Of a stretch of DNA of 41,613 nucleotides, positions 1 through 41,613 are shown one piece after another. Every line of letters begins with the position of its first letter. The stretch's first letter is position 1. The notes under the pieces were generated by a model that searched no databases, was not told where the DNA came from, and worked only from the letters and a program-made list of their open reading frames with translations. The DNA comes from a virus. The stretch lies in the IMG/VR virus record IMGVR_UViG_3300036846_000521, positions 1 to 41,613 of that record. One strand, given 5' to 3'. Made by a program: the position numbers and the translations under genes.

Positions 1-127
1 ACGCCGGTGATCTGCAGCGTGCGGCCGTTGAAGAGGATCTGGCACTTCGTGGTCAGCTGCGGGTGATACGGCATCGTGACCACGTGGGTCGCTTGCGCCA
101 GGACCGACGTGCTCATCGGCGCGAGCC
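1..127. repeat. Terminal overlap, left copy (identical to 41487..41613)
   Basis: Read base by base: acgccggtgatctgcagcgtgcgg...catcggcgcgagcc occurs at both ends. Confidence 0.97.
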
Positions 128-308
128 GCTCGAGGTTGTGCGCCGTCGCCGGCGCGACGCGCGCGAACACGAACGGCGGATCGAGGTTCGTCCACGGCTC
201 CTCGGTGTAGCTCCCATCTCCGTCGGGCACCACCGGATCGGTCGGTCGCTGCAGCTGTACGTAGTGCGGCCGCGCGCTGATGGACGTGGTCGGGGCAATG
301 ATCGCCAT
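1..308 (-). CDS. Head-closure / head-tail adaptor protein (SPP1 gp16 / HK97 gp9-like), 5' part; gene crosses the window origin
   Basis: Absent from the ORF track because it runs off the edge. The minus-strand ATG at 306-308 lies 3 nt after the TGA of 312..992. Hand translation: MAIIAPTTSISARPHYVQLQRPTDPVVPDGDGSYTEEPWTNLDPPFVFARVAPATAHNLERLAPMSTSVLAQATHVVTMPYHPQLTTKCQILFNGRTLQITGV... It continues at 41613..41426. The joined product is 122 aa with the typical ...F.G..L.I..V....E.EL.C.E ending. Confidence 0.8.
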   Translation of the reverse strand, partial: MAIIAPTTSISARPHYVQLQRPTDPVVPDGDGSYTEEPWTNLDPPFVFARVAPATAHNLERLAPMSTSVLAQATHVVTMPYHPQLTTKCQILFNGRTLQITG

Positions 309-311
309 CGG

Positions 312-992
312 TCAGACTACCGTGATCGGCATATACGGCGCCAGGATGTCGCAGTAGCCCTGCGGGATCTCGGTCGCGACGTTGATCGACGCCAGGTCGC
401 GCCCGAGGGTCGCGTAGTGTGCGACCAGGAGGCCGACGGCCTGGAGCAGCAGCGGCGCGGCGGTTGCCAGCGTCTCGGGATCCGGCCAGCCGGCGTCGAG
501 CGTGATAGCCCACGGCTGAAACGTGCGCAGGTTCGATGGCCACGAGCTCGTCGGGGTATTGAGCGCGATGCGGCCGCTCGCATAGTCGACGATGTAGGTC
601 GCCGGATTGATCGTCATCGTCTGCCCGAGGTTGTTGATCGCGTCGATGCCGACGATGTCCTGCAGCGGCATCGAGCCGGCCGGCAACGTCAGTACGTTTG
701 GCATCCAATCGAGATAGACGATCCGCGTCTGTAGGAGGAGCGAGACGCCGGTATCGCTTTCGACCTTCCCGCGCGCCGCGCGAATAAAACTCGTCATCAG
801 CGCGTCGCGCGGATCGCCCGCCGTCCAGGTCAGGTTGGCGCGGAGCTTCGCCTCGTCGAGCGTGAGCGGTTCCTCGGTGGGCGGCGCGTTGACGACCGAG
901 ACGGCGTGTAACGTCGTCGCCTGCTGGCTGCAGGCGTCGCGCCAGCACGGGTACCAATTCGACCAGCAGCCGCCCTCGAAGGTCACGCCCAT
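312..992 (-). CDS. Head-tail connector (gp6-like / phiE125 gp8-type)
   Basis: 226-aa ORF. The stretches PLTLDEAKLRANL, IVYLDW..LTLP, WPD and LLQAVGLLVAHYATLGRD fit the gp6-like connector pattern. It sits directly upstream of the head-closure gene. Confidence 0.7.
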   Translation of the reverse strand: MGVTFEGGCWSNWYPCWRDACSQQATTLHAVSVVNAPPTEEPLTLDEAKLRANLTWTAGDPRDALMTSFIRAARGKVESDTGVSLLLQTRIVYLDWMPNVLTLPAGSMPLQDIVGIDAINNLGQTMTINPATYIVDYASGRIALNTPTSSWPSNLRTFQPWAITLDAGWPDPETLATAAPLLLQAVGLLVAHYATLGRDLASINVATEIPQGYCDILAPYMPITVV

Positions 993-998
993 TGCGGT

Positions 999-1274
999 TT
1001 ACCGTTCCTTGTGCGCCTTGCGGCGATACGAGGCCGTCGAGAAGTGCCCCGGCGGCAGCGCTGGCGTCACCGGCTTGGCGAGCGGCGGCGGCGCCGCGGC
1101 GCCGGTCGGCGGCGGGTCGCTCAGACTGCCGACGAGCGGCGGCTCGATCACGCCGTCGCGCGCCGGCAGCTGCACGATCACGACGAGCGGGCCCGGCCCG
1201 AACGTCGGCGCGCAGCACGTCGTGTGCGGCGTGTCGTCGACCGGGCAGGGTCCGGGATCGCGGAGGATGAACAT
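999..1274 (-). CDS. Hypothetical Pro/Cys-rich protein (91 aa)
   Basis: Internal Met19 of ORF 999..1328, 4 nt after the TAA of 1279..1608. This frame shows strong GC3 bias. No family recognised. Confidence 0.6.
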   Translation of the reverse strand: MFILRDPGPCPVDDTPHTTCCAPTFGPGPLVVIVQLPARDGVIEPPLVGSLSDPPPTGAAAPPPLAKPVTPALPPGHFSTASYRRKAHKER

Positions 1275-1278
1275 GGGC

Positions 1279-1608
1279 TTACGCCGTGACGCTGAATGTC
1301 CGCGGGCGCGAGCTCGCCGCGCTGTCATGCACGGTCACGTCGACGTCGCCCGCGCCGACGCTGGACAAGTCCAGATCCGCGGTCAGGTGCGTGGCGTCGA
1401 CGCGCGTCGTCGCCTGGTCGACGCCGGCGAAGGCGATCACGGCGTCGGGCGCGAAATCATAGCCGTACGCGTGCAGTGTCGTCGGCGGCGGGCTTCCGCT
1501 CGGCGCCGTCGTCGGATCGATTGATCCGAGCTCCGGCGGTGACGCCACGGCGCGCCCGTTCGATTCGCCGGGCGCGTAGTCGTTGCCGCTGTCGGTATAC
1601 GTCGCCAT
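1279..1608 (-). CDS. Ig-like (IPT/TIG-type) domain protein, possible head decoration/auxiliary protein
   Basis: 109-aa ORF with a GGAGG upstream of the ATG. The C-terminal ~70 aa read like an Ig beta-sandwich (...AGDVDVTVHDSAASSRPRTFSVTA). It lies immediately downstream of the capsid gene. Confidence 0.6.
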   Translation of the reverse strand: MATYTDSGNDYAPGESNGRAVASPPELGSIDPTTAPSGSPPPTTLHAYGYDFAPDAVIAFAGVDQATTRVDATHLTADLDLSSVGAGDVDVTVHDSAASSRPRTFSVTA

Positions 1609-1627
1609 CGGGGTCCTCCGTCGTCCG

Positions 1628-1677
1628 AGAAAAACGGCGGCGGCCGCCGGCGCGGACCTTTCCCGCGGGCCGGCGGC
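1628..1677 (-). terminator. Terminator-like stem-loop plus T5 between capsid gene and next gene
   Basis: Minus strand reads GCCGCCGG-CC-CGCGG-GAAAGGT-CCGCG-CCGGCGGC, then CGCCGCCG and TTTTTCTC. An alternative 6-bp hairpin, CGGCGG-CCG-CCGCCG, abuts the T-run. Confidence 0.45.
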
Positions 1678-1692
1678 ACGTCGACGGATTGT

Positions 1693-2973
1693 CTACGTCA
1701 GAGCCGTCGTCGTCCCGAACGCCGCGGGGCGATAGACGCAGAGCGCTTCACGGCGCTCGCCGCGGATCGCCACCAGGTTCTTGATGAAGAAGTCCTGATG
1801 GCTGTTGCTCGCTTCGACGCGCACGCCGCCGCGATCGAAGACTTGCGCCTGCGTCCCGAAGGCGCCGGTCAGGGCTTTGCCCACGGGCATCGACGGGGTC
1901 ACGTCGACCGGGAGGCCCCAGAGGGTCGGCACCGGCAGCGGCGAGAACGGCCCGCCGGCGAGGTAGCGGCCGAGCGTGTCCTTGAGGAGCGCGACGGTCT
2001 GCCAGTTCGCCGGGTTCATGACGTGGCCGTCGGGCATCACGAACGAGGCGTTGAAGATCGCCATCATCGTTTTGAAGATGCCGTCGACGTTCGTGTCGGG
2101 CGCGGTGACGACGTTGCCTGGCGTGAGCCCAGGCCGGTTGAGCAGGCCGAGCATGTTCGGCGCGATGCCGCTCCCGTTGAGGAGTTGATCTTCCTCGGTG
2201 AGATCGAGGCCGAGCCGCAGGCGCGCATCGATGTAGCTGCCGATCTGCGAGACGTCCTCGAGCATTTCCTCGGTGACCGGCAGCCAGTGCGCGATCTTCA
2301 CGACGCTCTCGGTTTTCTGATTGAAGATCAGCGCCGACTCCGGCTTCGCCGCGCCTTCCGCGACGGCGGCCGCGGCGTTGGTGAACGTCGTTTCCACCAT
2401 GTAGACGATCTGGGGCGAGTCGGTCGTGCCCGACGCGAGCAGATCGCGGATGGTCAGCCGCTTGAAGAGCAGCGGCACGATGCCGGGGAGATACTGCGGG
2501 ATCAGCAGCTTGCCGCCCGAGGCCGGATCCTCGGTGAGGGTGGTCTGCCGCATTTCGTCGAGCTCGGCGACCGGGGAATTCCAGTTGCGCGTCCCGAGGT
2601 GCCGCTTCTCGAAGAAGTATTTCCCCGCGTCCGAGTCCACCCACTGCTTGCCGAGAGACTTGTAGGCGGCGCGCTTCGTCTCGCGCGCGTCGTCCTTCGT
2701 CATCCCCGTCGTGAGTTTCTCGATCTGCTGTCGCAGGGCTTCGTCGGTTTTCAGTTCGGCGAGTTGCGCCTTGATGCCGTTGGCCTCGTCGATGATCGCC
2801 TGGATGGCCCTGCGTTCGTCGGCCGTCATCAGCCGGCCTTTGATGACGTTGCCGTCCTTGTCTTTCTCCTCGTGCGCTTCGCACGTGCGCGCGGTCGACG
2901 CGAGCAGGGCGGCCGCCGCGTCGCGCTTCTTGCGGAAGTCGGCCTCGAGGACGTCGGTGTTCGTGACTCTCAT
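1693..2973 (-). CDS. Major capsid protein, HK97 fold, with N-terminal delta/scaffold-like coiled coil
   Basis: 426 aa. A coiled-coil N-terminal ~100 aa is followed by Phage_capsid-like stretches (LLIPQYLPGIVPLL, VAEGAAKPESAL, KIAHWLPVTEEMLEDV, LLNGSG). A GGAG RBS is present. Confidence 0.93.
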   Translation of the reverse strand: MRVTNTDVLEADFRKKRDAAAALLASTARTCEAHEEKDKDGNVIKGRLMTADERRAIQAIIDEANGIKAQLAELKTDEALRQQIEKLTTGMTKDDARETKRAAYKSLGKQWVDSDAGKYFFEKRHLGTRNWNSPVAELDEMRQTTLTEDPASGGKLLIPQYLPGIVPLLFKRLTIRDLLASGTTDSPQIVYMVETTFTNAAAAVAEGAAKPESALIFNQKTESVVKIAHWLPVTEEMLEDVSQIGSYIDARLRLGLDLTEEDQLLNGSGIAPNMLGLLNRPGLTPGNVVTAPDTNVDGIFKTMMAIFNASFVMPDGHVMNPANWQTVALLKDTLGRYLAGGPFSPLPVPTLWGLPVDVTPSMPVGKALTGAFGTQAQVFDRGGVRVEASNSHQDFFIKNLVAIRGERREALCVYRPAAFGTTTALT

Positions 2974-2988
2974 CGCAGTTACTCCGGG

Positions 2989-3963
2989 TCAGTCGAGTTG
3001 TAACTCGAGCGCTCGTCGCTCGAGCTCTACCTGGCGGCGCCGATCCTGGCCGGATCCCTCGGTGAGGGCCTGCGACGTGTCAGCGGTCGCTGGTATCGTG
3101 GCGGCGGCCCGACCATCGGCGTTCTCGCCGTCGGTGAGCCGCGCGAGGGTCTCGTCGAGGGTCGCGACGCGATCGATCATGCCGTTGGCTTTCGCGTCGG
3201 CCGCGCTGTAGACGTGCGCTTTCCACTCGTTGCGGACGCGATCCGCGGTCATGCCGGCGCCGCGGCCCTGCACGACGGTGTTCACGAACATGTCGTACGC
3301 CTGATTCACGGCCGCCAGGCGGCGCTCGAGCGCGCTCGCCGAGAGCGGGCCCGTCTCGTTGCCGTCGACCTTCCCTTCGCCGGCCGAGATGTACGTGCGC
3401 TTGATGCCGAATTGCTCGAGCGCGGCGCTCAGATCGTTGTGGATCGAATACGTGCCGATGCTCCCGACCTGCGCCGACGGCGCGGCGACGATCTCCGTGG
3501 CGGCGGCCGCCAGCTGGTAGGCGGCCGAGGCCATCGTGAACTGCGCTTGCGCGACGACCGGCTTGATGCGGCGCGCGGCCATGACTTCCCGCGCGAATTC
3601 GGTATTGCCCGCGACGGATCCGCCGGGTGAGTCGACGTCGAGAAGAATCGTCCGCACGCCTTTGTCGGCGACGGCGGCCTGCAGCCGCCGCGACAGTGAT
3701 TCGTACGTCGTGCCGCCCGACATTTCGCTGAACTGATTCATCCGCGGCGCGATCACGCCGTAGACCGGAATCACGGCGACGTTGCCGACCTTCGGCTGCG
3801 GCAGGTTCGCGCGGTCCTTGAGCGCGGCTTCGATCTCGGCGCGCGGGATCTCGTCGCCGGCGACGTGCCGCGCGAGGATCGTCGCCACGACCGTCAGCAT
3901 CTCCGGCGTCAGGTTCCACGGATGTTCGACGACGAACGCCAGCACGTGCGCATACGACTTCAT
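2989..3963 (-). CDS. Prohead protease, S49 (SppA/ClpP-fold) family
   Basis: 324 aa with VAVIPVYGVI, LLDVDSPGG and MASAAYQLA...VGSIGT motifs. ATGA overlap with the portal stop; located between portal and capsid genes. Confidence 0.88.
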   Translation of the reverse strand: MKSYAHVLAFVVEHPWNLTPEMLTVVATILARHVAGDEIPRAEIEAALKDRANLPQPKVGNVAVIPVYGVIAPRMNQFSEMSGGTTYESLSRRLQAAVADKGVRTILLDVDSPGGSVAGNTEFAREVMAARRIKPVVAQAQFTMASAAYQLAAAATEIVAAPSAQVGSIGTYSIHNDLSAALEQFGIKRTYISAGEGKVDGNETGPLSASALERRLAAVNQAYDMFVNTVVQGRGAGMTADRVRNEWKAHVYSAADAKANGMIDRVATLDETLARLTDGENADGRAAATIPATADTSQALTEGSGQDRRRQVELERRALELQLD

Positions 3964-5492
3964 GCGACGACCTCCTCGGTTTCGAGCGTGGTGAAGAGCT
4001 CGACGTTCGTGCGAATCGCGATCCGCGCCGCGGCGTCGGCGCCGACGAGCGGCGCCAGATCAGCGGTCAGTTCCCGGTTCCAGCGTTCGATCTCGGCGAA
4101 GAAGATCGAGGCGCGCTCGCGCGGCGGATGCTTCGCGAGCCGCACCAGTTGGCGCGCGCGCGTCGCGTCGATCGCCGTGGCGACGAGCGCGTTGCCGGCG
4201 TCGCCGGTATCCCCGGTCCCGGTGTCCTCGGGAATCGGATCGCCGGAGTCGGCCGGCGTCAGGCCCGGCACGCGGGCCGGGCCGCCTTGTTGCTGCGCCA
4301 GTTGATCAGCGGTCGGATCGTCGGTGATCTTCGGCAGGTTCAGGCGGCCGCGCGCCTCGTTGGCCGTCATGACCGGCCGGCCGACCAGGACGCGCAGCGC
4401 GGAGGCTTGCTCCTCGAAGCTCCCTTGGAGTTTCGCCGCGATGTTGAATTCGATATAGACGTTGTCTTGATCGTCGCATTCGATGAGCAGCTGCCGTTCA
4501 ATTTCCTGCGTCAGCATTTCGATCGTGGGCCCGAGCGAGTCCTGGTACAGCTGCTTGTGTTGCTCGCGAATGTTCGAGAAGGTCGCGTGATCGAGAATGC
4601 CGATCGACGGCTGCGGGACGTTGAATTCCGCGGCGGTGACTTCGCGACGCTGCTTGCCGCCCTGGATGTACTCCGAATCCTTCGGTGAAAACGCCGTCGG
4701 CTTGAACTGCATCCCGTCCTCGAGCACGGCGACGAGGCCCGAGTTGCCGGCGCCGCTGAAGCGTTGCTGCCACTGCTCGCGAAACGTTTGCTTCTGGCCT
4801 GGCGTCCACTTCGGTGCTTCCCGCGGGCGCTCGATCACGCCCTCGTGCCGCGACGCGTTCTGCCAGTAGTAATGGCGATGCGCCGTCGCGGCGGCTTCCT
4901 CGCACACGATCGGCTGCAGCGTGTCGAGATGCGAGAGGCCCATCAGCGGGTCGAGCGGGTTGTAGCCGCCGAAGTAGACGAGATCGCTCGGCGCGAATTC
5001 CTGTCGCTTCCCGGTCGCGGGATTCGTCCATAGGAACGCGCGCGGCAGCAGGCCGCCGATGATCCGCATTTGGTCGGGCGGCAGGCGCAGCAGCCCGATC
5101 GCGTTCTCATTCCACGTTTCGTTGAAATAGCGCAATTTGAGCCAGTACGCGTTTTTGTAGACGCCGAGATCGCCGAGCAGCGACTCGATCAGGCGGTACT
5201 GCGTCATCGCCGGGTTCGGGTTGGCGAGCCAGCGGGATAGCTGGTGATCGGTCAGCCGTACGCGGTCGTTGTCGTCGACGCGGCGGTAGACGTGAATCCC
5301 GAGTTGCGCGACGTTGCCGGAGAGAAAGTCGATCGGAATCCGGATGTTGGGTTGCGACGCGTAGGTCTGCGCGTACGCCTGACTCCACTGCGAATGCGTA
5401 TAGCCGGCCCGCGCGAAGATCGTGCTGTCGGTGGCGAACCGGAACGGCGGCGGCACGACGGCTTGGAGCTCGCCGCCGGATTGAATGATCAC
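3960..5492 (-). CDS. Portal protein (HK97-family type)
   Basis: 510-aa ORF in the canonical position upstream of protease and capsid. Sequence reads as HK97-type portal, with a Gly/Asp/Thr-rich region near the C-terminus. Confidence 0.88.
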   Translation of the reverse strand: MIIQSGGELQAVVPPPFRFATDSTIFARAGYTHSQWSQAYAQTYASQPNIRIPIDFLSGNVAQLGIHVYRRVDDNDRVRLTDHQLSRWLANPNPAMTQYRLIESLLGDLGVYKNAYWLKLRYFNETWNENAIGLLRLPPDQMRIIGGLLPRAFLWTNPATGKRQEFAPSDLVYFGGYNPLDPLMGLSHLDTLQPIVCEEAAATAHRHYYWQNASRHEGVIERPREAPKWTPGQKQTFREQWQQRFSGAGNSGLVAVLEDGMQFKPTAFSPKDSEYIQGGKQRREVTAAEFNVPQPSIGILDHATFSNIREQHKQLYQDSLGPTIEMLTQEIERQLLIECDDQDNVYIEFNIAAKLQGSFEEQASALRVLVGRPVMTANEARGRLNLPKITDDPTADQLAQQQGGPARVPGLTPADSGDPIPEDTGTGDTGDAGNALVATAIDATRARQLVRLAKHPPRERASIFFAEIERWNRELTADLAPLVGADAAARIAIRTNVELFTTLETEEVVA

Positions 5493-5752
5493 GGCGCGAG
5501 CACCTGGAAGTAGGCGACCTTCGACACGTGAATCACGACGTCGCCGTCGATCGGCGTCGGCGCCTGGCCGGCCGTGAGGCCGTGCGGTTGCTTGAGCGTG
5601 ATCCAGCCGCCGCGCGTCGACCAGAGCACGCCCTGGAGCGCTTCCTGCGGGTTATAGGTCACGTTGAGAATGACTCGTTGCCGTTCGCACGGCGGCCGCC
5701 AGAAAAACAACCAGGACCACATCGGTTGAGGTCGATCGGCCGAATCGTGCAC
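5489..5752 (-). CDS. Hypothetical protein (start GTG 5752 or ATG 5722)
   Basis: 87-aa ORF with a 4-nt overlap onto the portal start. Beta-rich sequence with good GC3 bias. Confidence 0.6.
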   Translation of the reverse strand: MHDSADRPQPMWSWLFFWRPPCERQRVILNVTYNPQEALQGVLWSTRGGWITLKQPHGLTAGQAPTPIDGDVVIHVSKVAYFQVLAP

Positions 5753-5819
5753 GCGGGCAGGCCGGGATGTCGAGTTTGTATTTCAAAACCCGCGGGCGCA
5801 TAGTGATCCGAGCTCACCC

Positions 5820-6020
5820 ATGCCGGAGTCGCGACGCCCGCCGGGCCGCCCGCCGCTACAGCGCGGCGAAGTGTCCGTGAACGTGTGCGTGCGCCTGCCG
5901 GCGTCGCAATTCGACGCGCTCGATCGGCGGGCGCGGCTCGAGCACGCGAACGTGCCGGAGCTCATTCGCCGGCGCCTGGCGGCCGGCGACGACGACGACG
6001 GCGAGGAGGACGACGAATGA
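5820..6020 (+). CDS. Ribbon-helix-helix (CopG/Arc/MetJ-type) DNA-binding protein with acidic tail
   Basis: 66 aa. VNVCVRLPASQFDALDRRARLEHANVPELIRRRL reads as strand-helix-helix. The C-terminus is DDDDGEEDDE. It is the first gene of an island antisense to the late operon. Confidence 0.7.
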   Translation: MPESRRPPGRPPLQRGEVSVNVCVRLPASQFDALDRRARLEHANVPELIRRRLAAGDDDDGEEDDE

Positions 6021-6157
6021 GACCGACGCTCCGCTTGTTCGTGCTGATGCTCGCCGCGGTGCTATTCCTCGTCGCGGCCTATCTCTCGACGTCGGTCGCC
6101 GAGAAACTCACGCGCGCCGGCTTCGCGCTGCTCGTGCTCGCCTGGCTGTTACCCTAA
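6017..6157 (+). CDS. Small hydrophobic membrane peptide (46 aa, two predicted TM segments)
   Basis: Internal Met45 of ORF 5885..6157, with an ATGA overlap onto the RHH gene stop. Sequence: MRPTLRLFVLMLAAVLFLVAAYLSTSVAEKLTRAGFALLVLAWLLP. Confidence 0.6.
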   Translation: MRPTLRLFVLMLAAVLFLVAAYLSTSVAEKLTRAGFALLVLAWLLP

Positions 6158-6183
6158 GCGTTCCACGTGAAACGCGCGCGCCG

Positions 6184-6426
6184 ATGCTGACGGGTCGCTT
6201 GCCGAAACCGGATGGACGGTTGTCGGAGACCGTGCGGCGAGCCGTGCGCATCTACGGCCGGCTGTACGGCGTGCCGCTGTCGTCGGCCGCGTTCCGCCGG
6301 ATGTCGACGCCGCAGGTGCGCCGCCGGCGTCGCCTGGCGGCGCTTCTAAACCTCGAGCTCGAGGCGATGACGCGGCGCGAGCTCGCGAACTACTACGCGG
6401 CGATCGCCGAGCTCCGTCGTGTGTGA
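6184..6426 (+). CDS. Hypothetical protein (80 aa)
   Basis: ATG-initiated ORF, helical and basic. Same strand as the island and overlaps the next gene by 8 nt. Confidence 0.55.
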   Translation: MLTGRLPKPDGRLSETVRRAVRIYGRLYGVPLSSAAFRRMSTPQVRRRRRLAALLNLELEAMTRRELANYYAAIAELRRV

Positions 6427-6724
6427 GCGCATCGCGTTGCCAGGCGGCGGGGTCGCGATCGTGTGCGGCGGCCATCGGCGCCGGCGGCCGCGCTGCGCGT
6501 GCGGCGCTCCGGCGACGCTCGAATGCGATGGGCAGGGCCCGCCGGCGCTCGAGCGGCGCGGCGCCGTCGTCGCCAAGCGCCGGCGCTCGTGCGACCAGCC
6601 GCTCTGCTCGCGCTGCGCCATCCACGTGCCGCCCGATCAGGACTACTGCCGCCGGCCCGCCTGCCGTGCCGCGGCCGCGGCCGCCGGTGCGCAACTGCGG
6701 CTATTCACCACTACGCGACGATGA
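6419..6724 (+). CDS. Cys-rich putative zinc-binding protein (101 aa)
   Basis: Multiple Cys pairs (VCGG..RCACG..LECDG..SCDQPLCSRCAIH..DYCRRPAC). Its 3' end converges on and overlaps the terL 3' end by 14 nt. Confidence 0.55.
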   Translation: MCERIALPGGGVAIVCGGHRRRRPRCACGAPATLECDGQGPPALERRGAVVAKRRRSCDQPLCSRCAIHVPPDQDYCRRPACRAAAAAAGAQLRLFTTTRR

Positions 6725-8378
6725 GATCGGGATCGTCGGCGACGTCGGGGGTATCGAGCGCGGCGAGCTTGCGCGCGATCAGCGTCGCGATCACCGGGTC
6801 GATGCGGCCGCGGCTGCGTTTCTTCGTCGGATAGATGTTGTCCTTGTTGTCCGTCTGCACGCGCACGTTGCTGACGGCCCAGGTCACGACCGGGTTGTCG
6901 CCGGCGTCGACGAGGCCGTCGAGCACGTCGGCCTCGAATTCTTTTGCCGGGCCGCTCATTTGCGCCATCGTTTGCGGGACCTCGAGGACCTCGAGGCCGT
7001 CGTCGGCGAGGTCCTTCACCAAGTTGCCGGCGTTCCACGGATCGATCCCGACCTGCCGCACGGTGAACCGTTCCCGCGCCTCAGTGACGATCGCGCGGAC
7101 GACGTCCTGGTCGATCCGGTTGCCGGGGTTCGTCCGCAGCACGCCGAGCGTTTTCCAGAGCCGATACGGCGCGCGGTCCCGGTGCGCGCGATCGTCGAGC
7201 GTATCCTCCGGCGTCAGGCACCAGCAGACGATCCGCCAGCGGCTCGAGGCCGGCGGCGCCGGCGGGAAGAGCGCCGTGACCGCGGTCAGGTCGATCTTCG
7301 AGCTCATATCGATGCCGAGGTAGCACTCGAGGCCGGCCAGGTCCTCGAGCGGCCAGATCGATTGCCCGCGGCGCCATCCCTCAATCGACAACCACGGCGC
7401 GATCGCGTTGACCCAGAGGTTCAGCCGTTTCTGCTTGAACGCGGCGGCCGCCGCCGGCATGAAGCGCGCCTTGTGCGCGAGCGCCTTGAGATCGTCAGGC
7501 TTCACCGACACGCCGTAATTCGGGTTCGCCTTTTTCCAGGTCTTGACGACGAACGGCGGATCGTCGTCGTCGGCGTGCGCGATGAACGCGAAGAAGGTTT
7601 CATCGGTGAGCACGCGCTCGAGCACCTGGCAGGCGTAGTGATGTTGATCGCCGCACGGCGTCAACGGGTCCGAGCCGGCCGTGGTGATCCAGAGCACGAC
7701 CGGCTGTCGCCGCGCGCCGGTCGCCGTCTCCATGACGTCGATCATCCCGCGATGCTTCATCGCGTGCGCCTCGTCGATGATCACGATCTGCGGGTTGAGG
7801 CCGTCGGTCGAATCGGAGTCCGCGCCGAGCGGCTCGAGCTTCGCGGCGACGCGCTCGTAATGGAGGTTCGCCATCAGCACGGTGATCCGCGAGCGCAGGC
7901 CACTGCTCTGCACGAGCCGTTTGCAATCGGCGAACACGATCTTCGCCTGCGCACGTTTCGTCGCGATCACGAACCCTTCGGCGCCGGGTTCCCCGTCGAA
8001 GAAGGTCGCGTAGAGCGCCACGATCGCGGCCTCGAGCGACTTGCCGTTCTTGCGCGGGATCTCCCAGTAGATCGTGCGGAAACGCCGGAGGCCCGTCTCG
8101 ACCTGCGTCCAGGCGAAGAGCGATCCGAGCCGGAAGCGCTGATGCGGCTGCAACGTGATCCGTTGTCCGGCCCATTCCCCCTTGTAGTGTTTCAGCTGTT
8201 CGGCGAATCGGAAGAACCGCTCGGCGCGCGCGAGCTCGAACCGATACGGGAAGCCTTTCGTCCCTTCCCGCGCGCGGTCGCGCAGATGGCGCGCGCAGGC
8301 CAGCCGGTGATACTTGCCGGCCGGGATGCGGCCGCTCGCGACGCCGCGTGCGTAGCGATCGATTTCGTTGACGGTCAT
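6711..8378 (-). CDS. terL: Terminase large subunit
   Basis: 555 aa. Walker A-like IPRKNGKS, Walker B-like VIIDEAHAM and a C-terminal nuclease-like half. ATGA overlap with terS. Confidence 0.95.
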   Translation of the reverse strand: MTVNEIDRYARGVASGRIPAGKYHRLACARHLRDRAREGTKGFPYRFELARAERFFRFAEQLKHYKGEWAGQRITLQPHQRFRLGSLFAWTQVETGLRRFRTIYWEIPRKNGKSLEAAIVALYATFFDGEPGAEGFVIATKRAQAKIVFADCKRLVQSSGLRSRITVLMANLHYERVAAKLEPLGADSDSTDGLNPQIVIIDEAHAMKHRGMIDVMETATGARRQPVVLWITTAGSDPLTPCGDQHHYACQVLERVLTDETFFAFIAHADDDDPPFVVKTWKKANPNYGVSVKPDDLKALAHKARFMPAAAAAFKQKRLNLWVNAIAPWLSIEGWRRGQSIWPLEDLAGLECYLGIDMSSKIDLTAVTALFPPAPPASSRWRIVCWCLTPEDTLDDRAHRDRAPYRLWKTLGVLRTNPGNRIDQDVVRAIVTEARERFTVRQVGIDPWNAGNLVKDLADDGLEVLEVPQTMAQMSGPAKEFEADVLDGLVDAGDNPVVTWAVSNVRVQTDNKDNIYPTKKRSRGRIDPVIATLIARKLAALDTPDVADDPDLIVA

Positions 8379-8878
8379 TGCGGCCGCGAGCTCGGCGACG
8401 GCGGCATCGGCAGATCGAATTCGGCGAACGCGTCATCGCCCGGCGCAATCGGCGCGGTCTTGATCCGCGCGCGGCTCGACGGCGTGAGGCCGAGCTCCGG
8501 CCAGAGCCGATTGCACGCGGCGAGCGCTTTCGTCGCGACGGGCAGATACGGGTTCGCCATCGGATACCCGGTTTTGGTTTGGATGACGAGCCCGAGTTTC
8601 GCAATTTCCGCCATCGCACTGAGGTAGCGGTCCCACTCGAGGCAGAGCGCCAGGAGCGCACTCCGGTCGCCGGCGGTGATCGCGGCCGCCTGCCGCAGGA
8701 GCGGCGCGAGCCGGTTCCATTCGGCGATCGCGTGCGGGTGATTCTTGAGCTCGGGCGGCGCCGCGTCGAAGTCGGCGCCGGCCGCGGGTAACTGCGGCTC
8801 GTCGGCGTTGACCGGGCGCTTCCCTGGATTGCCCTCGAGAAGCTTCTGAGCCGTGGGCTTAGGCTTCGGACCTCGCAT
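8375..8878 (-). CDS. terS: Terminase small subunit, P27 family-like
   Basis: 167 aa from an internal Met of ORF 8375..9397. MRGPKPKPTAQKLLEGNPGKRP... is the typical P27-type N-terminus. The longer ORF upstream is Arg-rich shadow. Confidence 0.85.
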   Translation of the reverse strand: MRGPKPKPTAQKLLEGNPGKRPVNADEPQLPAAGADFDAAPPELKNHPHAIAEWNRLAPLLRQAAAITAGDRSALLALCLEWDRYLSAMAEIAKLGLVIQTKTGYPMANPYLPVATKALAACNRLWPELGLTPSSRARIKTAPIAPGDDAFAEFDLPMPPSPSSRPQ

Positions 8879-10196
8879 GGTGACTCCGGCGCCGCCGGCC
8901 CGTCGCGGCCGCCGGCGTGCCGATCGGCGTCGGCCGCTCGCCGGTAAACGCCTGCCAGCGCTCGAGCGCGACCTGGACATAGATCGGATCGAGCTCGATC
9001 CCGTAGCAGGTCCGACGCATTTGTTCCGCGGCGATGATCGTCGTGCCGCTCCCGATGAACGGATCGTACGCGACGAGCGCCAGGTGATTGCGCATCGGCC
9101 GCGCCATGCACTCGACAGGTTTCTGCGTCGAGTGGCCGTGGCCGACGTCCTCCCGCGCCGGAATCCGCCACAGCGTCGACGCGATTTCCCACAGGGTTGT
9201 CTGCGCGCGGTCCTTCGTGCGGCCGGCGCTCGCGTGCCCGCGGACGCCGTACCAGCACGGCTCGTGTTGCCAGTGGTAGTCGCCGCGCGAGAGCACCAGG
9301 CGATCCTTCGCCCAGACGATCTGCGCGCGCAGCTCGAAGCCGGCGGCCTCGAGCGAGGCCTGTACCGTCGACGCCTTGAGGCCCGCGTGCCAGACATAGG
9401 CGAGTCGGCCGGGGAAGAGCGCGAATGCTTCCCGCCAATCGGCGCGATCGTCGTTCTGCACCTTGCCGAGTTTTTCGCGGTTGCGGTTGACGCCGGCTTT
9501 CGCGCGCCACGACGCGTCGTACTCGACGCCGTAGGGCGGATCGGTCACCAGGATCGTCGGCGGCTCGACGCCCTCGAGGAGCTTCGCAACGTCGGCCGCG
9601 CTCGTCGCGTCGCCGCAGAGCAGCCGGTGCCGGCCGAGCGCGAACAGATCGCCGCGTTGGATCGTCGTCGTCGCGCGCGGCGCCGGCGTCGCTTCCGGAT
9701 CGACGAGGCCCGGCTGCCGATCGCGGCGCGCGAAGATCGCGGCTTGCTCGGGTTCCGTCCAGAACGGCACGAGCTCGAGGCCGGCGGCGCGATCGCGCGC
9801 CAGTTGATCGACGTCCCATTCCGCGAGTTCGGCGACGCGGTTGTCGTAAATCGCGAGCGCGCGTTTCTTTTCCGGCGTCAGGCCGCGCCGGCGCACGGCG
9901 ACGATCTCGTCGTCGTCGGGTTCAACGACGCGAAGCTTCGTCAGCCCGACCTGCGTCGCCGCGGTCACGACGCCGTTGCCGGCGAGGACGTGATCGTTCT
10001 CGTCGATCACGATCGATCGCGCCGGCCCGACGTCGCGCAGCGAGGTCGCGAGCATCTCGAGGTTCCGCTCCGGGTGCCGGCGCCGGTTCTCGGGGTCCGC
10101 GGTCAACTGCTCGAGCCGTGTCGCGGCGGCCGCCGGGGCCGGCGTCGGGGCCGGGGTTGGCCGAGGCCGTCGCTGACTCTGCCGTGTTGTTGCCAT
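8859..10196 (-). CDS. ParB-like nuclease domain fused to N6/N4 DNA methyltransferase (beta class)
   Basis: 445 aa. The N-terminus has a ParB/Srx-like stretch (LTADPENRRRHPERNLEMLATSLRDVGPARSIVID..LAGNG). TDPPYG (motif IV) precedes FIGSGTT (motif I). Confidence 0.88.
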   Translation of the reverse strand: MATTRQSQRRPRPTPAPTPAPAAAATRLEQLTADPENRRRHPERNLEMLATSLRDVGPARSIVIDENDHVLAGNGVVTAATQVGLTKLRVVEPDDDEIVAVRRRGLTPEKKRALAIYDNRVAELAEWDVDQLARDRAAGLELVPFWTEPEQAAIFARRDRQPGLVDPEATPAPRATTTIQRGDLFALGRHRLLCGDATSAADVAKLLEGVEPPTILVTDPPYGVEYDASWRAKAGVNRNREKLGKVQNDDRADWREAFALFPGRLAYVWHAGLKASTVQASLEAAGFELRAQIVWAKDRLVLSRGDYHWQHEPCWYGVRGHASAGRTKDRAQTTLWEIASTLWRIPAREDVGHGHSTQKPVECMARPMRNHLALVAYDPFIGSGTTIIAAEQMRRTCYGIELDPIYVQVALERWQAFTGERPTPIGTPAAATGRRRRSHHARSEA

Positions 10197-10252
10197 GTTT
10201 CCGTCCGATCTCCCTGCCGGCGGCCCTGGCGGCCCGCCGTGCGGCCGCTGTC

Positions 10253-10303
10253 GGGGGCCCTGGGGGTTGCCCCCCGTCTACGTGTCGCGCGTTCTGGGGC
10301 CCG
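10253..10303. repeat. G5/C6 dyad motif related to the tandem hairpins downstream of int
   Basis: GGGGGCCCTGGGGGTTGCCCCCCGTCTACGTGTCGCGCGTTCTGGGGCCCG. It shares TTGCCCCCC and GTTCTGGGG(G)CCCG with 27978..28042. It lies in the 327-bp coding-poor gap 10197..10523. Confidence 0.6.
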
Positions 10304-10523
10304 CCGGCGGCCGCCGGAACCCCCCTATAGTCAAACCTGCGGGCGAGAGTGGGGTCCTCCGGGGCGGTTTGGAAGCCGACTACCCTAGCGATTGATCGGC
10401 CCCCCGCGGTAAGTTGCACGCGGACAACGGGATCCGACGCGATCCCGGTCGCGATGCCGTGCCGCCGGCGCGCGCGGAGGAGCTCGAGCGGAATCGGCGC
10501 GCCGACCATCCCGAGTGTCGGGT

Positions 10524-10754
10524 TCACGTCGTCCTTCCGGGTTGCGCCGGGCCGCCGCCGTAGCGGTCAACCACGGCGCGGATCGCCGGCGTGACCCACG
10601 TCTGCAGCCAGAGCTCGAGGTCGCGCGTCCGTTCGTCGATCGAGCGCGCGCGGCCGGTGCTCGGTCCCTCGAGCGCCTCGCGCCAGCCAAAGCCGGGCCC
10701 GAGCTCGAGCCGCACGAGCGCTTCGCGGAGGGTTTGGGCTTCGCGTTTATTCAT
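10524..10754 (-). CDS. Hypothetical protein (76 aa)
   Basis: Internal Met of ORF 10524..10979 (MNKREAQTLREALVRLELGPGFGW...). ATGA overlap with the upstream gene stop. Confidence 0.6.
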   Translation of the reverse strand: MNKREAQTLREALVRLELGPGFGWREALEGPSTGRARSIDERTRDLELWLQTWVTPAIRAVVDRYGGGPAQPGRTT

Positions 10755-11023
10755 CGTTGTCGAGCTCCTGGCGGCCGTCGCGTGCCTGGCGGCCGCCGCA
10801 CGAAACGTTTGCGCGCCGGGCACGTCGACCAGTGCGTGTCGCCGCTGTCGAAGTACCCGATGTCGTCGTCGCCGGTATGCTCGATCCGATGCGCCTGCGC
10901 GCCGCGGTTCATCGGCATCGCGCGGTCCTCGAGCGTGCGATACCAATCGATCGGCGCGCGGCAGATCGCTGCGGCGCACTGGCCGAGGCGTCGCGTGCCG
11001 ACGCGCAGGCGGATGAGCGGCAT
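10751..11023 (-). CDS. Hypothetical protein (90 aa)
   Basis: Internal Met of ORF 10751..11308 (MPLIRLRVGTRRLGQCAAAICRAPIDWYRTLEDR...). A GGAGGA RBS lies 7 nt upstream. Confidence 0.6.
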   Translation of the reverse strand: MPLIRLRVGTRRLGQCAAAICRAPIDWYRTLEDRAMPMNRGAQAHRIEHTGDDDIGYFDSGDTHWSTCPARKRFVRRPPGTRRPPGARQR

Positions 11024-11027
11024 GGGT

Positions 11028-11447
11028 TCACATCCTCCGGCGTCGGCGCTCGTCGTCGAGATACGCCGTGTGCCGGCGGATCGCCTCGACGTCGGCGCCG
11101 GCGGCTTTCGCGGCGTTGCAACTGCGGCAGAGCGATTGATGGTTGTCGGCCTCGAGGCGCGCGCCGCCGGCCTTGATCGGCGTGATGTGATCGACGACGT
11201 CGGCGCGGACGCGCTCGCCGCGCGCGGCGCACCGACTGTGCTCGCCGCTCCGGGTCCCGTCGGCGCGCTCGCCGCACCAGGGATGGAAGCGCAGCCAGGC
11301 GCGCGCATAGTTGGCCCACGTCTCGTCGTACCCGCGCAGGCTCGCCGAGCCGCGCGCGCCGTCCTGGCGGCGGCGGCAATACGCGCAGCGCCCGTCGACG
11401 AGGCGGCCGCAACGAGCGCACGGACGGCGCGGGGCGAACGACGCCAT
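11028..11447 (-). CDS. HNH endonuclease
   Basis: 139 aa from an internal Met of ORF 11028..11594. Two N-terminal CxxC pairs, then VVDHITPIKAGGARLEADNHQSLCRSCNAAK (H-N-H core). Confidence 0.88.
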   Translation of the reverse strand: MASFAPRRPCARCGRLVDGRCAYCRRRQDGARGSASLRGYDETWANYARAWLRFHPWCGERADGTRSGEHSRCAARGERVRADVVDHITPIKAGGARLEADNHQSLCRSCNAAKAAGADVEAIRRHTAYLDDERRRRRM

Positions 11448-11449
11448 GG

Positions 11450-11737
11450 TCAGTGCACGCGTGTCGACGCGCGCTCGTCGACGGGTTCGGGTTGCGGCCG
11501 CGGCCGCGGCAACGGCAGTGACGTCCGCGCCAGCGTGTCGCGCGCCAGTTGCCGCAGGGCCGCGGGCATGACGTCGCTTTCCGCGATCGCCCACACGAAG
11601 CCGGTCAGCGGCGCGAGATCGTCGACGACTCGGCGGATCACCAGCCGATGGCTCCGTCGCTGCCAGCGCAAGAGCGCCACGTTCGCCGCGAGGCCGGCCA
11701 GGTTGAGGCCGATCAGAATGCCGAGCACGATCGTCAT
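11450..11737 (-). CDS. Membrane-anchored protein (95 aa, one N-terminal TM)
   Basis: MTIVLGILIGLNLAGLAANVALL then a soluble region. ATG at 11737 with a GGAG upstream; GTG at 11743 is an alternative start. Confidence 0.65.
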   Translation of the reverse strand: MTIVLGILIGLNLAGLAANVALLRWQRRSHRLVIRRVVDDLAPLTGFVWAIAESDVMPAALRQLARDTLARTSLPLPRPRPQPEPVDERASTRVH

Positions 11738-11742
11738 GAACA

Positions 11743-11913
11743 CTATCTCCGGTAAACGTAGTCGTCGGCGTCGCGCTCGACGCGTCGGAGCTCGAGCTCC
11801 TGGCCGATCGCGATCTTGGCGAGCAGCAGCACCAGGGCGAGCCGCGATCCGTACGCGACGCCGATCAGCAGGCCGATGGTGATGCCGCGCCAGAACCAGA
11901 GCGCGAGACTCAT
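11743..11913 (-). CDS. Small membrane protein (56 aa)
   Basis: Below the ORF-track size cutoff. Hand translation: MSLALWFWRGITIGLLIGVAYGSRLALVLLLAKIAIGQELELRRVERDADDYVYRR. The ATG overlaps the upstream stop (ATGA). Confidence 0.55.
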   Translation of the reverse strand: MSLALWFWRGITIGLLIGVAYGSRLALVLLLAKIAIGQELELRRVERDADDYVYRR

Positions 11914-12128
11914 GTCGTCGTGTCCTTCCCGCGCGTGAGATACGGCGCCAGGTGATCGGTCAATCGATCGACGACGGTGCCGGCCGAGAGGCCGCCCAGG
12001 TCCTGTCCCTGTCGGCCCGGTCCCTCATCGCGCATGAGCACCAGCCGATCGGCGCGGTCGCCGGATCCGTTCGTCATCAGCTGCCGCACGATCACCGTGA
12101 GGAGCCCTCGCAATTCTCGGCGTGTCAT
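11910..12128 (-). CDS. Hypothetical protein (72 aa)
   Basis: Internal Met of ORF 11910..12704 (MTRRELRGLLTVIVRQLMTNGSGDRADRLVLMRDEG...). ATGA overlap with the J-domain gene stop. Confidence 0.6.
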   Translation of the reverse strand: MTRRELRGLLTVIVRQLMTNGSGDRADRLVLMRDEGPGRQGQDLGGLSAGTVVDRLTDHLAPYLTRGKDTTT

Positions 12129-12745
12129 GACTGCCCTTCTAATTCCATCAGCGCGTAGTCGCGCGCGCGGTTGACGTGCGCCATTTCGATCTCGGTGCCG
12201 CCGCGATCCGGATGCCGCAGGCGCGCGGCTTCCTTGAACGCGCGATCGAGGTCGGCCTTGCTTGGTGAGCTCCCGGCGGGAAAGCCGAAGACCGCGCGCC
12301 AGTTCGCAGCCGTGTCGGCCGGCAGCGCCTTGTAGCCGGCGAGCGCCTGCTCGATCGTCCCGACGCCGTATCGCTCGATCGCGCGCAGCGCCCCGAGATG
12401 CGCCGCGAGCGCCGCGATATTGTCGGCGACGGCGACGTAGGAATCGCACGCGAGCACCGTCGCCTTGCCGCGGTAACTGAAATAAATCGCGACGCCGGGA
12501 TCGGTCGGTTTCTCGTCGCTCCGTGGGCGGCCGTCGAGCCGCAGCGAGATGTTCGTCGATAAGGTCGCTTGCTTGCCGCCGAGCGCCTGGAGCTCGTGCT
12601 CGAGCCGCTCGGTTGCGAGCCAGACCGTGATCCAGGATCCGCCCGACTTGAACTTGCCGACGCGGCGACGCGACGCCGGCTTCCGCGGCCAGCCGATCGG
12701 CCACTCGAGCGGATACCGCGAGACGGCGTGCTCAGATGCTGCCAT
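12125..12745 (-). CDS. J-domain (DnaJ-like) protein with unassigned N-terminal domain
   Basis: 206 aa. The C-terminal AFKEAARLRHPDRGGTEIEMAHVNRARDYA contains the HPD tripeptide. The N-terminal ~140 aa (YPLEWPIGWPR...DPGVAIYF...LACD) has no known function. Confidence 0.8.
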   Translation of the reverse strand: MAASEHAVSRYPLEWPIGWPRKPASRRRVGKFKSGGSWITVWLATERLEHELQALGGKQATLSTNISLRLDGRPRSDEKPTDPGVAIYFSYRGKATVLACDSYVAVADNIAALAAHLGALRAIERYGVGTIEQALAGYKALPADTAANWRAVFGFPAGSSPSKADLDRAFKEAARLRHPDRGGTEIEMAHVNRARDYALMELEGQS

Positions 12746-13265
12746 TGTCGTCGTGCTCCTGGCCGGGGTCCGTCGTCGGCGCCGGCCGCGGGCCCGGCGC
12801 GCGGCGCGCGACCAGGCGCTCGAGCCGTCGCGTCGCGTCCGCGAGGCTCGCGCAGACTTGCTGCTCGATCCGCCGGAGCGCCGGGCCGCTGAGAAAGATC
12901 CAACGGCGATGGTGGTAGAGCAGCGGTTGAAACCAGCGCCGCGTCGCTTCGACGCCGTCCCAGATCTCGGCGCCGTCGACGACGATCACATAGCCGTGGA
13001 CCCAACAATCGCGAATCGCTTCCGTGAACGTGCACGTGACGAGCTCGTCGAAGGTCACGTAGTGCGGCGGCGCCGGGCGGCCGCTCCCGAGCGTGAAGTA
13101 CGCCGTACTGCCGTGGCCGGTGTTCCAGACCATCGGATGATTGAGTCGGCCGTCCGTTGTATAGCCGAAGGTCCGGAGCTCGACGCGGTCGGGGATGCGC
13201 GCGACGATCGCGATCGCCTCCGGCAGCACGCGCGCGAGGTCGAGGTCGAACGTGTCACACCACAC
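12732..13265 (-). CDS. Hypothetical protein (177 aa)
   Basis: Protein-like composition and GC3 bias. GTG start overlaps the upstream gene by 11 nt. Confidence 0.65.
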   Translation of the reverse strand: MWCDTFDLDLARVLPEAIAIVARIPDRVELRTFGYTTDGRLNHPMVWNTGHGSTAYFTLGSGRPAPPHYVTFDELVTCTFTEAIRDCWVHGYVIVVDGAEIWDGVEATRRWFQPLLYHHRRWIFLSGPALRRIEQQVCASLADATRRLERLVARRAPGPRPAPTTDPGQEHDDNGSI

Positions 13266-13668
13266 GGCCGGCCTCGACGAAGTCGATCGCCCGTCCGATC
13301 CAGCAGCTGCACGTCGCGGCCGGGTGCGGCCGGAATCGTGACCGCGGGCACGGCGGCTCGTGCGGTTGCGCGCGCAGCCGCTCGAGGAGCGTATTCATCG
13401 GATCGGCGACGGGCCGGAAGCCGGCGCTCTGGGACGGCGTGAGGCCCGACGTCGGCGCCGGCGCGAGCGGCCGCGCGACGGCGATCCGCACGATGTGCCC
13501 GTTGCACGTCCCGCACGTCAGCGTGACGACGCCGTCCTCATAGCGCGCGTGCACCTTGGCTTGCGGATGGCAGCGCGCGATGAGGAAGAGCGGGCCGTGA
13601 TCGGTCGTACAGCCCGGCGCGCTGCAGCGCAGCGCGTCGAGCTCGTTGGTGGTCAGCGGATCGCGCAT
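13255..13668 (-). CDS. Hypothetical Cys-rich protein (137 aa)
   Basis: Internal Met of ORF 13255..14277 (MRDPLTTNELDALRCSAPGCTTDHGPLFLIARCHPQ...TCGTCNGH). Confidence 0.6.
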   Translation of the reverse strand: MRDPLTTNELDALRCSAPGCTTDHGPLFLIARCHPQAKVHARYEDGVVTLTCGTCNGHIVRIAVARPLAPAPTSGLTPSQSAGFRPVADPMNTLLERLRAQPHEPPCPRSRFRPHPAATCSCWIGRAIDFVEAGRVV

Positions 13669-13673
13669 GGTGG

Positions 13674-14651
13674 TCAGCGGACGAACGCGGCCCACATCCC
13701 GCGGAAGAACTGCCGCGCGCACTCGGCGGCCGTCGGCCCGAGCGGCAGCGCCTCGAGGCCGTCGCTCGCGCCGAAGCCGGCGCCGCTCGAGTTCGCCGCG
13801 GCGTTGAGGCCGATGCGCAGCGCCACGGCCGGGTCGCAGATCCGTGAATCGCCCCAGCGATCGTTCGGCGTGTCGTGGAAGAAGAGCGGCTCGGTGTCGA
13901 CGATCACGCGGAACGGGCCGATCGGTTGGCCGTCGTCGCTCTCGTACCCGGTGTACAACCACTCGGTGCCGGCGCCGTGATCGCCGATCGATTTCGCCCA
14001 GGCTTCCGTCCTCCAGCACTCGCCGTTGTCGCAGCGTGGCGGGGACCACTCCGTCCAGTCCCACTGATCCTGATACGGCGTGCCGTCGATCCCGACGCTG
14101 CCGCGCGAGCACAACATGCCGGGCAGGTCCGAGCGATCGAAGTCGCCGGGATACCACCCATTGACCGGCCACTCGTTGCCGATCCGCGGCAGGACGTTCC
14201 AGCGGCCGCGCATGACGTCCTTCGACATCCCCCAGATCCGTTGCTGCTCGTCGAGCGTGAACGGTTTGTACTGGCAATCGGCAAAGACGGCGTGCGCGAC
14301 GATCAGGCCGCGCGCCGCCGCCATGTCGAATAGCTGCGCCAGCATCGCCTGATACCGCGGCGGATCGGCGAGCGGGTTGAGCGCGTAGCCGTTTTGATGT
14401 TTCCAGTCGGAGTCGTGCATGCCGATCGTTTCGATCGTGTTCGCGCCGTAGCCTTTGGCCTCGTCGAGGATCGGCCCCATGTCCTCGCCGTTGTAGAGGC
14501 GCACCGGCAGCAGGTGCGCGATGTACGCGGCGAAGAGCCAGGGCCGGCCTTGCGCGTCGACGAATTCGCGGCCGGTGATCGCGACCGGCGGGCCGCTCGA
14601 GCTCCGGCCGCCGCTCGTGCCGGTCATCATGAGGCGATGGGTCGTGTCCAT
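13674..14651 (-). CDS. Putative clan GH-A (GH5-like, TIM-barrel) glycoside hydrolase
   Basis: 325 aa from an internal Met of ORF 13674..15401. Alternating beta/alpha pattern. Candidate acid/base residue in RIGNEWP and nucleophile in VDTEPLF. TGATG coupling to the upstream gene. Confidence 0.5.
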   Translation of the reverse strand: MDTTHRLMMTGTSGGRSSSGPPVAITGREFVDAQGRPWLFAAYIAHLLPVRLYNGEDMGPILDEAKGYGANTIETIGMHDSDWKHQNGYALNPLADPPRYQAMLAQLFDMAAARGLIVAHAVFADCQYKPFTLDEQQRIWGMSKDVMRGRWNVLPRIGNEWPVNGWYPGDFDRSDLPGMLCSRGSVGIDGTPYQDQWDWTEWSPPRCDNGECWRTEAWAKSIGDHGAGTEWLYTGYESDDGQPIGPFRVIVDTEPLFFHDTPNDRWGDSRICDPAVALRIGLNAAANSSGAGFGASDGLEALPLGPTAAECARQFFRGMWAAFVR

Positions 14652-15922
14652 CACGCGACCTCGACGCAATACCGCACGTACGCGTGCTCGACGCCGTTCC
14701 AGGGCCGGTCGGCGACGAGCGAGGTGCCGACGCGGCGGAAGGATTCGAACGGGCCGCCGGGTGACGGACGCCATTCGTCGGCGCCGGCGTCCGTCACGCA
14801 GTAGATCGGCGTTTTGCTCTCCTCTGCCGGCACGGTGTTGCCGTTCGCGTCGACCGTGGTCGCGTTCGCGCGCGCGACGGAGCGATAACTCTCGGTGCCG
14901 TCGGCGTTCGCGATGATGTCGAATTTCATGACCTCGAAGTCGGGGTTCGTTTTCTCGAAACGCGTTTCGATGAACAGCATGAGCGGTCCTCCTGGAGACG
15001 GTTCGGGTTCCGGTTCGGGCGCCGGTTCGGGATCCGGCGGTTCGGGATCCGGCGGTTCGGGATCGGGCGGTTCGGGATCGGGCGGATCCGGCGGCTCGGG
15101 ATCCGGCGGCTCGGGGTCTGGCGGATCCGGCGGCACCGGCGGGTTGTCGGCCGACGGCGGCAGCGCCTCGAGTTCCGCCGGCGTGAACGACAGCAGCTGC
15201 ACGTCGGCGTCGGCCTGCGTCAGGGACCAGACGATCGAAATCAGTTCCGTCGTCTGGTCGACGTAAATGTCGTAGTAGTAGTAACTCGCACTCGGCGCGC
15301 CGATCAGGTAACCGTCGCAGACGAGCGCGCCGTCCGACTTCCGCTGATAGACCAGCCGATAGCGACCGGCGGCCGGTGAATACGCCGCGCGAAACGCCCA
15401 CGCCTTTTCCGCCGGGAAAGAGACATCCTCGGAATTGCTGTACGGGTCCTCGCCGAGCATCCAGATCGCGGCGCCGCCGCCGAGCAGTTGGATGTCGTGC
15501 GCGTCGCCGTCGCTGAGCCGCCAGCGGCCCGGTCCTGGCTTATTCGGATCGGCCGGGTCATAGGCGTACGCGAGCTCGATCACGTCCCACGGCCCGTAGC
15601 TATTGCGGAGGACCTTGAGCGCGAGCGCGCCATCCGGCGACGTGCCGCGGACGGCGACGGCGGCGCCCGGCCAGCGGCGCCCGAGCGAATCGTAGACCGT
15701 CAGGTCCTCATTGCGCAGCCAGGCGGCCAGGCGGCCGCCGGCGGTGACGGTGCCGGCATTCGCGCGCGCGAGCTCGGTGCCGTCGCTCAGGACAATTTGG
15801 CACGTCGGCACGCCGTCGACGACTTCCGCGTGCGTGCAATCCTGAAAGGCCGTACGCGTGGTGTCGAACCACTCCTTGCGCAGCGTCGCGATCTGGCCGG
15901 TGACGGGTTCGAAGTTCGGCAT
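14651..15922 (-). CDS. Two-domain hypothetical protein joined by a (PEPPD)n linker
   Basis: 423 aa with a GGAGAG RBS. A beta-rich ~265-aa N-domain is followed by PPVPPDPPDPEPPDPEPPDPPDPEPPDPEPPDPEPPDPEPAPEPEPEP and a ~110-aa C-domain. Confidence 0.75.
   Translation of the reverse strand: MPNFEPVTGQIATLRKEWFDTTRTAFQDCTHAEVVDGVPTCQIVLSDGTELARANAGTVTAGGRLAAWLRNEDLTVYDSLGRRWPGAAVAVRGTSPDGALALKVLRNSYGPWDVIELAYAYDPADPNKPGPGRWRLSDGDAHDIQLLGGGAAIWMLGEDPYSNSEDVSFPAEKAWAFRAAYSPAAGRYRLVYQRKSDGALVCDGYLIGAPSASYYYYDIYVDQTTELISIVWSLTQADADVQLLSFTPAELEALPPSADNPPVPPDPPDPEPPDPEPPDPPDPEPPDPEPPDPEPPDPEPAPEPEPEPSPGGPLMLFIETRFEKTNPDFEVMKFDIIANADGTESYRSVARANATTVDANGNTVPAEESKTPIYCVTDAGADEWRPSPGGPFESFRRVGTSLVADRPWNGVEHAYVRYCVEVA
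14997..15140. repeat. 15-bp tandem repeat (about 9 units) encoding the PEPPD linker
   Basis: ggttcgggatccggc / ggttcgggatcgggc / ggatccggcggctcg units read directly. Boundaries are approximate. Confidence 0.85.
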
Positions 15923-15939
15923 GGCGTTCTCTCTCCGTT

Positions 15940-16170
15940 TCAGTTCGGGCGCCGCTCCGGGTTCCAGCGCGCGCCGAAATGGGCGATCACGACGAGCCCG
16001 GCGACCGGCTCGAGCGCGCGCAGCGTGCGAAGGGCGACGCGCGCGACGCGCGCCGGCTGCCAGCGCACCGGATCGGGTGCGCGCGTGGCGAGCGCCTCGA
16101 CGCTGACGTGCACGATGCCGCGCTGCCAGTCGCCGAGGCTCCCGAAGGTGATGTACTCGAGCTCGCGCAA
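15940..16170 (-). CDS. Hypothetical protein (76 aa, TTG start)
   Basis: The ORF begins 3 nt after the upstream stop, with GAGGG upstream. Confidence is moderate because of the TTG start. Confidence 0.5.
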   Translation of the reverse strand: MRELEYITFGSLGDWQRGIVHVSVEALATRAPDPVRWQPARVARVALRTLRALEPVAGLVVIAHFGARWNPERRPN

Positions 16171-16173
16171 GGG

Positions 16174-16599
16174 TCAGCCCTCGTCGTCGACGGCCTGGCG
16201 GCGCTCGTCGGTCTGCCGCACGTCGCCGAATTGCGCGCCGGCGGCCGCGTCGCCGGCGCCGGCCTCGTCGTCGCCGGCTTTCTTGACGCGGACCTTCACG
16301 TCGTCCTCACCGGGCACGACGGTGATCTCGACGCCGTTGTGGCGATAGATCGTTTTGTCGTACTTTTTCATGAGCTTCAGCGCGAGGACCTTGGCGCCGT
16401 GTTCGCGATCGGTGAGCTCCATGCGCGCGTCGCGGATCTCGGCGTATTCCGTCGCGACGTCCTCGAGCGGCTTGATCGCGTGATCCTCCATGCCGGGCAG
16501 CGCCGCCGCGCGCGGCCGCCCGCGGCCCGCCGTTGTTGTCCGCATCCGCGTCTTTCCCGGTGTGCTGTGCTTGCCCTTCCGAGCTTGTGTTCTGGCCAT
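16174..16599 (-). CDS. Hypothetical protein (141 aa; possibly 3' part of a longer frameshifted gene)
   Basis: ATG with an AAGGGAG RBS. The segment from MEDHAIKPLEDVATEYAEIRDARMELTDREHGAKVLALKLMKKYDKTIYRHNGVEITVVPGEDDVKVRVKK is clearly coding. Confidence 0.7.
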   Translation of the reverse strand: MARTQARKGKHSTPGKTRMRTTTAGRGRPRAAALPGMEDHAIKPLEDVATEYAEIRDARMELTDREHGAKVLALKLMKKYDKTIYRHNGVEITVVPGEDDVKVRVKKAGDDEAGAGDAAAGAQFGDVRQTDERRQAVDDEG

Positions 16600-16720
16600 C
16601 CGCGTGACTCCCTTCGTCTAGCCGCGCCAACACGGCGCGCGCGATGAGGCGCTCGAAATCCTCGAGGCACTCGAGACTGATTCCCTCCGGCAACGACGGC
16701 GCGCGATCACGTTTCGCCAT
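16600..16720 (-). CDS. Coding-like 5' segment with no stop of its own, offset one nucleotide from the 16174..16599 frame
   Basis: The ATG at 16720 is Met23 of ORF 16307..16786. MAKRDRAPSLPEGISLECLEDFERLIARAVLARLDEG has good GC3 bias. Its frame then runs through the next gene for ~290 nt, which is implausible for a separate gene. Confidence 0.25.
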
Positions 16721-16724
16721 CGCG

Positions 16725-17225
16725 CTATCCGAACAGCGACGCGTCGGCGAGGAGATCGCGGGTTTCGGGATCCGGCATCTCGGCATCCTCGACGGTGATC
16801 CGCGCCGACGGCGCCGCGGTCCCGACGACGTAGACCTTGCGCGCGTGCAGGTCGACGACTTGCTTGTCGTCGAGGTAGACGACCCCGGTCAGCCCGTCCT
16901 CAATCCCGCGGACTAACTTGTCGAGATCCGGCTTCGTCGTGTGATGCCGCACGCGGCGCGGCAGCGAGCTCGGGCGCGGCAGGCGAATCGTGACGGTGAG
17001 GACGACAGGCCCGAGAAAGAGCGCGCCGTCGGGCACCACGGTCTGCGCCTGCTCGGCGACCAGTTGCTGCCAACCTTTCGTCCGCGGGTTGTCCTGCGTC
17101 ACGATCGCGCGCGGCGCCCAGCCTTTGGCGACGGCGGCCTTTGCCCACTTGAACGGCACGAAGGCTTTCGCGCTGCCCTTTGGTTGCGCGATGCCGGTCA
17201 CGACGAACGTGATGCGGCGCTTCAC
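16725..17225 (-). CDS. rusA: RusA-family Holliday junction resolvase
   Basis: 166 aa. KPDLDKLVRGIEDGLTGVVYLDDKQVVDLHARKVY matches the RusA catalytic core pattern. Confidence 0.85.
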   Translation of the reverse strand: MKRRITFVVTGIAQPKGSAKAFVPFKWAKAAVAKGWAPRAIVTQDNPRTKGWQQLVAEQAQTVVPDGALFLGPVVLTVTIRLPRPSSLPRRVRHHTTKPDLDKLVRGIEDGLTGVVYLDDKQVVDLHARKVYVVGTAAPSARITVEDAEMPDPETRDLLADASLFG

Positions 17226-18019
17226 GCGGTCCCTCGTCGCCGGCGATCGGCGCAGTCGATCGCGTCGAAGGCATCGGTTAGCTGCTCGCCGGTTGGATAG
17301 CTGAACCCTTGCCGCGCCAGCCGGAGCTTCACGCCCTCGATCCGATCGGCGTATGTCGTGTTCGTCGTCGTGTCGGCGATCTCGGCGCGGACCATCGCGC
17401 AGAGCACGCGATGCGTCGGGGGTTTCTTCGTCGTGAACGTGAGCGTGCCGGCGCGCGAGCGCCGGTTAGTACACTGGCGATCGGATGTACCCGGATCTGT
17501 CGATCGTGGCTTGTTGGTACTTGTACATGGATCGTGGATCGTGGATCGTGGATCGCGCGCGCGCGAGTCTCGGTCGCGGTCTTGCGGGGACAACGGTCCC
17601 GCCTGGACACGCGCACGCCGCGGCGTAAATTGTTCGGAGGCACGGTGTTCGGCGGTAAACCGTCCGTTCCCGCCGCGCCGCTGTCGCCGTTTCTTCTCCC
17701 TCCACTTTCGCCGTATCTTCTTGACCTCTGACGCGGTCTTATTCCAGTCGTGGAAATCGTGAATCTGATAGCCGCCGGGCGCTCGGTGCCACAAGCGCAC
17801 GGCGACCAGCGCCTGCGCCACGGCGACCGGGTCGTGGGTCAGGGCCGAGCTCGTGACGACGCCCGCCGGCACGAAGCCGTCCGTCATTTGCGAGCAGCTA
17901 TAGGCGAGCCCGTCGATGAAGAGCGCCAGCACGCGCGCCGCTCCGTCGGCGCCGCCGAGCCGCGTGCCGGCTTTCATGATCTTCGGGTGCCGCGGCAGTC
18001 GATCGTCGACGTAGAGCAC
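17222..18019 (-). CDS. Putative replication-initiator / DNA-binding protein with internal repeat-encoded linker
   Basis: 265 aa. N-domain (...LWHRAPGGYQIHDFHDWNK), then a basic/Ser-Thr linker encoded by a lower-GC, atypical-codon segment, then a C-domain. Function is inferred from position next to rusA and the embedded repeat block. Confidence 0.4.
   Translation of the reverse strand: MLYVDDRLPRHPKIMKAGTRLGGADGAARVLALFIDGLAYSCSQMTDGFVPAGVVTSSALTHDPVAVAQALVAVRLWHRAPGGYQIHDFHDWNKTASEVKKIRRKWREKKRRQRRGGNGRFTAEHRASEQFTPRRARVQAGPLSPQDRDRDSRARDPRSTIHDPCTSTNKPRSTDPGTSDRQCTNRRSRAGTLTFTTKKPPTHRVLCAMVRAEIADTTTNTTYADRIEGVKLRLARQGFSYPTGEQLTDAFDAIDCADRRRRGTA
17528..17555. repeat. TGGATCG x4 perfect tandem heptamer, followed by an alternating (GC)n run
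   Basis: Read directly: a tggatcg tggatcg tggatcg tggatcg cgcgcgcgcg. Partial copies GATCGTGG (17502-17509) and GATCGGAT (17479-17486) lie upstream. Confidence 0.9.
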
Positions 18020-18023
18020 GACG

Positions 18024-18188
18024 TCACCGGCCGGCTTTGATCTCGCGGTCGAGTAGGACGCGCAGATCCTCGATGAGCAGGCGGATCGTCTGGGCCGCGT
18101 CGCGCATTTCCATGAGGGCCTGCGCCGCGACCCGCGGGAGATCTTCCTGCCGGATTTCGAGGATCAGTTGATCGAGATCGTGGTTCAT
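18024..18188 (-). CDS. Small helical hypothetical protein (54 aa)
   Basis: Below the ORF-track cutoff. Hand translation: MNHDLDQLILEIRQEDLPRVAAQALMEMRDAAQTIRLLIEDLRVLLDREIKAGR. Confidence 0.55.
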   Translation of the reverse strand: MNHDLDQLILEIRQEDLPRVAAQALMEMRDAAQTIRLLIEDLRVLLDREIKAGR

Positions 18189-18195
18189 GGCGGGT

Positions 18196-19206
18196 TCACC
18201 GTTTCGTGATCTGCAGCGTGAATCGACCGTGCGGGTCCGTCGTGGTGTACTTCGCCTTGAGCTCGGCGGGGACCTCGAGCCGCGATTGCTTGCCCCAATA
18301 CCCGCGGATCTCGAAAGCGCCGGCGACGCCGCGCGTGACGCCGCGCAGCCGTTTCTTGATCTCGTCGTCGAGGTCGGCGAATTCCTTACCGGGTTTCTTC
18401 AGCGCTTCGCGGCGCTCGAGCGCGGCCTCGAGCTCGGGGTCGTTGAGGATCGCCATCGCGCCGGGCGCGGCGAGCGGCGGATTGCAGACCGCGCCGTACC
18501 ACGGACAGCGGAGGCACTCGTCGGGATCGTCGGCGAGGTAGTCGGGCAAGGTGCCGGCCTCGACGTGATCGAGCGCCTGCTCGGCGCGCGTGAGGAAGGT
18601 TTCCATGCGCTCGAGATGCGGCTCGAGCTCCACCGGCAGCAGTTTCGGGAGGCCGCTCCGGTCGAGCAGCAGGAAGCCGTACGGCTCGCCGGCGCCGTAG
18701 AGATACGCGAGCAGCTGATGGCCGCCGGCGGCCGTCCAGGGGTTCTGGAACAGATCCTCGAAGCGCTCGATCCGGTCGACGAGCAGCGGCGACCAGGCTT
18801 TGACCTCGAGCGGCGCGCGCGTGCCGTCGACCTCGAGCCGCGCGTCGACCTTGCCGACGATCACCGTGCGCGCCTTGCGATCGCGGAGCGTGAAGCGTTC
18901 TTGCTGCCCGATGATCTTGAACGCCGGCTCGGCGTCGCGGCCGATCGCCTGCAAGTCGGCGAGGAGATCGCGCTCGCGATCGTCGCCGCGGCGAAACTTC
19001 GCGAGCACGTCGGCCGGCCAGGGCGGCAACTGCTCGGGAATCGTCATCTCGAGGACCATGCGCCGCGTGCAGGTCCGATACGTGGAGGCGTAGACGTGCG
19101 CGTGCGGCGCCGGTTGGCGGCGGCCGCGCTCGAGATACGCGCGCCAGGCGCGATCGATGTTGGCCGCGATCGCCGCGGCGGGCGCGCTCGTGCTCGCCGG
19201 CATCAT
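18196..19206 (-). CDS. PD-(D/E)XK nuclease, Cas4/RecB-like with 4-Cys cluster
   Basis: 336 aa. GKVDARLEV and PLEVKAW form the D...ExK core. One N-terminal Cys (YRTCTRR) plus CLRCPWYGAVC give a Cas4/AddB-type Cys arrangement. Confidence 0.7.
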   Translation of the reverse strand: MMPASTSAPAAAIAANIDRAWRAYLERGRRQPAPHAHVYASTYRTCTRRMVLEMTIPEQLPPWPADVLAKFRRGDDRERDLLADLQAIGRDAEPAFKIIGQQERFTLRDRKARTVIVGKVDARLEVDGTRAPLEVKAWSPLLVDRIERFEDLFQNPWTAAGGHQLLAYLYGAGEPYGFLLLDRSGLPKLLPVELEPHLERMETFLTRAEQALDHVEAGTLPDYLADDPDECLRCPWYGAVCNPPLAAPGAMAILNDPELEAALERREALKKPGKEFADLDDEIKKRLRGVTRGVAGAFEIRGYWGKQSRLEVPAELKAKYTTTDPHGRFTLQITKR

Positions 19207-19511
19207 GATCGCGCTCGCAGCCGGCGCGCGGTGCCGGCGATGATCGTGCCGTCGACGTCGGCCTGGTAGCGCATGAACCAGGTCTGCGTCCGTCGCAGCG
19301 TCGCGAGCACCGATTGCGTCGGGGCATCGCGCGTGCTGTCGCGGTCCCGCGCCGCGCCGGCGCGCAGGACGTTCGTCGCGATCCGTCGCGCCAGCTGCAG
19401 GGTTGTGAGCTCCGGCCGCGGCGCGCGGAGGGCCGCGGTCAGGGCCGGCGCCAGAATCCGCCTGCCGGCCACGTCAGCCTTCCTCACCGGGTTCGCGCTG
19501 TCGACGGCCAT
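19203..19511 (-). CDS. Hypothetical protein (102 aa; start uncertain)
   Basis: ATG at 19511 is Met18 of ORF 19203..19562 and gives a 38-nt overlap with the upstream gene. GTG at 19487 or 19472 are alternatives. Good GC3 bias. Confidence 0.55.
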   Translation of the reverse strand: MAVDSANPVRKADVAGRRILAPALTAALRAPRPELTTLQLARRIATNVLRAGAARDRDSTRDAPTQSVLATLRRTQTWFMRYQADVDGTIIAGTARRLRARS

Positions 19512-20502
19512 TCGCCGGCGGCGCCTGGCGGCCGCCGCCGCCGTTGCCGAAGACCTCGTCATCGCGGAGCTCGCGCGTCACGCGATCGGGCGGCGCCGCC
19601 GACGTCGACGAGTGGCTCGAGGCCGGCGGGGCCGTCGCTGCAGCCGCGGCCGAGGACGGCGACGTGGTAACTGCCGCCGACGTCCCTGCGCGCCGCTCCT
19701 CGAGCCACTTGTCGAAGTCGACGGTGTACGAATCCTTGCCGTGTTGCCTGTAGTTCGGGCAGCTGTAGAAGTTCCCGCGCTGCCCTTTCCGTAACTGCAT
19801 CGGCGTCTGACAGAGTCGGCAGACCGGCGGCGCGACGCCGGCGTCGGGCGCCACGTTGCCGCCGAGGCGATCGTCGCGCGTGCCGAAGCCGCGGCCGAGC
19901 CGGCAGTTCGTGATCTTTTTCCGCGTGCCCGACCAGACTTCCTCGAGCTCGGCGGCCGGCACCGACTTCAATCCGGCGAGCTCGCGCGTGATCGATCCGT
20001 CCAGGTTGGCGCGCGCGGCCTTGCGCACGGCGAGCTCGAGCTCGACGCCGGTCTTGCCGCGGCAGAAGTCATCCGTCGAGCTCCGGCCGCCCTCGATTTC
20101 GACGACGGTCTGCCGCGTCAATTTGCAGCGGCCGTCGCCGGTGATCAGGTAGTGGAAGATCGCGGGGTCGTTCGTCGCGATGCGTTCGGGTCGCGAGACG
20201 TTGAAGATCTCGATGCCGTAGAGATCGCGCACGCGGTCGGCGCCGCAGTCCTGCAGGTACGCGACGACCTGGCCGCCGTGCTCGGCGGGCGACTTGAAGA
20301 GCAGCCAGTCCTCCGGCGACGTCGCGCCGATCGCGGCCTTGCGCAGGGTCTGGAGCACGCGGGCCCGCGCGTCGATGATCTCGACGGCCTGATCTTTCTG
20401 GGCCGCGAGCTCGTTCAGATCGATCGGGACGTCCGGTCGCCGCGTCTCGAGGGGCGCCGGCGTCGCCGGCGTGCCGCGCTCGTCGTCATCGTGGTCGTGC
20501 AT
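19474..20502 (-). CDS. Putative DNA-binding/recombination protein with topoisomerase-type C4 zinc ribbon
   Basis: 342 aa. VCRLCQTPMQLRKGQRGNFYSCPNY is the zinc ribbon. A Ser/Ala-rich linker follows, and an acidic DDEVF lies ~25 aa before the C-terminus. It is adjacent to the nuclease gene. Confidence 0.45.
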   Translation of the reverse strand: MHDHDDDERGTPATPAPLETRRPDVPIDLNELAAQKDQAVEIIDARARVLQTLRKAAIGATSPEDWLLFKSPAEHGGQVVAYLQDCGADRVRDLYGIEIFNVSRPERIATNDPAIFHYLITGDGRCKLTRQTVVEIEGGRSSTDDFCRGKTGVELELAVRKAARANLDGSITRELAGLKSVPAAELEEVWSGTRKKITNCRLGRGFGTRDDRLGGNVAPDAGVAPPVCRLCQTPMQLRKGQRGNFYSCPNYRQHGKDSYTVDFDKWLEERRAGTSAAVTTSPSSAAAAATAPPASSHSSTSAAPPDRVTRELRDDEVFGNGGGGRQAPPANGRRQREPGEEG

Positions 20503-20517
20503 GTCGGTGACTCCTGT

Positions 20518-20910
20518 TCAGCCGCGCCAGCGGCGACGGGCATTCCAGCGGCGGGTTGGGGGCGGGTCGCTCGCGCGCGCGGCCGCGGTGCCGAACTGCT
20601 CGGCGTCGCAGCGCGCGCAGATCAGTTCGCGGCTGCCAGTGCGACAGATGAACGGCAGGCCGCAGGCGGCGCACTCGGGGGTGACGTGGTCGCCGTCGCC
20701 GTCGACGACGAGGCCGCCGTGCTCGTTCGGCCAGACCCAGGTGCCACTCTGCAGGCGCACTTTCCAATAGCGGCGGCCGGGTCGGGTCCGTGATTCACAG
20801 TGGAGGAGCACGCCGCGCGCGCCGTCGACGCCGCCCATCCGAACACGTAAGCCGTGACGAAATCCGGAATCGTCGCCGCTCGAAAAATTGGATCGGCGCA
20901 TCGCGCTCAT
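20518..20910 (-). CDS. Hypothetical protein with CxxC...CxxC (130 aa)
   Basis: ECAACGLPFICRTGSRELICARCD reads as a zinc-ribbon-like motif. ATGA-type overlap with the upstream gene. Confidence 0.6.
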   Translation of the reverse strand: MSAMRRSNFSSGDDSGFRHGLRVRMGGVDGARGVLLHCESRTRPGRRYWKVRLQSGTWVWPNEHGGLVVDGDGDHVTPECAACGLPFICRTGSRELICARCDAEQFGTAAARASDPPPTRRWNARRRWRG

Positions 20911-21179
20911 CCGATCGTCTCGATCACTAGGCGTCTAGTACGCGGGGCCTGTTCACAATGCCAGTTGATCGCGACGCGCGATTCGGTACCCTCTAATGCC
21001 ATCGCACGCGCGGCCACTCCCTCGTCGCGCGTGATCAGCGTGAGGCGCGCTGTGTCGGCGTCCTGCGATGCGCCGGCGATGATCTCGGTGTAGGGCGGTT
21101 CGGCGAATCGGCGCAGCGGCACGACGTACCGCGTGGCGACGATCACGAACGTCCGATGCGGAATCCCTCCGTGTGTCAT
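20907..21179 (-). CDS. Hypothetical protein (90 aa)
   Basis: Second gene of the leftward arm, with protein-like composition. Confidence 0.6.
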   Translation of the reverse strand: MTHGGIPHRTFVIVATRYVVPLRRFAEPPYTEIIAGASQDADTARLTLITRDEGVAARAMALEGTESRVAINWHCEQAPRTRRLVIETIG

Positions 21180-21194
21180 AGACCACGGATTCGA

Positions 21195-21527
21195 TTAGGA
21201 GCGATCGGCGAGGGCCGATCGGCTCGGGGTCTTGAGTCGGGCTGGCTTCGACGTGCGCCGAGGTTTGGGCGGCGCCGTCTCCGCGTCATCGTCGTCGCGC
21301 GTGCGGCGGCCGTGGCGCTCCGGGTCGGGAATCGCAGCAAACGTCAGGAGTTCGTCGGGTTCCAGGTTGAGCGCGGCCGCGACGCGGACGACCGTGTCGT
21401 AATCGGCGAGCCGTAGCTGCCGCTCGCCGCGCTCCATCCGACAGAGCCCGGTATTGTCGACGCCAGCCCGTTCAGCCAACTCTTTTTGAGAGAGGCCCGC
21501 AATTTTTCTTGCAATGCGGAGACTCAT
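21195..21527 (-). CDS. Cro-like XRE-family HTH regulator (first gene of lytic arm)
   Basis: 110 aa. IARKIAGLSQKELAERAGVDNTGLCRMERGER is a classic Cro/CI-type HTH. Divergent from the CI-like gene, with a consensus promoter immediately upstream. Confidence 0.85.
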   Translation of the reverse strand: MSLRIARKIAGLSQKELAERAGVDNTGLCRMERGERQLRLADYDTVVRVAAALNLEPDELLTFAAIPDPERHGRRTRDDDDAETAPPKPRRTSKPARLKTPSRSALADRS

Positions 21528-21545
21528 CGTCGCTTCCGGTCGGCT

Positions 21546-21573
21546 ATTATGACGCGGGGTTGTTGAATGTCAA
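21546..21573 (-). promoter_or_regulatory. Sigma70-type promoter for the leftward (lytic) arm
   Basis: Minus strand: TTGACA (21573-21568), 16-nt spacer, CATAAT (21551-21546). About 12 nt of leader containing GGAAG precede the ATG at 21527. Confidence 0.65.
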
Positions 21574-21588
21574 TACTTGATTTAGACT
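21560..21588 (+). promoter_or_regulatory. Candidate promoter for the CI-like repressor
   Basis: TTGTTG (21560-21565), 17-nt spacer, TAGACT (21583-21588). The -35 elements of the two promoters interdigitate over the TTGA-ATG-TCAA-TAC-TTGA half-sites (21563-21580). Confidence 0.35.
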
Positions 21589-21632
21589 CCGGCGCGCGAC
21601 GTGTTCTGCAACTCAGCCGATCAAAGGAGATC

Positions 21633-22205
21633 GTGTTGCCTGCGCCCCGTCAATGGACCGACGATCTCGAGGCGCTCGCGCGCGCCGGTCGCCGCGTCAT
21701 CGCTTATCGCGCCGCCCACGGCACAATGCGGCATCGCAAACGGATCCCGATGACGCAGGTCGAGTTCGCGAAGAAGGCCGGCGTGTCGGTTGGCTGCGTC
21801 GCGGCGTTCGAGACCGGGTTGCGCAGCACGCGGCGTGACTCCGTGCGCCGCATCGCGGCCGCCTGCGATCTCACCGTCGACGAGCTCCTGGCGGATGACG
21901 TCCCGGCGGCGGCGCGGCCCGCGCCACTCGAGGCGCCCGGCTTCACCGACGAGGTCCTGGCGATCGCGCGGATCTTCGATCTCGCGCATACCGAGGTCCG
22001 CGTCCGCGTGAAGGCGATCCTGCTCGAGCACTTGGCGCAGCGCACCGATCGGCCCGGCGTCGCCTTGCGTGACGCGCTGCGCGCGTTCTTTCCCTCGTCG
22101 CCGTCGTCGTCCGCTCAGGAACAGGAGGACCTGTCGTCGTCGTCAGCGGCCGCGACGGGATCAGGCTTTCCGGAATCGCTCCGAAAGAACGGCAGCGGTA
22201 AGTAG
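21633..22205 (+). CDS. CI-like XRE-family repressor (alternative long start ATG 21567)
   Basis: HTH in MTQVEFAKKAGVSVGCVAAFETGLRS plus a ~100-aa C-terminal domain. GTG 21633 and TTG 21636 are preceded by AAGGAG (21624-21629). The ATG at 21567 overlaps the -35 of the lytic promoter and lacks an RBS. Confidence 0.8.
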   Translation: MLPAPRQWTDDLEALARAGRRVIAYRAAHGTMRHRKRIPMTQVEFAKKAGVSVGCVAAFETGLRSTRRDSVRRIAAACDLTVDELLADDVPAAARPAPLEAPGFTDEVLAIARIFDLAHTEVRVRVKAILLEHLAQRTDRPGVALRDALRAFFPSSPSSSAQEQEDLSSSSAAATGSGFPESLRKNGSGK

Positions 22206-22307
22206 GGTCCCGATCGGGCGCCGCCGGCCGTTGAAGGCGACGCTTCGATTTCGCGATCGCCGTCTCGAGCCGCCCGACGTCGCGGCCGATCACGGCCGGA
22301 GGAGCGG

Positions 22308-22994
22308 ATGACCGTCAAAGCTCCCTTCCCGAACGTCCAGTGTGATCGGCATCCCGACGCCGCGCCGGCGCCCGGCTATTCCGTCTGCCGGCACGTCGCC
22401 GACGCCGGCGCCGCGATCGCGCACTTCGAGGCCGCGTCCGCGCGCGCGCTCGGCGCGGTCCTCTGTCGGCCGTGCGCCGAGGCCCCCCACGAGCTACGGC
22501 TGTGGGACCTGCGGTTACTCTGCGCCGGCTGCGTCGCCGTGCTCGCCGGCGTGTCGATTGTCCGCGAGGCGTCAACGGCGGAACAGTTCGCTGCGCTCGC
22601 CGCACGAGCCGCGCGCGCGCGGCTCGTGCCCGGTGACCGCCACGAGTGCAGCGACTGGCTGATCAACGGCCGGTGCGCGTTGTGCGATCGCGTGGTCATG
22701 CCGCTCGTCGTCGGCGACGTCGTACGCGTCGGCGCCGCGTGCCTGGCGAATCCCCCTAAGAGCCTGGCGGTGATCGTCGAGATCTACGATCGCGACGCCC
22801 GCCGCGGCGATCGCTCGGGTGCGACGCTGCTTTTTGCGAACGGATCCTTCGACGGGTTCTCGCCGATTGACCTCGACGTCTTTCGAGTCGTACGCGTGCG
22901 CCACGAGCCGGCGCTCGCCGACTATCAGTTTCAGTCCGCGTTGGCGCTCCATGCCGACGTCGCGCGCGGCCGTTTCGGGATCGTGTGGTCATGA
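22308..22994 (+). CDS. Hypothetical Cys-rich protein (228 aa)
   Basis: GGAGGAGCGG RBS then ATG. Several Cys pairs (CRPC, CAGC, C..CALC). First gene of a coupled operon. Confidence 0.7.
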   Translation: MTVKAPFPNVQCDRHPDAAPAPGYSVCRHVADAGAAIAHFEAASARALGAVLCRPCAEAPHELRLWDLRLLCAGCVAVLAGVSIVREASTAEQFAALAARAARARLVPGDRHECSDWLINGRCALCDRVVMPLVVGDVVRVGAACLANPPKSLAVIVEIYDRDARRGDRSGATLLFANGSFDGFSPIDLDVFRVVRVRHEPALADYQFQSALALHADVARGRFGIVWS

Positions 22995-23467
22995 TCGACG
23001 AGCTCGCCATGCACTATGTCCTCGACGAGGCCGGCGAGCCGCGCGCCGTCGATCTCCTGACCTGGGCCCTCTGGCTCGAGACCGCGGATCGGGTCGTCCT
23101 CCAGGCGTCGATCGATCGCCGTGGTCGGACGCGCGAGCTTCCGTTCCGGCGGCACACGCGCGGCGGCGGCTGCGAGGTATCGACGGTCTTTCTCGGGTTG
23201 AATCATGCGTTCGCCGGCGGGCCGCCGGTCCTCTGGGAAACGATGATCTTCGGTGGGCCGCTCGACGGAGCACAGCAGCGCTACCGATCGCGGCTCGACG
23301 CGCTGCTCGGGCATGCCGCCACGGTCGCCCGCGTGCAGGCCATCGGGCCGCGGCTGCCGCGGCGCCTGAAACGCGCCTTGAAGAAACACGACGAGTGGTC
23401 GCGGCGACTCTCGCCAAGTGAGGCGCGGCTCGTCGCGCGATTCGCTCGACGACTGGAATGCGCGTGA
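22991..23467 (+). CDS. Hypothetical protein (158 aa)
   Basis: ATGA overlap with the upstream stop. The VSTVFLGLNHAF..PVLWETMIFGG motif recalls a widespread phage protein of unknown function. Confidence 0.7.
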   Translation: MIDELAMHYVLDEAGEPRAVDLLTWALWLETADRVVLQASIDRRGRTRELPFRRHTRGGGCEVSTVFLGLNHAFAGGPPVLWETMIFGGPLDGAQQRYRSRLDALLGHAATVARVQAIGPRLPRRLKRALKKHDEWSRRLSPSEARLVARFARRLECA

Positions 23468-23817
23468 CGCCGATCCAGCGGGGCGAGATCGTGCGGCTGT
23501 CGATCGGCACCTGGTCGACCGAGGCGTTCGTCGCGGCCGCCTCCCCGAACGGCCGATCACTATTCGTGATCTTCGACGGGGCCGCGCCGGTTGGCGGCGG
23601 CGCCGGCGTGCTCGTCGGTAGCTTGGCGCTCCTGCAGGACGACGCCGGCGCCTGGCATGAGATCGTGCTCGATACGCCCGTCGTCGTCGAGCCGGTGCCG
23701 CGATCGTTTCTCTGTCCGCGATGCGGCGCCGTGAGCTACAACCAGACGGATGTCGCCGAGCGATACTGCGGCCGCTGTCACGCGTTCGTCGACGACGCGG
23801 AGCTCCCGAGATCATGA
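23458..23817 (+). CDS. Hypothetical protein with C-terminal zinc ribbon (119 aa)
   Basis: CPRCGAVSYNQTDVAERYCGRCH is the zinc ribbon. The start is ATG 23458 or GTG 23464 (GTGA coupling). Confidence 0.65.
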   Translation: MRVTPIQRGEIVRLSIGTWSTEAFVAAASPNGRSLFVIFDGAAPVGGGAGVLVGSLALLQDDAGAWHEIVLDTPVVVEPVPRSFLCPRCGAVSYNQTDVAERYCGRCHAFVDDAELPRS

Positions 23818-24110
23818 CCAAGAAACAAGCGCGCGCGCTCGTCGGCGCCGCGATCGACTCGAAGACGAAGATGGCCGCGTCCGCGATGGCGCTCGTGCTC
23901 TTTACTGATCACTACGAGCGCGATCCGGTCGCCCTGATGCAGTTCGCCCTGGCCATCCTGCTCGACAAACCGTTGTATCTGCTCGCGCCGCGCGGCCGCC
24001 TGATCCCGGCGAACGTGCGCGCCGTCGCGGCCGGCATCGAGTTCTACGAGCCCGGCGACGAGAAGGCCGCCGCGCAGCGCCTGCTCGCGAAGGCGATCGG
24101 AGGTTCGTGA
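23814..24110 (+). CDS. Hypothetical protein (98 aa)
   Basis: Internal Met32 of ORF 23721..24110, with an ATGA overlap onto the upstream stop. Confidence 0.65.
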   Translation: MTKKQARALVGAAIDSKTKMAASAMALVLFTDHYERDPVALMQFALAILLDKPLYLLAPRGRLIPANVRAVAAGIEFYEPGDEKAAAQRLLAKAIGGS

Positions 24111-24418
24111 TGGCGATACGAATGAATACCGACGGCACGCGGATCGCCGTCGCGCCGTCGCGCGGCCCGGCGTTCTCCCTGGCCGAGCTCCAGGCCGTCG
24201 TCGGCGGTTACATCGAAGCCGTGCGGCTGCAAGACGGATCGTGGATGTTCGTCAACGAGGACGGGAAACGCCTGCAGCTGCCGCTCAATCGCAGCGCGAC
24301 GCTGCTCGCGCAAACGTGGGGATTCTTGCCGCCGTGGGATCAGATCGTCGGCGACGTGATCGTGATGACGACGCTCGAGGCCGGCGGCGCGGACGAGGCG
24401 CTCGAGGAGCGCGGGTGA
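24107..24418 (+). CDS. DUF3846-like protein
   Basis: 103 aa. SLAELQAVVGGYIEAV...FVNEDGKRLQLPLNRSAT...IVGDVIV matches the DUF3846 pattern as recalled. Confidence 0.6.
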   Translation: MMAIRMNTDGTRIAVAPSRGPAFSLAELQAVVGGYIEAVRLQDGSWMFVNEDGKRLQLPLNRSATLLAQTWGFLPPWDQIVGDVIVMTTLEAGGADEALEERG

Positions 24419-24804
24419 CCGGCTATCCGCCCGACTGGCCGCGCTGCGCGTGCGGCGCGCCGGTGCTCGACGGCCATCTCACGTGCGGCGCGGCCGGCTG
24501 CGACGAGGCCCGCGCGCGCGCCCGCCGGGCCGAGGACCAGGCCGTCGCCGTGTGGCTCGGCGCCGAGCTCATCGCGCTCGAGCCGATGGAGCTCGGGTTG
24601 AAACCGGAATCGGTATTCACGCTCGTCGGCCTCGTGCAGCTCGCACTCCGGCATCCCGATCTGCCGGCGGGCCCGCGTGCGTTCGGTGAGCAGTTCGTCG
24701 GCGCCGCGCGCGCATATTTCACCGGCTGTCCGACCGTCCTCGACGTGATCCGGAAAGGCGATGATCCGGACTACGACGTGAGGCCGCGAGGGTCCGTTGG
24801 CTGA
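24415..24804 (+). CDS. Hypothetical protein (129 aa, GTG start)
   Basis: GTGA overlap with the upstream stop. The N-terminus is Cys-rich (CACG..LTCGAAGC). Confidence 0.6.
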   Translation: MTGYPPDWPRCACGAPVLDGHLTCGAAGCDEARARARRAEDQAVAVWLGAELIALEPMELGLKPESVFTLVGLVQLALRHPDLPAGPRAFGEQFVGAARAYFTGCPTVLDVIRKGDDPDYDVRPRGSVG

Positions 24805-25249
24805 GCACCTGATTCGGCCGACGCACTCGTGTTTCGACGACGCGATCGCGTATCTCGAGATGCGGGTGCGCATCGATCCCGATCTCGTGTTCGGCGACGC
24901 GCTCGTGCTCGTGCACGGCATCGCCCGCGCCGCCGCGGCGACCGACGCGGTCGCGTTCGAAGCGCTCGCGCCTGGCGATCCCTTCGCGCATGCGTGGGTC
25001 GAAGAGGGCGAGCTCGTGTGGCAGGCCGGCGTGCTCGAGGACGGCGCGCAGGTCGCGTTCGCCGTCGCGCGCACGGAGTTCTACGCGCAGCTGCGCATCG
25101 AGGCCGCGACGCGCTATACGTTGCGCCAGGTCTGGGAGGAGAACTGCCGCTCGGGGACGTTCGGGCCCTGGCGGCCTGAATACCAGGCGCTCTGCCGCGG
25201 CGGCGCCGGCCGGCCGCCAATCGGTGAATTCCCGCCACATTGCGGGTAA
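24797..25249 (+). CDS. Hypothetical protein (150 aa, TTG start)
   Basis: GAGGG lies upstream of the TTG. Protein-like sequence (HSCFDDAIAYLEMRV...LVHG...HAWVEEG). Last gene before the first 31-bp repeat. Confidence 0.6.
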   Translation: MAEHLIRPTHSCFDDAIAYLEMRVRIDPDLVFGDALVLVHGIARAAAATDAVAFEALAPGDPFAHAWVEEGELVWQAGVLEDGAQVAFAVARTEFYAQLRIEAATRYTLRQVWEENCRSGTFGPWRPEYQALCRGGAGRPPIGEFPPHCG

Positions 25250-25250
25250 G

Positions 25251-25281
25251 TTGCAAACCCTATGGTTTCGAGCGAACATCG
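25251..25281 (+). repeat. 31-bp direct repeat, copy 1 (TTGCAAACCCTATGGTTTCGAGCGAACATCG)
   Basis: Matches 28090..28120 at 30 of 31 positions (G/A at position 24). Contains the dyad AAACC-CTAT-GGTTT. Starts 2 nt after the stop of 24797..25249. Confidence 0.95.
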
Positions 25282-25328
25282 ATCTCGTCGTCGGGCGGCA
25301 ATGGCGCCGCCGGCGCTCGAAAGGGATC

Positions 25329-25547
25329 GTGACCTTGAAGAACCTGATGGATACCGTGAATGCGGCCGCGGCGGCCAAGGCCGTGCGCGAGCGCGTCGCG
25401 CGCGCGAAACAGTTGATCGCCGACCTCGAGCTCGTCGTCGAGACGCTCGAGGACGAGCCGACGTGGCCGGTCGCCGGGTCGCTCGGGCATATCAACGAGA
25501 AGCTCGCCGAGGTCCTGGCGGGTTTTCCGACGGTGCCGAGGTCCTGA
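25329..25547 (+). CDS. Hypothetical coiled-coil protein (66-72 aa; start GTG 25329, TTG 25335 or ATG 25347)
   Basis: C-terminal part of ORF 24990..25547: ...MDTVNAAAAAKAVRERVARAKQLIADLELVVETLEDEPTWPVAGSLGHINEKLAEVLAGF. Confidence 0.55.
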   Translation: MTLKNLMDTVNAAAAAKAVRERVARAKQLIADLELVVETLEDEPTWPVAGSLGHINEKLAEVLAGFPTVPRS

Positions 25548-25771
25548 TGGCGGCCGCTCGCAAGCGCGGATACTCGCGCGAGTTCCCGGTGAACATGGAA
25601 ACCCGCAAGCGCTACCTGCTCGACGACATCCCGGCGGGGATGTGGATCGCCGTGCGCGCGAAGGCGAAGCGCGACGGCCTGTCGTTGCGCGCGCTCGTGC
25701 TGTCGCTGCTCGCGCGTTGGCTGTCGGGCGAGATCGCGATGGTCGCGCCGCCGGCGCCGGAGGCCGAGTAG
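25547..25771 (+). CDS. Small RHH/Arc-like DNA-binding protein (74 aa), candidate int-cassette regulator or RDF
   Basis: TGATG coupling to the upstream gene. KRYLLDDIPAGMWIAVRAKAKRDGLSLRALVLSLLARWL reads as strand-helix-helix. Confidence 0.5.
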   Translation: MAAARKRGYSREFPVNMETRKRYLLDDIPAGMWIAVRAKAKRDGLSLRALVLSLLARWLSGEIAMVAPPAPEAE

Positions 25772-25864
25772 ATCGTTTCGGTCGTGGGGGTCCGCGCGCC
25801 CCGTCGAAATGCGCGCGGTCGCGCGGCGGTACTCGCCGGCGAATCGGATCGATATGAGGCACCT

Positions 25865-26140
25865 ATGTTTTCGACTCACGAACTGCGGCAGTTAGCTCGC
25901 GCCGGCGCGCTCGCGCAGGCCACACGGATCGTCACCGAATTCCCCGATATCCTTCCCGACTTGAATGCCCTGGCGGCCGGCCCGCGGCGCCGGGTCCTCG
26001 TCGCCGTCGACGAATCCGGCACGAACGGCGATCGCCCGCGGCGCACGATGTCGGCGGCCGCGCGCCAGCGGATCGGTCGCGCGCAGCGCGCCCGGTGGCG
26101 GAAGTTCAAGCAAGAGCACGCCGCGAAGGAGGCCCGGTGA
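25865..26140 (+). CDS. Hypothetical protein (91 aa)
   Basis: Internal Met28 of ORF 25784..26140 with GAGG upstream. Basic C-terminus MSAAARQRIGRAQRARWRKFKQEH. GTGA-coupled to int. Confidence 0.6.
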   Translation: MFSTHELRQLARAGALAQATRIVTEFPDILPDLNALAAGPRRRVLVAVDESGTNGDRPRRTMSAAARQRIGRAQRARWRKFKQEHAAKEAR

Positions 26141-27948
26141 ATCGCTCCTCGTTCCGCGTGATCGACGGCGCGGCCGCGCCGGGCCCCGGCACGATCGCCG
26201 CGATCTACGCGCGCAAATCGACCGAGCAGGACGTCGACGAAGAGGCGAAGTCCGTGACCCGGCAAGTCGAGCACGGGCGCGCGCTCGCCGCGCAGCATGG
26301 CTGGATCGTCCACGACGAGCTCGTGTTCGTCGACGACGGGATCTCCGGCGCCGAATTCACGCGGCGTCCCGGCTTCCTGCAGTTGATGGGATCGTTGAAG
26401 CCGGCGCCGCCGTTCCAGGTCCTGATCATGAGCGAGGAGTCGCGGCTCGGGCGCGAATCGATCCAGACGACCGGCGCCTTGTTCAAGTTGATCGCGGCCG
26501 GCGTGCGCGTGTTCTGTTATCTCGGCGGCGGGTACGAGCGCCGGCTGGAAACGGCGACCGAGAAGGCGATGTTCGCGCTGCAGTCGCACGCCGACGAAAT
26601 GGAGACCGAGCGGGCGCAGCAGCGCGCGTTCGACGCGGCGATCCGGAAGGCGCGCGCCGGCTATGCGACCGGCGGCCCGATCTACGGGTATGACCTCGAG
26701 CGCGTGTTCGCGCCGAACGGCGCGCGCTCGCATACCGAGTATCGGATCAACCGCGACCAGGCGGCCATCGTCCTGCAGATCTTCACGCGCGCGGCCGCCG
26801 GTTCCGGCTATCAGCGGATCGCGCGTGAGCTCAACGACGCCGGCGTGAAGCCGTCGCGCGGGCGCCAATGGTCGCCGAATTCGATCCGCGGGATTGCGAT
26901 GCGGACGATGTATCGCGGCCAGATGGAATGGAACAAGAGCAGCGGCGGGGTCAAATTCGGCACGGCGAAAAAGCGCGCGCGGCCCGCGAGCGATTGGATC
27001 ACCGTCCCGGTGCCGCAGCTGCGCCTCGTCGATGACGTCCTCTGGTATGCGGTACAGGAGCGCCGGCACCGGGTGACGGAGAAGCTCGTTGCCGCGAGCG
27101 CGAAGTTCGGGCGCGGCGGCCAGCGCCGCGACGGCGATTCGCGCTACCTGCTCACCGGCTTCGCGCGCTGCTCGGTCTGCGACGGCCCGGTCTGCGTCAT
27201 TTCGCGGCCGCTCAGCGAGCGCCGGATCGGGCCGGCCCGCGGGAAGCGCATCCGCGTGATCGACCACGCGGCCGGGCGCCTCGTCGCGTACGGGTGCCTG
27301 CGCTATCAGCGGCGCGGGGTCCGGTTCTGCACGAACGCCAACACGGTGCCCGTCGATCTTGTCGAGGCCGCGGTCCTCGAGGCGCTCGCCGCGGTCCTCG
27401 TGAAGAGCGCGCGGCCGAAGCGCATCCTGTCGCTCGTGCGGGAGGAGCGGGCCGGCAGCGCGCCGAAGCTCGAGCGAATGCAGCGCGATCTCGCGCGGCT
27501 CGAGGCCGAGTGCCGGCGCGGGGCCGACGCGCTGCTCGCCGGCGGCAATCTGCCGATGCTGCTCGAGGCGCTTCGCGATCGTGAGGCGCGCGCCGGCATG
27601 CTCCGGTCGCAGCTGACGGCGGCCGCGAGCCGGTCGACCGGCGGGGTCGACGGCGCCGCGCTCGAGCGCCTAATCCTGGCCGAGCTCAAGTCGGCGCAGG
27701 CGGCGCTTACCGGGCGCGGCATGCCGGCGGCGCGCGAGTTCCTGAAGAAATGGCTGCGGGGGTCGATCGTCCTCACGCCGGTCGCGCATCCGACGCGGCG
27801 CGACGGGCGCGCGTTCGACTTCGCCGGCGTGCTCGATCTCCGGCCCTTCGGCGGCGCCGTCGCGGCGTTCCCTCACTCCGGCGTATCCCCCACGGGTTCC
27901 GCCGATATGTGGGGGGCATCGTTCCGGGGCCTCGTGCGGGCCGCCTAG
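26137..27948 (+). CDS. int: Large serine recombinase (phage integrase type)
   Basis: 603 aa from GTG 26137 (AGGAGG upstream). Resolvase-type N-domain AIYARKSTEQD, recombinase domain (GGPIYGYD), Cys zinc ribbon (CSVCDGPVC...C...C) and a long coiled coil. Confidence 0.93.
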   Translation: MNRSSFRVIDGAAAPGPGTIAAIYARKSTEQDVDEEAKSVTRQVEHGRALAAQHGWIVHDELVFVDDGISGAEFTRRPGFLQLMGSLKPAPPFQVLIMSEESRLGRESIQTTGALFKLIAAGVRVFCYLGGGYERRLETATEKAMFALQSHADEMETERAQQRAFDAAIRKARAGYATGGPIYGYDLERVFAPNGARSHTEYRINRDQAAIVLQIFTRAAAGSGYQRIARELNDAGVKPSRGRQWSPNSIRGIAMRTMYRGQMEWNKSSGGVKFGTAKKRARPASDWITVPVPQLRLVDDVLWYAVQERRHRVTEKLVAASAKFGRGGQRRDGDSRYLLTGFARCSVCDGPVCVISRPLSERRIGPARGKRIRVIDHAAGRLVAYGCLRYQRRGVRFCTNANTVPVDLVEAAVLEALAAVLVKSARPKRILSLVREERAGSAPKLERMQRDLARLEAECRRGADALLAGGNLPMLLEALRDREARAGMLRSQLTAAASRSTGGVDGAALERLILAELKSAQAALTGRGMPAAREFLKKWLRGSIVLTPVAHPTRRDGRAFDFAGVLDLRPFGGAVAAFPHSGVSPTGSADMWGASFRGLVRAA

Positions 27949-27977
27949 CCCGGCGCCGGCGCCCGCCGGCCCTGTGT

Positions 27978-28042
27978 TGCCCCCCAGGATCGCTCGGTTC
28001 TGGGGGCCCGTATGCCCCCCAGGATCGCTCGGTTCTGGGGGG
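27978..28042 (+). repeat. Two tandem 29-bp units (35-bp period), each a CCCCCAG...CTGGGGG hairpin
   Basis: TGCCCCCCAGGATCGCTCGGTTCTGGGGG occurs at 27978-28006 and 28013-28041. A further arm, CCCTCCAGAA, lies at about 28050. Alternative pairings are possible. Confidence 0.9.
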
Positions 28043-28089
28043 CCGGCCGCCCTCCAGAAATTCCCTAGAACCCTGGCAATTCGGCCGAC

Positions 28090-28120
28090 TTGCAAACCCT
28101 ATGGTTTCGAGCAAACATCG
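28090..28120 (+). repeat. 31-bp direct repeat, copy 2 (TTGCAAACCCTATGGTTTCGAGCAAACATCG)
   Basis: See 25251..25281. It lies in the int-distal intergenic region, 56 nt upstream of the next gene. Confidence 0.95.
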
Positions 28121-28176
28121 TTAGGTCGGTTGGCGATGGGGCCGGTCGGCGGTAGCGAAAAAAGGACGGCTCGAAA

Positions 28177-28413
28177 TTGGCGAATCCCTTCAAGAACATC
28201 GCGACGCGGATTGTGAATGCCGAGGAGCGCTTCGTCGCGTTCGCGATGGAAGCCGCGGGCCTGTCGCGCGCCGAGGCCGAGCGCGCGCTCGCGACGCTGC
28301 GCCGCGGCGGAAAGCGCGCGCCGCTGAAGATCGATGCGGTTGGCGGCGGCTTCACGTTCGCGCACGGCGGCTTCGCCGAGCCTGCGGTGCTCCGTCGCGC
28401 CGCGGGCCTCTAA
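28177..28413 (+). CDS. Hypothetical protein (78 aa, TTG start)
   Basis: AAGGA lies ~10 nt upstream. Helical sequence MANPFKNIATRIVNAEERFVAFAMEAAGLSRAEAERALATLRRGG. Confidence 0.55.
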   Translation: MANPFKNIATRIVNAEERFVAFAMEAAGLSRAEAERALATLRRGGKRAPLKIDAVGGGFTFAHGGFAEPAVLRRAAGL

Positions 28414-28443
28414 TTCTCGGAAATCAAAAGGACCGAATCGAAC

Positions 28444-28770
28444 ATGCTTGTTACCCTGCGGATCACCAGCGTCGACATGAACGGGTTTTGCGGCCGCGAT
28501 CATCATCCGGTGCCGGCGATGATCGGCGAGCTCGTGACGCTCATCGGCTGCGCGCCGGTCTACTCGCCGGCCGAAGTCGACGAATTCCGCGCCGAGTTCA
28601 CCGAGGCCGATGCCGACGCGGCCGCGCGCCTGATGCTCTATACCTGCCGGCGCGCCGACGGGTCGCTCGTCGAGCTCGTCGACTTCGAGGTCGAGGTCCT
28701 GTCGGCCGCGGCGCCGACGTTGCGTGGGTTCGTCCGCGGCGGCGGCGCCGACGAGGAGGCCCGGTCATGA
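28444..28770 (+). CDS. Hypothetical protein (108 aa)
   Basis: ATG with AAAGGA upstream and protein-like composition. Confidence 0.65.
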   Translation: MLVTLRITSVDMNGFCGRDHHPVPAMIGELVTLIGCAPVYSPAEVDEFRAEFTEADADAAARLMLYTCRRADGSLVELVDFEVEVLSAAAPTLRGFVRGGGADEEARS

Positions 28771-29204
28771 TGCTGTTCTGGGGCCTCATCGGCGCGATCA
28801 TCGGAATCGCGGCCGCGCAGAAGCGCGGGTTCCACGTCGCGGCCGGCGTCATCGGCGGGTTGCTGCTCGGGCCGCTCGCCGTGTTCCTGTTCTGGACCAC
28901 GACCGACAACAAAAAGTGTCCGCATTGCGCCGAGTGGGTTCGATGGGATGCGAAGGTCTGCAAGCATTGCGGCCGCGACCTCGTCGTCGCGCCGCCGGTC
29001 GCGCCCGCGCCGCCGGCGCCCGTCTCGAGCGCCCCCACAGCGGCCGCGCCTGCGGCGCCTGGCGGCCTCGAGGCCGGCACGACCGACGTCAACGTCCGCG
29101 GCCGCTGTCGGGCCTGCAGCGGCCTTGTGCCGGCCAATGCGGCGACCTGCCCGTCGTGCCGCGCGCGCGTCCGCGTCGACTATCGCTTGCGGCGGGTGAT
29201 CTGA
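28767..29204 (+). CDS. Membrane protein with two TM helices and two zinc-ribbon units (145 aa)
   Basis: ATGA coupling to the upstream gene. MMLFWGLIGAIIGIAAAQ...GGLLLGPLAVFLFW, then CPHC...CKHC, a Pro/Ala linker and CRAC...CPSC. Confidence 0.7.
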   Translation: MMLFWGLIGAIIGIAAAQKRGFHVAAGVIGGLLLGPLAVFLFWTTTDNKKCPHCAEWVRWDAKVCKHCGRDLVVAPPVAPAPPAPVSSAPTAAAPAAPGGLEAGTTDVNVRGRCRACSGLVPANAATCPSCRARVRVDYRLRRVI

Positions 29205-29392
29205 TGCCGGTCGTGCTCTCGTCGGCGCAGCGCGAGATGCTCCGGGCCGCGATCGACTCGCACGTCTACTGGCAGTTAGCCGATCGTAACTACCGTCGCG
29301 ACGGGTTCGTCCTCGAGCCCGGCTCGGATGATGCGGCCGTCGCCGAGGACATTCGCGCGTTCCAGGCGCTCGCCGATCTGCTCGCCGACTAG
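29204..29392 (+). CDS. Hypothetical protein (62 aa)
   Basis: TGATG coupling to the upstream gene. MPVVLSSAQREMLRAAIDSHVYWQLADRNYRRDGFVLEPG... Last gene of the rightward arm. Confidence 0.55.
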   Translation: MPVVLSSAQREMLRAAIDSHVYWQLADRNYRRDGFVLEPGSDDAAVAEDIRAFQALADLLAD

Positions 29393-29435
29393 AAGGCGTC
29401 GGCGCCGCGCGCGCCGGGCTTCCCTTCGTGCCCCC

Positions 29436-29459
29436 GCGCCGGCCGATCGTGGCCGGCGC
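29436..29459. terminator. Perfect 9-bp GC stem-loop in the convergence zone of the two arms
   Basis: GCGCCGGCC-GATCGT-GGCCGGCGC. On the plus strand a T5 run follows only ~20 nt later, so it is not a textbook intrinsic terminator. Confidence 0.4.
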
Positions 29460-29479
29460 CGGTTCCCCAGGCGACCAGG

Positions 29480-29502
29480 TTTTTCCTTTCCTCCTTTCTC
29501 CC
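29480..29502 (+). other. 23-nt pure pyrimidine tract (TTTTTCCTTTCCTCCTTTCTCCC)
   Basis: Read directly, and striking in this GC-rich genome. On the plus-strand transcript it is a C/U-rich, G-poor stretch, as in rut sites. On the minus strand it reads as AAGGAGG-like purines with no ORF behind it. Confidence 0.5.
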
Positions 29503-29514
29503 AAAACCCGATCT

Positions 29515-29769
29515 TCACGAACGGTTCCCCGGCTCGCGCGGCGAGCTCGTCGTGCCGGCTTCGCGATAGCCCGCGGCGCGCAGCGCCTGGCAGGCGTCGC
29601 AGCGGCAGCCGCGTTTCGGCCAGACGTCGCGCAGCGCCTCGAGCGCGCGGCTGAGCAGCACCGTGCGCCGCCCGTCGCAGACGTGGCAGCTGCCGCGGTA
29701 GCCGGCGCAATGCGGACAGGTTATGTCGGTGGGCAGTGGCACGCCGGCGCCTGGCAGCCGCAGCGGCAC
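29515..29769 (-). CDS. Cys-rich small protein (75-84 aa; GTG 29769 or GTG 29742)
   Basis: CPHCAGYRGSCHVCDG and GCRCDACQ motifs. Last gene of the late arm; it overlaps the lipoprotein gene in another frame. Confidence 0.5.
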   Translation of the reverse strand: MPLRLPGAGVPLPTDITCPHCAGYRGSCHVCDGRRTVLLSRALEALRDVWPKRGCRCDACQALRAAGYREAGTTSSPREPGNRS

Positions 29770-29870
29770 GCGCGCCGGATCTCGACGTGCACGGCCGTGC
29801 GGAGATCGATCGTGCAGCCGGTGCCGAGCACGAGTGCCGCCGCCGCGAGCAGCGCCGCGATCGTTCTCAC
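29721..29870 (-). CDS. Small Cys-rich putative lipoprotein (49 aa)
   Basis: GTG at 29870 (GTGA overlap with the upstream stop). VRTIAALLAAAALVLGTGC is a signal-peptide-like stretch with a lipobox-like LGTGC. The mature ~31 aa contain 7 Cys. Confidence 0.5.
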   Translation of the reverse strand: MRTIAALLAAAALVLGTGCTIDLRTAVHVEIRRACRCGCQAPACHCPPT

Positions 29871-30205
29871 GGCACGACCGATTGCTCGCCGTCGATCGTG
29901 ATCACCAGGCCGTTCGCTGCGCTCGCGAGTCCGGAGAGGTAGTCCGTCGACTTTTGCGGCGTGGCGCACCAGTAGTCGAAGGCGTCATTGGCCGGCACGT
30001 TCTTATCGCGAAACAGTTCCGTGCCGCCTGCGCTGCCGCCGGTCGCGCCGAGGAACAGGCGGAACGTCAACGGGCCGCCCGTGACGTTGGCGACGTGGAC
30101 GTGTCGGATCGTGTTGAAGAGGCCGGCCGCGGGTGCGGCGAGGACGTCGGCGACGGCTGCGGCGAAATACGCGGGGCCGGCGAGGCGCTTCGGTGTTCCT
30201 GCCAT
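29867..30205 (-). CDS. Hypothetical protein downstream of fibre (112 aa)
   Basis: Internal Met35 of ORF 29867..30307 with a GGAGGGAAC RBS. Beta-rich: ...IRHVHVANVTGGPLTFRLFLG...GLVITIDGEQ. Confidence 0.7.
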   Translation of the reverse strand: MAGTPKRLAGPAYFAAAVADVLAAPAAGLFNTIRHVHVANVTGGPLTFRLFLGATGGSAGGTELFRDKNVPANDAFDYWCATPQKSTDYLSGLASAANGLVITIDGEQSVVP

Positions 30206-30224
30206 GATCGATGTTCCCTCCGTT

Positions 30225-33200
30225 TCATTGCTCCCGCCACGACAGAATCGAGACGGGTTGATCGTGATTCGGCGCGGCCGTGTTTTGCGTGCCGGCGAAG
30301 AAGCCAATTTGATCGGGGCCGCCGGTGACGTACGTGGCGCGCGCCTCGGCGTAGATCGTCAGCCAGTTCTGGCCGTCCTCGCTGATGGAGAACGTCAGGG
30401 TTGTGCCGTCGTCCGCGATGCGATACCAGCGCACGATCGCGCCGATCGGTTGGGCATACGAGAAATCGGCGAAGGCCGCCGTCGCGCTCGTCGTGCCCCA
30501 GACCATGATGGCCGGGCCGGGCACCGTCGCGCTCGCGACGAATTCGGCGATGCCGAAGGTCCGGATGCGGCCGCTCGAGCTATTCCGGAGCAGCAGGCCC
30601 CAACCGTGATTGTTCTTGATCATCGGCGGCGCGAGCACGAGCGCCGTCACGGTGTACGGCGTCGCCGGCGCCGCCTTGAGCCGGCCGGTGAGATTGCTCA
30701 CGTTGCCGACGCCGGCGCCGAGCAGGAGCAGCGCGTCCTTCGTCTCGGTGATCGTGCTCCCGTTCTGATTCAACCACGACCAGGCGGCGCCGGTCGGCGG
30801 CGCCGTGAGCGGAAATGACGGGCCCCACGGCATCCAGGATGCGCCGCTGTCGCGCGCGATCGAGAGGCCATCGGTGGGCAGGTACAAGCGCCCGGCCGTG
30901 CCGGCGGCCGGTCGCGCGGCGAACGTATCGCTCAGCGTCGCGGCGCCCGCCGGCGGCGCCGTTTGCGGCGACGCGAGGAATGCCTGGAAGTAGGTATCCA
31001 GGCCCGCGACCGTGCCGGTGATGTTGACCGATCCCGAACCGGCGGTGAAGTCGACTTGCACGCTCGCGACGATCTGCGCGCCGGCTGCGAGATCGACCAG
31101 GCCGCCGAGATCGTGGCGCTCGCCTCCGGTGAGATTCGCGCCGGCGAGGTCTTGCTGCAGGAGCGGCACGTTGTCGCTGAACCGGAAGATCTTCAGGTGC
31201 ACGACGCCGGCGATCGCCGCGGCGAAGGTGACTTGCACGCGCGCGAAATACCGGCCGGCGACCGGCGCGGTCAGCCGGCGCGGCGCCGCGAGGTTGAACA
31301 TCCCGGCCGTGTCGTACAGGACCGTGTCATACGGCAGGTTCGCCACGGTCGCGTGCGCGAGGGCCTGCGTCGCCGTGAGCAGGACCTGCGCCGCCGTCGC
31401 CGGCAGGATGGCCGGTCCTGGCGGCCCTGGCGGGCCCCAGGCGCCGTCGTCGCCGTCCAGGCCCGGCACGTAGGGGGCCGGCGCCCCGGCCGCGCCTGGC
31501 GGCCCAGACGGCCCTGGCGGGCCCGCCGGGCCGGGCAGGCCGTCGGCGCCGTCCTCACCGTCCCGCGGGATCGGGCCGGCGCCGGTCGCGCCGCCGCCGC
31601 CGGCGCTCGCGTCGACATAGCCCTTCGTCGCCGCGTCGGTGCTCGAGCTCGGCGGCGCCAGGTCCGTGAGGCCGTGGCCGCCCATCGATTGATCGGCCGT
31701 CCACGGCTGCGAGCCGTCGGTCTTGACGACCGGGACCGGGTCCGTCGCCGCGGCCGTGATGCGGCCGGCGGCATCGACGGTAAACGTCGTCAGCTGCGCG
31801 CCGCTCCCGTAGCTGCCGGGACTGACCGGCGTCGGCGCCAGTTTGTCGGAATCGATGCAGCCGGCGAGCTTGCCCGCGGGAATCGACTTGTCGGCAATCG
31901 TCGTCGTGCCGCCGGGATCGGACGTGACGGCGCCGTCGAGCCGCGGTTGCTTGGCTTGGCTCGCCGCGACGTCGACGGCCTGTTGGAGGATGCTCGCGAC
32001 CGGATCGGCGCGCCGGATCGCCGGCGCGAACGGCGGCACGGCCGTCACCAGGAAGCGCGGCCGCTCGCCGATCGCCAGGAGCTCGAGTTGATCGATCTCG
32101 ACGTTGGTGATCACCCACGAGCCGGAAATCGCCGGCGCCGTCATCGCGATCGCGACGGTCTTGCCGACGAAGGTCTTGAGGTCCCGCGTCGCATACTTCA
32201 CCGTCGGCACCGGCTTGGCGTGTTGCTGCAGCGCGATCCGGGCCCGTTGCGCGCACTCGTCGATCGTGGTGAGCGTGTTGTCGTTGATCGGCAACGGACA
32301 CCGGCCGTACTTGCCCATCGAGACGCCGTCCTCGACGGTGACGAGCAGACCAGCGGCGCCGCGGACGGTGACGATGTTGCCGAGTTGCGTGAAGTCGTTC
32401 TCGATCGTGACGGCCTGGCCTGACTCCGGCCACAGCAGATCGGGGTTGCTCGGCGTGACGTCGGCCGGCGGGTCATAGCCGGAATCGATCGCGAACACGC
32501 GCAGAGTCGTGCCGGTCATGTAGAGTTTCGCGCCGGCCTTGTCGCAGACGTCGAGGAGCACCGTCCACAGATCGCGCGAGCCGTCGAGTTGAATCGTGAC
32601 CGTCGGCAGCGCACTTTCGACCACGACGGCAAACCCCGGCGCCCACCTGGTCATCAGCGCGTGGATCACCGTCGTCGCCGACGTCGCCGTCCAGGTGCCG
32701 GTCGGAAATGCCTTGCTCACCAGGTGCGCGTAGTCGAGGCAATCGCAATCGTACGCCGGGGTATGCGCGCCGCCCTCGACGCGCTCGGCGACCTTCGTGA
32801 TCACGCCGGCGAAGAGCACTTCGCCGAAACACGACCAGGTCACCGGCTGATAGCCATCCGGCTCGATCGGGGTCGAGAACGTGCAGCTGCTCGGTTGGCC
32901 GAGGGTCTGGGAAATCCGCGCCGGCGCATTCTCGGTGCGCGCCAGCCGCGAGGCGCCGCCCGATGGGGTTCGGAAGACGACATCGATCGGCGGCGCCGTG
33001 TCGGCGTAGAGGAATCCTTCGGCGAGCGTGACGGCGTCGCCGTCGCTGTTCGTGACGACGACGTCGACGGACGCGGCGACGTGCGCCGGCGCGGTCACTT
33101 GCACGGAGGCGTCGGTGAAGACGCCGACCGTCGCCGCGCTGCCGGCGATGGTCACCGTCGGCGCGATCGTGGGATCCGCCAGGCCGGTGAAGCCGCGGCC

Positions 33201-33299
33201 GCTGATCTGCACCACGGTGCCGCCCACCGTCGGCCCGGCGTTCGGCATCAGGCCCGTCACGACGACGGCGCGCGGTTCAAACGTGAAGGTAGCCGGCAT
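30225..33299 (-). CDS. Tail tip / host-specificity fibre protein (mosaic, 1,024 aa)
   Basis: IPT/TIG domain (aa 1-95), tail-hub-like region (~110-440), fibre motif DAATKGYVD, collagen-like Gly-X-Y stretch (aa ~575-629, nt 31413-31577), C1q-like jelly-roll (~640-770) and a ConA/LamG-like C-terminus (~785-1024). Confidence 0.85.
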   Translation of the reverse strand: MPATFTFEPRAVVVTGLMPNAGPTVGGTVVQISGRGFTGLADPTIAPTVTIAGSAATVGVFTDASVQVTAPAHVAASVDVVVTNSDGDAVTLAEGFLYADTAPPIDVVFRTPSGGASRLARTENAPARISQTLGQPSSCTFSTPIEPDGYQPVTWSCFGEVLFAGVITKVAERVEGGAHTPAYDCDCLDYAHLVSKAFPTGTWTATSATTVIHALMTRWAPGFAVVVESALPTVTIQLDGSRDLWTVLLDVCDKAGAKLYMTGTTLRVFAIDSGYDPPADVTPSNPDLLWPESGQAVTIENDFTQLGNIVTVRGAAGLLVTVEDGVSMGKYGRCPLPINDNTLTTIDECAQRARIALQQHAKPVPTVKYATRDLKTFVGKTVAIAMTAPAISGSWVITNVEIDQLELLAIGERPRFLVTAVPPFAPAIRRADPVASILQQAVDVAASQAKQPRLDGAVTSDPGGTTTIADKSIPAGKLAGCIDSDKLAPTPVSPGSYGSGAQLTTFTVDAAGRITAAATDPVPVVKTDGSQPWTADQSMGGHGLTDLAPPSSSTDAATKGYVDASAGGGGATGAGPIPRDGEDGADGLPGPAGPPGPSGPPGAAGAPAPYVPGLDGDDGAWGPPGPPGPAILPATAAQVLLTATQALAHATVANLPYDTVLYDTAGMFNLAAPRRLTAPVAGRYFARVQVTFAAAIAGVVHLKIFRFSDNVPLLQQDLAGANLTGGERHDLGGLVDLAAGAQIVASVQVDFTAGSGSVNITGTVAGLDTYFQAFLASPQTAPPAGAATLSDTFAARPAAGTAGRLYLPTDGLSIARDSGASWMPWGPSFPLTAPPTGAAWSWLNQNGSTITETKDALLLLGAGVGNVSNLTGRLKAAPATPYTVTALVLAPPMIKNNHGWGLLLRNSSSGRIRTFGIAEFVASATVPGPAIMVWGTTSATAAFADFSYAQPIGAIVRWYRIADDGTTLTFSISEDGQNWLTIYAEARATYVTGGPDQIGFFAGTQNTAAPNHDQPVSILSWREQ

Positions 33300-33305
33300 C
33301 GCGGG

Positions 33306-34325
33306 TTAGCTCGAGCTCACGCCGTCGACGTTGGTGACGACGATGTTGACGTCGCCAGCGGCGTGCCCTGGCGTGATGAAGGTAATCGTCTGCTCGTCGA
33401 CGATGGTCGTGTCCGCGGAGGCGATCGCCGTGCCGTCGAGCGTGACCGTGGCTTCCGTGCCGAAGCCGGATCCGCGAATCGTGACGGTCGTGCCGCCGGC
33501 GGCCGGGCCGTGATTCGGCTCGAGCGCTGTGATCACCGGCGTCGGATGCGCCGTGTGATCGCTCGGATCGAGTTTCTGCCACTGGTAGCCGGTCGCAGCG
33601 CTCGGATCGTCTGGGGTATTGATCAGCGGCGCTTTCGGGTTCGGGTTCCCGCAGCTGTCGACGGCCGGCAGCGTCCACCACCACGCGACGCGCGTCGCGA
33701 CGACGTTGAAGCGCAGATCGTACGTGGCGGTGAACCCCGAGCCGCCGTCGCCCGTCCAGAGTTGCGCCGTCGCACTCACCGGCACGGTCGGCAGCGCGCC
33801 GTAGAGCAGCACGCCCAGATCGGACGTGAGGCTCGGATTCGCGGCCGGTCCTGCCGTGCCGTACGGCGTGGTGAGTTCCGTGTCCGTACTGCTCGCCTGC
33901 AGCGCGCCGAGGAACGTCACGTGGTAGTAGTCGGGCAATCCGAAGATCCCGAGCGCCGTCAGGACCTCGTCGGCCGTCTGCACGGTCAATGGATCGGCCG
34001 GGAGCGCGACCGTTTCGAGCGTGTTGTGCGGGTACGACGAAGGATCCCAATTGAACGAGAGCAGGGCCTTGCCGGCAAACGGAAAACTTTCCAGCGTGAC
34101 CGTCCACGGCGCCAGCGACGAGGTATAGCTGCTGTCGATGTGCGACGTGTAGTCGCACAAGCTCAGGTTCCAGAAGTTCGGATCAGTCGGGATATAGAAC
34201 GTGCCGGTGGTCGGCCACAGTCCGGTGTTCCGCGACGCACCGATCTTCGTGCTCGAGCCGCCGCAGCCGTACGAGAACGACCAGGTCTGAGTTGGTTGCG
34301 CCGGCGGATACGGGGGCATCGGCAT
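33306..34325 (-). CDS. Minor tail protein (distal-tail position) with C-terminal IPT/TIG domain
   Basis: 339 aa directly after the tape measure. The C-terminus reads PVITALEPNHGPAAGGTTVTIRGSGFGTEATVTLDG...VNIVVTNVDGVSSS. Confidence 0.7.
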   Translation of the reverse strand: MPMPPYPPAQPTQTWSFSYGCGGSSTKIGASRNTGLWPTTGTFYIPTDPNFWNLSLCDYTSHIDSSYTSSLAPWTVTLESFPFAGKALLSFNWDPSSYPHNTLETVALPADPLTVQTADEVLTALGIFGLPDYYHVTFLGALQASSTDTELTTPYGTAGPAANPSLTSDLGVLLYGALPTVPVSATAQLWTGDGGSGFTATYDLRFNVVATRVAWWWTLPAVDSCGNPNPKAPLINTPDDPSAATGYQWQKLDPSDHTAHPTPVITALEPNHGPAAGGTTVTIRGSGFGTEATVTLDGTAIASADTTIVDEQTITFITPGHAAGDVNIVVTNVDGVSSS

Positions 34326-34341
34326 CGGTGTTGGCCTCGTA

Positions 34342-36732
34342 TCAGCCGAGGAGCACGCGGCCGTTCGTGACCGTGCTGGCGATCGCCTTGCTCACCGTCG
34401 TTTCGAGTGCGTGCGCCGAGCTCGGGTCGAAGACGCCCGAGACGAGGACCTGCGTATGGAGCGTGATGCCGCCGGCGGCGCCGGTCGCGGGCCCGGCCGC
34501 GCGCGCCGCCGCGCTGAGCATGGCCGCGGCGCCCGACGCCGACACCGGCGGCGCCGTGAGCACGATCGGCGCCGCGGCGGCCGTCGTCGTCGGGGTCGTG
34601 CCTGCGCCGCCGCCGAAGCCGGCGACGGCCGGCCCGCGTGCGGACGCACTCCATTGCGAGAGATCAATGGTCGCGCCGCGTTTTTGCGCGCGCAGGATGT
34701 CGACGGCGTTCTGCAGGGAGAAGCCTTGCTGCAGCAGGCCGCGAATCTGATCCTTCGACAGATCCGGCGGCGGGGTATACGTGTCGAAGTTCGCCGCGGT
34801 GATCTCGCTCGACGCCGAGACGCCCTTCAGTTTTTCCTGCGCCGTGATCTGATCATCGATGGCCTTCGTGGTTTGCTCCGTCGCGGCCTGCGCTTTCCCC
34901 TGACTGGCGGCTTCCGCCTGGCCGGCGGCCGTCGCGGCCCAGGCGGCCTGGTGGTACTTGTCGACGAGCTTGTCGTACTCGGCGCGGCTGATCTCGGAGT
35001 TCGAGCGCGCCGCGAGCATCGTGTTATAGGCGAGGTCGCGCGCATCGTTGAGCGCGGCCTGCGAATGCGTCCGGATCTCCTGCCAGTCGGTGCCGACCTT
35101 GTCGGCCAACTCCGCGTAGTGACCCTCAATCGCTCGGGTCGTCGCGGCATCATCGGCCTCGAGTTGCGCGAGCGCTTCCTGTGAGTCGGCGTGCTGCTGA
35201 ATCAGCGCGTCCTTCGCGGCTTTCGTCCGCGCGTGCAGCGCGTCGAGCTCGGCTTGCTTGCGGTCCTCGAGATCGGCTTTCGCGATGTCGGTATCCGTGC
35301 CGGTGCGTTGGATCTCGTCGCGTTTGGCGTCGCGCGTGAGCTTGTCGACTTCCGCCTTGTTGGCCGCCGTCGACGCCGTCAGTTGCTTCGTCGCCGCGTC
35401 GGCCGCGCGCACTTCCTCGGTGTAGCGTTTGAATTGATCGGCGGTGATCTTCACGGCGGCGGCATTCTGCTCGTTGAGTTGCCCCATCGCGCGGAGCTCC
35501 TCGAGCGCGCGGACCTGGTAGGGTTCGAGGGCCTTCACGCCGTCGATGCGCAATTTGGCCAGATAGTTTTCGGCGACCTGTTCGTTGGAGAGCTCGTCGC
35601 CGTAGGTTTTCGTCTCGGTGGTCAGATCCGCCTGGTGCTTGGCGGCCGCCTCGAGCTCGAGGTTCATGACGTGCATGCGATCGGCGAGTGGCAGACTGAG
35701 CAGCGTCGCGCCGGCATCCTTCATCCCGGCGGTGAACAGTTTCCACCACGAGACGCCTTGTTCCGTCGCCTTGCGCACGCTCTCGAGCGCCAGGACGATG
35801 CCGCCCTCGAATTGCGTTTTGACGCTGTCCCACGTTTTGCCGGCGCGATCGACGGCATCGGCGTAGTCCTTGAGGGCCCGCACTTCGTCCTCGGTCGGTT
35901 GCTTCAACCGAGACGCGGCATCGATCGCTTTCTCGGCGTCCTCGGCAAACCCGCCGAGCGCCGAGCCCATTTTCTTGCCCCAGATTTCGGCGGCCGCCGT
36001 ATCGCGCATTTCGCCGTGCAGTTTGCCGAGCGCACTCTCGATATCGAGGAACAGTTCCTTGCCGTGTTTGCCGCGGACGTCCTCGAGCGAGAGCCCGACT
36101 TCGTGCAGGCCGCGCGCGACCGACTCGTCGCCGCCGGCGATGCCGCTCGAGACGCGGAAGAGCGCTTTGGCGAGCTCGTCGTTCTCGAGGCCATAATCCT
36201 GCGTCGCCGCGGTCAGGGTCTGTAGATCGCCGATGCTGATCTGCGTATCGTTCGACAGGCGCACGAGCGCTTGTTCGGCCTTGCCGAGGTTCTCGGCGAA
36301 GTCGAGCGCGGCGATGCCGATGCCGATGAGGCCGCCGCCGATCGCCATGTCCGCGATCTTGTCGGTGACGCCGGCGAACGTGAAGAGCTCGGCGTTGACC
36401 GGCTTGAGCTCGTTGGCGATTTTTTGCAGGTTGGCCGGGACCTCGACGCCCATCGCGCGGAGCTTCGCCGCGGCCTCGGTCGCTTTCGCGGCGACCTTCT
36501 GCAGTTCCTCCTCGGTGAGTTTCGAGGCGCCGCCGATCCGCTCGATCGCTTCGGCCGCGACGGTCGCTTGTTGAATTAGCTGGCGCCCGCTGAATTGATC
36601 GACCATCCGATTCAGCGAGGAACCGACCTTGTCGGCCCCCGACTGAAAGTCGGTGAGCTTCGCGTCGGCCTTGTCGACGGCCGCGTAGAACGAGAGGAAG
36701 TCGGCCTCGAATCGTCCAGTGATCGGTGCCAT
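34342..36732 (-). CDS. Tape measure protein
   Basis: 796 aa, long helical Ala/Lys/Glu/Gln-rich sequence. It lies immediately downstream of the G/GT chaperone pair. Confidence 0.9.
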   Translation of the reverse strand: MAPITGRFEADFLSFYAAVDKADAKLTDFQSGADKVGSSLNRMVDQFSGRQLIQQATVAAEAIERIGGASKLTEEELQKVAAKATEAAAKLRAMGVEVPANLQKIANELKPVNAELFTFAGVTDKIADMAIGGGLIGIGIAALDFAENLGKAEQALVRLSNDTQISIGDLQTLTAATQDYGLENDELAKALFRVSSGIAGGDESVARGLHEVGLSLEDVRGKHGKELFLDIESALGKLHGEMRDTAAAEIWGKKMGSALGGFAEDAEKAIDAASRLKQPTEDEVRALKDYADAVDRAGKTWDSVKTQFEGGIVLALESVRKATEQGVSWWKLFTAGMKDAGATLLSLPLADRMHVMNLELEAAAKHQADLTTETKTYGDELSNEQVAENYLAKLRIDGVKALEPYQVRALEELRAMGQLNEQNAAAVKITADQFKRYTEEVRAADAATKQLTASTAANKAEVDKLTRDAKRDEIQRTGTDTDIAKADLEDRKQAELDALHARTKAAKDALIQQHADSQEALAQLEADDAATTRAIEGHYAELADKVGTDWQEIRTHSQAALNDARDLAYNTMLAARSNSEISRAEYDKLVDKYHQAAWAATAAGQAEAASQGKAQAATEQTTKAIDDQITAQEKLKGVSASSEITAANFDTYTPPPDLSKDQIRGLLQQGFSLQNAVDILRAQKRGATIDLSQWSASARGPAVAGFGGGAGTTPTTTAAAAPIVLTAPPVSASGAAAMLSAAARAAGPATGAAGGITLHTQVLVSGVFDPSSAHALETTVSKAIASTVTNGRVLLG

Positions 36733-36746
36733 TGCGCTGCTCTCTT

Positions 36747-37285
36747 TTACGTGATCAACCAGTCATCGTCGTCGGCGCTCGGCGGCCGCGGCGCCGGCGG
36801 TCCCGCGGCTTCCGCGAGGATCTTCACGCAGATGTCGAAGACGTCGGCGTCGAGCTCGTCGACGTCGGCGTAGGCGAACCCCCATCGTTCACAGATGGCG
36901 AGCCGGATCCGGACGTCCCGTTCCCAGGCCGGGTTTTTTTTTCTTCCGCGGCCGCCGCGATCATCGCGTCATCGTGCTGGTCGATGATGCGCTCGATCTC
37001 TTTCGCGTCCATCGGTTCGAGGACGTCGAGCGTGGCGCGGATCTCGTCGCGCGACTTCCCGCGAATCACGAGCGGCGTGTTCGTCGCCTCGTCTTTCACC
37101 GTCCAATCGAGCAGATAGGCGAGGACGATCGCCTGGCCGCTGAGCAGGCCGTCGCCGTGGCCGTCAGGCCCGCGCATCGCCTGGAGCATCGCGCGCCGCT
37201 CGCCGGCGGTGAGGCGTTTGCGCACGATGAGGGTTTCGCCGGTCGAGAGCGGCAACGTGATCGACTCGGGTCGGACGACGCGCAT
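36747..37285 (-). CDS. Tail assembly chaperone, -1 frameshifted long form (gpGT-like)
   Basis: After A_AAA_AAA, the -1 frame reads NPAWERDVRIRLAICERWGFAYADVDELDADVFDICVKILAEAAGPPAPRPPSADDDDWLIT. It stops at TAA 36747-36749, 14 nt before the tape-measure ATG. Confidence 0.7.
36824..37285 (-). CDS. Tail assembly chaperone, short form (gpG-like, 153 aa)
   Basis: Internal Met71 of ORF 36824..37495 with an AAGGGAG RBS. After the A9 run, the zero frame continues only as low-complexity TRPGNGTSGSGSP... Confidence 0.8.
   Translation of the reverse strand: MRVVRPESITLPLSTGETLIVRKRLTAGERRAMLQAMRGPDGHGDGLLSGQAIVLAYLLDWTVKDEATNTPLVIRGKSRDEIRATLDVLEPMDAKEIERIIDQHDDAMIAAAAEEKKTRPGNGTSGSGSPSVNDGGSPTPTSTSSTPTSSTSA
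36934..36942 (-). promoter_or_regulatory. Slippery A9 run (GAA GAA AAA AAA ACC) for -1 programmed frameshift
   Basis: Nine consecutive T on the plus strand. Frame positions were verified against the ORF-track coordinates. Confidence 0.7.
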
Positions 37286-37307
37286 GGGGCAAGCTCCCTT
37301 TCTACTG

Positions 37308-37730
37308 TCAGCCGGAAACGGTGAGACCGTGCGCGCGTAGCATCGCGCGCAGTTCGTCGTACATGCGCGCCCGCCAGCGGATGACGCGCGGGACGAACGT
37401 GTGATGCGCGATGTCAATCCGGCCGCGGTTGGCGCCTTTCTTCGTGGTGCGCACGGCCGTGCCGACCTCATAGACGTTCGCCTCGAGGCCGGCATTGTTG
37501 ATGACCACGGCGCCGGCGAAGCCTTTCCCCGAATTCGGCATGACCACGACCTCGAGCCCGTCCTGCAGCGTGCCGTCCTTCCGCGGATAGGCGCCGCGGA
37601 TGTCGTCCTCGGCGCCGTGCGCGTTGCTGAGCACGATCCGTTCGGCGTCGCCGGTCAGCGCGTCGGGCAGCGCGCGCAGCTGCTGGCGGAGCTCGGCGAG
37701 GCCATCGAAGACCAATCGGTTGTTGCTCAT
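37308..37730 (-). CDS. HK97 gp10-family neck/tail-completion protein
   Basis: 140 aa. FDGLAELRQQLRALPDAL...GAYPRKDGTLQDGL...GAVVINNAGLEANVYEVGT fits the gp10-family pattern. It is unusually placed downstream of the tail tube gene. Confidence 0.65.
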   Translation of the reverse strand: MSNNRLVFDGLAELRQQLRALPDALTGDAERIVLSNAHGAEDDIRGAYPRKDGTLQDGLEVVVMPNSGKGFAGAVVINNAGLEANVYEVGTAVRTTKKGANRGRIDIAHHTFVPRVIRWRARMYDELRAMLRAHGLTVSG

Positions 37731-37737
37731 GGCGGTT

Positions 37738-38055
37738 CTATCCTTCCGGCGGCCCGAGCGCCGCGCGGAGCACGCCGCGCTCGAGCGTGGGTTCGTCGAG
37801 CACCGGGAAACACCAGAGGCCGCCCACGCGGGCGGCCGTGAAGTAGAGCGGGCGTTGCCGAATCTGGAACGAGTCCGCGCGGATGACGCGCGCCGCGAGC
37901 CGGAGGCCCTTCGTCGGCGTGACGAGCTTCACGCCTGGCTGTCGGACCTGCGGCGGCACGACGCGGAGAATCGCCCACGGGCCGAGGCTCGCGATCTCGC
38001 GATAGCCCCACAGAATCGATCCGGCTGCGCCGCGGACGCGCAGCGATTCGATCAC
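37738..38055 (-). CDS. Hypothetical protein (105 aa, GTG start)
   Basis: GTGA overlap with the tail-tube gene stop. No family recognised. Confidence 0.55.
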   Translation of the reverse strand: MIESLRVRGAAGSILWGYREIASLGPWAILRVVPPQVRQPGVKLVTPTKGLRLAARVIRADSFQIRQRPLYFTAARVGGLWCFPVLDEPTLERGVLRAALGPPEG

Positions 38056-38471
38056 GGCAGCAGGTTCAGCGACCAGTTGCCGGCAGCGACGAAGTTCCCG
38101 GTGACCTTCGGCGCGCCCTCGACCATCGTGTCGATGTCGACGTCGAGATACGCGAGCCCTTCGAAGGCGCCGGCGTCGGGGGTCGGGTCCGTCGTGTTGG
38201 GCACGAGCCGCAGCAGGCCCGGCGTCGCCGCGTCGACGGCCTTGAACAGCGTCAGTTCGTCCGAGTCCCAGAAGCCGCCCACGGTGCCCGCGACGTCCTT
38301 CAGGCCGTTGACATAGACCTTGTTGCTATTGCCGAAGCAGGTCACGTTGATCTTGTCGGTCTTTTGCGACATTTTCCACGTGTTCAGCGACGTGACGATC
38401 ACCGGCGTGGCCGGCGACGGCACCGGCGGCTCGTTATAGAGCACCTGCCCGTAGCGTCCTGTCAGAATCAT
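38052..38471 (-). CDS. Major tail (tube) protein
   Basis: 139 aa. ...TWKMSQKTDKINVTCFGNSNKVYVNGLKDVAGTVGGFWDSDE... fits the siphovirus tail-tube pattern. ATGA overlap with the upstream gene. Confidence 0.7.
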   Translation of the reverse strand: MILTGRYGQVLYNEPPVPSPATPVIVTSLNTWKMSQKTDKINVTCFGNSNKVYVNGLKDVAGTVGGFWDSDELTLFKAVDAATPGLLRLVPNTTDPTPDAGAFEGLAYLDVDIDTMVEGAPKVTGNFVAAGNWSLNLLP

Positions 38472-38983
38472 GATCGTGCTCCCTTCGTTGCCCGTTGGGG
38501 TCGGTCCCGCGTGAGTCCCATTGGATCGATGCTCGCCTGCAGCCGATAATAGCCGCCGCGTTGCTGCCAGCGATCGCCGCGCTCAGGGTCCGTCTCGTTG
38601 AGCCGCAGCCGCAGTTCGCGCTCGAGCGCCATCAGCGCGAAGCCGGCGATCGCGAGCGTGCCGTCCTCGAGGAGCTCGTCGATCCGCGCCGCGGCCGCGC
38701 GCGCCGGTCCCGGCATGCGCACGACGGCCTTGACTAAGTAGAGCGTGTCCTCCCAGGCGCGCCGGCCGAACACGGCGACGTCGTCGTGCATCGCCAGCGA
38801 GACGATGCCGTACGCGGTCACGTCGGGCGGCGCGAGGTCGAACCAAATCCCGCCGGGCAGCAGCGCCGTCAGCACCGAGTCCTGTCGGAGCTTCGCGAGC
38901 AGCGCGGCATCGATGCGCGCGCTGTCGGGCCAGGTCGGGCGCGGCGCCCGGCGTTCGACGAGCGATCGGAGATCGAGCAGCAT
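38468..38983 (-). CDS. Neck/tail-terminator-like protein, paralogue 2 (DUF3168-like pattern)
   Basis: 171 aa. By hand alignment it is roughly 40-45 percent identical over ~130 aa to 40980..41429. Shared stretches include APP..T.Y, FGRRA.EDT.Y.V.AV, RIDELLED and RGG.Y. Confidence 0.55.
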   Translation of the reverse strand: MLLDLRSLVERRAPRPTWPDSARIDAALLAKLRQDSVLTALLPGGIWFDLAPPDVTAYGIVSLAMHDDVAVFGRRAWEDTLYLVKAVVRMPGPARAAAARIDELLEDGTLAIAGFALMALERELRLRLNETDPERGDRWQQRGGYYRLQASIDPMGLTRDRPQRATKGARS

Positions 38984-38986
38984 CGG

Positions 38987-40474
38987 TCACGGCGCGATGA
39001 ATCCGGAGACGAGGACGGTGATCGCTTGCGTGCCGGCGAGCGCGCAGAGCGCCGCGGCCGTCGGCAGGCGGATCGGGGTCTTGAACGTCAGGAGCACCGG
39101 GTGCGGATCGTCGCTCGTCGCGACGCCGACGTGGCGGCCGCTCCCTGGCGGCAGAATCGGCGCCGTGCCGACGCTGCAATTCGCGCCGGTGCCGGCGAGC
39201 AGCTGCACGGCGCCGGCCGTCGTCGACGTCGAGACCGCGAAGATATCCGTGACGTAGATCGCCAGGCCCGCCGCCGGCGCGCTGCAGCCGGTGAGAACCG
39301 TCGCCGTCGTCGTAATCCCGTCGCCGGTGCACGCGACGCGGTTGGGATGATCCTGCCGCACGAAGGCCGCGCCGTAGGCGTCGACGCTCAGCTGCGCATA
39401 GTCGCCATCGGCGTTCGTGGTTTGCGTCGCCGTGTCCTTGCGCACGTTGAGCGCGAAGACGCCGACGTCGCCGGAGGCGTGCGCGCCGTCCTCGTTCTTG
39501 CCGAGTTGATTGCCGTTGGTGCCGGGCAGCACGTTGGCGAGCGAGGCGACGTGCGTGGTCACGCCGATTTCGAACGCGGATCCGGTCGACATCGGGCCGG
39601 AGATGAGCGGCAGCGGCAGAAACTTATTGCTTTGGTAAATGCCCCCGACGAGGTAACCGGGCGATGCCGCACTGAGCGGAGTGCCGCTCGGGTACAGGTG
39701 GGCGATCGGCACCGGCGCGGTCGTCGTCGCCTCGACGAAAATTGTTGCGGTCCCAGCGGTGTAGTTCGACGGGGAGATCCAGACGTTTGTCATCCCCGGT
39801 TGGAGTTGCGCCATGAACGAGAGCGTTTCCGTGCTCCCATTGAAGTGCGCCGCCTCCGTCCGGTACTGGTCGAACGGCCCGATGTTCGAGCCGGTCTGCA
39901 GCAGGACCGCGGGAATCGTGAGGCCGCCGGCGTTTTGCTGCCACAGCCGGAGGTCCGCATTCAGGGTCGTGGTCTGCACTTGGAAATAGACAAATCCGGC
40001 GCCGGTGACGTCGAGCGGCGCGAAGTTCCCGAAGCCGTTGATCGTGTCGGACGTCATCCGCATCGGTGGAAACGGGGAGGCGACCGGGCCGCCGGCGCCG
40101 GCCGTCAACTGCACGCTCGGCGTGCCCGAGGCGTAGCTCGAGAAGCGCACCCGGATCGTCGTCGCGGCGCCGATCGGCACGGTGTAGATGCCGGCGCGGG
40201 TGATCGTCGAGAGCCGCGTGCCGCCATTGTCATAGACCGCGACGTCGGTCAGCGCGGCCGCGCTCGCACCGATCGAGGCTTGCAGCGCCCCGAAGAAGGT
40301 GCCGGTGACGGTGACGGTCGCTTGCGACTTCCCGGTGCCGCCGGTCAGCGTCACGCAGCCGGTGCCGGGGCACGTCGTCGACGAGAGCGTGGCCGTCGTC
40401 GTCGGGTCCTGTGCGGCCGCGGGCGCCGCCAGCAGGCCGAGCAGGGCGGCCGCGCCGATCAGGCGGCGGATCAT
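38987..40474 (-). CDS. Beta-rich Thr/Gly/Ala-rich protein with N-terminal Sec-type signal peptide (495 aa)
   Basis: Internal Met72 of ORF 38987..40687, with an ATGA overlap onto the upstream stop. MIRRLIGAAALLGLLAAPAAA-QDP has n-, h- and AxA regions. The upstream part of the long ORF is Arg-rich shadow. Confidence 0.7.
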   Translation of the reverse strand: MIRRLIGAAALLGLLAAPAAAQDPTTTATLSSTTCPGTGCVTLTGGTGKSQATVTVTGTFFGALQASIGASAAALTDVAVYDNGGTRLSTITRAGIYTVPIGAATTIRVRFSSYASGTPSVQLTAGAGGPVASPFPPMRMTSDTINGFGNFAPLDVTGAGFVYFQVQTTTLNADLRLWQQNAGGLTIPAVLLQTGSNIGPFDQYRTEAAHFNGSTETLSFMAQLQPGMTNVWISPSNYTAGTATIFVEATTTAPVPIAHLYPSGTPLSAASPGYLVGGIYQSNKFLPLPLISGPMSTGSAFEIGVTTHVASLANVLPGTNGNQLGKNEDGAHASGDVGVFALNVRKDTATQTTNADGDYAQLSVDAYGAAFVRQDHPNRVACTGDGITTTATVLTGCSAPAAGLAIYVTDIFAVSTSTTAGAVQLLAGTGANCSVGTAPILPPGSGRHVGVATSDDPHPVLLTFKTPIRLPTAAALCALAGTQAITVLVSGFIAP

Positions 40475-40980
40475 TGCGTCCCTCGACTCTGCGCGTTGAC
40501 GCAGCCGGCGCCGTTCGGCGCGCGCAGGAGGAGGCCGCCGGCGACCGTCAGCCCGCCGAACGGGACCACGCGCAGTTCGTGCGGCTCGAGCGGCTGGCCG
40601 CCGTAGCTGCCGCCGCCGGCGTCGGTGCACTCGATCGGTTGCACCTGGTCGGTGAGGTTGGCGAGCAGCAACGTCGCCACGGCGCAATTGGCCGCCGGCG
40701 TCACCAGCTGCGCCGTCGCCGTCAGGCCGACCAGGCCGGAGTCGAACGGCACGCCTGGCGCCGCGCCGGCCTCGACGATCCGCACGACCAGGCCGTAGTC
40801 GTCGGGCGCCGGCGCGGCGTTGCGTACCGTCGCGCGGGCGCTTCCGTCGGCCGGATCGCCGAGCGCGATCACTTGGCGGTTGACCGCGCCGAGGCCGCCG
40901 TCGACGAGCACGTTGTCGATCTCATAGCCGCCGCCGGCCGGCGCGACCTCGACGACGCTCGGCGCAATCGGGCCGGCCAT
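40471..40980 (-). CDS. Hypothetical beta-rich protein (169 aa)
   Basis: TGATG coupling to the upstream gene. It shares a weak VR(N/K)...DDYGLVV-type motif with the 495-aa protein. Confidence 0.65.
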   Translation of the reverse strand: MAGPIAPSVVEVAPAGGGYEIDNVLVDGGLGAVNRQVIALGDPADGSARATVRNAAPAPDDYGLVVRIVEAGAAPGVPFDSGLVGLTATAQLVTPAANCAVATLLLANLTDQVQPIECTDAGGGSYGGQPLEPHELRVVPFGGLTVAGGLLLRAPNGAGCVNAQSRGTQ

Positions 40981-41429
40981 CAGCGGCGCGCTCCCGCCGG
41001 CGCCGTCGCCATGAGGACGTGGTAGATGCCGCCGCGATGCTGCCAGAGGAGCGAGCCCGGCGTTTCGTTGTCGGGTAGTGTTTCGCGAACGCGGCGCGCG
41101 CGGTGCATCGTGGCCCAGACGAACCCGTCGACCGTGAGCGGCGAATCCTCGAGGAGCTCGTCGATGCGCAGCGCCGCGGCCGGCATATCCGGGTGCGCCG
41201 TCGAGAGGCCGACGGCCGTGACGCGATAGAACGTGTCCTCTTGCGCGCGCCGGCCGAATTCGGCGACGTCGACCTGACTCTCGATCGCCACGAGGACGTA
41301 GCGGGTCGCGCCGGGCGGCGCCACGGCGTAATAGACACCGTTCGGCATCAGCGAGAGCAGCGTCGCGTCGGCCGCCAGGCGCGCGATCAGCGCGTTGTCG
41401 ATCGCCGACGAATCCGCGGGCGCCGTCAC
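40980..41429 (-). CDS. Neck/tail-terminator-like protein, paralogue 1 (DUF3168-like pattern)
   Basis: 149 aa from GTG 41429 (Val35 of ORF 40980..41531), with a GTGA overlap onto the head-closure stop. Sequence: IDNALIARLAADATLLSLMPNGVYYAVAPPGATRYVLV... Confidence 0.55.
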   Translation of the reverse strand: MTAPADSSAIDNALIARLAADATLLSLMPNGVYYAVAPPGATRYVLVAIESQVDVAEFGRRAQEDTFYRVTAVGLSTAHPDMPAAALRIDELLEDSPLTVDGFVWATMHRARRVRETLPDNETPGSLLWQHRGGIYHVLMATAPAGARR

Positions 41430-41613
41430 GCGACGATCTCCTGGCAGACCGCGATCGTCTCGACGCCGAGCTCCTCGGGCGAGGCGACGCCGGTGATCTG
41501 CAGCGTGCGGCCGTTGAAGAGGATCTGGCACTTCGTGGTCAGCTGCGGGTGATACGGCATCGTGACCACGTGGGTCGCTTGCGCCAGGACCGACGTGCTC
41601 ATCGGCGCGAGCC
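41426..41613 (-). CDS. Head-closure protein, 3' part (continuation of 308..1 across the circular junction)
   Basis: ...MSTSVLAQATHVVTMPYHPQLTTKCQILFNGRTLQITGVASPEELGVETIAVCQEIVA, stop TGA at 41426-41428. Nt 41487-41613 duplicate 1-127. Confidence 0.8.
   Translation of the reverse strand, partial: LAPMSTSVLAQATHVVTMPYHPQLTTKCQILFNGRTLQITGVASPEELGVETIAVCQEIVA
41487..41613. repeat. Terminal overlap, right copy (identical to 1..127)
   Basis: Same 127-nt string as 1..127; the window ends exactly at the end of the match. Confidence 0.97.

Follow-up and report, generated by a model that had tools for sequence, protein, structure and literature searches.

A virus genome of 41,613 nucleotides (IMG/VR record IMGVR_UViG_3300036846_000521, positions 1 to 41,613; hereafter the window) carries one 31-bp sequence, TTGCAAACCCTATGGTTTCGAGC(G/A)AACATCG, on either side of a serine-integrase cassette, and the question that it raises is whether such a pair serves recombination or gene regulation. 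We consider it probable that the 31-mers (25251-25281 and 28090-28120) are two copies of a repressor-controlled promoter, through which this temperate soil phage jointly switches the integrase operon and the four-gene operon that follows, with a small Arc-like ribbon-helix-helix (RHH) protein encoded in the first of these as the repressor.

The repeat and its genomic setting

The window contains exactly two copies of the 31-mer, both intergenic and in direct orientation on the forward strand, about 2.84 kb apart and identical at 30 of 31 positions, as the first-pass annotation had described. The sole mismatch falls at position 24, the first base of the proposed -10 hexamer, which is G in copy 1 and A in copy 2. 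No additional copy was found on either strand of the window with up to three mismatches allowed, and none of 100 dinucleotide-preserving shuffles yielded a match. The dyad within the repeat, AAACC-CTAT-GGTTT, also has no further site in the window at up to three mismatches. A 150-aa ORF with its TAA stop at 25247-25249 ends 2 nt before the start of copy 1, which in turn is 48 nt from a downstream GTG (25329); copy 2 comes after the integrase stop and 57 nt upstream of a TTG start. Gene calls and family searches bore out that the repeats enclose genes for an RHH-like protein, a 91-aa protein and the integrase, as well as the gene of a 72-aa protein for which family searches gave no match (Table 1). 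Homologues of the 91-aa protein are encoded immediately upstream of a serine integrase in three related loci (L006, L086, and L089). The phage genome is complete and non-integrated, with a 127-bp terminal overlap, and the only other assembly of this phage, an independent one from the same sample (L005, Logan SRR11835973), has both copies and is identical to the window in this region.

The segment from the integrase stop to copy 2 holds a tandem hairpin pair. Folding of 27946-28092 gave -86 kcal/mol (z = -5.7), and a matching tandem arrangement follows the integrase in L006. These hairpins are a probable transcript-end structure dividing the two operons, or possibly the attP site instead.

Table 1. 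Features at and around the two 31-mers (promoter elements and leader hairpins are predicted).
Feature	Position	Strand	Details
Cro-like HTH protein	21195-21527	-	
CI-like HTH protein	21636-22205		
Promoter-operator, copy 1	25251-25281	+	-35 TTGCAA 25251-25256; dyad AAACCCTATGGTTT 25255-25268; -10 GAACAT 25274-25279
Leader hairpin, copy 1	25286-25319	+	GTCGGGCGGC-AATGGC-GCCGCCGGC, then SD-like AAAGGGA and GTG 25329; folding
72-aa protein	25329-25547	+	First gene of copy-1 operon; L005 gene call, GC3 frame plot
Arc-like RHH protein, 74 aa	25547-25771	+	PHROG 6506, AvtR profile match, AlphaFold2 model
91-aa protein	25865-26140	+	Stop overlaps integrase start
Large serine recombinase (integrase), 603 aa	26137-27948	+	Pfam Resolvase, Recombinase, Zn_ribbon_recom; PHROG 95 integrase, E = 7e-74
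Tandem hairpin pair	27979-28043	+	Two CCCCCCAGGATCGCTCGGTTCTGGGGG units with a period of 35 bp; downstream of the integrase stop, upstream of copy 2
Promoter-operator, copy 2	28090-28120	+	-35 28090-28095; dyad 28094-28107; -10 AAACAT 28113-28118
Leader hairpin, copy 2 (diverged)	28125-28150	+	GTCGGTTGGC-GATGGG-GCCGGTCGGC; folding
Four-gene operon	28177-29392	+	78 aa 28177-28413; 108 aa 28444-28770; 145-aa membrane double-zinc-ribbon protein 28767-29204; 62 aa 29204-29392

A probable promoter with a proposed operator in its spacer

The promoter register was set by alignment to five related soil phages (L009 and L086-L089), which at the homologous position, upstream of a conserved leader hairpin, have promoters of the type TTGACA/TTGCAA-N17-19-nAnnnT. 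The anchor of this alignment was the leader motif GTCGGGCGGCAAT..GCCGCC..GAAAGGA, which is kept in all five and in L090. Aligned with the TTGCAA-N17-GAACAT of the window are TTGACA-ACTATATAGTTCTATGG-GATACT in L009, TTGCAA-ATGATATCATTCTGTGA-GACTAT in L088, TTGACA-AAGCATATGCTTCCACGC-GATGAT in L089, TTGACA-CGCGTTCGCGAATCCGC-TAATCT in L087, and TTGCGG-AATGATATGTATTATGGGG-TATACT in L086, so that the hexamer register is constant across the relatives and the spacer sequence is phage-specific. In this register the -35 TTGCAA of the window agrees with TTGACA at 4/6 positions and shares its alignment columns with the TTGACA or TTGCAA of L009, L087, L088, and L089. The spacer is 17 nt in both copies, and the -10 hexamers agree with TATAAT at 3/6 positions (A2, A5, and T6 only), whereas those of the relatives (GATACT, GACTAT, TAATCT, TATACT, TATAAT, and similar) are better. 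Considering these poor matches, and that a consensus promoter scan reported neither copy, the promoter of the window may be weak or activator-dependent. The alternative -10 proposed earlier, TATGGT, found no support; it falls within the operator dyad in the alignment of the relatives.

The dyad of the window is self-complementary at 12 of 14 positions and extends from the end of the -35 hexamer to the twelfth nucleotide of the spacer. A dyad of the form AANN-ATAT-NNTT, phage-specific in sequence, lies at the start of the spacer in four of the five relatives: in L009, L088, and L089, and in an imperfect version in L086, whose site is not a clean palindrome; the window has AACC-CTAT-GGTT, and the spacer of L087 has a small palindrome of another type (TTCGCGAA). 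These elements are also repeated in the relatives. The L009 dyad occurs in about five copies (3594, 4067, 4085, 4699, and 5556, the last with two mismatches), and three of these belong to TTGACA-N17-TAnnAT promoters, each of which lies behind an intrinsic terminator and before a different gene. L088 has three promoter-operator copies, and L086 has a pair in inverted orientation, with 81% identity across 31 nt, that drives divergent operons. None of the repeated promoter-operators in L009, L086, and L088 brackets an integrase. Together, the aligned hexamers, the dyads and the repeats of the relatives argue for the reading to which the first-pass annotation had given first place: a regulated promoter, TTGCAA-N17-(G/A)AACAT, present in duplicate, with the dyad as its putative operator and with joint control of the integrase cassette and the four genes that follow. 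The bracketing of the integrase cassette is incidental, since the L009 copies flank unrelated single genes and the L086 copies are inverted.

Transcription is predicted to start near 25286 and 28125, about 7 nt past each -10, and at exactly these two positions the 5' leader hairpins found by folding begin. A local alignment of the two leaders scored 24 against 12.9 +/- 2.3 for shuffled sequence, a score that one of 500 shuffles reached, whereas similarity upstream of the repeats is not significant. The duplicated unit also includes the leader, which has decayed to about 70% identity with gaps while the 31-mer has held at 97%, and this argues for selection on the promoter-operator. The decay does attest that a duplication happened, as it would if the repeats were a functionless remnant of that recent event; however, such a difference in conservation is unexpected under neutrality, the repeat boundary coincides with the -35 hexamer, and analogous repeated elements exist in the relatives. 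A neutral remnant is accordingly a most improbable account of the pair.

Direct repeats that are 30/31 identical and 2.8 kb apart can in principle recombine, and they might thus mark a module boundary at which homologous recombination deletes or swaps the integration cassette. The mosaicism of the relatives is in keeping with this: L002 is without an integrase at the corresponding position, and L006 retains nothing of the cassette but the 91-aa homologue and the integrase, after which comes a gene that is found elsewhere in the window. The idea nevertheless gained no support from wider comparison. The 23-nt core of the repeat has no exact match in three public collections (viral, metagenome, and genome), no match to the repeat with up to nine mismatches was seen in the four loci first tested, and the homologous junctions of the relatives bear different sequences. 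In relatives with repeats, the flanked genes encode no integrase (L009) or the copies are in inverse orientation (L086), an arrangement that rules out deletion of a cassette, and the sole other assembly of this phage keeps both copies. Promoter function accounts for the edge of the repeat falling exactly at the -35, for its strand, and for its spacing from the start codons, none of which a module boundary explains, and we regard the latter as very unlikely. Hardly credible is that the repeats are att-like or res-like recombination sites for the serine integrase, despite their nearness to its gene and the small dyad inside them. Serine integrases recombine att sites that are imperfect inverted repeats of 40-50 bp centred on a dinucleotide, and the hybrid sites attL and attR differ from each other. 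The 31-mers were rejected as such attachment sites, in line with the lowest rank this reading had been given, as they are direct, near-identical repeats within a complete non-integrated genome. Elements of the same type also occur in phages without a nearby serine integrase, and the relatives' sequence aligns with promoter hexamers.

The Arc-like protein as candidate repressor

The likeliest binder of the operator is the phage's own 74-aa protein, for which weak similarity suggests an RHH fold. PHROG 6506 ("Arc-like repressor") is matched by 15 of 18 members of its family (best E = 6e-7), the best PDB profile match is the viral RHH regulator AvtR (E = 0.029), and in an AlphaFold2 model (pLDDT 73) an extended segment precedes two helices (30-43 and 47-60). 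Pfam RHH models, however, stayed below threshold, and a Foldseek search with the monomer model returned no structural match. With its acidic and hydrophobic character, the segment predicted as the beta-strand (KRYLLDDIP) does not resemble the strands with which Arc and MetJ read DNA. The family comprises at least 396 clusters at 90% identity, corresponds to no Pfam family, and yielded no homologue in collections of deposited phage or plasmid records; it is an uncharacterised and previously undescribed family of small Arc-like phage proteins, the putative repressors.

The gene and the operator type occur together. An operator-bearing promoter lies upstream of the RHH gene in nine of ten other RHH loci; in the remaining one, L086, the site is related but imperfect. 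Seven of these loci (L085, L090, L091, L092, L102, L103, and L104) were chosen solely because they encode an RHH homologue, and all seven have, 0.17-1.3 kb upstream of that gene and on the same strand, a TTGACA, TTGCAA, or TTGACG promoter with an AAYC(A/C)TATG(G/A)TT dyad in its spacer. A second operator in L085, AAATCCTATGGTTT, is identical to that of the window at 13 of 14 positions. Under a strict composite criterion 9 of 11 RHH loci pass, the misses being L104, whose dyad is shifted by one base from the register tested, and L086 with its imperfect site. No composite promoter-dyad site was present in about 75 control loci (about 0.59 Mb), which were picked via another gene and are without the RHH gene. 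In addition, the operator half-site tracks the residue that follows YLLD in the segment predicted as beta-strand: ATGGTT is paired with D, K, or G, ATGATT with E or Q, and ATGCTT with H. A simple recognition code may exist in which this residue sets operator positions 3-4. The co-occurrence across loci reinforces the RHH protein as the candidate binder, although the link is one of guilt by association and another protein from the same operons could fill the role.

An alternative scheme keeps the duplicated regulated promoter, and shares all of its evidence, but assigns the operator to the CI-like HTH protein, the Cro-like HTH protein or the 72-aa product, with the RHH protein as, for example, an accessory or directionality factor of the integrase. 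A recombination role is conceivable in that the RHH gene sits in a conserved cassette with a small protein and the serine integrase (in the window, L086, and L089); the fold evidence is weak, and CI-like HTH homologues are encoded in the window, L009, L086, and L089. The distribution of the operator speaks against it. The dyad is absent from the immunity intergenic region, and from the surroundings of the CI-like genes, in the window, L009, and L086, and the immunity promoters of the window and L089 are alike (TGTCAAT..TAGACT) whereas their dyads differ. The first gene after the leader is non-homologous between phages, and the operator type accompanies the RHH gene in five otherwise unrelated phage genomes with no serine integrase nearby (L085, L091, L092, L102, and L103). 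We consider a binder other than the RHH protein unlikely.

With the RHH protein as the repressor, each 31-mer would act as a housekeeping-sigma (sigma-70-type) promoter with a 12-14-bp operator, (A)AACC-CTAT-GGTT(T), at the start of its spacer. Copy 1 would drive the operon of the 72-aa gene, the RHH gene, the 91-aa gene and the integrase; the structured tandem hairpins would follow, and copy 2 would re-initiate transcription into the next four genes. RHH protein seated between the -35 and -10 hexamers would block RNA polymerase, so that the protein represses its own operon (negative autoregulation) and limits the integrase to a pulse, while its occupation of the second operator represses the downstream operon in parallel. 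We infer the transcription starts, the binding of the RHH protein, and the sign of regulation from sequence. It is moderately likely that the RHH gene, together with its promoter, its AAYCATATGRTT operator and, in part of the family, the leader hairpin, makes up a self-contained autoregulatory cassette that is portable and has spread through many uncultured soil phages. Purely speculative, and quite unlikely, is that RHH oligomers bridge the two operators 2.84 kb apart and loop out the integrase cassette. Such looping, if true, would couple the shut-off of the integrase with that of the downstream operon and would be a non-CI analogue of lambda OL-OR looping.

Known systems and significance

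The duplicated promoter-operator is most likely an ordinary kind of phage regulation, with likenesses in several known systems. In the immI region of P22, the RHH repressors Arc and Mnt act at the Pant operator. The window resembles the Arc system in its small phage RHH protein, predicted here to bind a dyad operator between the -35 and -10 of a sigma-70 promoter, and in a repressor gene that would be transcribed from the promoter under its own repression. However, the RHH protein has no detectable membership in the Arc or Mnt Pfam families, its 12-14-bp operator differs in sequence and length, and the operator-promoter is duplicated for a second operon, and the first operon includes a serine integrase. 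AvtR, from an archaeal lipothrixvirus (PDB 4hv0), matches the family profile over helix A to helix B, but the match is marginal, and host domain and operators differ. As in lambda OL/OR with its related CI/Cro sites, and in phage regulons with repeated promoter-operator units more generally, near-identical operator-promoters at two places would allow one repressor to govern two transcription units, whereas the sites of the window lie outside the immunity region, are probably not bound by the CI-like protein, and have one dyad per promoter where lambda operators are tripartite.

The short intergenic repeats, predicted here to be repressor sites of a temperate phage, also recall the stoperators of mycobacteriophages L5 and Bxb1. 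Stoperators are asymmetric, have an orientation bias with respect to transcription, number 20-30 per genome, act on elongation, and bind the immunity repressor. The 31-mers do not belong to this class, with only two sites that are symmetric and inside promoter spacers. Morons are promoter-gene-terminator insertion units, reportedly described in lambdoid phages by Hendrix and colleagues. Like them, the L009 operator-promoters follow intrinsic terminators and each drives a single non-homologous gene, and the first genes behind a conserved promoter-plus-leader cassette are unrelated from phage to phage. Independent regulation is the usual description of morons, whereas the units here have one phage-specific operator in common, which implies a common regulator.

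If the repeat belongs to gene regulation and is no recombination device, it would be wrong to take the integrase cassette for a mobile sub-element. For the RHH family, it is now possible to give a likely consensus of the operator and its promoter context, together with a hint of residue-to-base specificity. The loci would thereby supply a small set of candidate repressors and operators, drawn from soil phages of high GC content and in some cases linked to the expression of a serine integrase.

Genome setting and anatomy of the repeat

The complete phage genome that makes up the window has ~41.5 kb and 69% G+C; it ends in an exact direct repeat of 127 bp (1-127 and 41487-41613) and is circularly closed or terminally redundant. 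The minus strand holds the lytic arm, with genes for a Cro-like HTH protein, methyltransferase, large terminase, portal, protease and major head protein, and with tail genes that span the window ends. Encoded on the plus strand (21636-29392) are a CI-like HTH protein, small proteins of unknown function, a 603-aa large serine recombinase (the integrase) and then four further small proteins. A minus-strand 110-aa HTH gene and a plus-strand 189-aa HTH gene enclose a divergent immunity-type region (21527-21636), which includes a near-consensus minus-strand promoter (TTGACA-16-CATAAT) and shares a TGTCAAT..TAGACT motif with the related phage locus L089. Elsewhere, GGTTCGGG-type repeats with a 15-nt period occur on the reverse strand of 14999-15130 within a 423-aa ORF, and 30225-33299 encodes a 1024-aa tail-fibre-like protein whose sequence includes TIG domains as well as a stretch of collagen-like Gly-X-Y.

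The 31-bp repeat described in the first-pass annotation, TTGCAAACCCTATGGTTTCGAGC(G/A)AACATCG, is present on the plus strand at 25251-25281 and 28090-28120, and the four genes said to lie between its copies are indeed there (72 aa, a 74-aa Arc-like RHH protein, 91 aa and the integrase). The window contains no third copy at up to three mismatches, dinucleotide-preserving shuffles gave no match, and the inner dyad AAACC-CTAT-GGTTT is restricted to the two copies. Copy 1 starts 2 nt past the stop of a 150-aa ORF and is located 48 nt 5' of the GTG of the 72-aa gene; copy 2 is flanked by the stop codon of the integrase gene (27948) and the start codon of a 78-aa gene (28177). The leaders 3' of the copies can be aligned with gaps at ~70% identity (local alignment score 24 vs. 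12.9 ± 2.3 for shuffled sequence), and therefore the duplicated unit is promoter plus leader; similarity between the upstream flanks was not significant. Both leaders fold as 5' hairpins that begin where transcription is predicted to start (25286-25319 and 28125-28150), with stems that are unlike each other and with G-U pairs in the copy-2 stem. The 31-mers differ solely at the -10, in its first base, and the limitation of 30/31 retention to the promoter-operator points to selection on contacts with RNA polymerase and a repressor.

Tandem hairpins (CCCCCAG-N12-CTGGGGG twice, 35-bp period, 27979-28043) come directly after the integrase stop and separate it from copy 2, and the fold of 27946-28092 reaches -86 kcal/mol (z = -5.7). 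The integrase of the relative L006 is followed by hairpins arranged in the same way (10829-10889), the two integrases being just 35% identical. They plausibly end the first transcript; their stem mismatches, judged by eye, are G:T on the plus strand, which suggests RNA hairpins (terminator or 3' stabilizer). Taken together, the 61 bp form a quasi-palindrome as well and may represent attP.

The repeat as a probable promoter with an internal operator

Exact matches to the 23-nt core of the 31-mer were absent from the viral, metagenome and genome collections, and nothing similar to 24700-29500 was found among deposited phage genomes by blastn. Neither the integrase nor an RHH homologue had a tblastn match among deposited phages, the RHH homologue had none among plasmids, and viral contigs searched by integrase yielded no relatives. 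An Rfam scan of 24500-29500 returned no families and a literature search for operator sequences gave irrelevant matches only. Relatives were found via the 150-aa protein (4 viral contigs, 78 soil-metagenome loci and 1 Cystobacter MAG contig). The check proposed in the first-pass annotation, a search for the 31-mer in relatives, recovered none in the first related loci at up to nine mismatches. Matches to its right half, TCGAGNNAACATCG, were confined to L002 and L012 at the homologous position (L002's TCGAGGTAACATCG agrees at 12 of 14 positions), an isolated lead that would fit a common origin of the -10 region. At the corresponding place, RHH-less relatives (L002/L012 2696-2732; L006 8579-8613) have a different promoter-like element, in which direct repeats GACTTAGG-N3-4-(G)ACTTA(A/G)G precede TAACAT or TATACT. 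The nine matches to TTGACRAYCATATGGTT in viral contigs, all in AT-rich phages without an RHH homologue, are uninformative because by a rough estimate their count is within chance expectation.

The promoter reading comes from alignment anchored on the leader. In L009, a 150-aa protein 53% identical to that of the window has its stop codon followed by TTGACA-ACTATATAGTTCTATGG-GATACT and a leader, CGTCGGGCGGCAATACCGCCGCCC...GAAAGGA...GTGACC, that is a clear homologue of window 25287-25335. A leader search added L086, L087 and L088, and RHH-based loci added L089 and L090. All leader-aligned relatives have TTGnnn, a spacer of 17-19 nt and nAnnnT in the same register as TTGCAA-N17-GAACAT of the window, and the spacer sequence differs phage by phage. 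A 12-bp AANN-ATAT-NNTT dyad opens the spacer in L009 (AACTATATAGTT), L088 (AATGATATCATT) and L089 (AAGCATATGCTT); that of the window is AACCCTATGGTT, that of L086 is imperfect and L087 has a different small palindrome. Therefore, the 31-mer is read as a -35, an operator-bearing spacer and a -10. The proposal that TATGGT serves as -10 was dropped, as the cross-phage alignment puts TATGG within the operator; its candidate upstream -35s stand at 14-15-nt spacing and differ between copies. The window hexamers are weak (4/6 and 3/6, neither copy being called by a consensus promoter scan), and the promoters may therefore be weak or need a helper. A conserved leader, GTCGGGCGGCAAT-N3-GCCGCC(GAC)...GAAAGGA, lies between promoter and first gene, and since the first genes are non-homologous between phages, promoter plus leader behaves like an expression cassette that can be moved between phages. 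The leader hairpin has almost no covariation, which fits an RNA role or a DNA role alike.

The operator recurs within genomes. L009 has five dyads in 2 kb (3594, 4067, 4085, 4699 and 5556), three of them inside TTGACA-N17-TAnnAT promoters that each lie 3' of an intrinsic terminator and precede a different gene. L086 has two inverted copies (81% identity across 31 nt), from which transcription is predicted to diverge into two operons, one with a leader-bearing small gene and one with RHH, small protein and serine integrase, and L088 has three copies within a divergent promoter region. Promoter-operator repetition is thus itself a trait of the group and, judging from these arrangements, independent of flanking an integrase. 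Entire intergenic cassettes are also repeated in L009 (3990-4065 and 4628-4690), in the order TATACATTCCA, GGCCCG-loop-CGGGCC-TTTTT terminator and operator-promoter, and form a string of moron-like single-gene units.

The RHH family and its link to the operator

The 74-aa Arc-like protein falls in a putative RHH family, which numbers at least 396 clusters and is marked by the signature KRGYSREFxPHGDTGKRYLLDxIPAGLW. PHROG 6506 ("Arc-like repressor") was matched by 15/18 members, and the best match to a solved structure is the viral RHH regulator AvtR (E = 0.029). An AlphaFold2 monomer model (pLDDT 73) has an extended segment followed by two helices; Pfam gave nothing decisive and Foldseek with the monomer model no meaningful match. 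Seven loci were fetched solely for encoding a family member (L085, L090, L091, L092, L102, L103 and L104; 54%-70% G+C, gene content otherwise unrelated). In all seven, a promoter lies 0.17-1.3 kb 5' of the RHH gene and on its strand, with TTGACA, TTGCAA or TTGACG as first hexamer and AAYC(A/C)TATG(G/A)TT at the beginning of the spacer. In a control set of ~75 loci (~0.59 Mb) picked via the 150-aa gene and lacking RHH, a composite search (TTG hexamer, then AA..TT dyad) found no site combining one of these hexamers with a TAT-centred dyad.

Several RHH-selected loci have a second operator just 5' of the -35, that of L085 (AAATCCTATGGTTT) matching 13/14 of the window operator. In such pairs, one operator overlaps or lies just 5' of the -35 and one is in the spacer, with centres ~16-18 bp apart; the window has a single operator per promoter, vs. 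two in many RHH-encoding phages. The half-site of the operator seems to change with the residue that follows YLLD: ATGGTT accompanies D, K or G, ATGATT accompanies E or Q, ATGCTT accompanies H, and the L009 variant (YLLYK) has ATAGTT. CI/Cro intergenic regions contained no dyad copies. With the operator found alongside the RHH gene and none at CI/Cro, RHH is thus, through guilt by association, the best candidate for the putative operator-binding protein.

In four phages the start of the serine-integrase gene is overlapped by the gene immediately 5' of it, which encodes a small protein of 91-108 aa with a basic C-terminal motif resembling RxRIxxAQRxRW. This position makes the protein a candidate accessory or directionality factor; L002 has a homologue (2814-3170) without any integrase. 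In L104 (5001-6673), the RHH gene is directly followed by that of a 490-aa protein with a faint tyrosine-integrase match (PF00589), and RHH may thus be associated with both integrase classes.

Coordinates of paired operators, conserved leaders and small protein-integrase gene pairs
Feature	Locus	Position	Strand
Paired adjacent operators	L085	9204-9233	
Paired adjacent operators	L092	2610-2639	
Paired adjacent operators	L104	4215-4244	
Paired adjacent operators	L102	~4820-4852	
Paired adjacent operators	L103	~1355-1384	
Conserved leader	Window	25287-25328	
Conserved leader	L009	3624-3670	
Conserved leader	L086	9762-9815	minus
Conserved leader	L087	1757-1800	
Conserved leader	L088	825-880	minus
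Conserved leader	L089	7285-7330	
Conserved leader	L090	1090-1125	
Small protein + serine integrase	Window	25865-27948	
Small protein + serine integrase	L086	10253-12324	
Small protein + serine integrase	L089	8247-10393	
Small protein + serine integrase	L006	8670-10803	

A proposed RHH switch and its alternatives

We propose two identical sigma-70-type promoters, both with a single RHH operator in the interval from -35 to -10; copy 1 would transcribe the 72-aa gene, RHH, the 91-aa gene and the integrase, and copy 2 the four genes downstream. Accumulating RHH would fill both operators and turn both operons off.

It is unlikely that a regulator other than RHH binds the operator; the CI-like repressor ranks low in this role, given CI/Cro regions that lack the dyad and are alike in the window and L089 despite differing dyads. 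Earlier it was also suggested that the 31-mers mark a module boundary at which cassettes are exchanged, however, none of the relatives or collections searched shares the sequence, and copies in relatives are inverted or surround non-integrase genes, leaving this reading quite improbable. A neutral remnant of duplication is contradicted by the unequal conservation of 31-mer and leader, and we give it very little weight. Recombination sites were already considered least likely, a ranking with which we agree: the repeats are direct and near-identical within an unintegrated genome, and the element also occurs in phages without a nearby serine integrase, so that the probability of this function is close to negligible.

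The closest known analogue of the proposed RHH switch is P22 Arc at Pant. Shut-off by RHH would confine the integrase to a pulse and tie the downstream genes to the same switch. Control of a repeated operator-bearing promoter by a small phage repressor is familiar, which makes the finding ordinary in kind; its novelty lies in this RHH family and the consensus of its operator, both absent from the literature and the deposited phage and plasmid collections searched.

Follow-up and report, generated by a model that had tools for sequence, protein, structure and literature searches.

An unusual gene order at the neck-to-tail junction of a temperate siphophage: a possible healed joint between two diverged lineages

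The window analysed here, a stretch of 41,613 nucleotides, includes the neck-to-tail junction of a temperate siphophage of about 41.5 kb, whose circular assembly derives from a soil-type metagenome. Bases 1-127 are a repeat of 41487-41613, a terminal overlap of 127 bp. Because the assembly is circular, the head-closure gene spans the window ends (308..1/41613..41426). All genes described below lie on the minus strand, in the order connector, head-closure, par1, g169, g495, par2, tube, g105, gp10-like, G/GT and tape measure. The genes named in an earlier, sequence-only reading were all recovered at the positions it gave. Its placing of the connector and head-closure genes before par1 is correct for the circular map, although neither lies upstream of par1 inside the linear window.

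The head-tail connector/adaptor-like gene (312..992, a 226-aa ORF whose true start may be later) is assigned from its position between the capsid genes and head-closure. A Pfam search of the window copy gave no match; its equivalents in the relatives L004, L103 and L056 are 42-53 % identical to it, and that of L001 weakly matches Phage_connect_1. The head-closure (stopper) gene, a 122-aa ORF rebuilt across the circular junction from its 5' (1..308) and 3' (41426..41613) parts, is 30-61 % identical to its counterparts, and its Logan gene call weakly matches PF05521 (Phage_HCP). Its stop overlaps, as GTGA, the GTG start of par1 (40980..41429, 149 aa), the first of two tail-terminator paralogues. 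The cargo genes g169 (40471..40980, 169 aa) and g495 (38987..40474, 495 aa) then precede the second paralogue, par2 (38468..38983, 171 aa), which has short N- and C-terminal extensions and lies directly upstream of the tube gene, with which it overlaps.

The tail tube (major tail) gene (38052..38471, 139 aa) matches PHROG 10528 and 9522, 'major tail protein' (E 1.2e-7 and 4.7e-6), and lies before g105, G/GT and the tape measure; genes at the same position in relatives are 37-60 % identical. The small g105 gene that follows (37738..38055, 105 aa) has no match in Pfam or PHROG searches and is conserved in the phage lineage: in about 80 loci, tblastn places a match of 28-49 % identity at the equivalent position. 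It is a normal member of the module, outside the anomaly. The tail assembly chaperone G (36824..37285, 153 aa) shares 30-46 % identity with its counterparts in relatives, and translation with a simulated -1 slip at an A9 slippery run (36934-36942) yields the frameshift product GT (36746..37285, 179 aa). The tape measure gene (34342..36732, 796 aa) is recognised by position and composition; its best relative is that of L004 (41 % over 515 aa, 310 bits), the next locus reaching 159 bits.

Since the sequence is a metagenomic contig, two family members on it could come from strain-level mixing, i.e., from a chimera of two related phages co-occurring in the sample. This is scarcely credible. The Logan assembly of run SRR11835973, made by an independent assembler, has 0 mismatches to the window in 11,306 nt that cover the whole region and span the window ends, and hence the gene order is not an assembly artefact. 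In addition, the longest exact repeat between the two copies is 19 nt, far below the 127-nt overlap implied by the terminal repeat, translational coupling is clean at every junction, and the displaced gp10-like gene would require a second, independent artefact.

The order to be expected was established by testing against relatives rather than assumed. Approximately 100 related loci of at least 6 kb, found by tblastn, all carry head-closure, gp10-like, one terminator, tube, a g105-like gene and G. The claim that the neck order is scrambled thus holds: relatives uniformly display this canonical order, and the arrangement of the window occurs in none of them. In a profile-HMM scan of all ORFs from 170 sources, two terminator ORFs were found in the window alone, and two terminators, the cargo and a displaced gp10-like gene are each absent from the related metagenomic loci, about 170 in number. 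Nor do the relatives offer intermediate arrangements, i.e., a terminator followed by g169/g495 or a gp10-like gene after g105, and the order of events can therefore not be reconstructed.

In the window, the gp10-like tail-completion gene (37308..37730, 140 aa) follows g105 and precedes G, while its orthologue lies between head-closure and terminator in every relative. That slot is here occupied by par1. The window copy matches PHROG 5 ('tail completion or Neck1', E 7.5e-5) and scores 15.8 bits with PF04883, under the cut-off; 13 of 27 aligned orthologues match this family, with a best E of 8.9e-10. A second gp10-like copy was found in none of the 170 sources of the HMM scan. A staggered crossover does not explain the shift of this gene, which needs an extra event.

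The neck had also been described as the most conserved part of a siphovirus genome, which does not apply to this lineage. Inserts of 0.5-3.4 kb occur in 25 of 104 distinct terminator/tube junctions of relatives, making this junction an insertion hot spot, and in 6 of 97 intervals between head-closure and terminator. The former encode glycosyltransferases, methyltransferases, fibre-like proteins and a 166-aa family; inserts between head-closure and gp10-like are found in L004, L042, L070, L082 and L084.

The two cargo genes are foreign, as had been proposed. The g169 protein lacks a signal peptide, gave no match in Pfam or PHROG searches and is a two-module member of an uncharacterised phage family with 77 representatives among 1.8 billion proteins, mostly stand-alone proteins of about 160 aa. 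Its N-module (residues 5-75) recurs as the N-terminus of fibre-like proteins of 300-770 aa. In all seven contexts examined, a g169-like gene is immediately followed by a gene for a signal-peptide protein. In five of them (L009/L010, L177, L213, L215 and L216) the pair comes after a portal gene, identified as Phage_portal_3 in L009 and L216, and a PHROG 3758-like small gene; in L214, a 1.5-kb contig, the upstream sequence holds just a fragment resembling this small gene. The pair thus lies after the portal gene in a different phage group, to which the g169-g495 cassette would be native. Neither a promoter-like site nor a terminator was found flanking the cargo, and all junctions overlap or are 4 nt apart.

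The g495 protein is modular and fibre-like, with homology to P0061, P0063, P0071 and P0073, and was assigned to no family by Pfam and PHROG searches. Its C-terminal domain, a beta-sandwich ending in SGFIAP, belongs to a family present in 39 IMG/VR contigs. The AF2 model is confident for residues 375-495 only, and its structural matches, to jelly-roll, TNF-like lectin and fibre-tip folds, are weak (E >= 2e-3). At the N-terminus, a predicted Sec-type signal peptide (40412..40474), MIRRLIGAAALLGLLAAPAAA followed by QDP, consists of two Arg, a hydrophobic core and then AAA-Q. The same architecture is seen in the homologues P0061, P0063, P0066 and P0067 and in L177, L213, L214 and L216. Presence of the signal peptide goes together with four conserved cysteines within the family: at least four Cys are present in the C-terminal domain of 21 of 24 signal-peptide forms versus 5 of 14 forms that lack the peptide (Fisher p 0.0026). 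This makes a role as a neck appendage unlikely, and g495 is probably exported.

The two terminator paralogues share 44 % identity over 144 aa (BLASTP E 1e-30), in line with the 40-45 % estimated earlier by hand, and 60 % at the DNA level. Both match PF11367 (Tail_completion_gp17), par1 exactly at the cut-off (E 3.2e-5, 24.5 bits) and par2 over it (E 6.8e-6, 26.7 bits). A terminator fold is predicted for par1 (AF2 pLDDT 93.4, pTM 0.88), whose best Foldseek match is the RcGTA tail terminator 6tba_4A (E 7.6e-6, TM 0.63/0.69); the next matches liken the model to phage lambda gpU, phage T5 p142 and neck proteins of phages R4C and Bxb1. With the family HMM both terminators score low, 174 and 150 bits versus 175-230 bits for left-out members, as would also suit an old duplication followed by specialisation. 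Of the 57 family-conserved columns, par2 retains 50 and par1 45, the latter under the family 5th percentile (family median 53). Loci whose terminator is closer to par2 also tend to have a closer tube (Spearman 0.42, n=109), and par1 identity has no correlation with that of head-closure (rho 0.04). The conserved columns, the correlation with the tube and the overlap with the tube start codon make par2 the more likely working terminator.

How did two terminators come to flank the cargo? The sequence-only reading invoked a duplication-mediated insertion, that is, a tandem duplication in place, rapid divergence and insertion of the cargo between the copies. The two family members are indeed 2 kb apart in the same orientation, and their low family-HMM scores are what accelerated evolution after duplication would give. 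They also share the 19-mer CCTCGAGGAGCTCGTCGAT, which occurs exactly twice, at 38665-38683 (par2) and 41147-41165 (par1), with 0 expected. The patches of DNA identity noted earlier are therefore real. The 19-nt patch encodes the IDELLE motif, invariant in the family, and its sequence was found in only 1 of 172 fetched loci; at residues common to both copies 43 of 64 codons are identical versus 35 expected from codon bias alone. With codon identity so near this expectation, the invariant RIDELLED motif and a GC3 of about 90 % explain the patches. Moreover, the copies were never sisters in 200 NJ bootstraps, their mutual distance ranks only 120th and 115th of 124 family members, and about 95 % of outside homologues are closer to each copy than its partner is. 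A VVRxxGP loop and a C-terminal DPxGLT tail are shared by par2 and the L001 terminator and absent from par1, and the HMM scan of 170 sources found a young duplicate in no relative. The copies are thus not recent duplicates, and duplication in place is quite improbable.

Instead, comparison of the sequences suggests that each copy matches the module it adjoins. On the head side, L098 and L099 have the closest head-closure protein (rank 1-2 of 131). Compared with par1, the terminator of these two loci comes 10-11 of 169, whereas with par2 it falls to 148-149 of 169, and in the bootstraps L098 is the most frequent partner of par1 (101 of 200). On the tail side, no other locus approaches L004 in its tape measure and distal tail protein (417 versus 68 bits for the latter); the L004 terminator is 7th in rank for par2 and 70th for par1. 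The L001 terminator ranks 1-3 against par2 and last (169th) against par1, and its g105 ranks 2-4; the closest homologues of par2 are found in L001 and L004. The assignment of par1 to the head side derives mainly from L098/L099, since par1 and head-closure identity are uncorrelated across loci and the terminators of L063 and L037, with the second- and third-closest head-closure proteins, are just about 45 % identical to par1. The window tube does not track L004 (rank 60). The terminator tree is nearly star-like, its members all being about 50 % identical, and the partners of par1 and par2 receive only about 50 % bootstrap support.

Alternatively, par1 might be a non-functional passenger, an open but decaying relic of recombination, the phage otherwise working like its relatives apart from the expressed cargo. 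It keeps the fewest conserved positions, lies away from the tube gene, and its identity is unlinked to that of neighbouring genes across loci. Against this, the ORF is intact with a strong coding GC3 (0.89), it is precisely coupled at both ends, upstream with the stop of head-closure and downstream with the start of g169, and its fold prediction is very confident. Phage genomes are also under packaging-size pressure, and useless DNA is lost quickly. A non-functional passenger is thus improbable. The opposite view, also raised earlier, is that both terminators are stoichiometric virion parts, stacked as tube, par2 ring, par1 ring and head-closure ring, or mixed in one hexamer. Two stacked terminating rings are known from myophages (phage T4 gp3 and gp15). 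Both genes are intact, with coding-type GC3 (0.85-0.89), and translationally coupled in the late operon; par1 is confidently modelled as a terminator, both copies are as far from the family profile as specialisation would give, and the gene order mirrors a possible physical order, with par1 beside head-closure and par2 beside the tube. However, a design found in 1 of 170 sources is not a conserved one, the copies lack the behaviour of duplicates that arose within the lineage, and several of the 12 changes at conserved positions of par1 are non-conservative. A neck with two terminator rings is therefore doubtful, and the further proposal that the cargo supplies appendages fares worse for g495, given its signal peptide and cysteines.

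The explanation we favour, at a probability of about 0.5, is that the unusual order marks the place where two diverged lineages of a single phage family were joined, a healed mosaic joint in which the terminators of both parents were kept, par2 works and g495 is exported. The head-side parent would have given the segment through head-closure, its terminator (par1) and an accessory insert lying at the usual hot spot of the lineage, right after the terminator gene; this insert would be g169 and g495, the pair native to an unrelated phage group. The tail-side parent would have contributed everything from its own terminator (par2) onward, namely tube, g105, chaperones, tape measure and distal tail, and a staggered crossover would have retained both terminators. 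The gp10-like gene would have lost its slot between head-closure and terminator and reached its present place in an event, separate or accompanying, of which no trace remains. In the resulting phage, all genes would be expressed from the late operon via translational coupling, par2 would act as the tube terminator, par1 would be a second copy that keeps the terminator fold under altered constraint, and g495 would be exported by the Sec pathway and disulfide-bonded rather than built into the neck. Should the two-ring neck be true instead of this mosaic joint, the duplication would represent an adaptive elaboration of the neck, perhaps as a platform for g169.

The order of the neck genes in the window is unique among the relatives sampled and represents a case of the mosaicism known from phages. 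Cultured phages are too distant to help with synteny: tblastn of par2, the terminator paralogue lying before the tube gene, against cultured phages gave no match, and the best cultured-phage matches of the capsid protein stay below 46 % identity. The comparison is based instead on 169 related loci with a terminator homologue, gathered by protein search with contig look-ups, by scans of metagenome and IMG/VR viral contigs and by a genome-contig scan. When the window proteins were searched against these loci by tblastn, every locus of at least 6 kb had the genes in the order head-closure, gp10-like (tail completion), terminator, tube, g105-like, G (tail assembly chaperone) and tape measure. The scrambling noticed in the sequence-only reading thus holds, with the departure from the canonical order seen in the window only. 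Profile HMMs run over all ORFs detect the terminator in 170 sources, twice in the window and nowhere else, and the gp10-like gene in 165, in none of them twice. The 105-aa gene after the tube gene (g105) is no anomaly but a conserved part of the module. That the order reflects a chimeric assembly is very improbable, since the independent Logan assembly of run SRR11835973 agrees in all of 11,306 bases, a stretch that crosses the contig ends, and the order is therefore not the product of one assembler. The contig L172 (JBDTMB010000189.1, 10.5 kb) is phage-like, was binned with an acidobacterial Vicinamibacterales MAG and was the sole match in 185,579 species genomes. Its portal, protease and head-closure proteins are 50 %, 64 % and 50 % identical to those of the window, and its bin hints weakly at the host of the whole phage family.

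The first and last 127 bases of the window (1–127 and 41487–41613) are identical, as in a circular or terminally redundant assembly, which leaves a true length of about 41,486 bp, with a GC content of about 69 %. The genome encodes a large terminase subunit (6711–8378), a DNA methylase, distal tail proteins with IPT/TIG domains and, on the plus strand, a large serine recombinase with Resolvase, Recombinase and Zn_ribbon_recom domains (26095–27948), which makes a temperate phage probable. The late genes are on the minus strand, where they cross the contig ends, and begin with portal, protease, HK97-type capsid, a small Ig-like gene, connector (992–312) and head-closure (308..1/41613..41426, split across the ends). 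The rearranged region follows on the same strand. It comprises the first terminator paralogue par1 (41429–40980, 149 aa), the two cargo genes g169 (40980–40471, 169 aa) and g495 (40474–38987, 495 aa), the second paralogue par2 (38983–38468, 171 aa), tube (38471–38052, 139 aa), g105 (38055–37738, 105 aa) and the gp10-like gene (37730–37308, 140 aa), and leads to G (37285–36824, 153 aa) and the tape measure gene (36732–34342, 796 aa), also on the minus strand. The gene positions given in the sequence-only reading were confirmed. An A9 slippery run in G (36934–36942, minus strand) gives a 179-aa -1 product that stops shortly ahead of the start of the tape measure gene; at 38 codons, the distance from the slip site to the G stop is unusually large. 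GC3 is of coding type (0.85–0.92) in all seven genes of the rearranged region, and adjacent genes either overlap (GTGA, TGATG, ATGA) or are separated by a few bases, at most 22 nt (before G). A terminator-like 8-bp all-GC hairpin with a T-rich tail is present at 37818–37837 (minus strand), inside the g105 coding sequence. The tube gene matches two PHROG "major tail protein" families, and its identity rests on these matches and on its position because the tube family profile found no significant match in the PDB and Pfam.

The displaced gene is the gp10-like one, which in the window lies between g105 and G and in all relatives occupies the canonical slot between head-closure and terminator. It matches PHROG 5, "tail completion or Neck1" (E 7.5e-5). 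Taken alone, the window copy scores 15.8 bits against PF04883 (HK97-gp10_like), under the cut-off of 21.4, and 13 of 27 aligned orthologues match this family (best E 8.9e-10). Through these orthologues the gene is identified, at the sequence level, as a member of the tail completion family. Its displacement does not affect this membership, as position is a habit and not a biochemical definition. Tail-completion genes normally lie between head-completion and terminator genes, and no solved neck structure has so far shown where their product lies (PMC11784142). Moving the gene need not upset a physical stacking order. Simple duplication-and-deletion paths from the canonical order were also worked through on paper and none succeeds with fewer than three block copies, so we propose no single-event model for the move.

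Both paralogues belong to the terminator family. Their identity is 44 % over 144 residues (E 1e-30), within the 40–45 % first estimated by hand, and against PF11367 (Tail_completion_gp17; cut-off 24.5 bits) par2 scores 26.7 bits and par1 24.5 bits, exactly at the cut-off. The best PDB match of the terminator-family profile is the RcGTA tail terminator Rcc01690 (6tba, E 0.005). The AlphaFold (AF2) model of par1 (pLDDT 93.4, pTM 0.88) has as its top Foldseek match the same terminator (6tba_4A, E 7.6e-6, TM 0.63/0.69), followed by the monocin cap, Listeria antigen B, neck proteins of Bxb1 and R4C, lambda gpU and T5 p142, with T4 gp15 among the weaker matches. Since the model superposes best on 6tba, par1 is predicted to have the terminator fold. 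On a JGI contig of 1.7 kb, a terminator homologue (P0016, 275 aa) carries at its C-terminus an additional fused domain of some 135 residues.

The two copies differ in how well they are conserved. In the outside terminator family, 57 columns reach a conservation of at least 80 %. Of these, par2 keeps 50 (the family median is 53) and par1 keeps 45, which is under the family 5th percentile and includes non-conservative losses in the C-terminal E-D-R motif. In addition, par2 directly precedes the tube gene and overlaps its start, and par1 is parted from it by g169, g495 and par2. Better conservation and the overlap with the tube start together suggest that par2 is the working terminator, and par1 is probably a copy that keeps the fold under altered constraint. 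The low retention in par1 would also be expected of a decaying passenger copy, a reading that we consider improbable. Whether the two copies have lost complementary positions was examined with sliding windows against the family columns, and the resulting pattern was weak and unconvincing. The idea that the 19-residue N-terminal extension of par2 is the 3' remnant of a former upstream gp10-like gene was dropped after comparison by eye (3/13 identities). An HMM of 123 outside homologues places both copies at the bottom of the family range, with 174 bits for par1 and 150 bits for par2 against 175–230 bits for left-out members. This leaves room for specialisation of both copies, as would fit a real neck of two rings, although we regard such a neck as unlikely.

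How did the window come to have two terminators? The sequence-only reading had proposed a duplication-mediated insertion of foreign genes, partly because of DNA patches common to both paralogues, and the quoted 19-mer is indeed present exactly twice. The overall DNA identity of par1 and par2 is 60 %, and at the residues that they share 43 of 64 codons are identical, compared with 35 expected from genome codon usage. With codon identity this near to expectation, the common patches are explained by the invariant RIDELLED motif and the extreme GC3. When par1 and par2 are compared with each other and with 123 distinct outside terminators, their mutual distance comes 120th of 124 seen from par1 and 115th seen from par2, and they are sisters in 0 of 200 neighbour-joining bootstraps. 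The foreign insertion is retained but the duplication is not, and an old duplication of the terminator in place, against which these distances and bootstraps speak, is quite improbable.

Instead, the two copies point to different relatives. The loci L098 and L099 carry the closest head-closure proteins (61 %, rank 1–2 of 131), and their terminators rank 10–11 of 169 against par1 and 148–149 against par2. L004 has the closest tape measure (310 versus 159 bits) and 1024-aa distal tail protein (417 versus 68 bits), and its terminator ranks 70 against par1 and 7 against par2 (of 169). In L001, whose g105 homologue ranks 2–4, the terminator is last of 169 against par1 and 1–3 against par2; a VVRxxGP loop and a C-terminal DPxGLT tail are common to par2 and this terminator and absent from par1. 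The commonest bootstrap partner of par1 is L098 (101/200) and that of par2 is L001 (91/200). Across loci, the identity to par2 correlates with that of the tube protein (rho 0.42) and weakly with those of g105 and G, and par1 has no such linkage with its neighbours. This pattern fits a joint between a head-side and a tail-side parent that retained both terminators. The support is moderate, because the tree is nearly star-like, bootstraps are about 50 %, the next-closest head-closure relatives lack par1-like terminators and the tube does not track L004.

The insertion site had been described as the most conserved part of a siphovirus genome, a description that the relatives do not bear out. Inserts of 0.5–3.4 kb are found at 25 of 104 distinct terminator/tube junctions, and large inserts in 6 of 97 head-closure/terminator intervals, between head-closure and the gp10-like gene. 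The window cargo directly follows a terminator gene (par1) and so occupies the commoner of the two hot spots. The inserts at terminator/tube junctions encode Glyco_trans_1_2 and family-2 glycosyltransferases, SAM methyltransferases, a 166-aa family and fibre-like proteins of 470–940 aa with a shared N-terminus. Glycosyltransferase genes were noted between terminator and tube in L020, L022, L042, L043, L064, L076, L101, L106, L120, L142, L146, L147 and L153, several of them accompanied by a SAM-methyltransferase gene; in the junction loci tested with Pfam (L022, L043, L101 and L142), Glyco_trans_1_2, Glycos_transf_2 and Methyltransf_11 were confirmed. These inserts suggest virion glycosylation in this soil phage lineage. 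Fibre- or depolymerase-like proteins occur at either hot spot in L004 (2635–5121), L029 (5091–7904), L042 (596–2005), L070 (4470–6506), L084 (4366–5832), L087 (575–1330), L091 (7126–8634) and L162 (8459–9946), and that of L004, inserted between head-closure and the gp10-like gene, is an 828-aa pectate-lyase/K1-lyase-like protein. The hot-spot proteins of this type (250–940 aa) have a common N-terminal motif, ..PA[LF]F[TQ]S..D.TK.GP..WN.., and one has pectate-lyase/K1-lyase domains. In the relatives, they may be genuine neck or side fibres.

Neither g169 nor g495, nor their homologues, matched any family in Pfam and PHROG. Among 1.8 billion proteins, g169 has 77 representatives, most of them stand-alone proteins of about 160 residues, and its N-module is also found as the N-terminus of longer fibre-like proteins. 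The long matches P0078 and P0089 from the representative search were discarded as ankyrin or low-complexity artefacts. The g495 protein is modular. Its N-terminal region is common to P0061, P0063, P0066 and P0067, a 55-residue motif recurs in other proteins, and the C-terminal domain, which ends in SG[FY]IAP, occurs in 39 IMG/VR contigs of 35–69 % GC. The AF2 model of g495 is reliable only for this domain (pLDDT is 49 outside it), a beta-sandwich whose resemblance to jelly-roll lectins and fibre tips is so weak and generic that we draw no function from it.

The sequence-only reading had considered additional neck appendages, which for g495 is unlikely. By heuristic scoring, its N-terminus has the positive, hydrophobic and AXA regions of a signal peptide, MIRRLIGAAALLGLLAAPAAA/QDP, and the same layout is present in P0061, P0063, P0066, P0067, L177, L213, L214 and L216. 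Within the C-terminal-domain family, four cysteines are found in 21 of 24 signal-peptide forms and at least four in 5 of 14 forms without a signal peptide (Fisher p 0.0026), several of the latter five having uncertain starts and the other signal-less forms mostly 0–1 cysteine. Signal-less forms among L173–L211 and P0060–P0073 start with MADN..IATD.I.G.HYQRVK and are mostly without cysteines. A signal peptide together with conserved cysteines argues for export rather than cytoplasmic assembly onto the neck and points to a disulfide-bonded protein that would be exported by the Sec route with a type I signal peptide.

The two cargo genes are foreign to the phage of the window. In 7 of 7 contexts (the window, L009/L010, L177, L213, L214, L215 and L216) a g169-like gene is directly followed by the gene of a signal-peptide protein. 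Five of the six outside contexts belong to one separate phage group, in which the pair comes after portal (Phage_portal_3 called in L009 and L216) and a small PHROG 3758-like gene: L009 (6811–9833), L177 (707–3722), L213 (600–2859), L215 (1290–3362) and L216 (6585–8865). In L214, a 1.5-kb contig with the pair at 163–1454, only a fragment of the small gene remains upstream and the genes further upstream are cut off. The small gene was tested against PHROG 3758, "virion structural protein", in L009 and L177 and assigned by BLAST or position elsewhere. L216 has a second small signal-peptide gene (8865–9332) directly after the fibre-like gene. So constant a context indicates that the pair is resident in the separate group and was acquired by the phage of the window. 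The PHROG 3758 protein (about 138 aa) was also considered as a hidden terminator relative, a relationship that would turn par1 into one member of a mobile module of three genes; the idea was rejected at an hhalign probability of about 1 %. A search of the window's own tail fibre genes for further domains of g495 or g169 found none, and a single-protein scan of IMG/VR found no further copies of the cassette. Between 36500 and 41613 no sigma-70-type promoter-like site was detected, nor were there terminator-like sites flanking g169/g495, whose junctions overlap or lie 4 nt apart. Lacking a promoter and terminator of its own, the cargo is not an autonomous moron, and from the sequence layout it is expressed as part of the late operon.

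The most economical account that we infer from these observations involves two parents and has five parts. The lineage tolerates inserts at two neck junctions, and the head-side parent would have carried the foreign g169/g495 after its terminator. A staggered crossover with a tail-side parent would then have joined that segment to a block starting with a second terminator, a further, traceless event would have brought the gp10-like gene to its place after g105, and the junctions would later have been tidied into translational coupling.

Like RcGTA g8 (Rcc01690), SPP1 gp17 (PF11367), lambda gpU and T5 p142, par2 precedes the tube gene as is usual for terminators, and both paralogues belong to PF11367. 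In contrast to the single terminator of each of the 169 related loci, the window has two, both at the divergent edge of the family, and par1 lies 2.5 kb from the tube gene in the tail-completion slot. The gp10-like gene belongs with HK97 gp10-like, lambda gpZ and SPP1 gp16.1 (PF04883, PHROG 5) but is displaced after tube and g105. Accessory genes in late operons are well known, from lambdoid morons such as HK97 gp15 to the glycosyltransferases in mycobacteriophage structural operons. The cargo resembles morons in consisting of non-core genes placed between conserved structural genes at recurrent junctions, and differs from them in being translationally coupled into the operon and in bringing with it a further copy of a core neck gene. 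Two rings in succession between tube end and head-closure ring have a precedent in the two-layer tail termination of myophages (T4 gp3 and gp15, P2 gpR and gpS). However, the myophage layers are distinct families serving tube and sheath, whereas in the window the two are paralogues of one family and the module lacks a sheath gene.

Exported phage proteins that act on the envelope include the exclusion lipoproteins of the T5 Llp, Cor and Ltp type, which are small and expressed early or from prophages. Being phage-encoded and predicted to be exported by a signal peptide, g495 could be a functional analogue. Unlike them it is a 495-aa fibre-like non-lipoprotein encoded in the late operon, and its C-terminal domain is also found in signal-less fibre proteins of virion type. 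Some lactococcal siphophages have optional neck or collar appendages, such as the neck passage structure (PMC6669499). The likeness lies in optional and variable neck-region genes, some relatives having fibre- or pectate-lyase-like genes at the hot spots, and the difference in the Sec-type signal peptide and cysteines of g495, with no sequence or family link between the two.

The phage combines two oddities. A second gene with the predicted terminator fold occupies the tail-completion slot, and a fibre-like protein pair that appears to be exported is encoded within virion operons. In a long shot, par1 and par2 would form stacked rings from tube to head-closure, and g169/g495 would be a split fibre, g169 being the virion-bound anchor, a role suggested by the occurrence of its N-module as the N-terminus of single-chain fibres in other phages, and g495 being exported, disulfide-bonded in the periplasm and docking onto the virion or blocking receptors at or after lysis. 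If true, the neck of this siphophage would have one ring more than usual, and an assembly or decoy step would take place outside the cytoplasm; we know of no precedent for either.

In tailed phages, few genes keep their order as strictly as those that join head to tail, and annotation pipelines depend on this order. Here a break in it is documented, in 1 of 170 sources of the sampled family, with enough relatives to show how it came about, and the rule that the gene after head-closure is the tail completion protein would mislabel par1. The cargo exposes a new conserved late-operon gene pair, a small two-module protein and a fibre-like protein with signal peptide and cysteines, whose predicted export is odd for a gene amid virion genes. 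If both terminators are used, the phage would provide a natural test of the re-purposing of a terminator ring. For the family as a whole, accessory genes land repeatedly at two fixed neck junctions, and, under the two-parent account, a recombination joint between lineages can retain the ring-protein copies of both parents.
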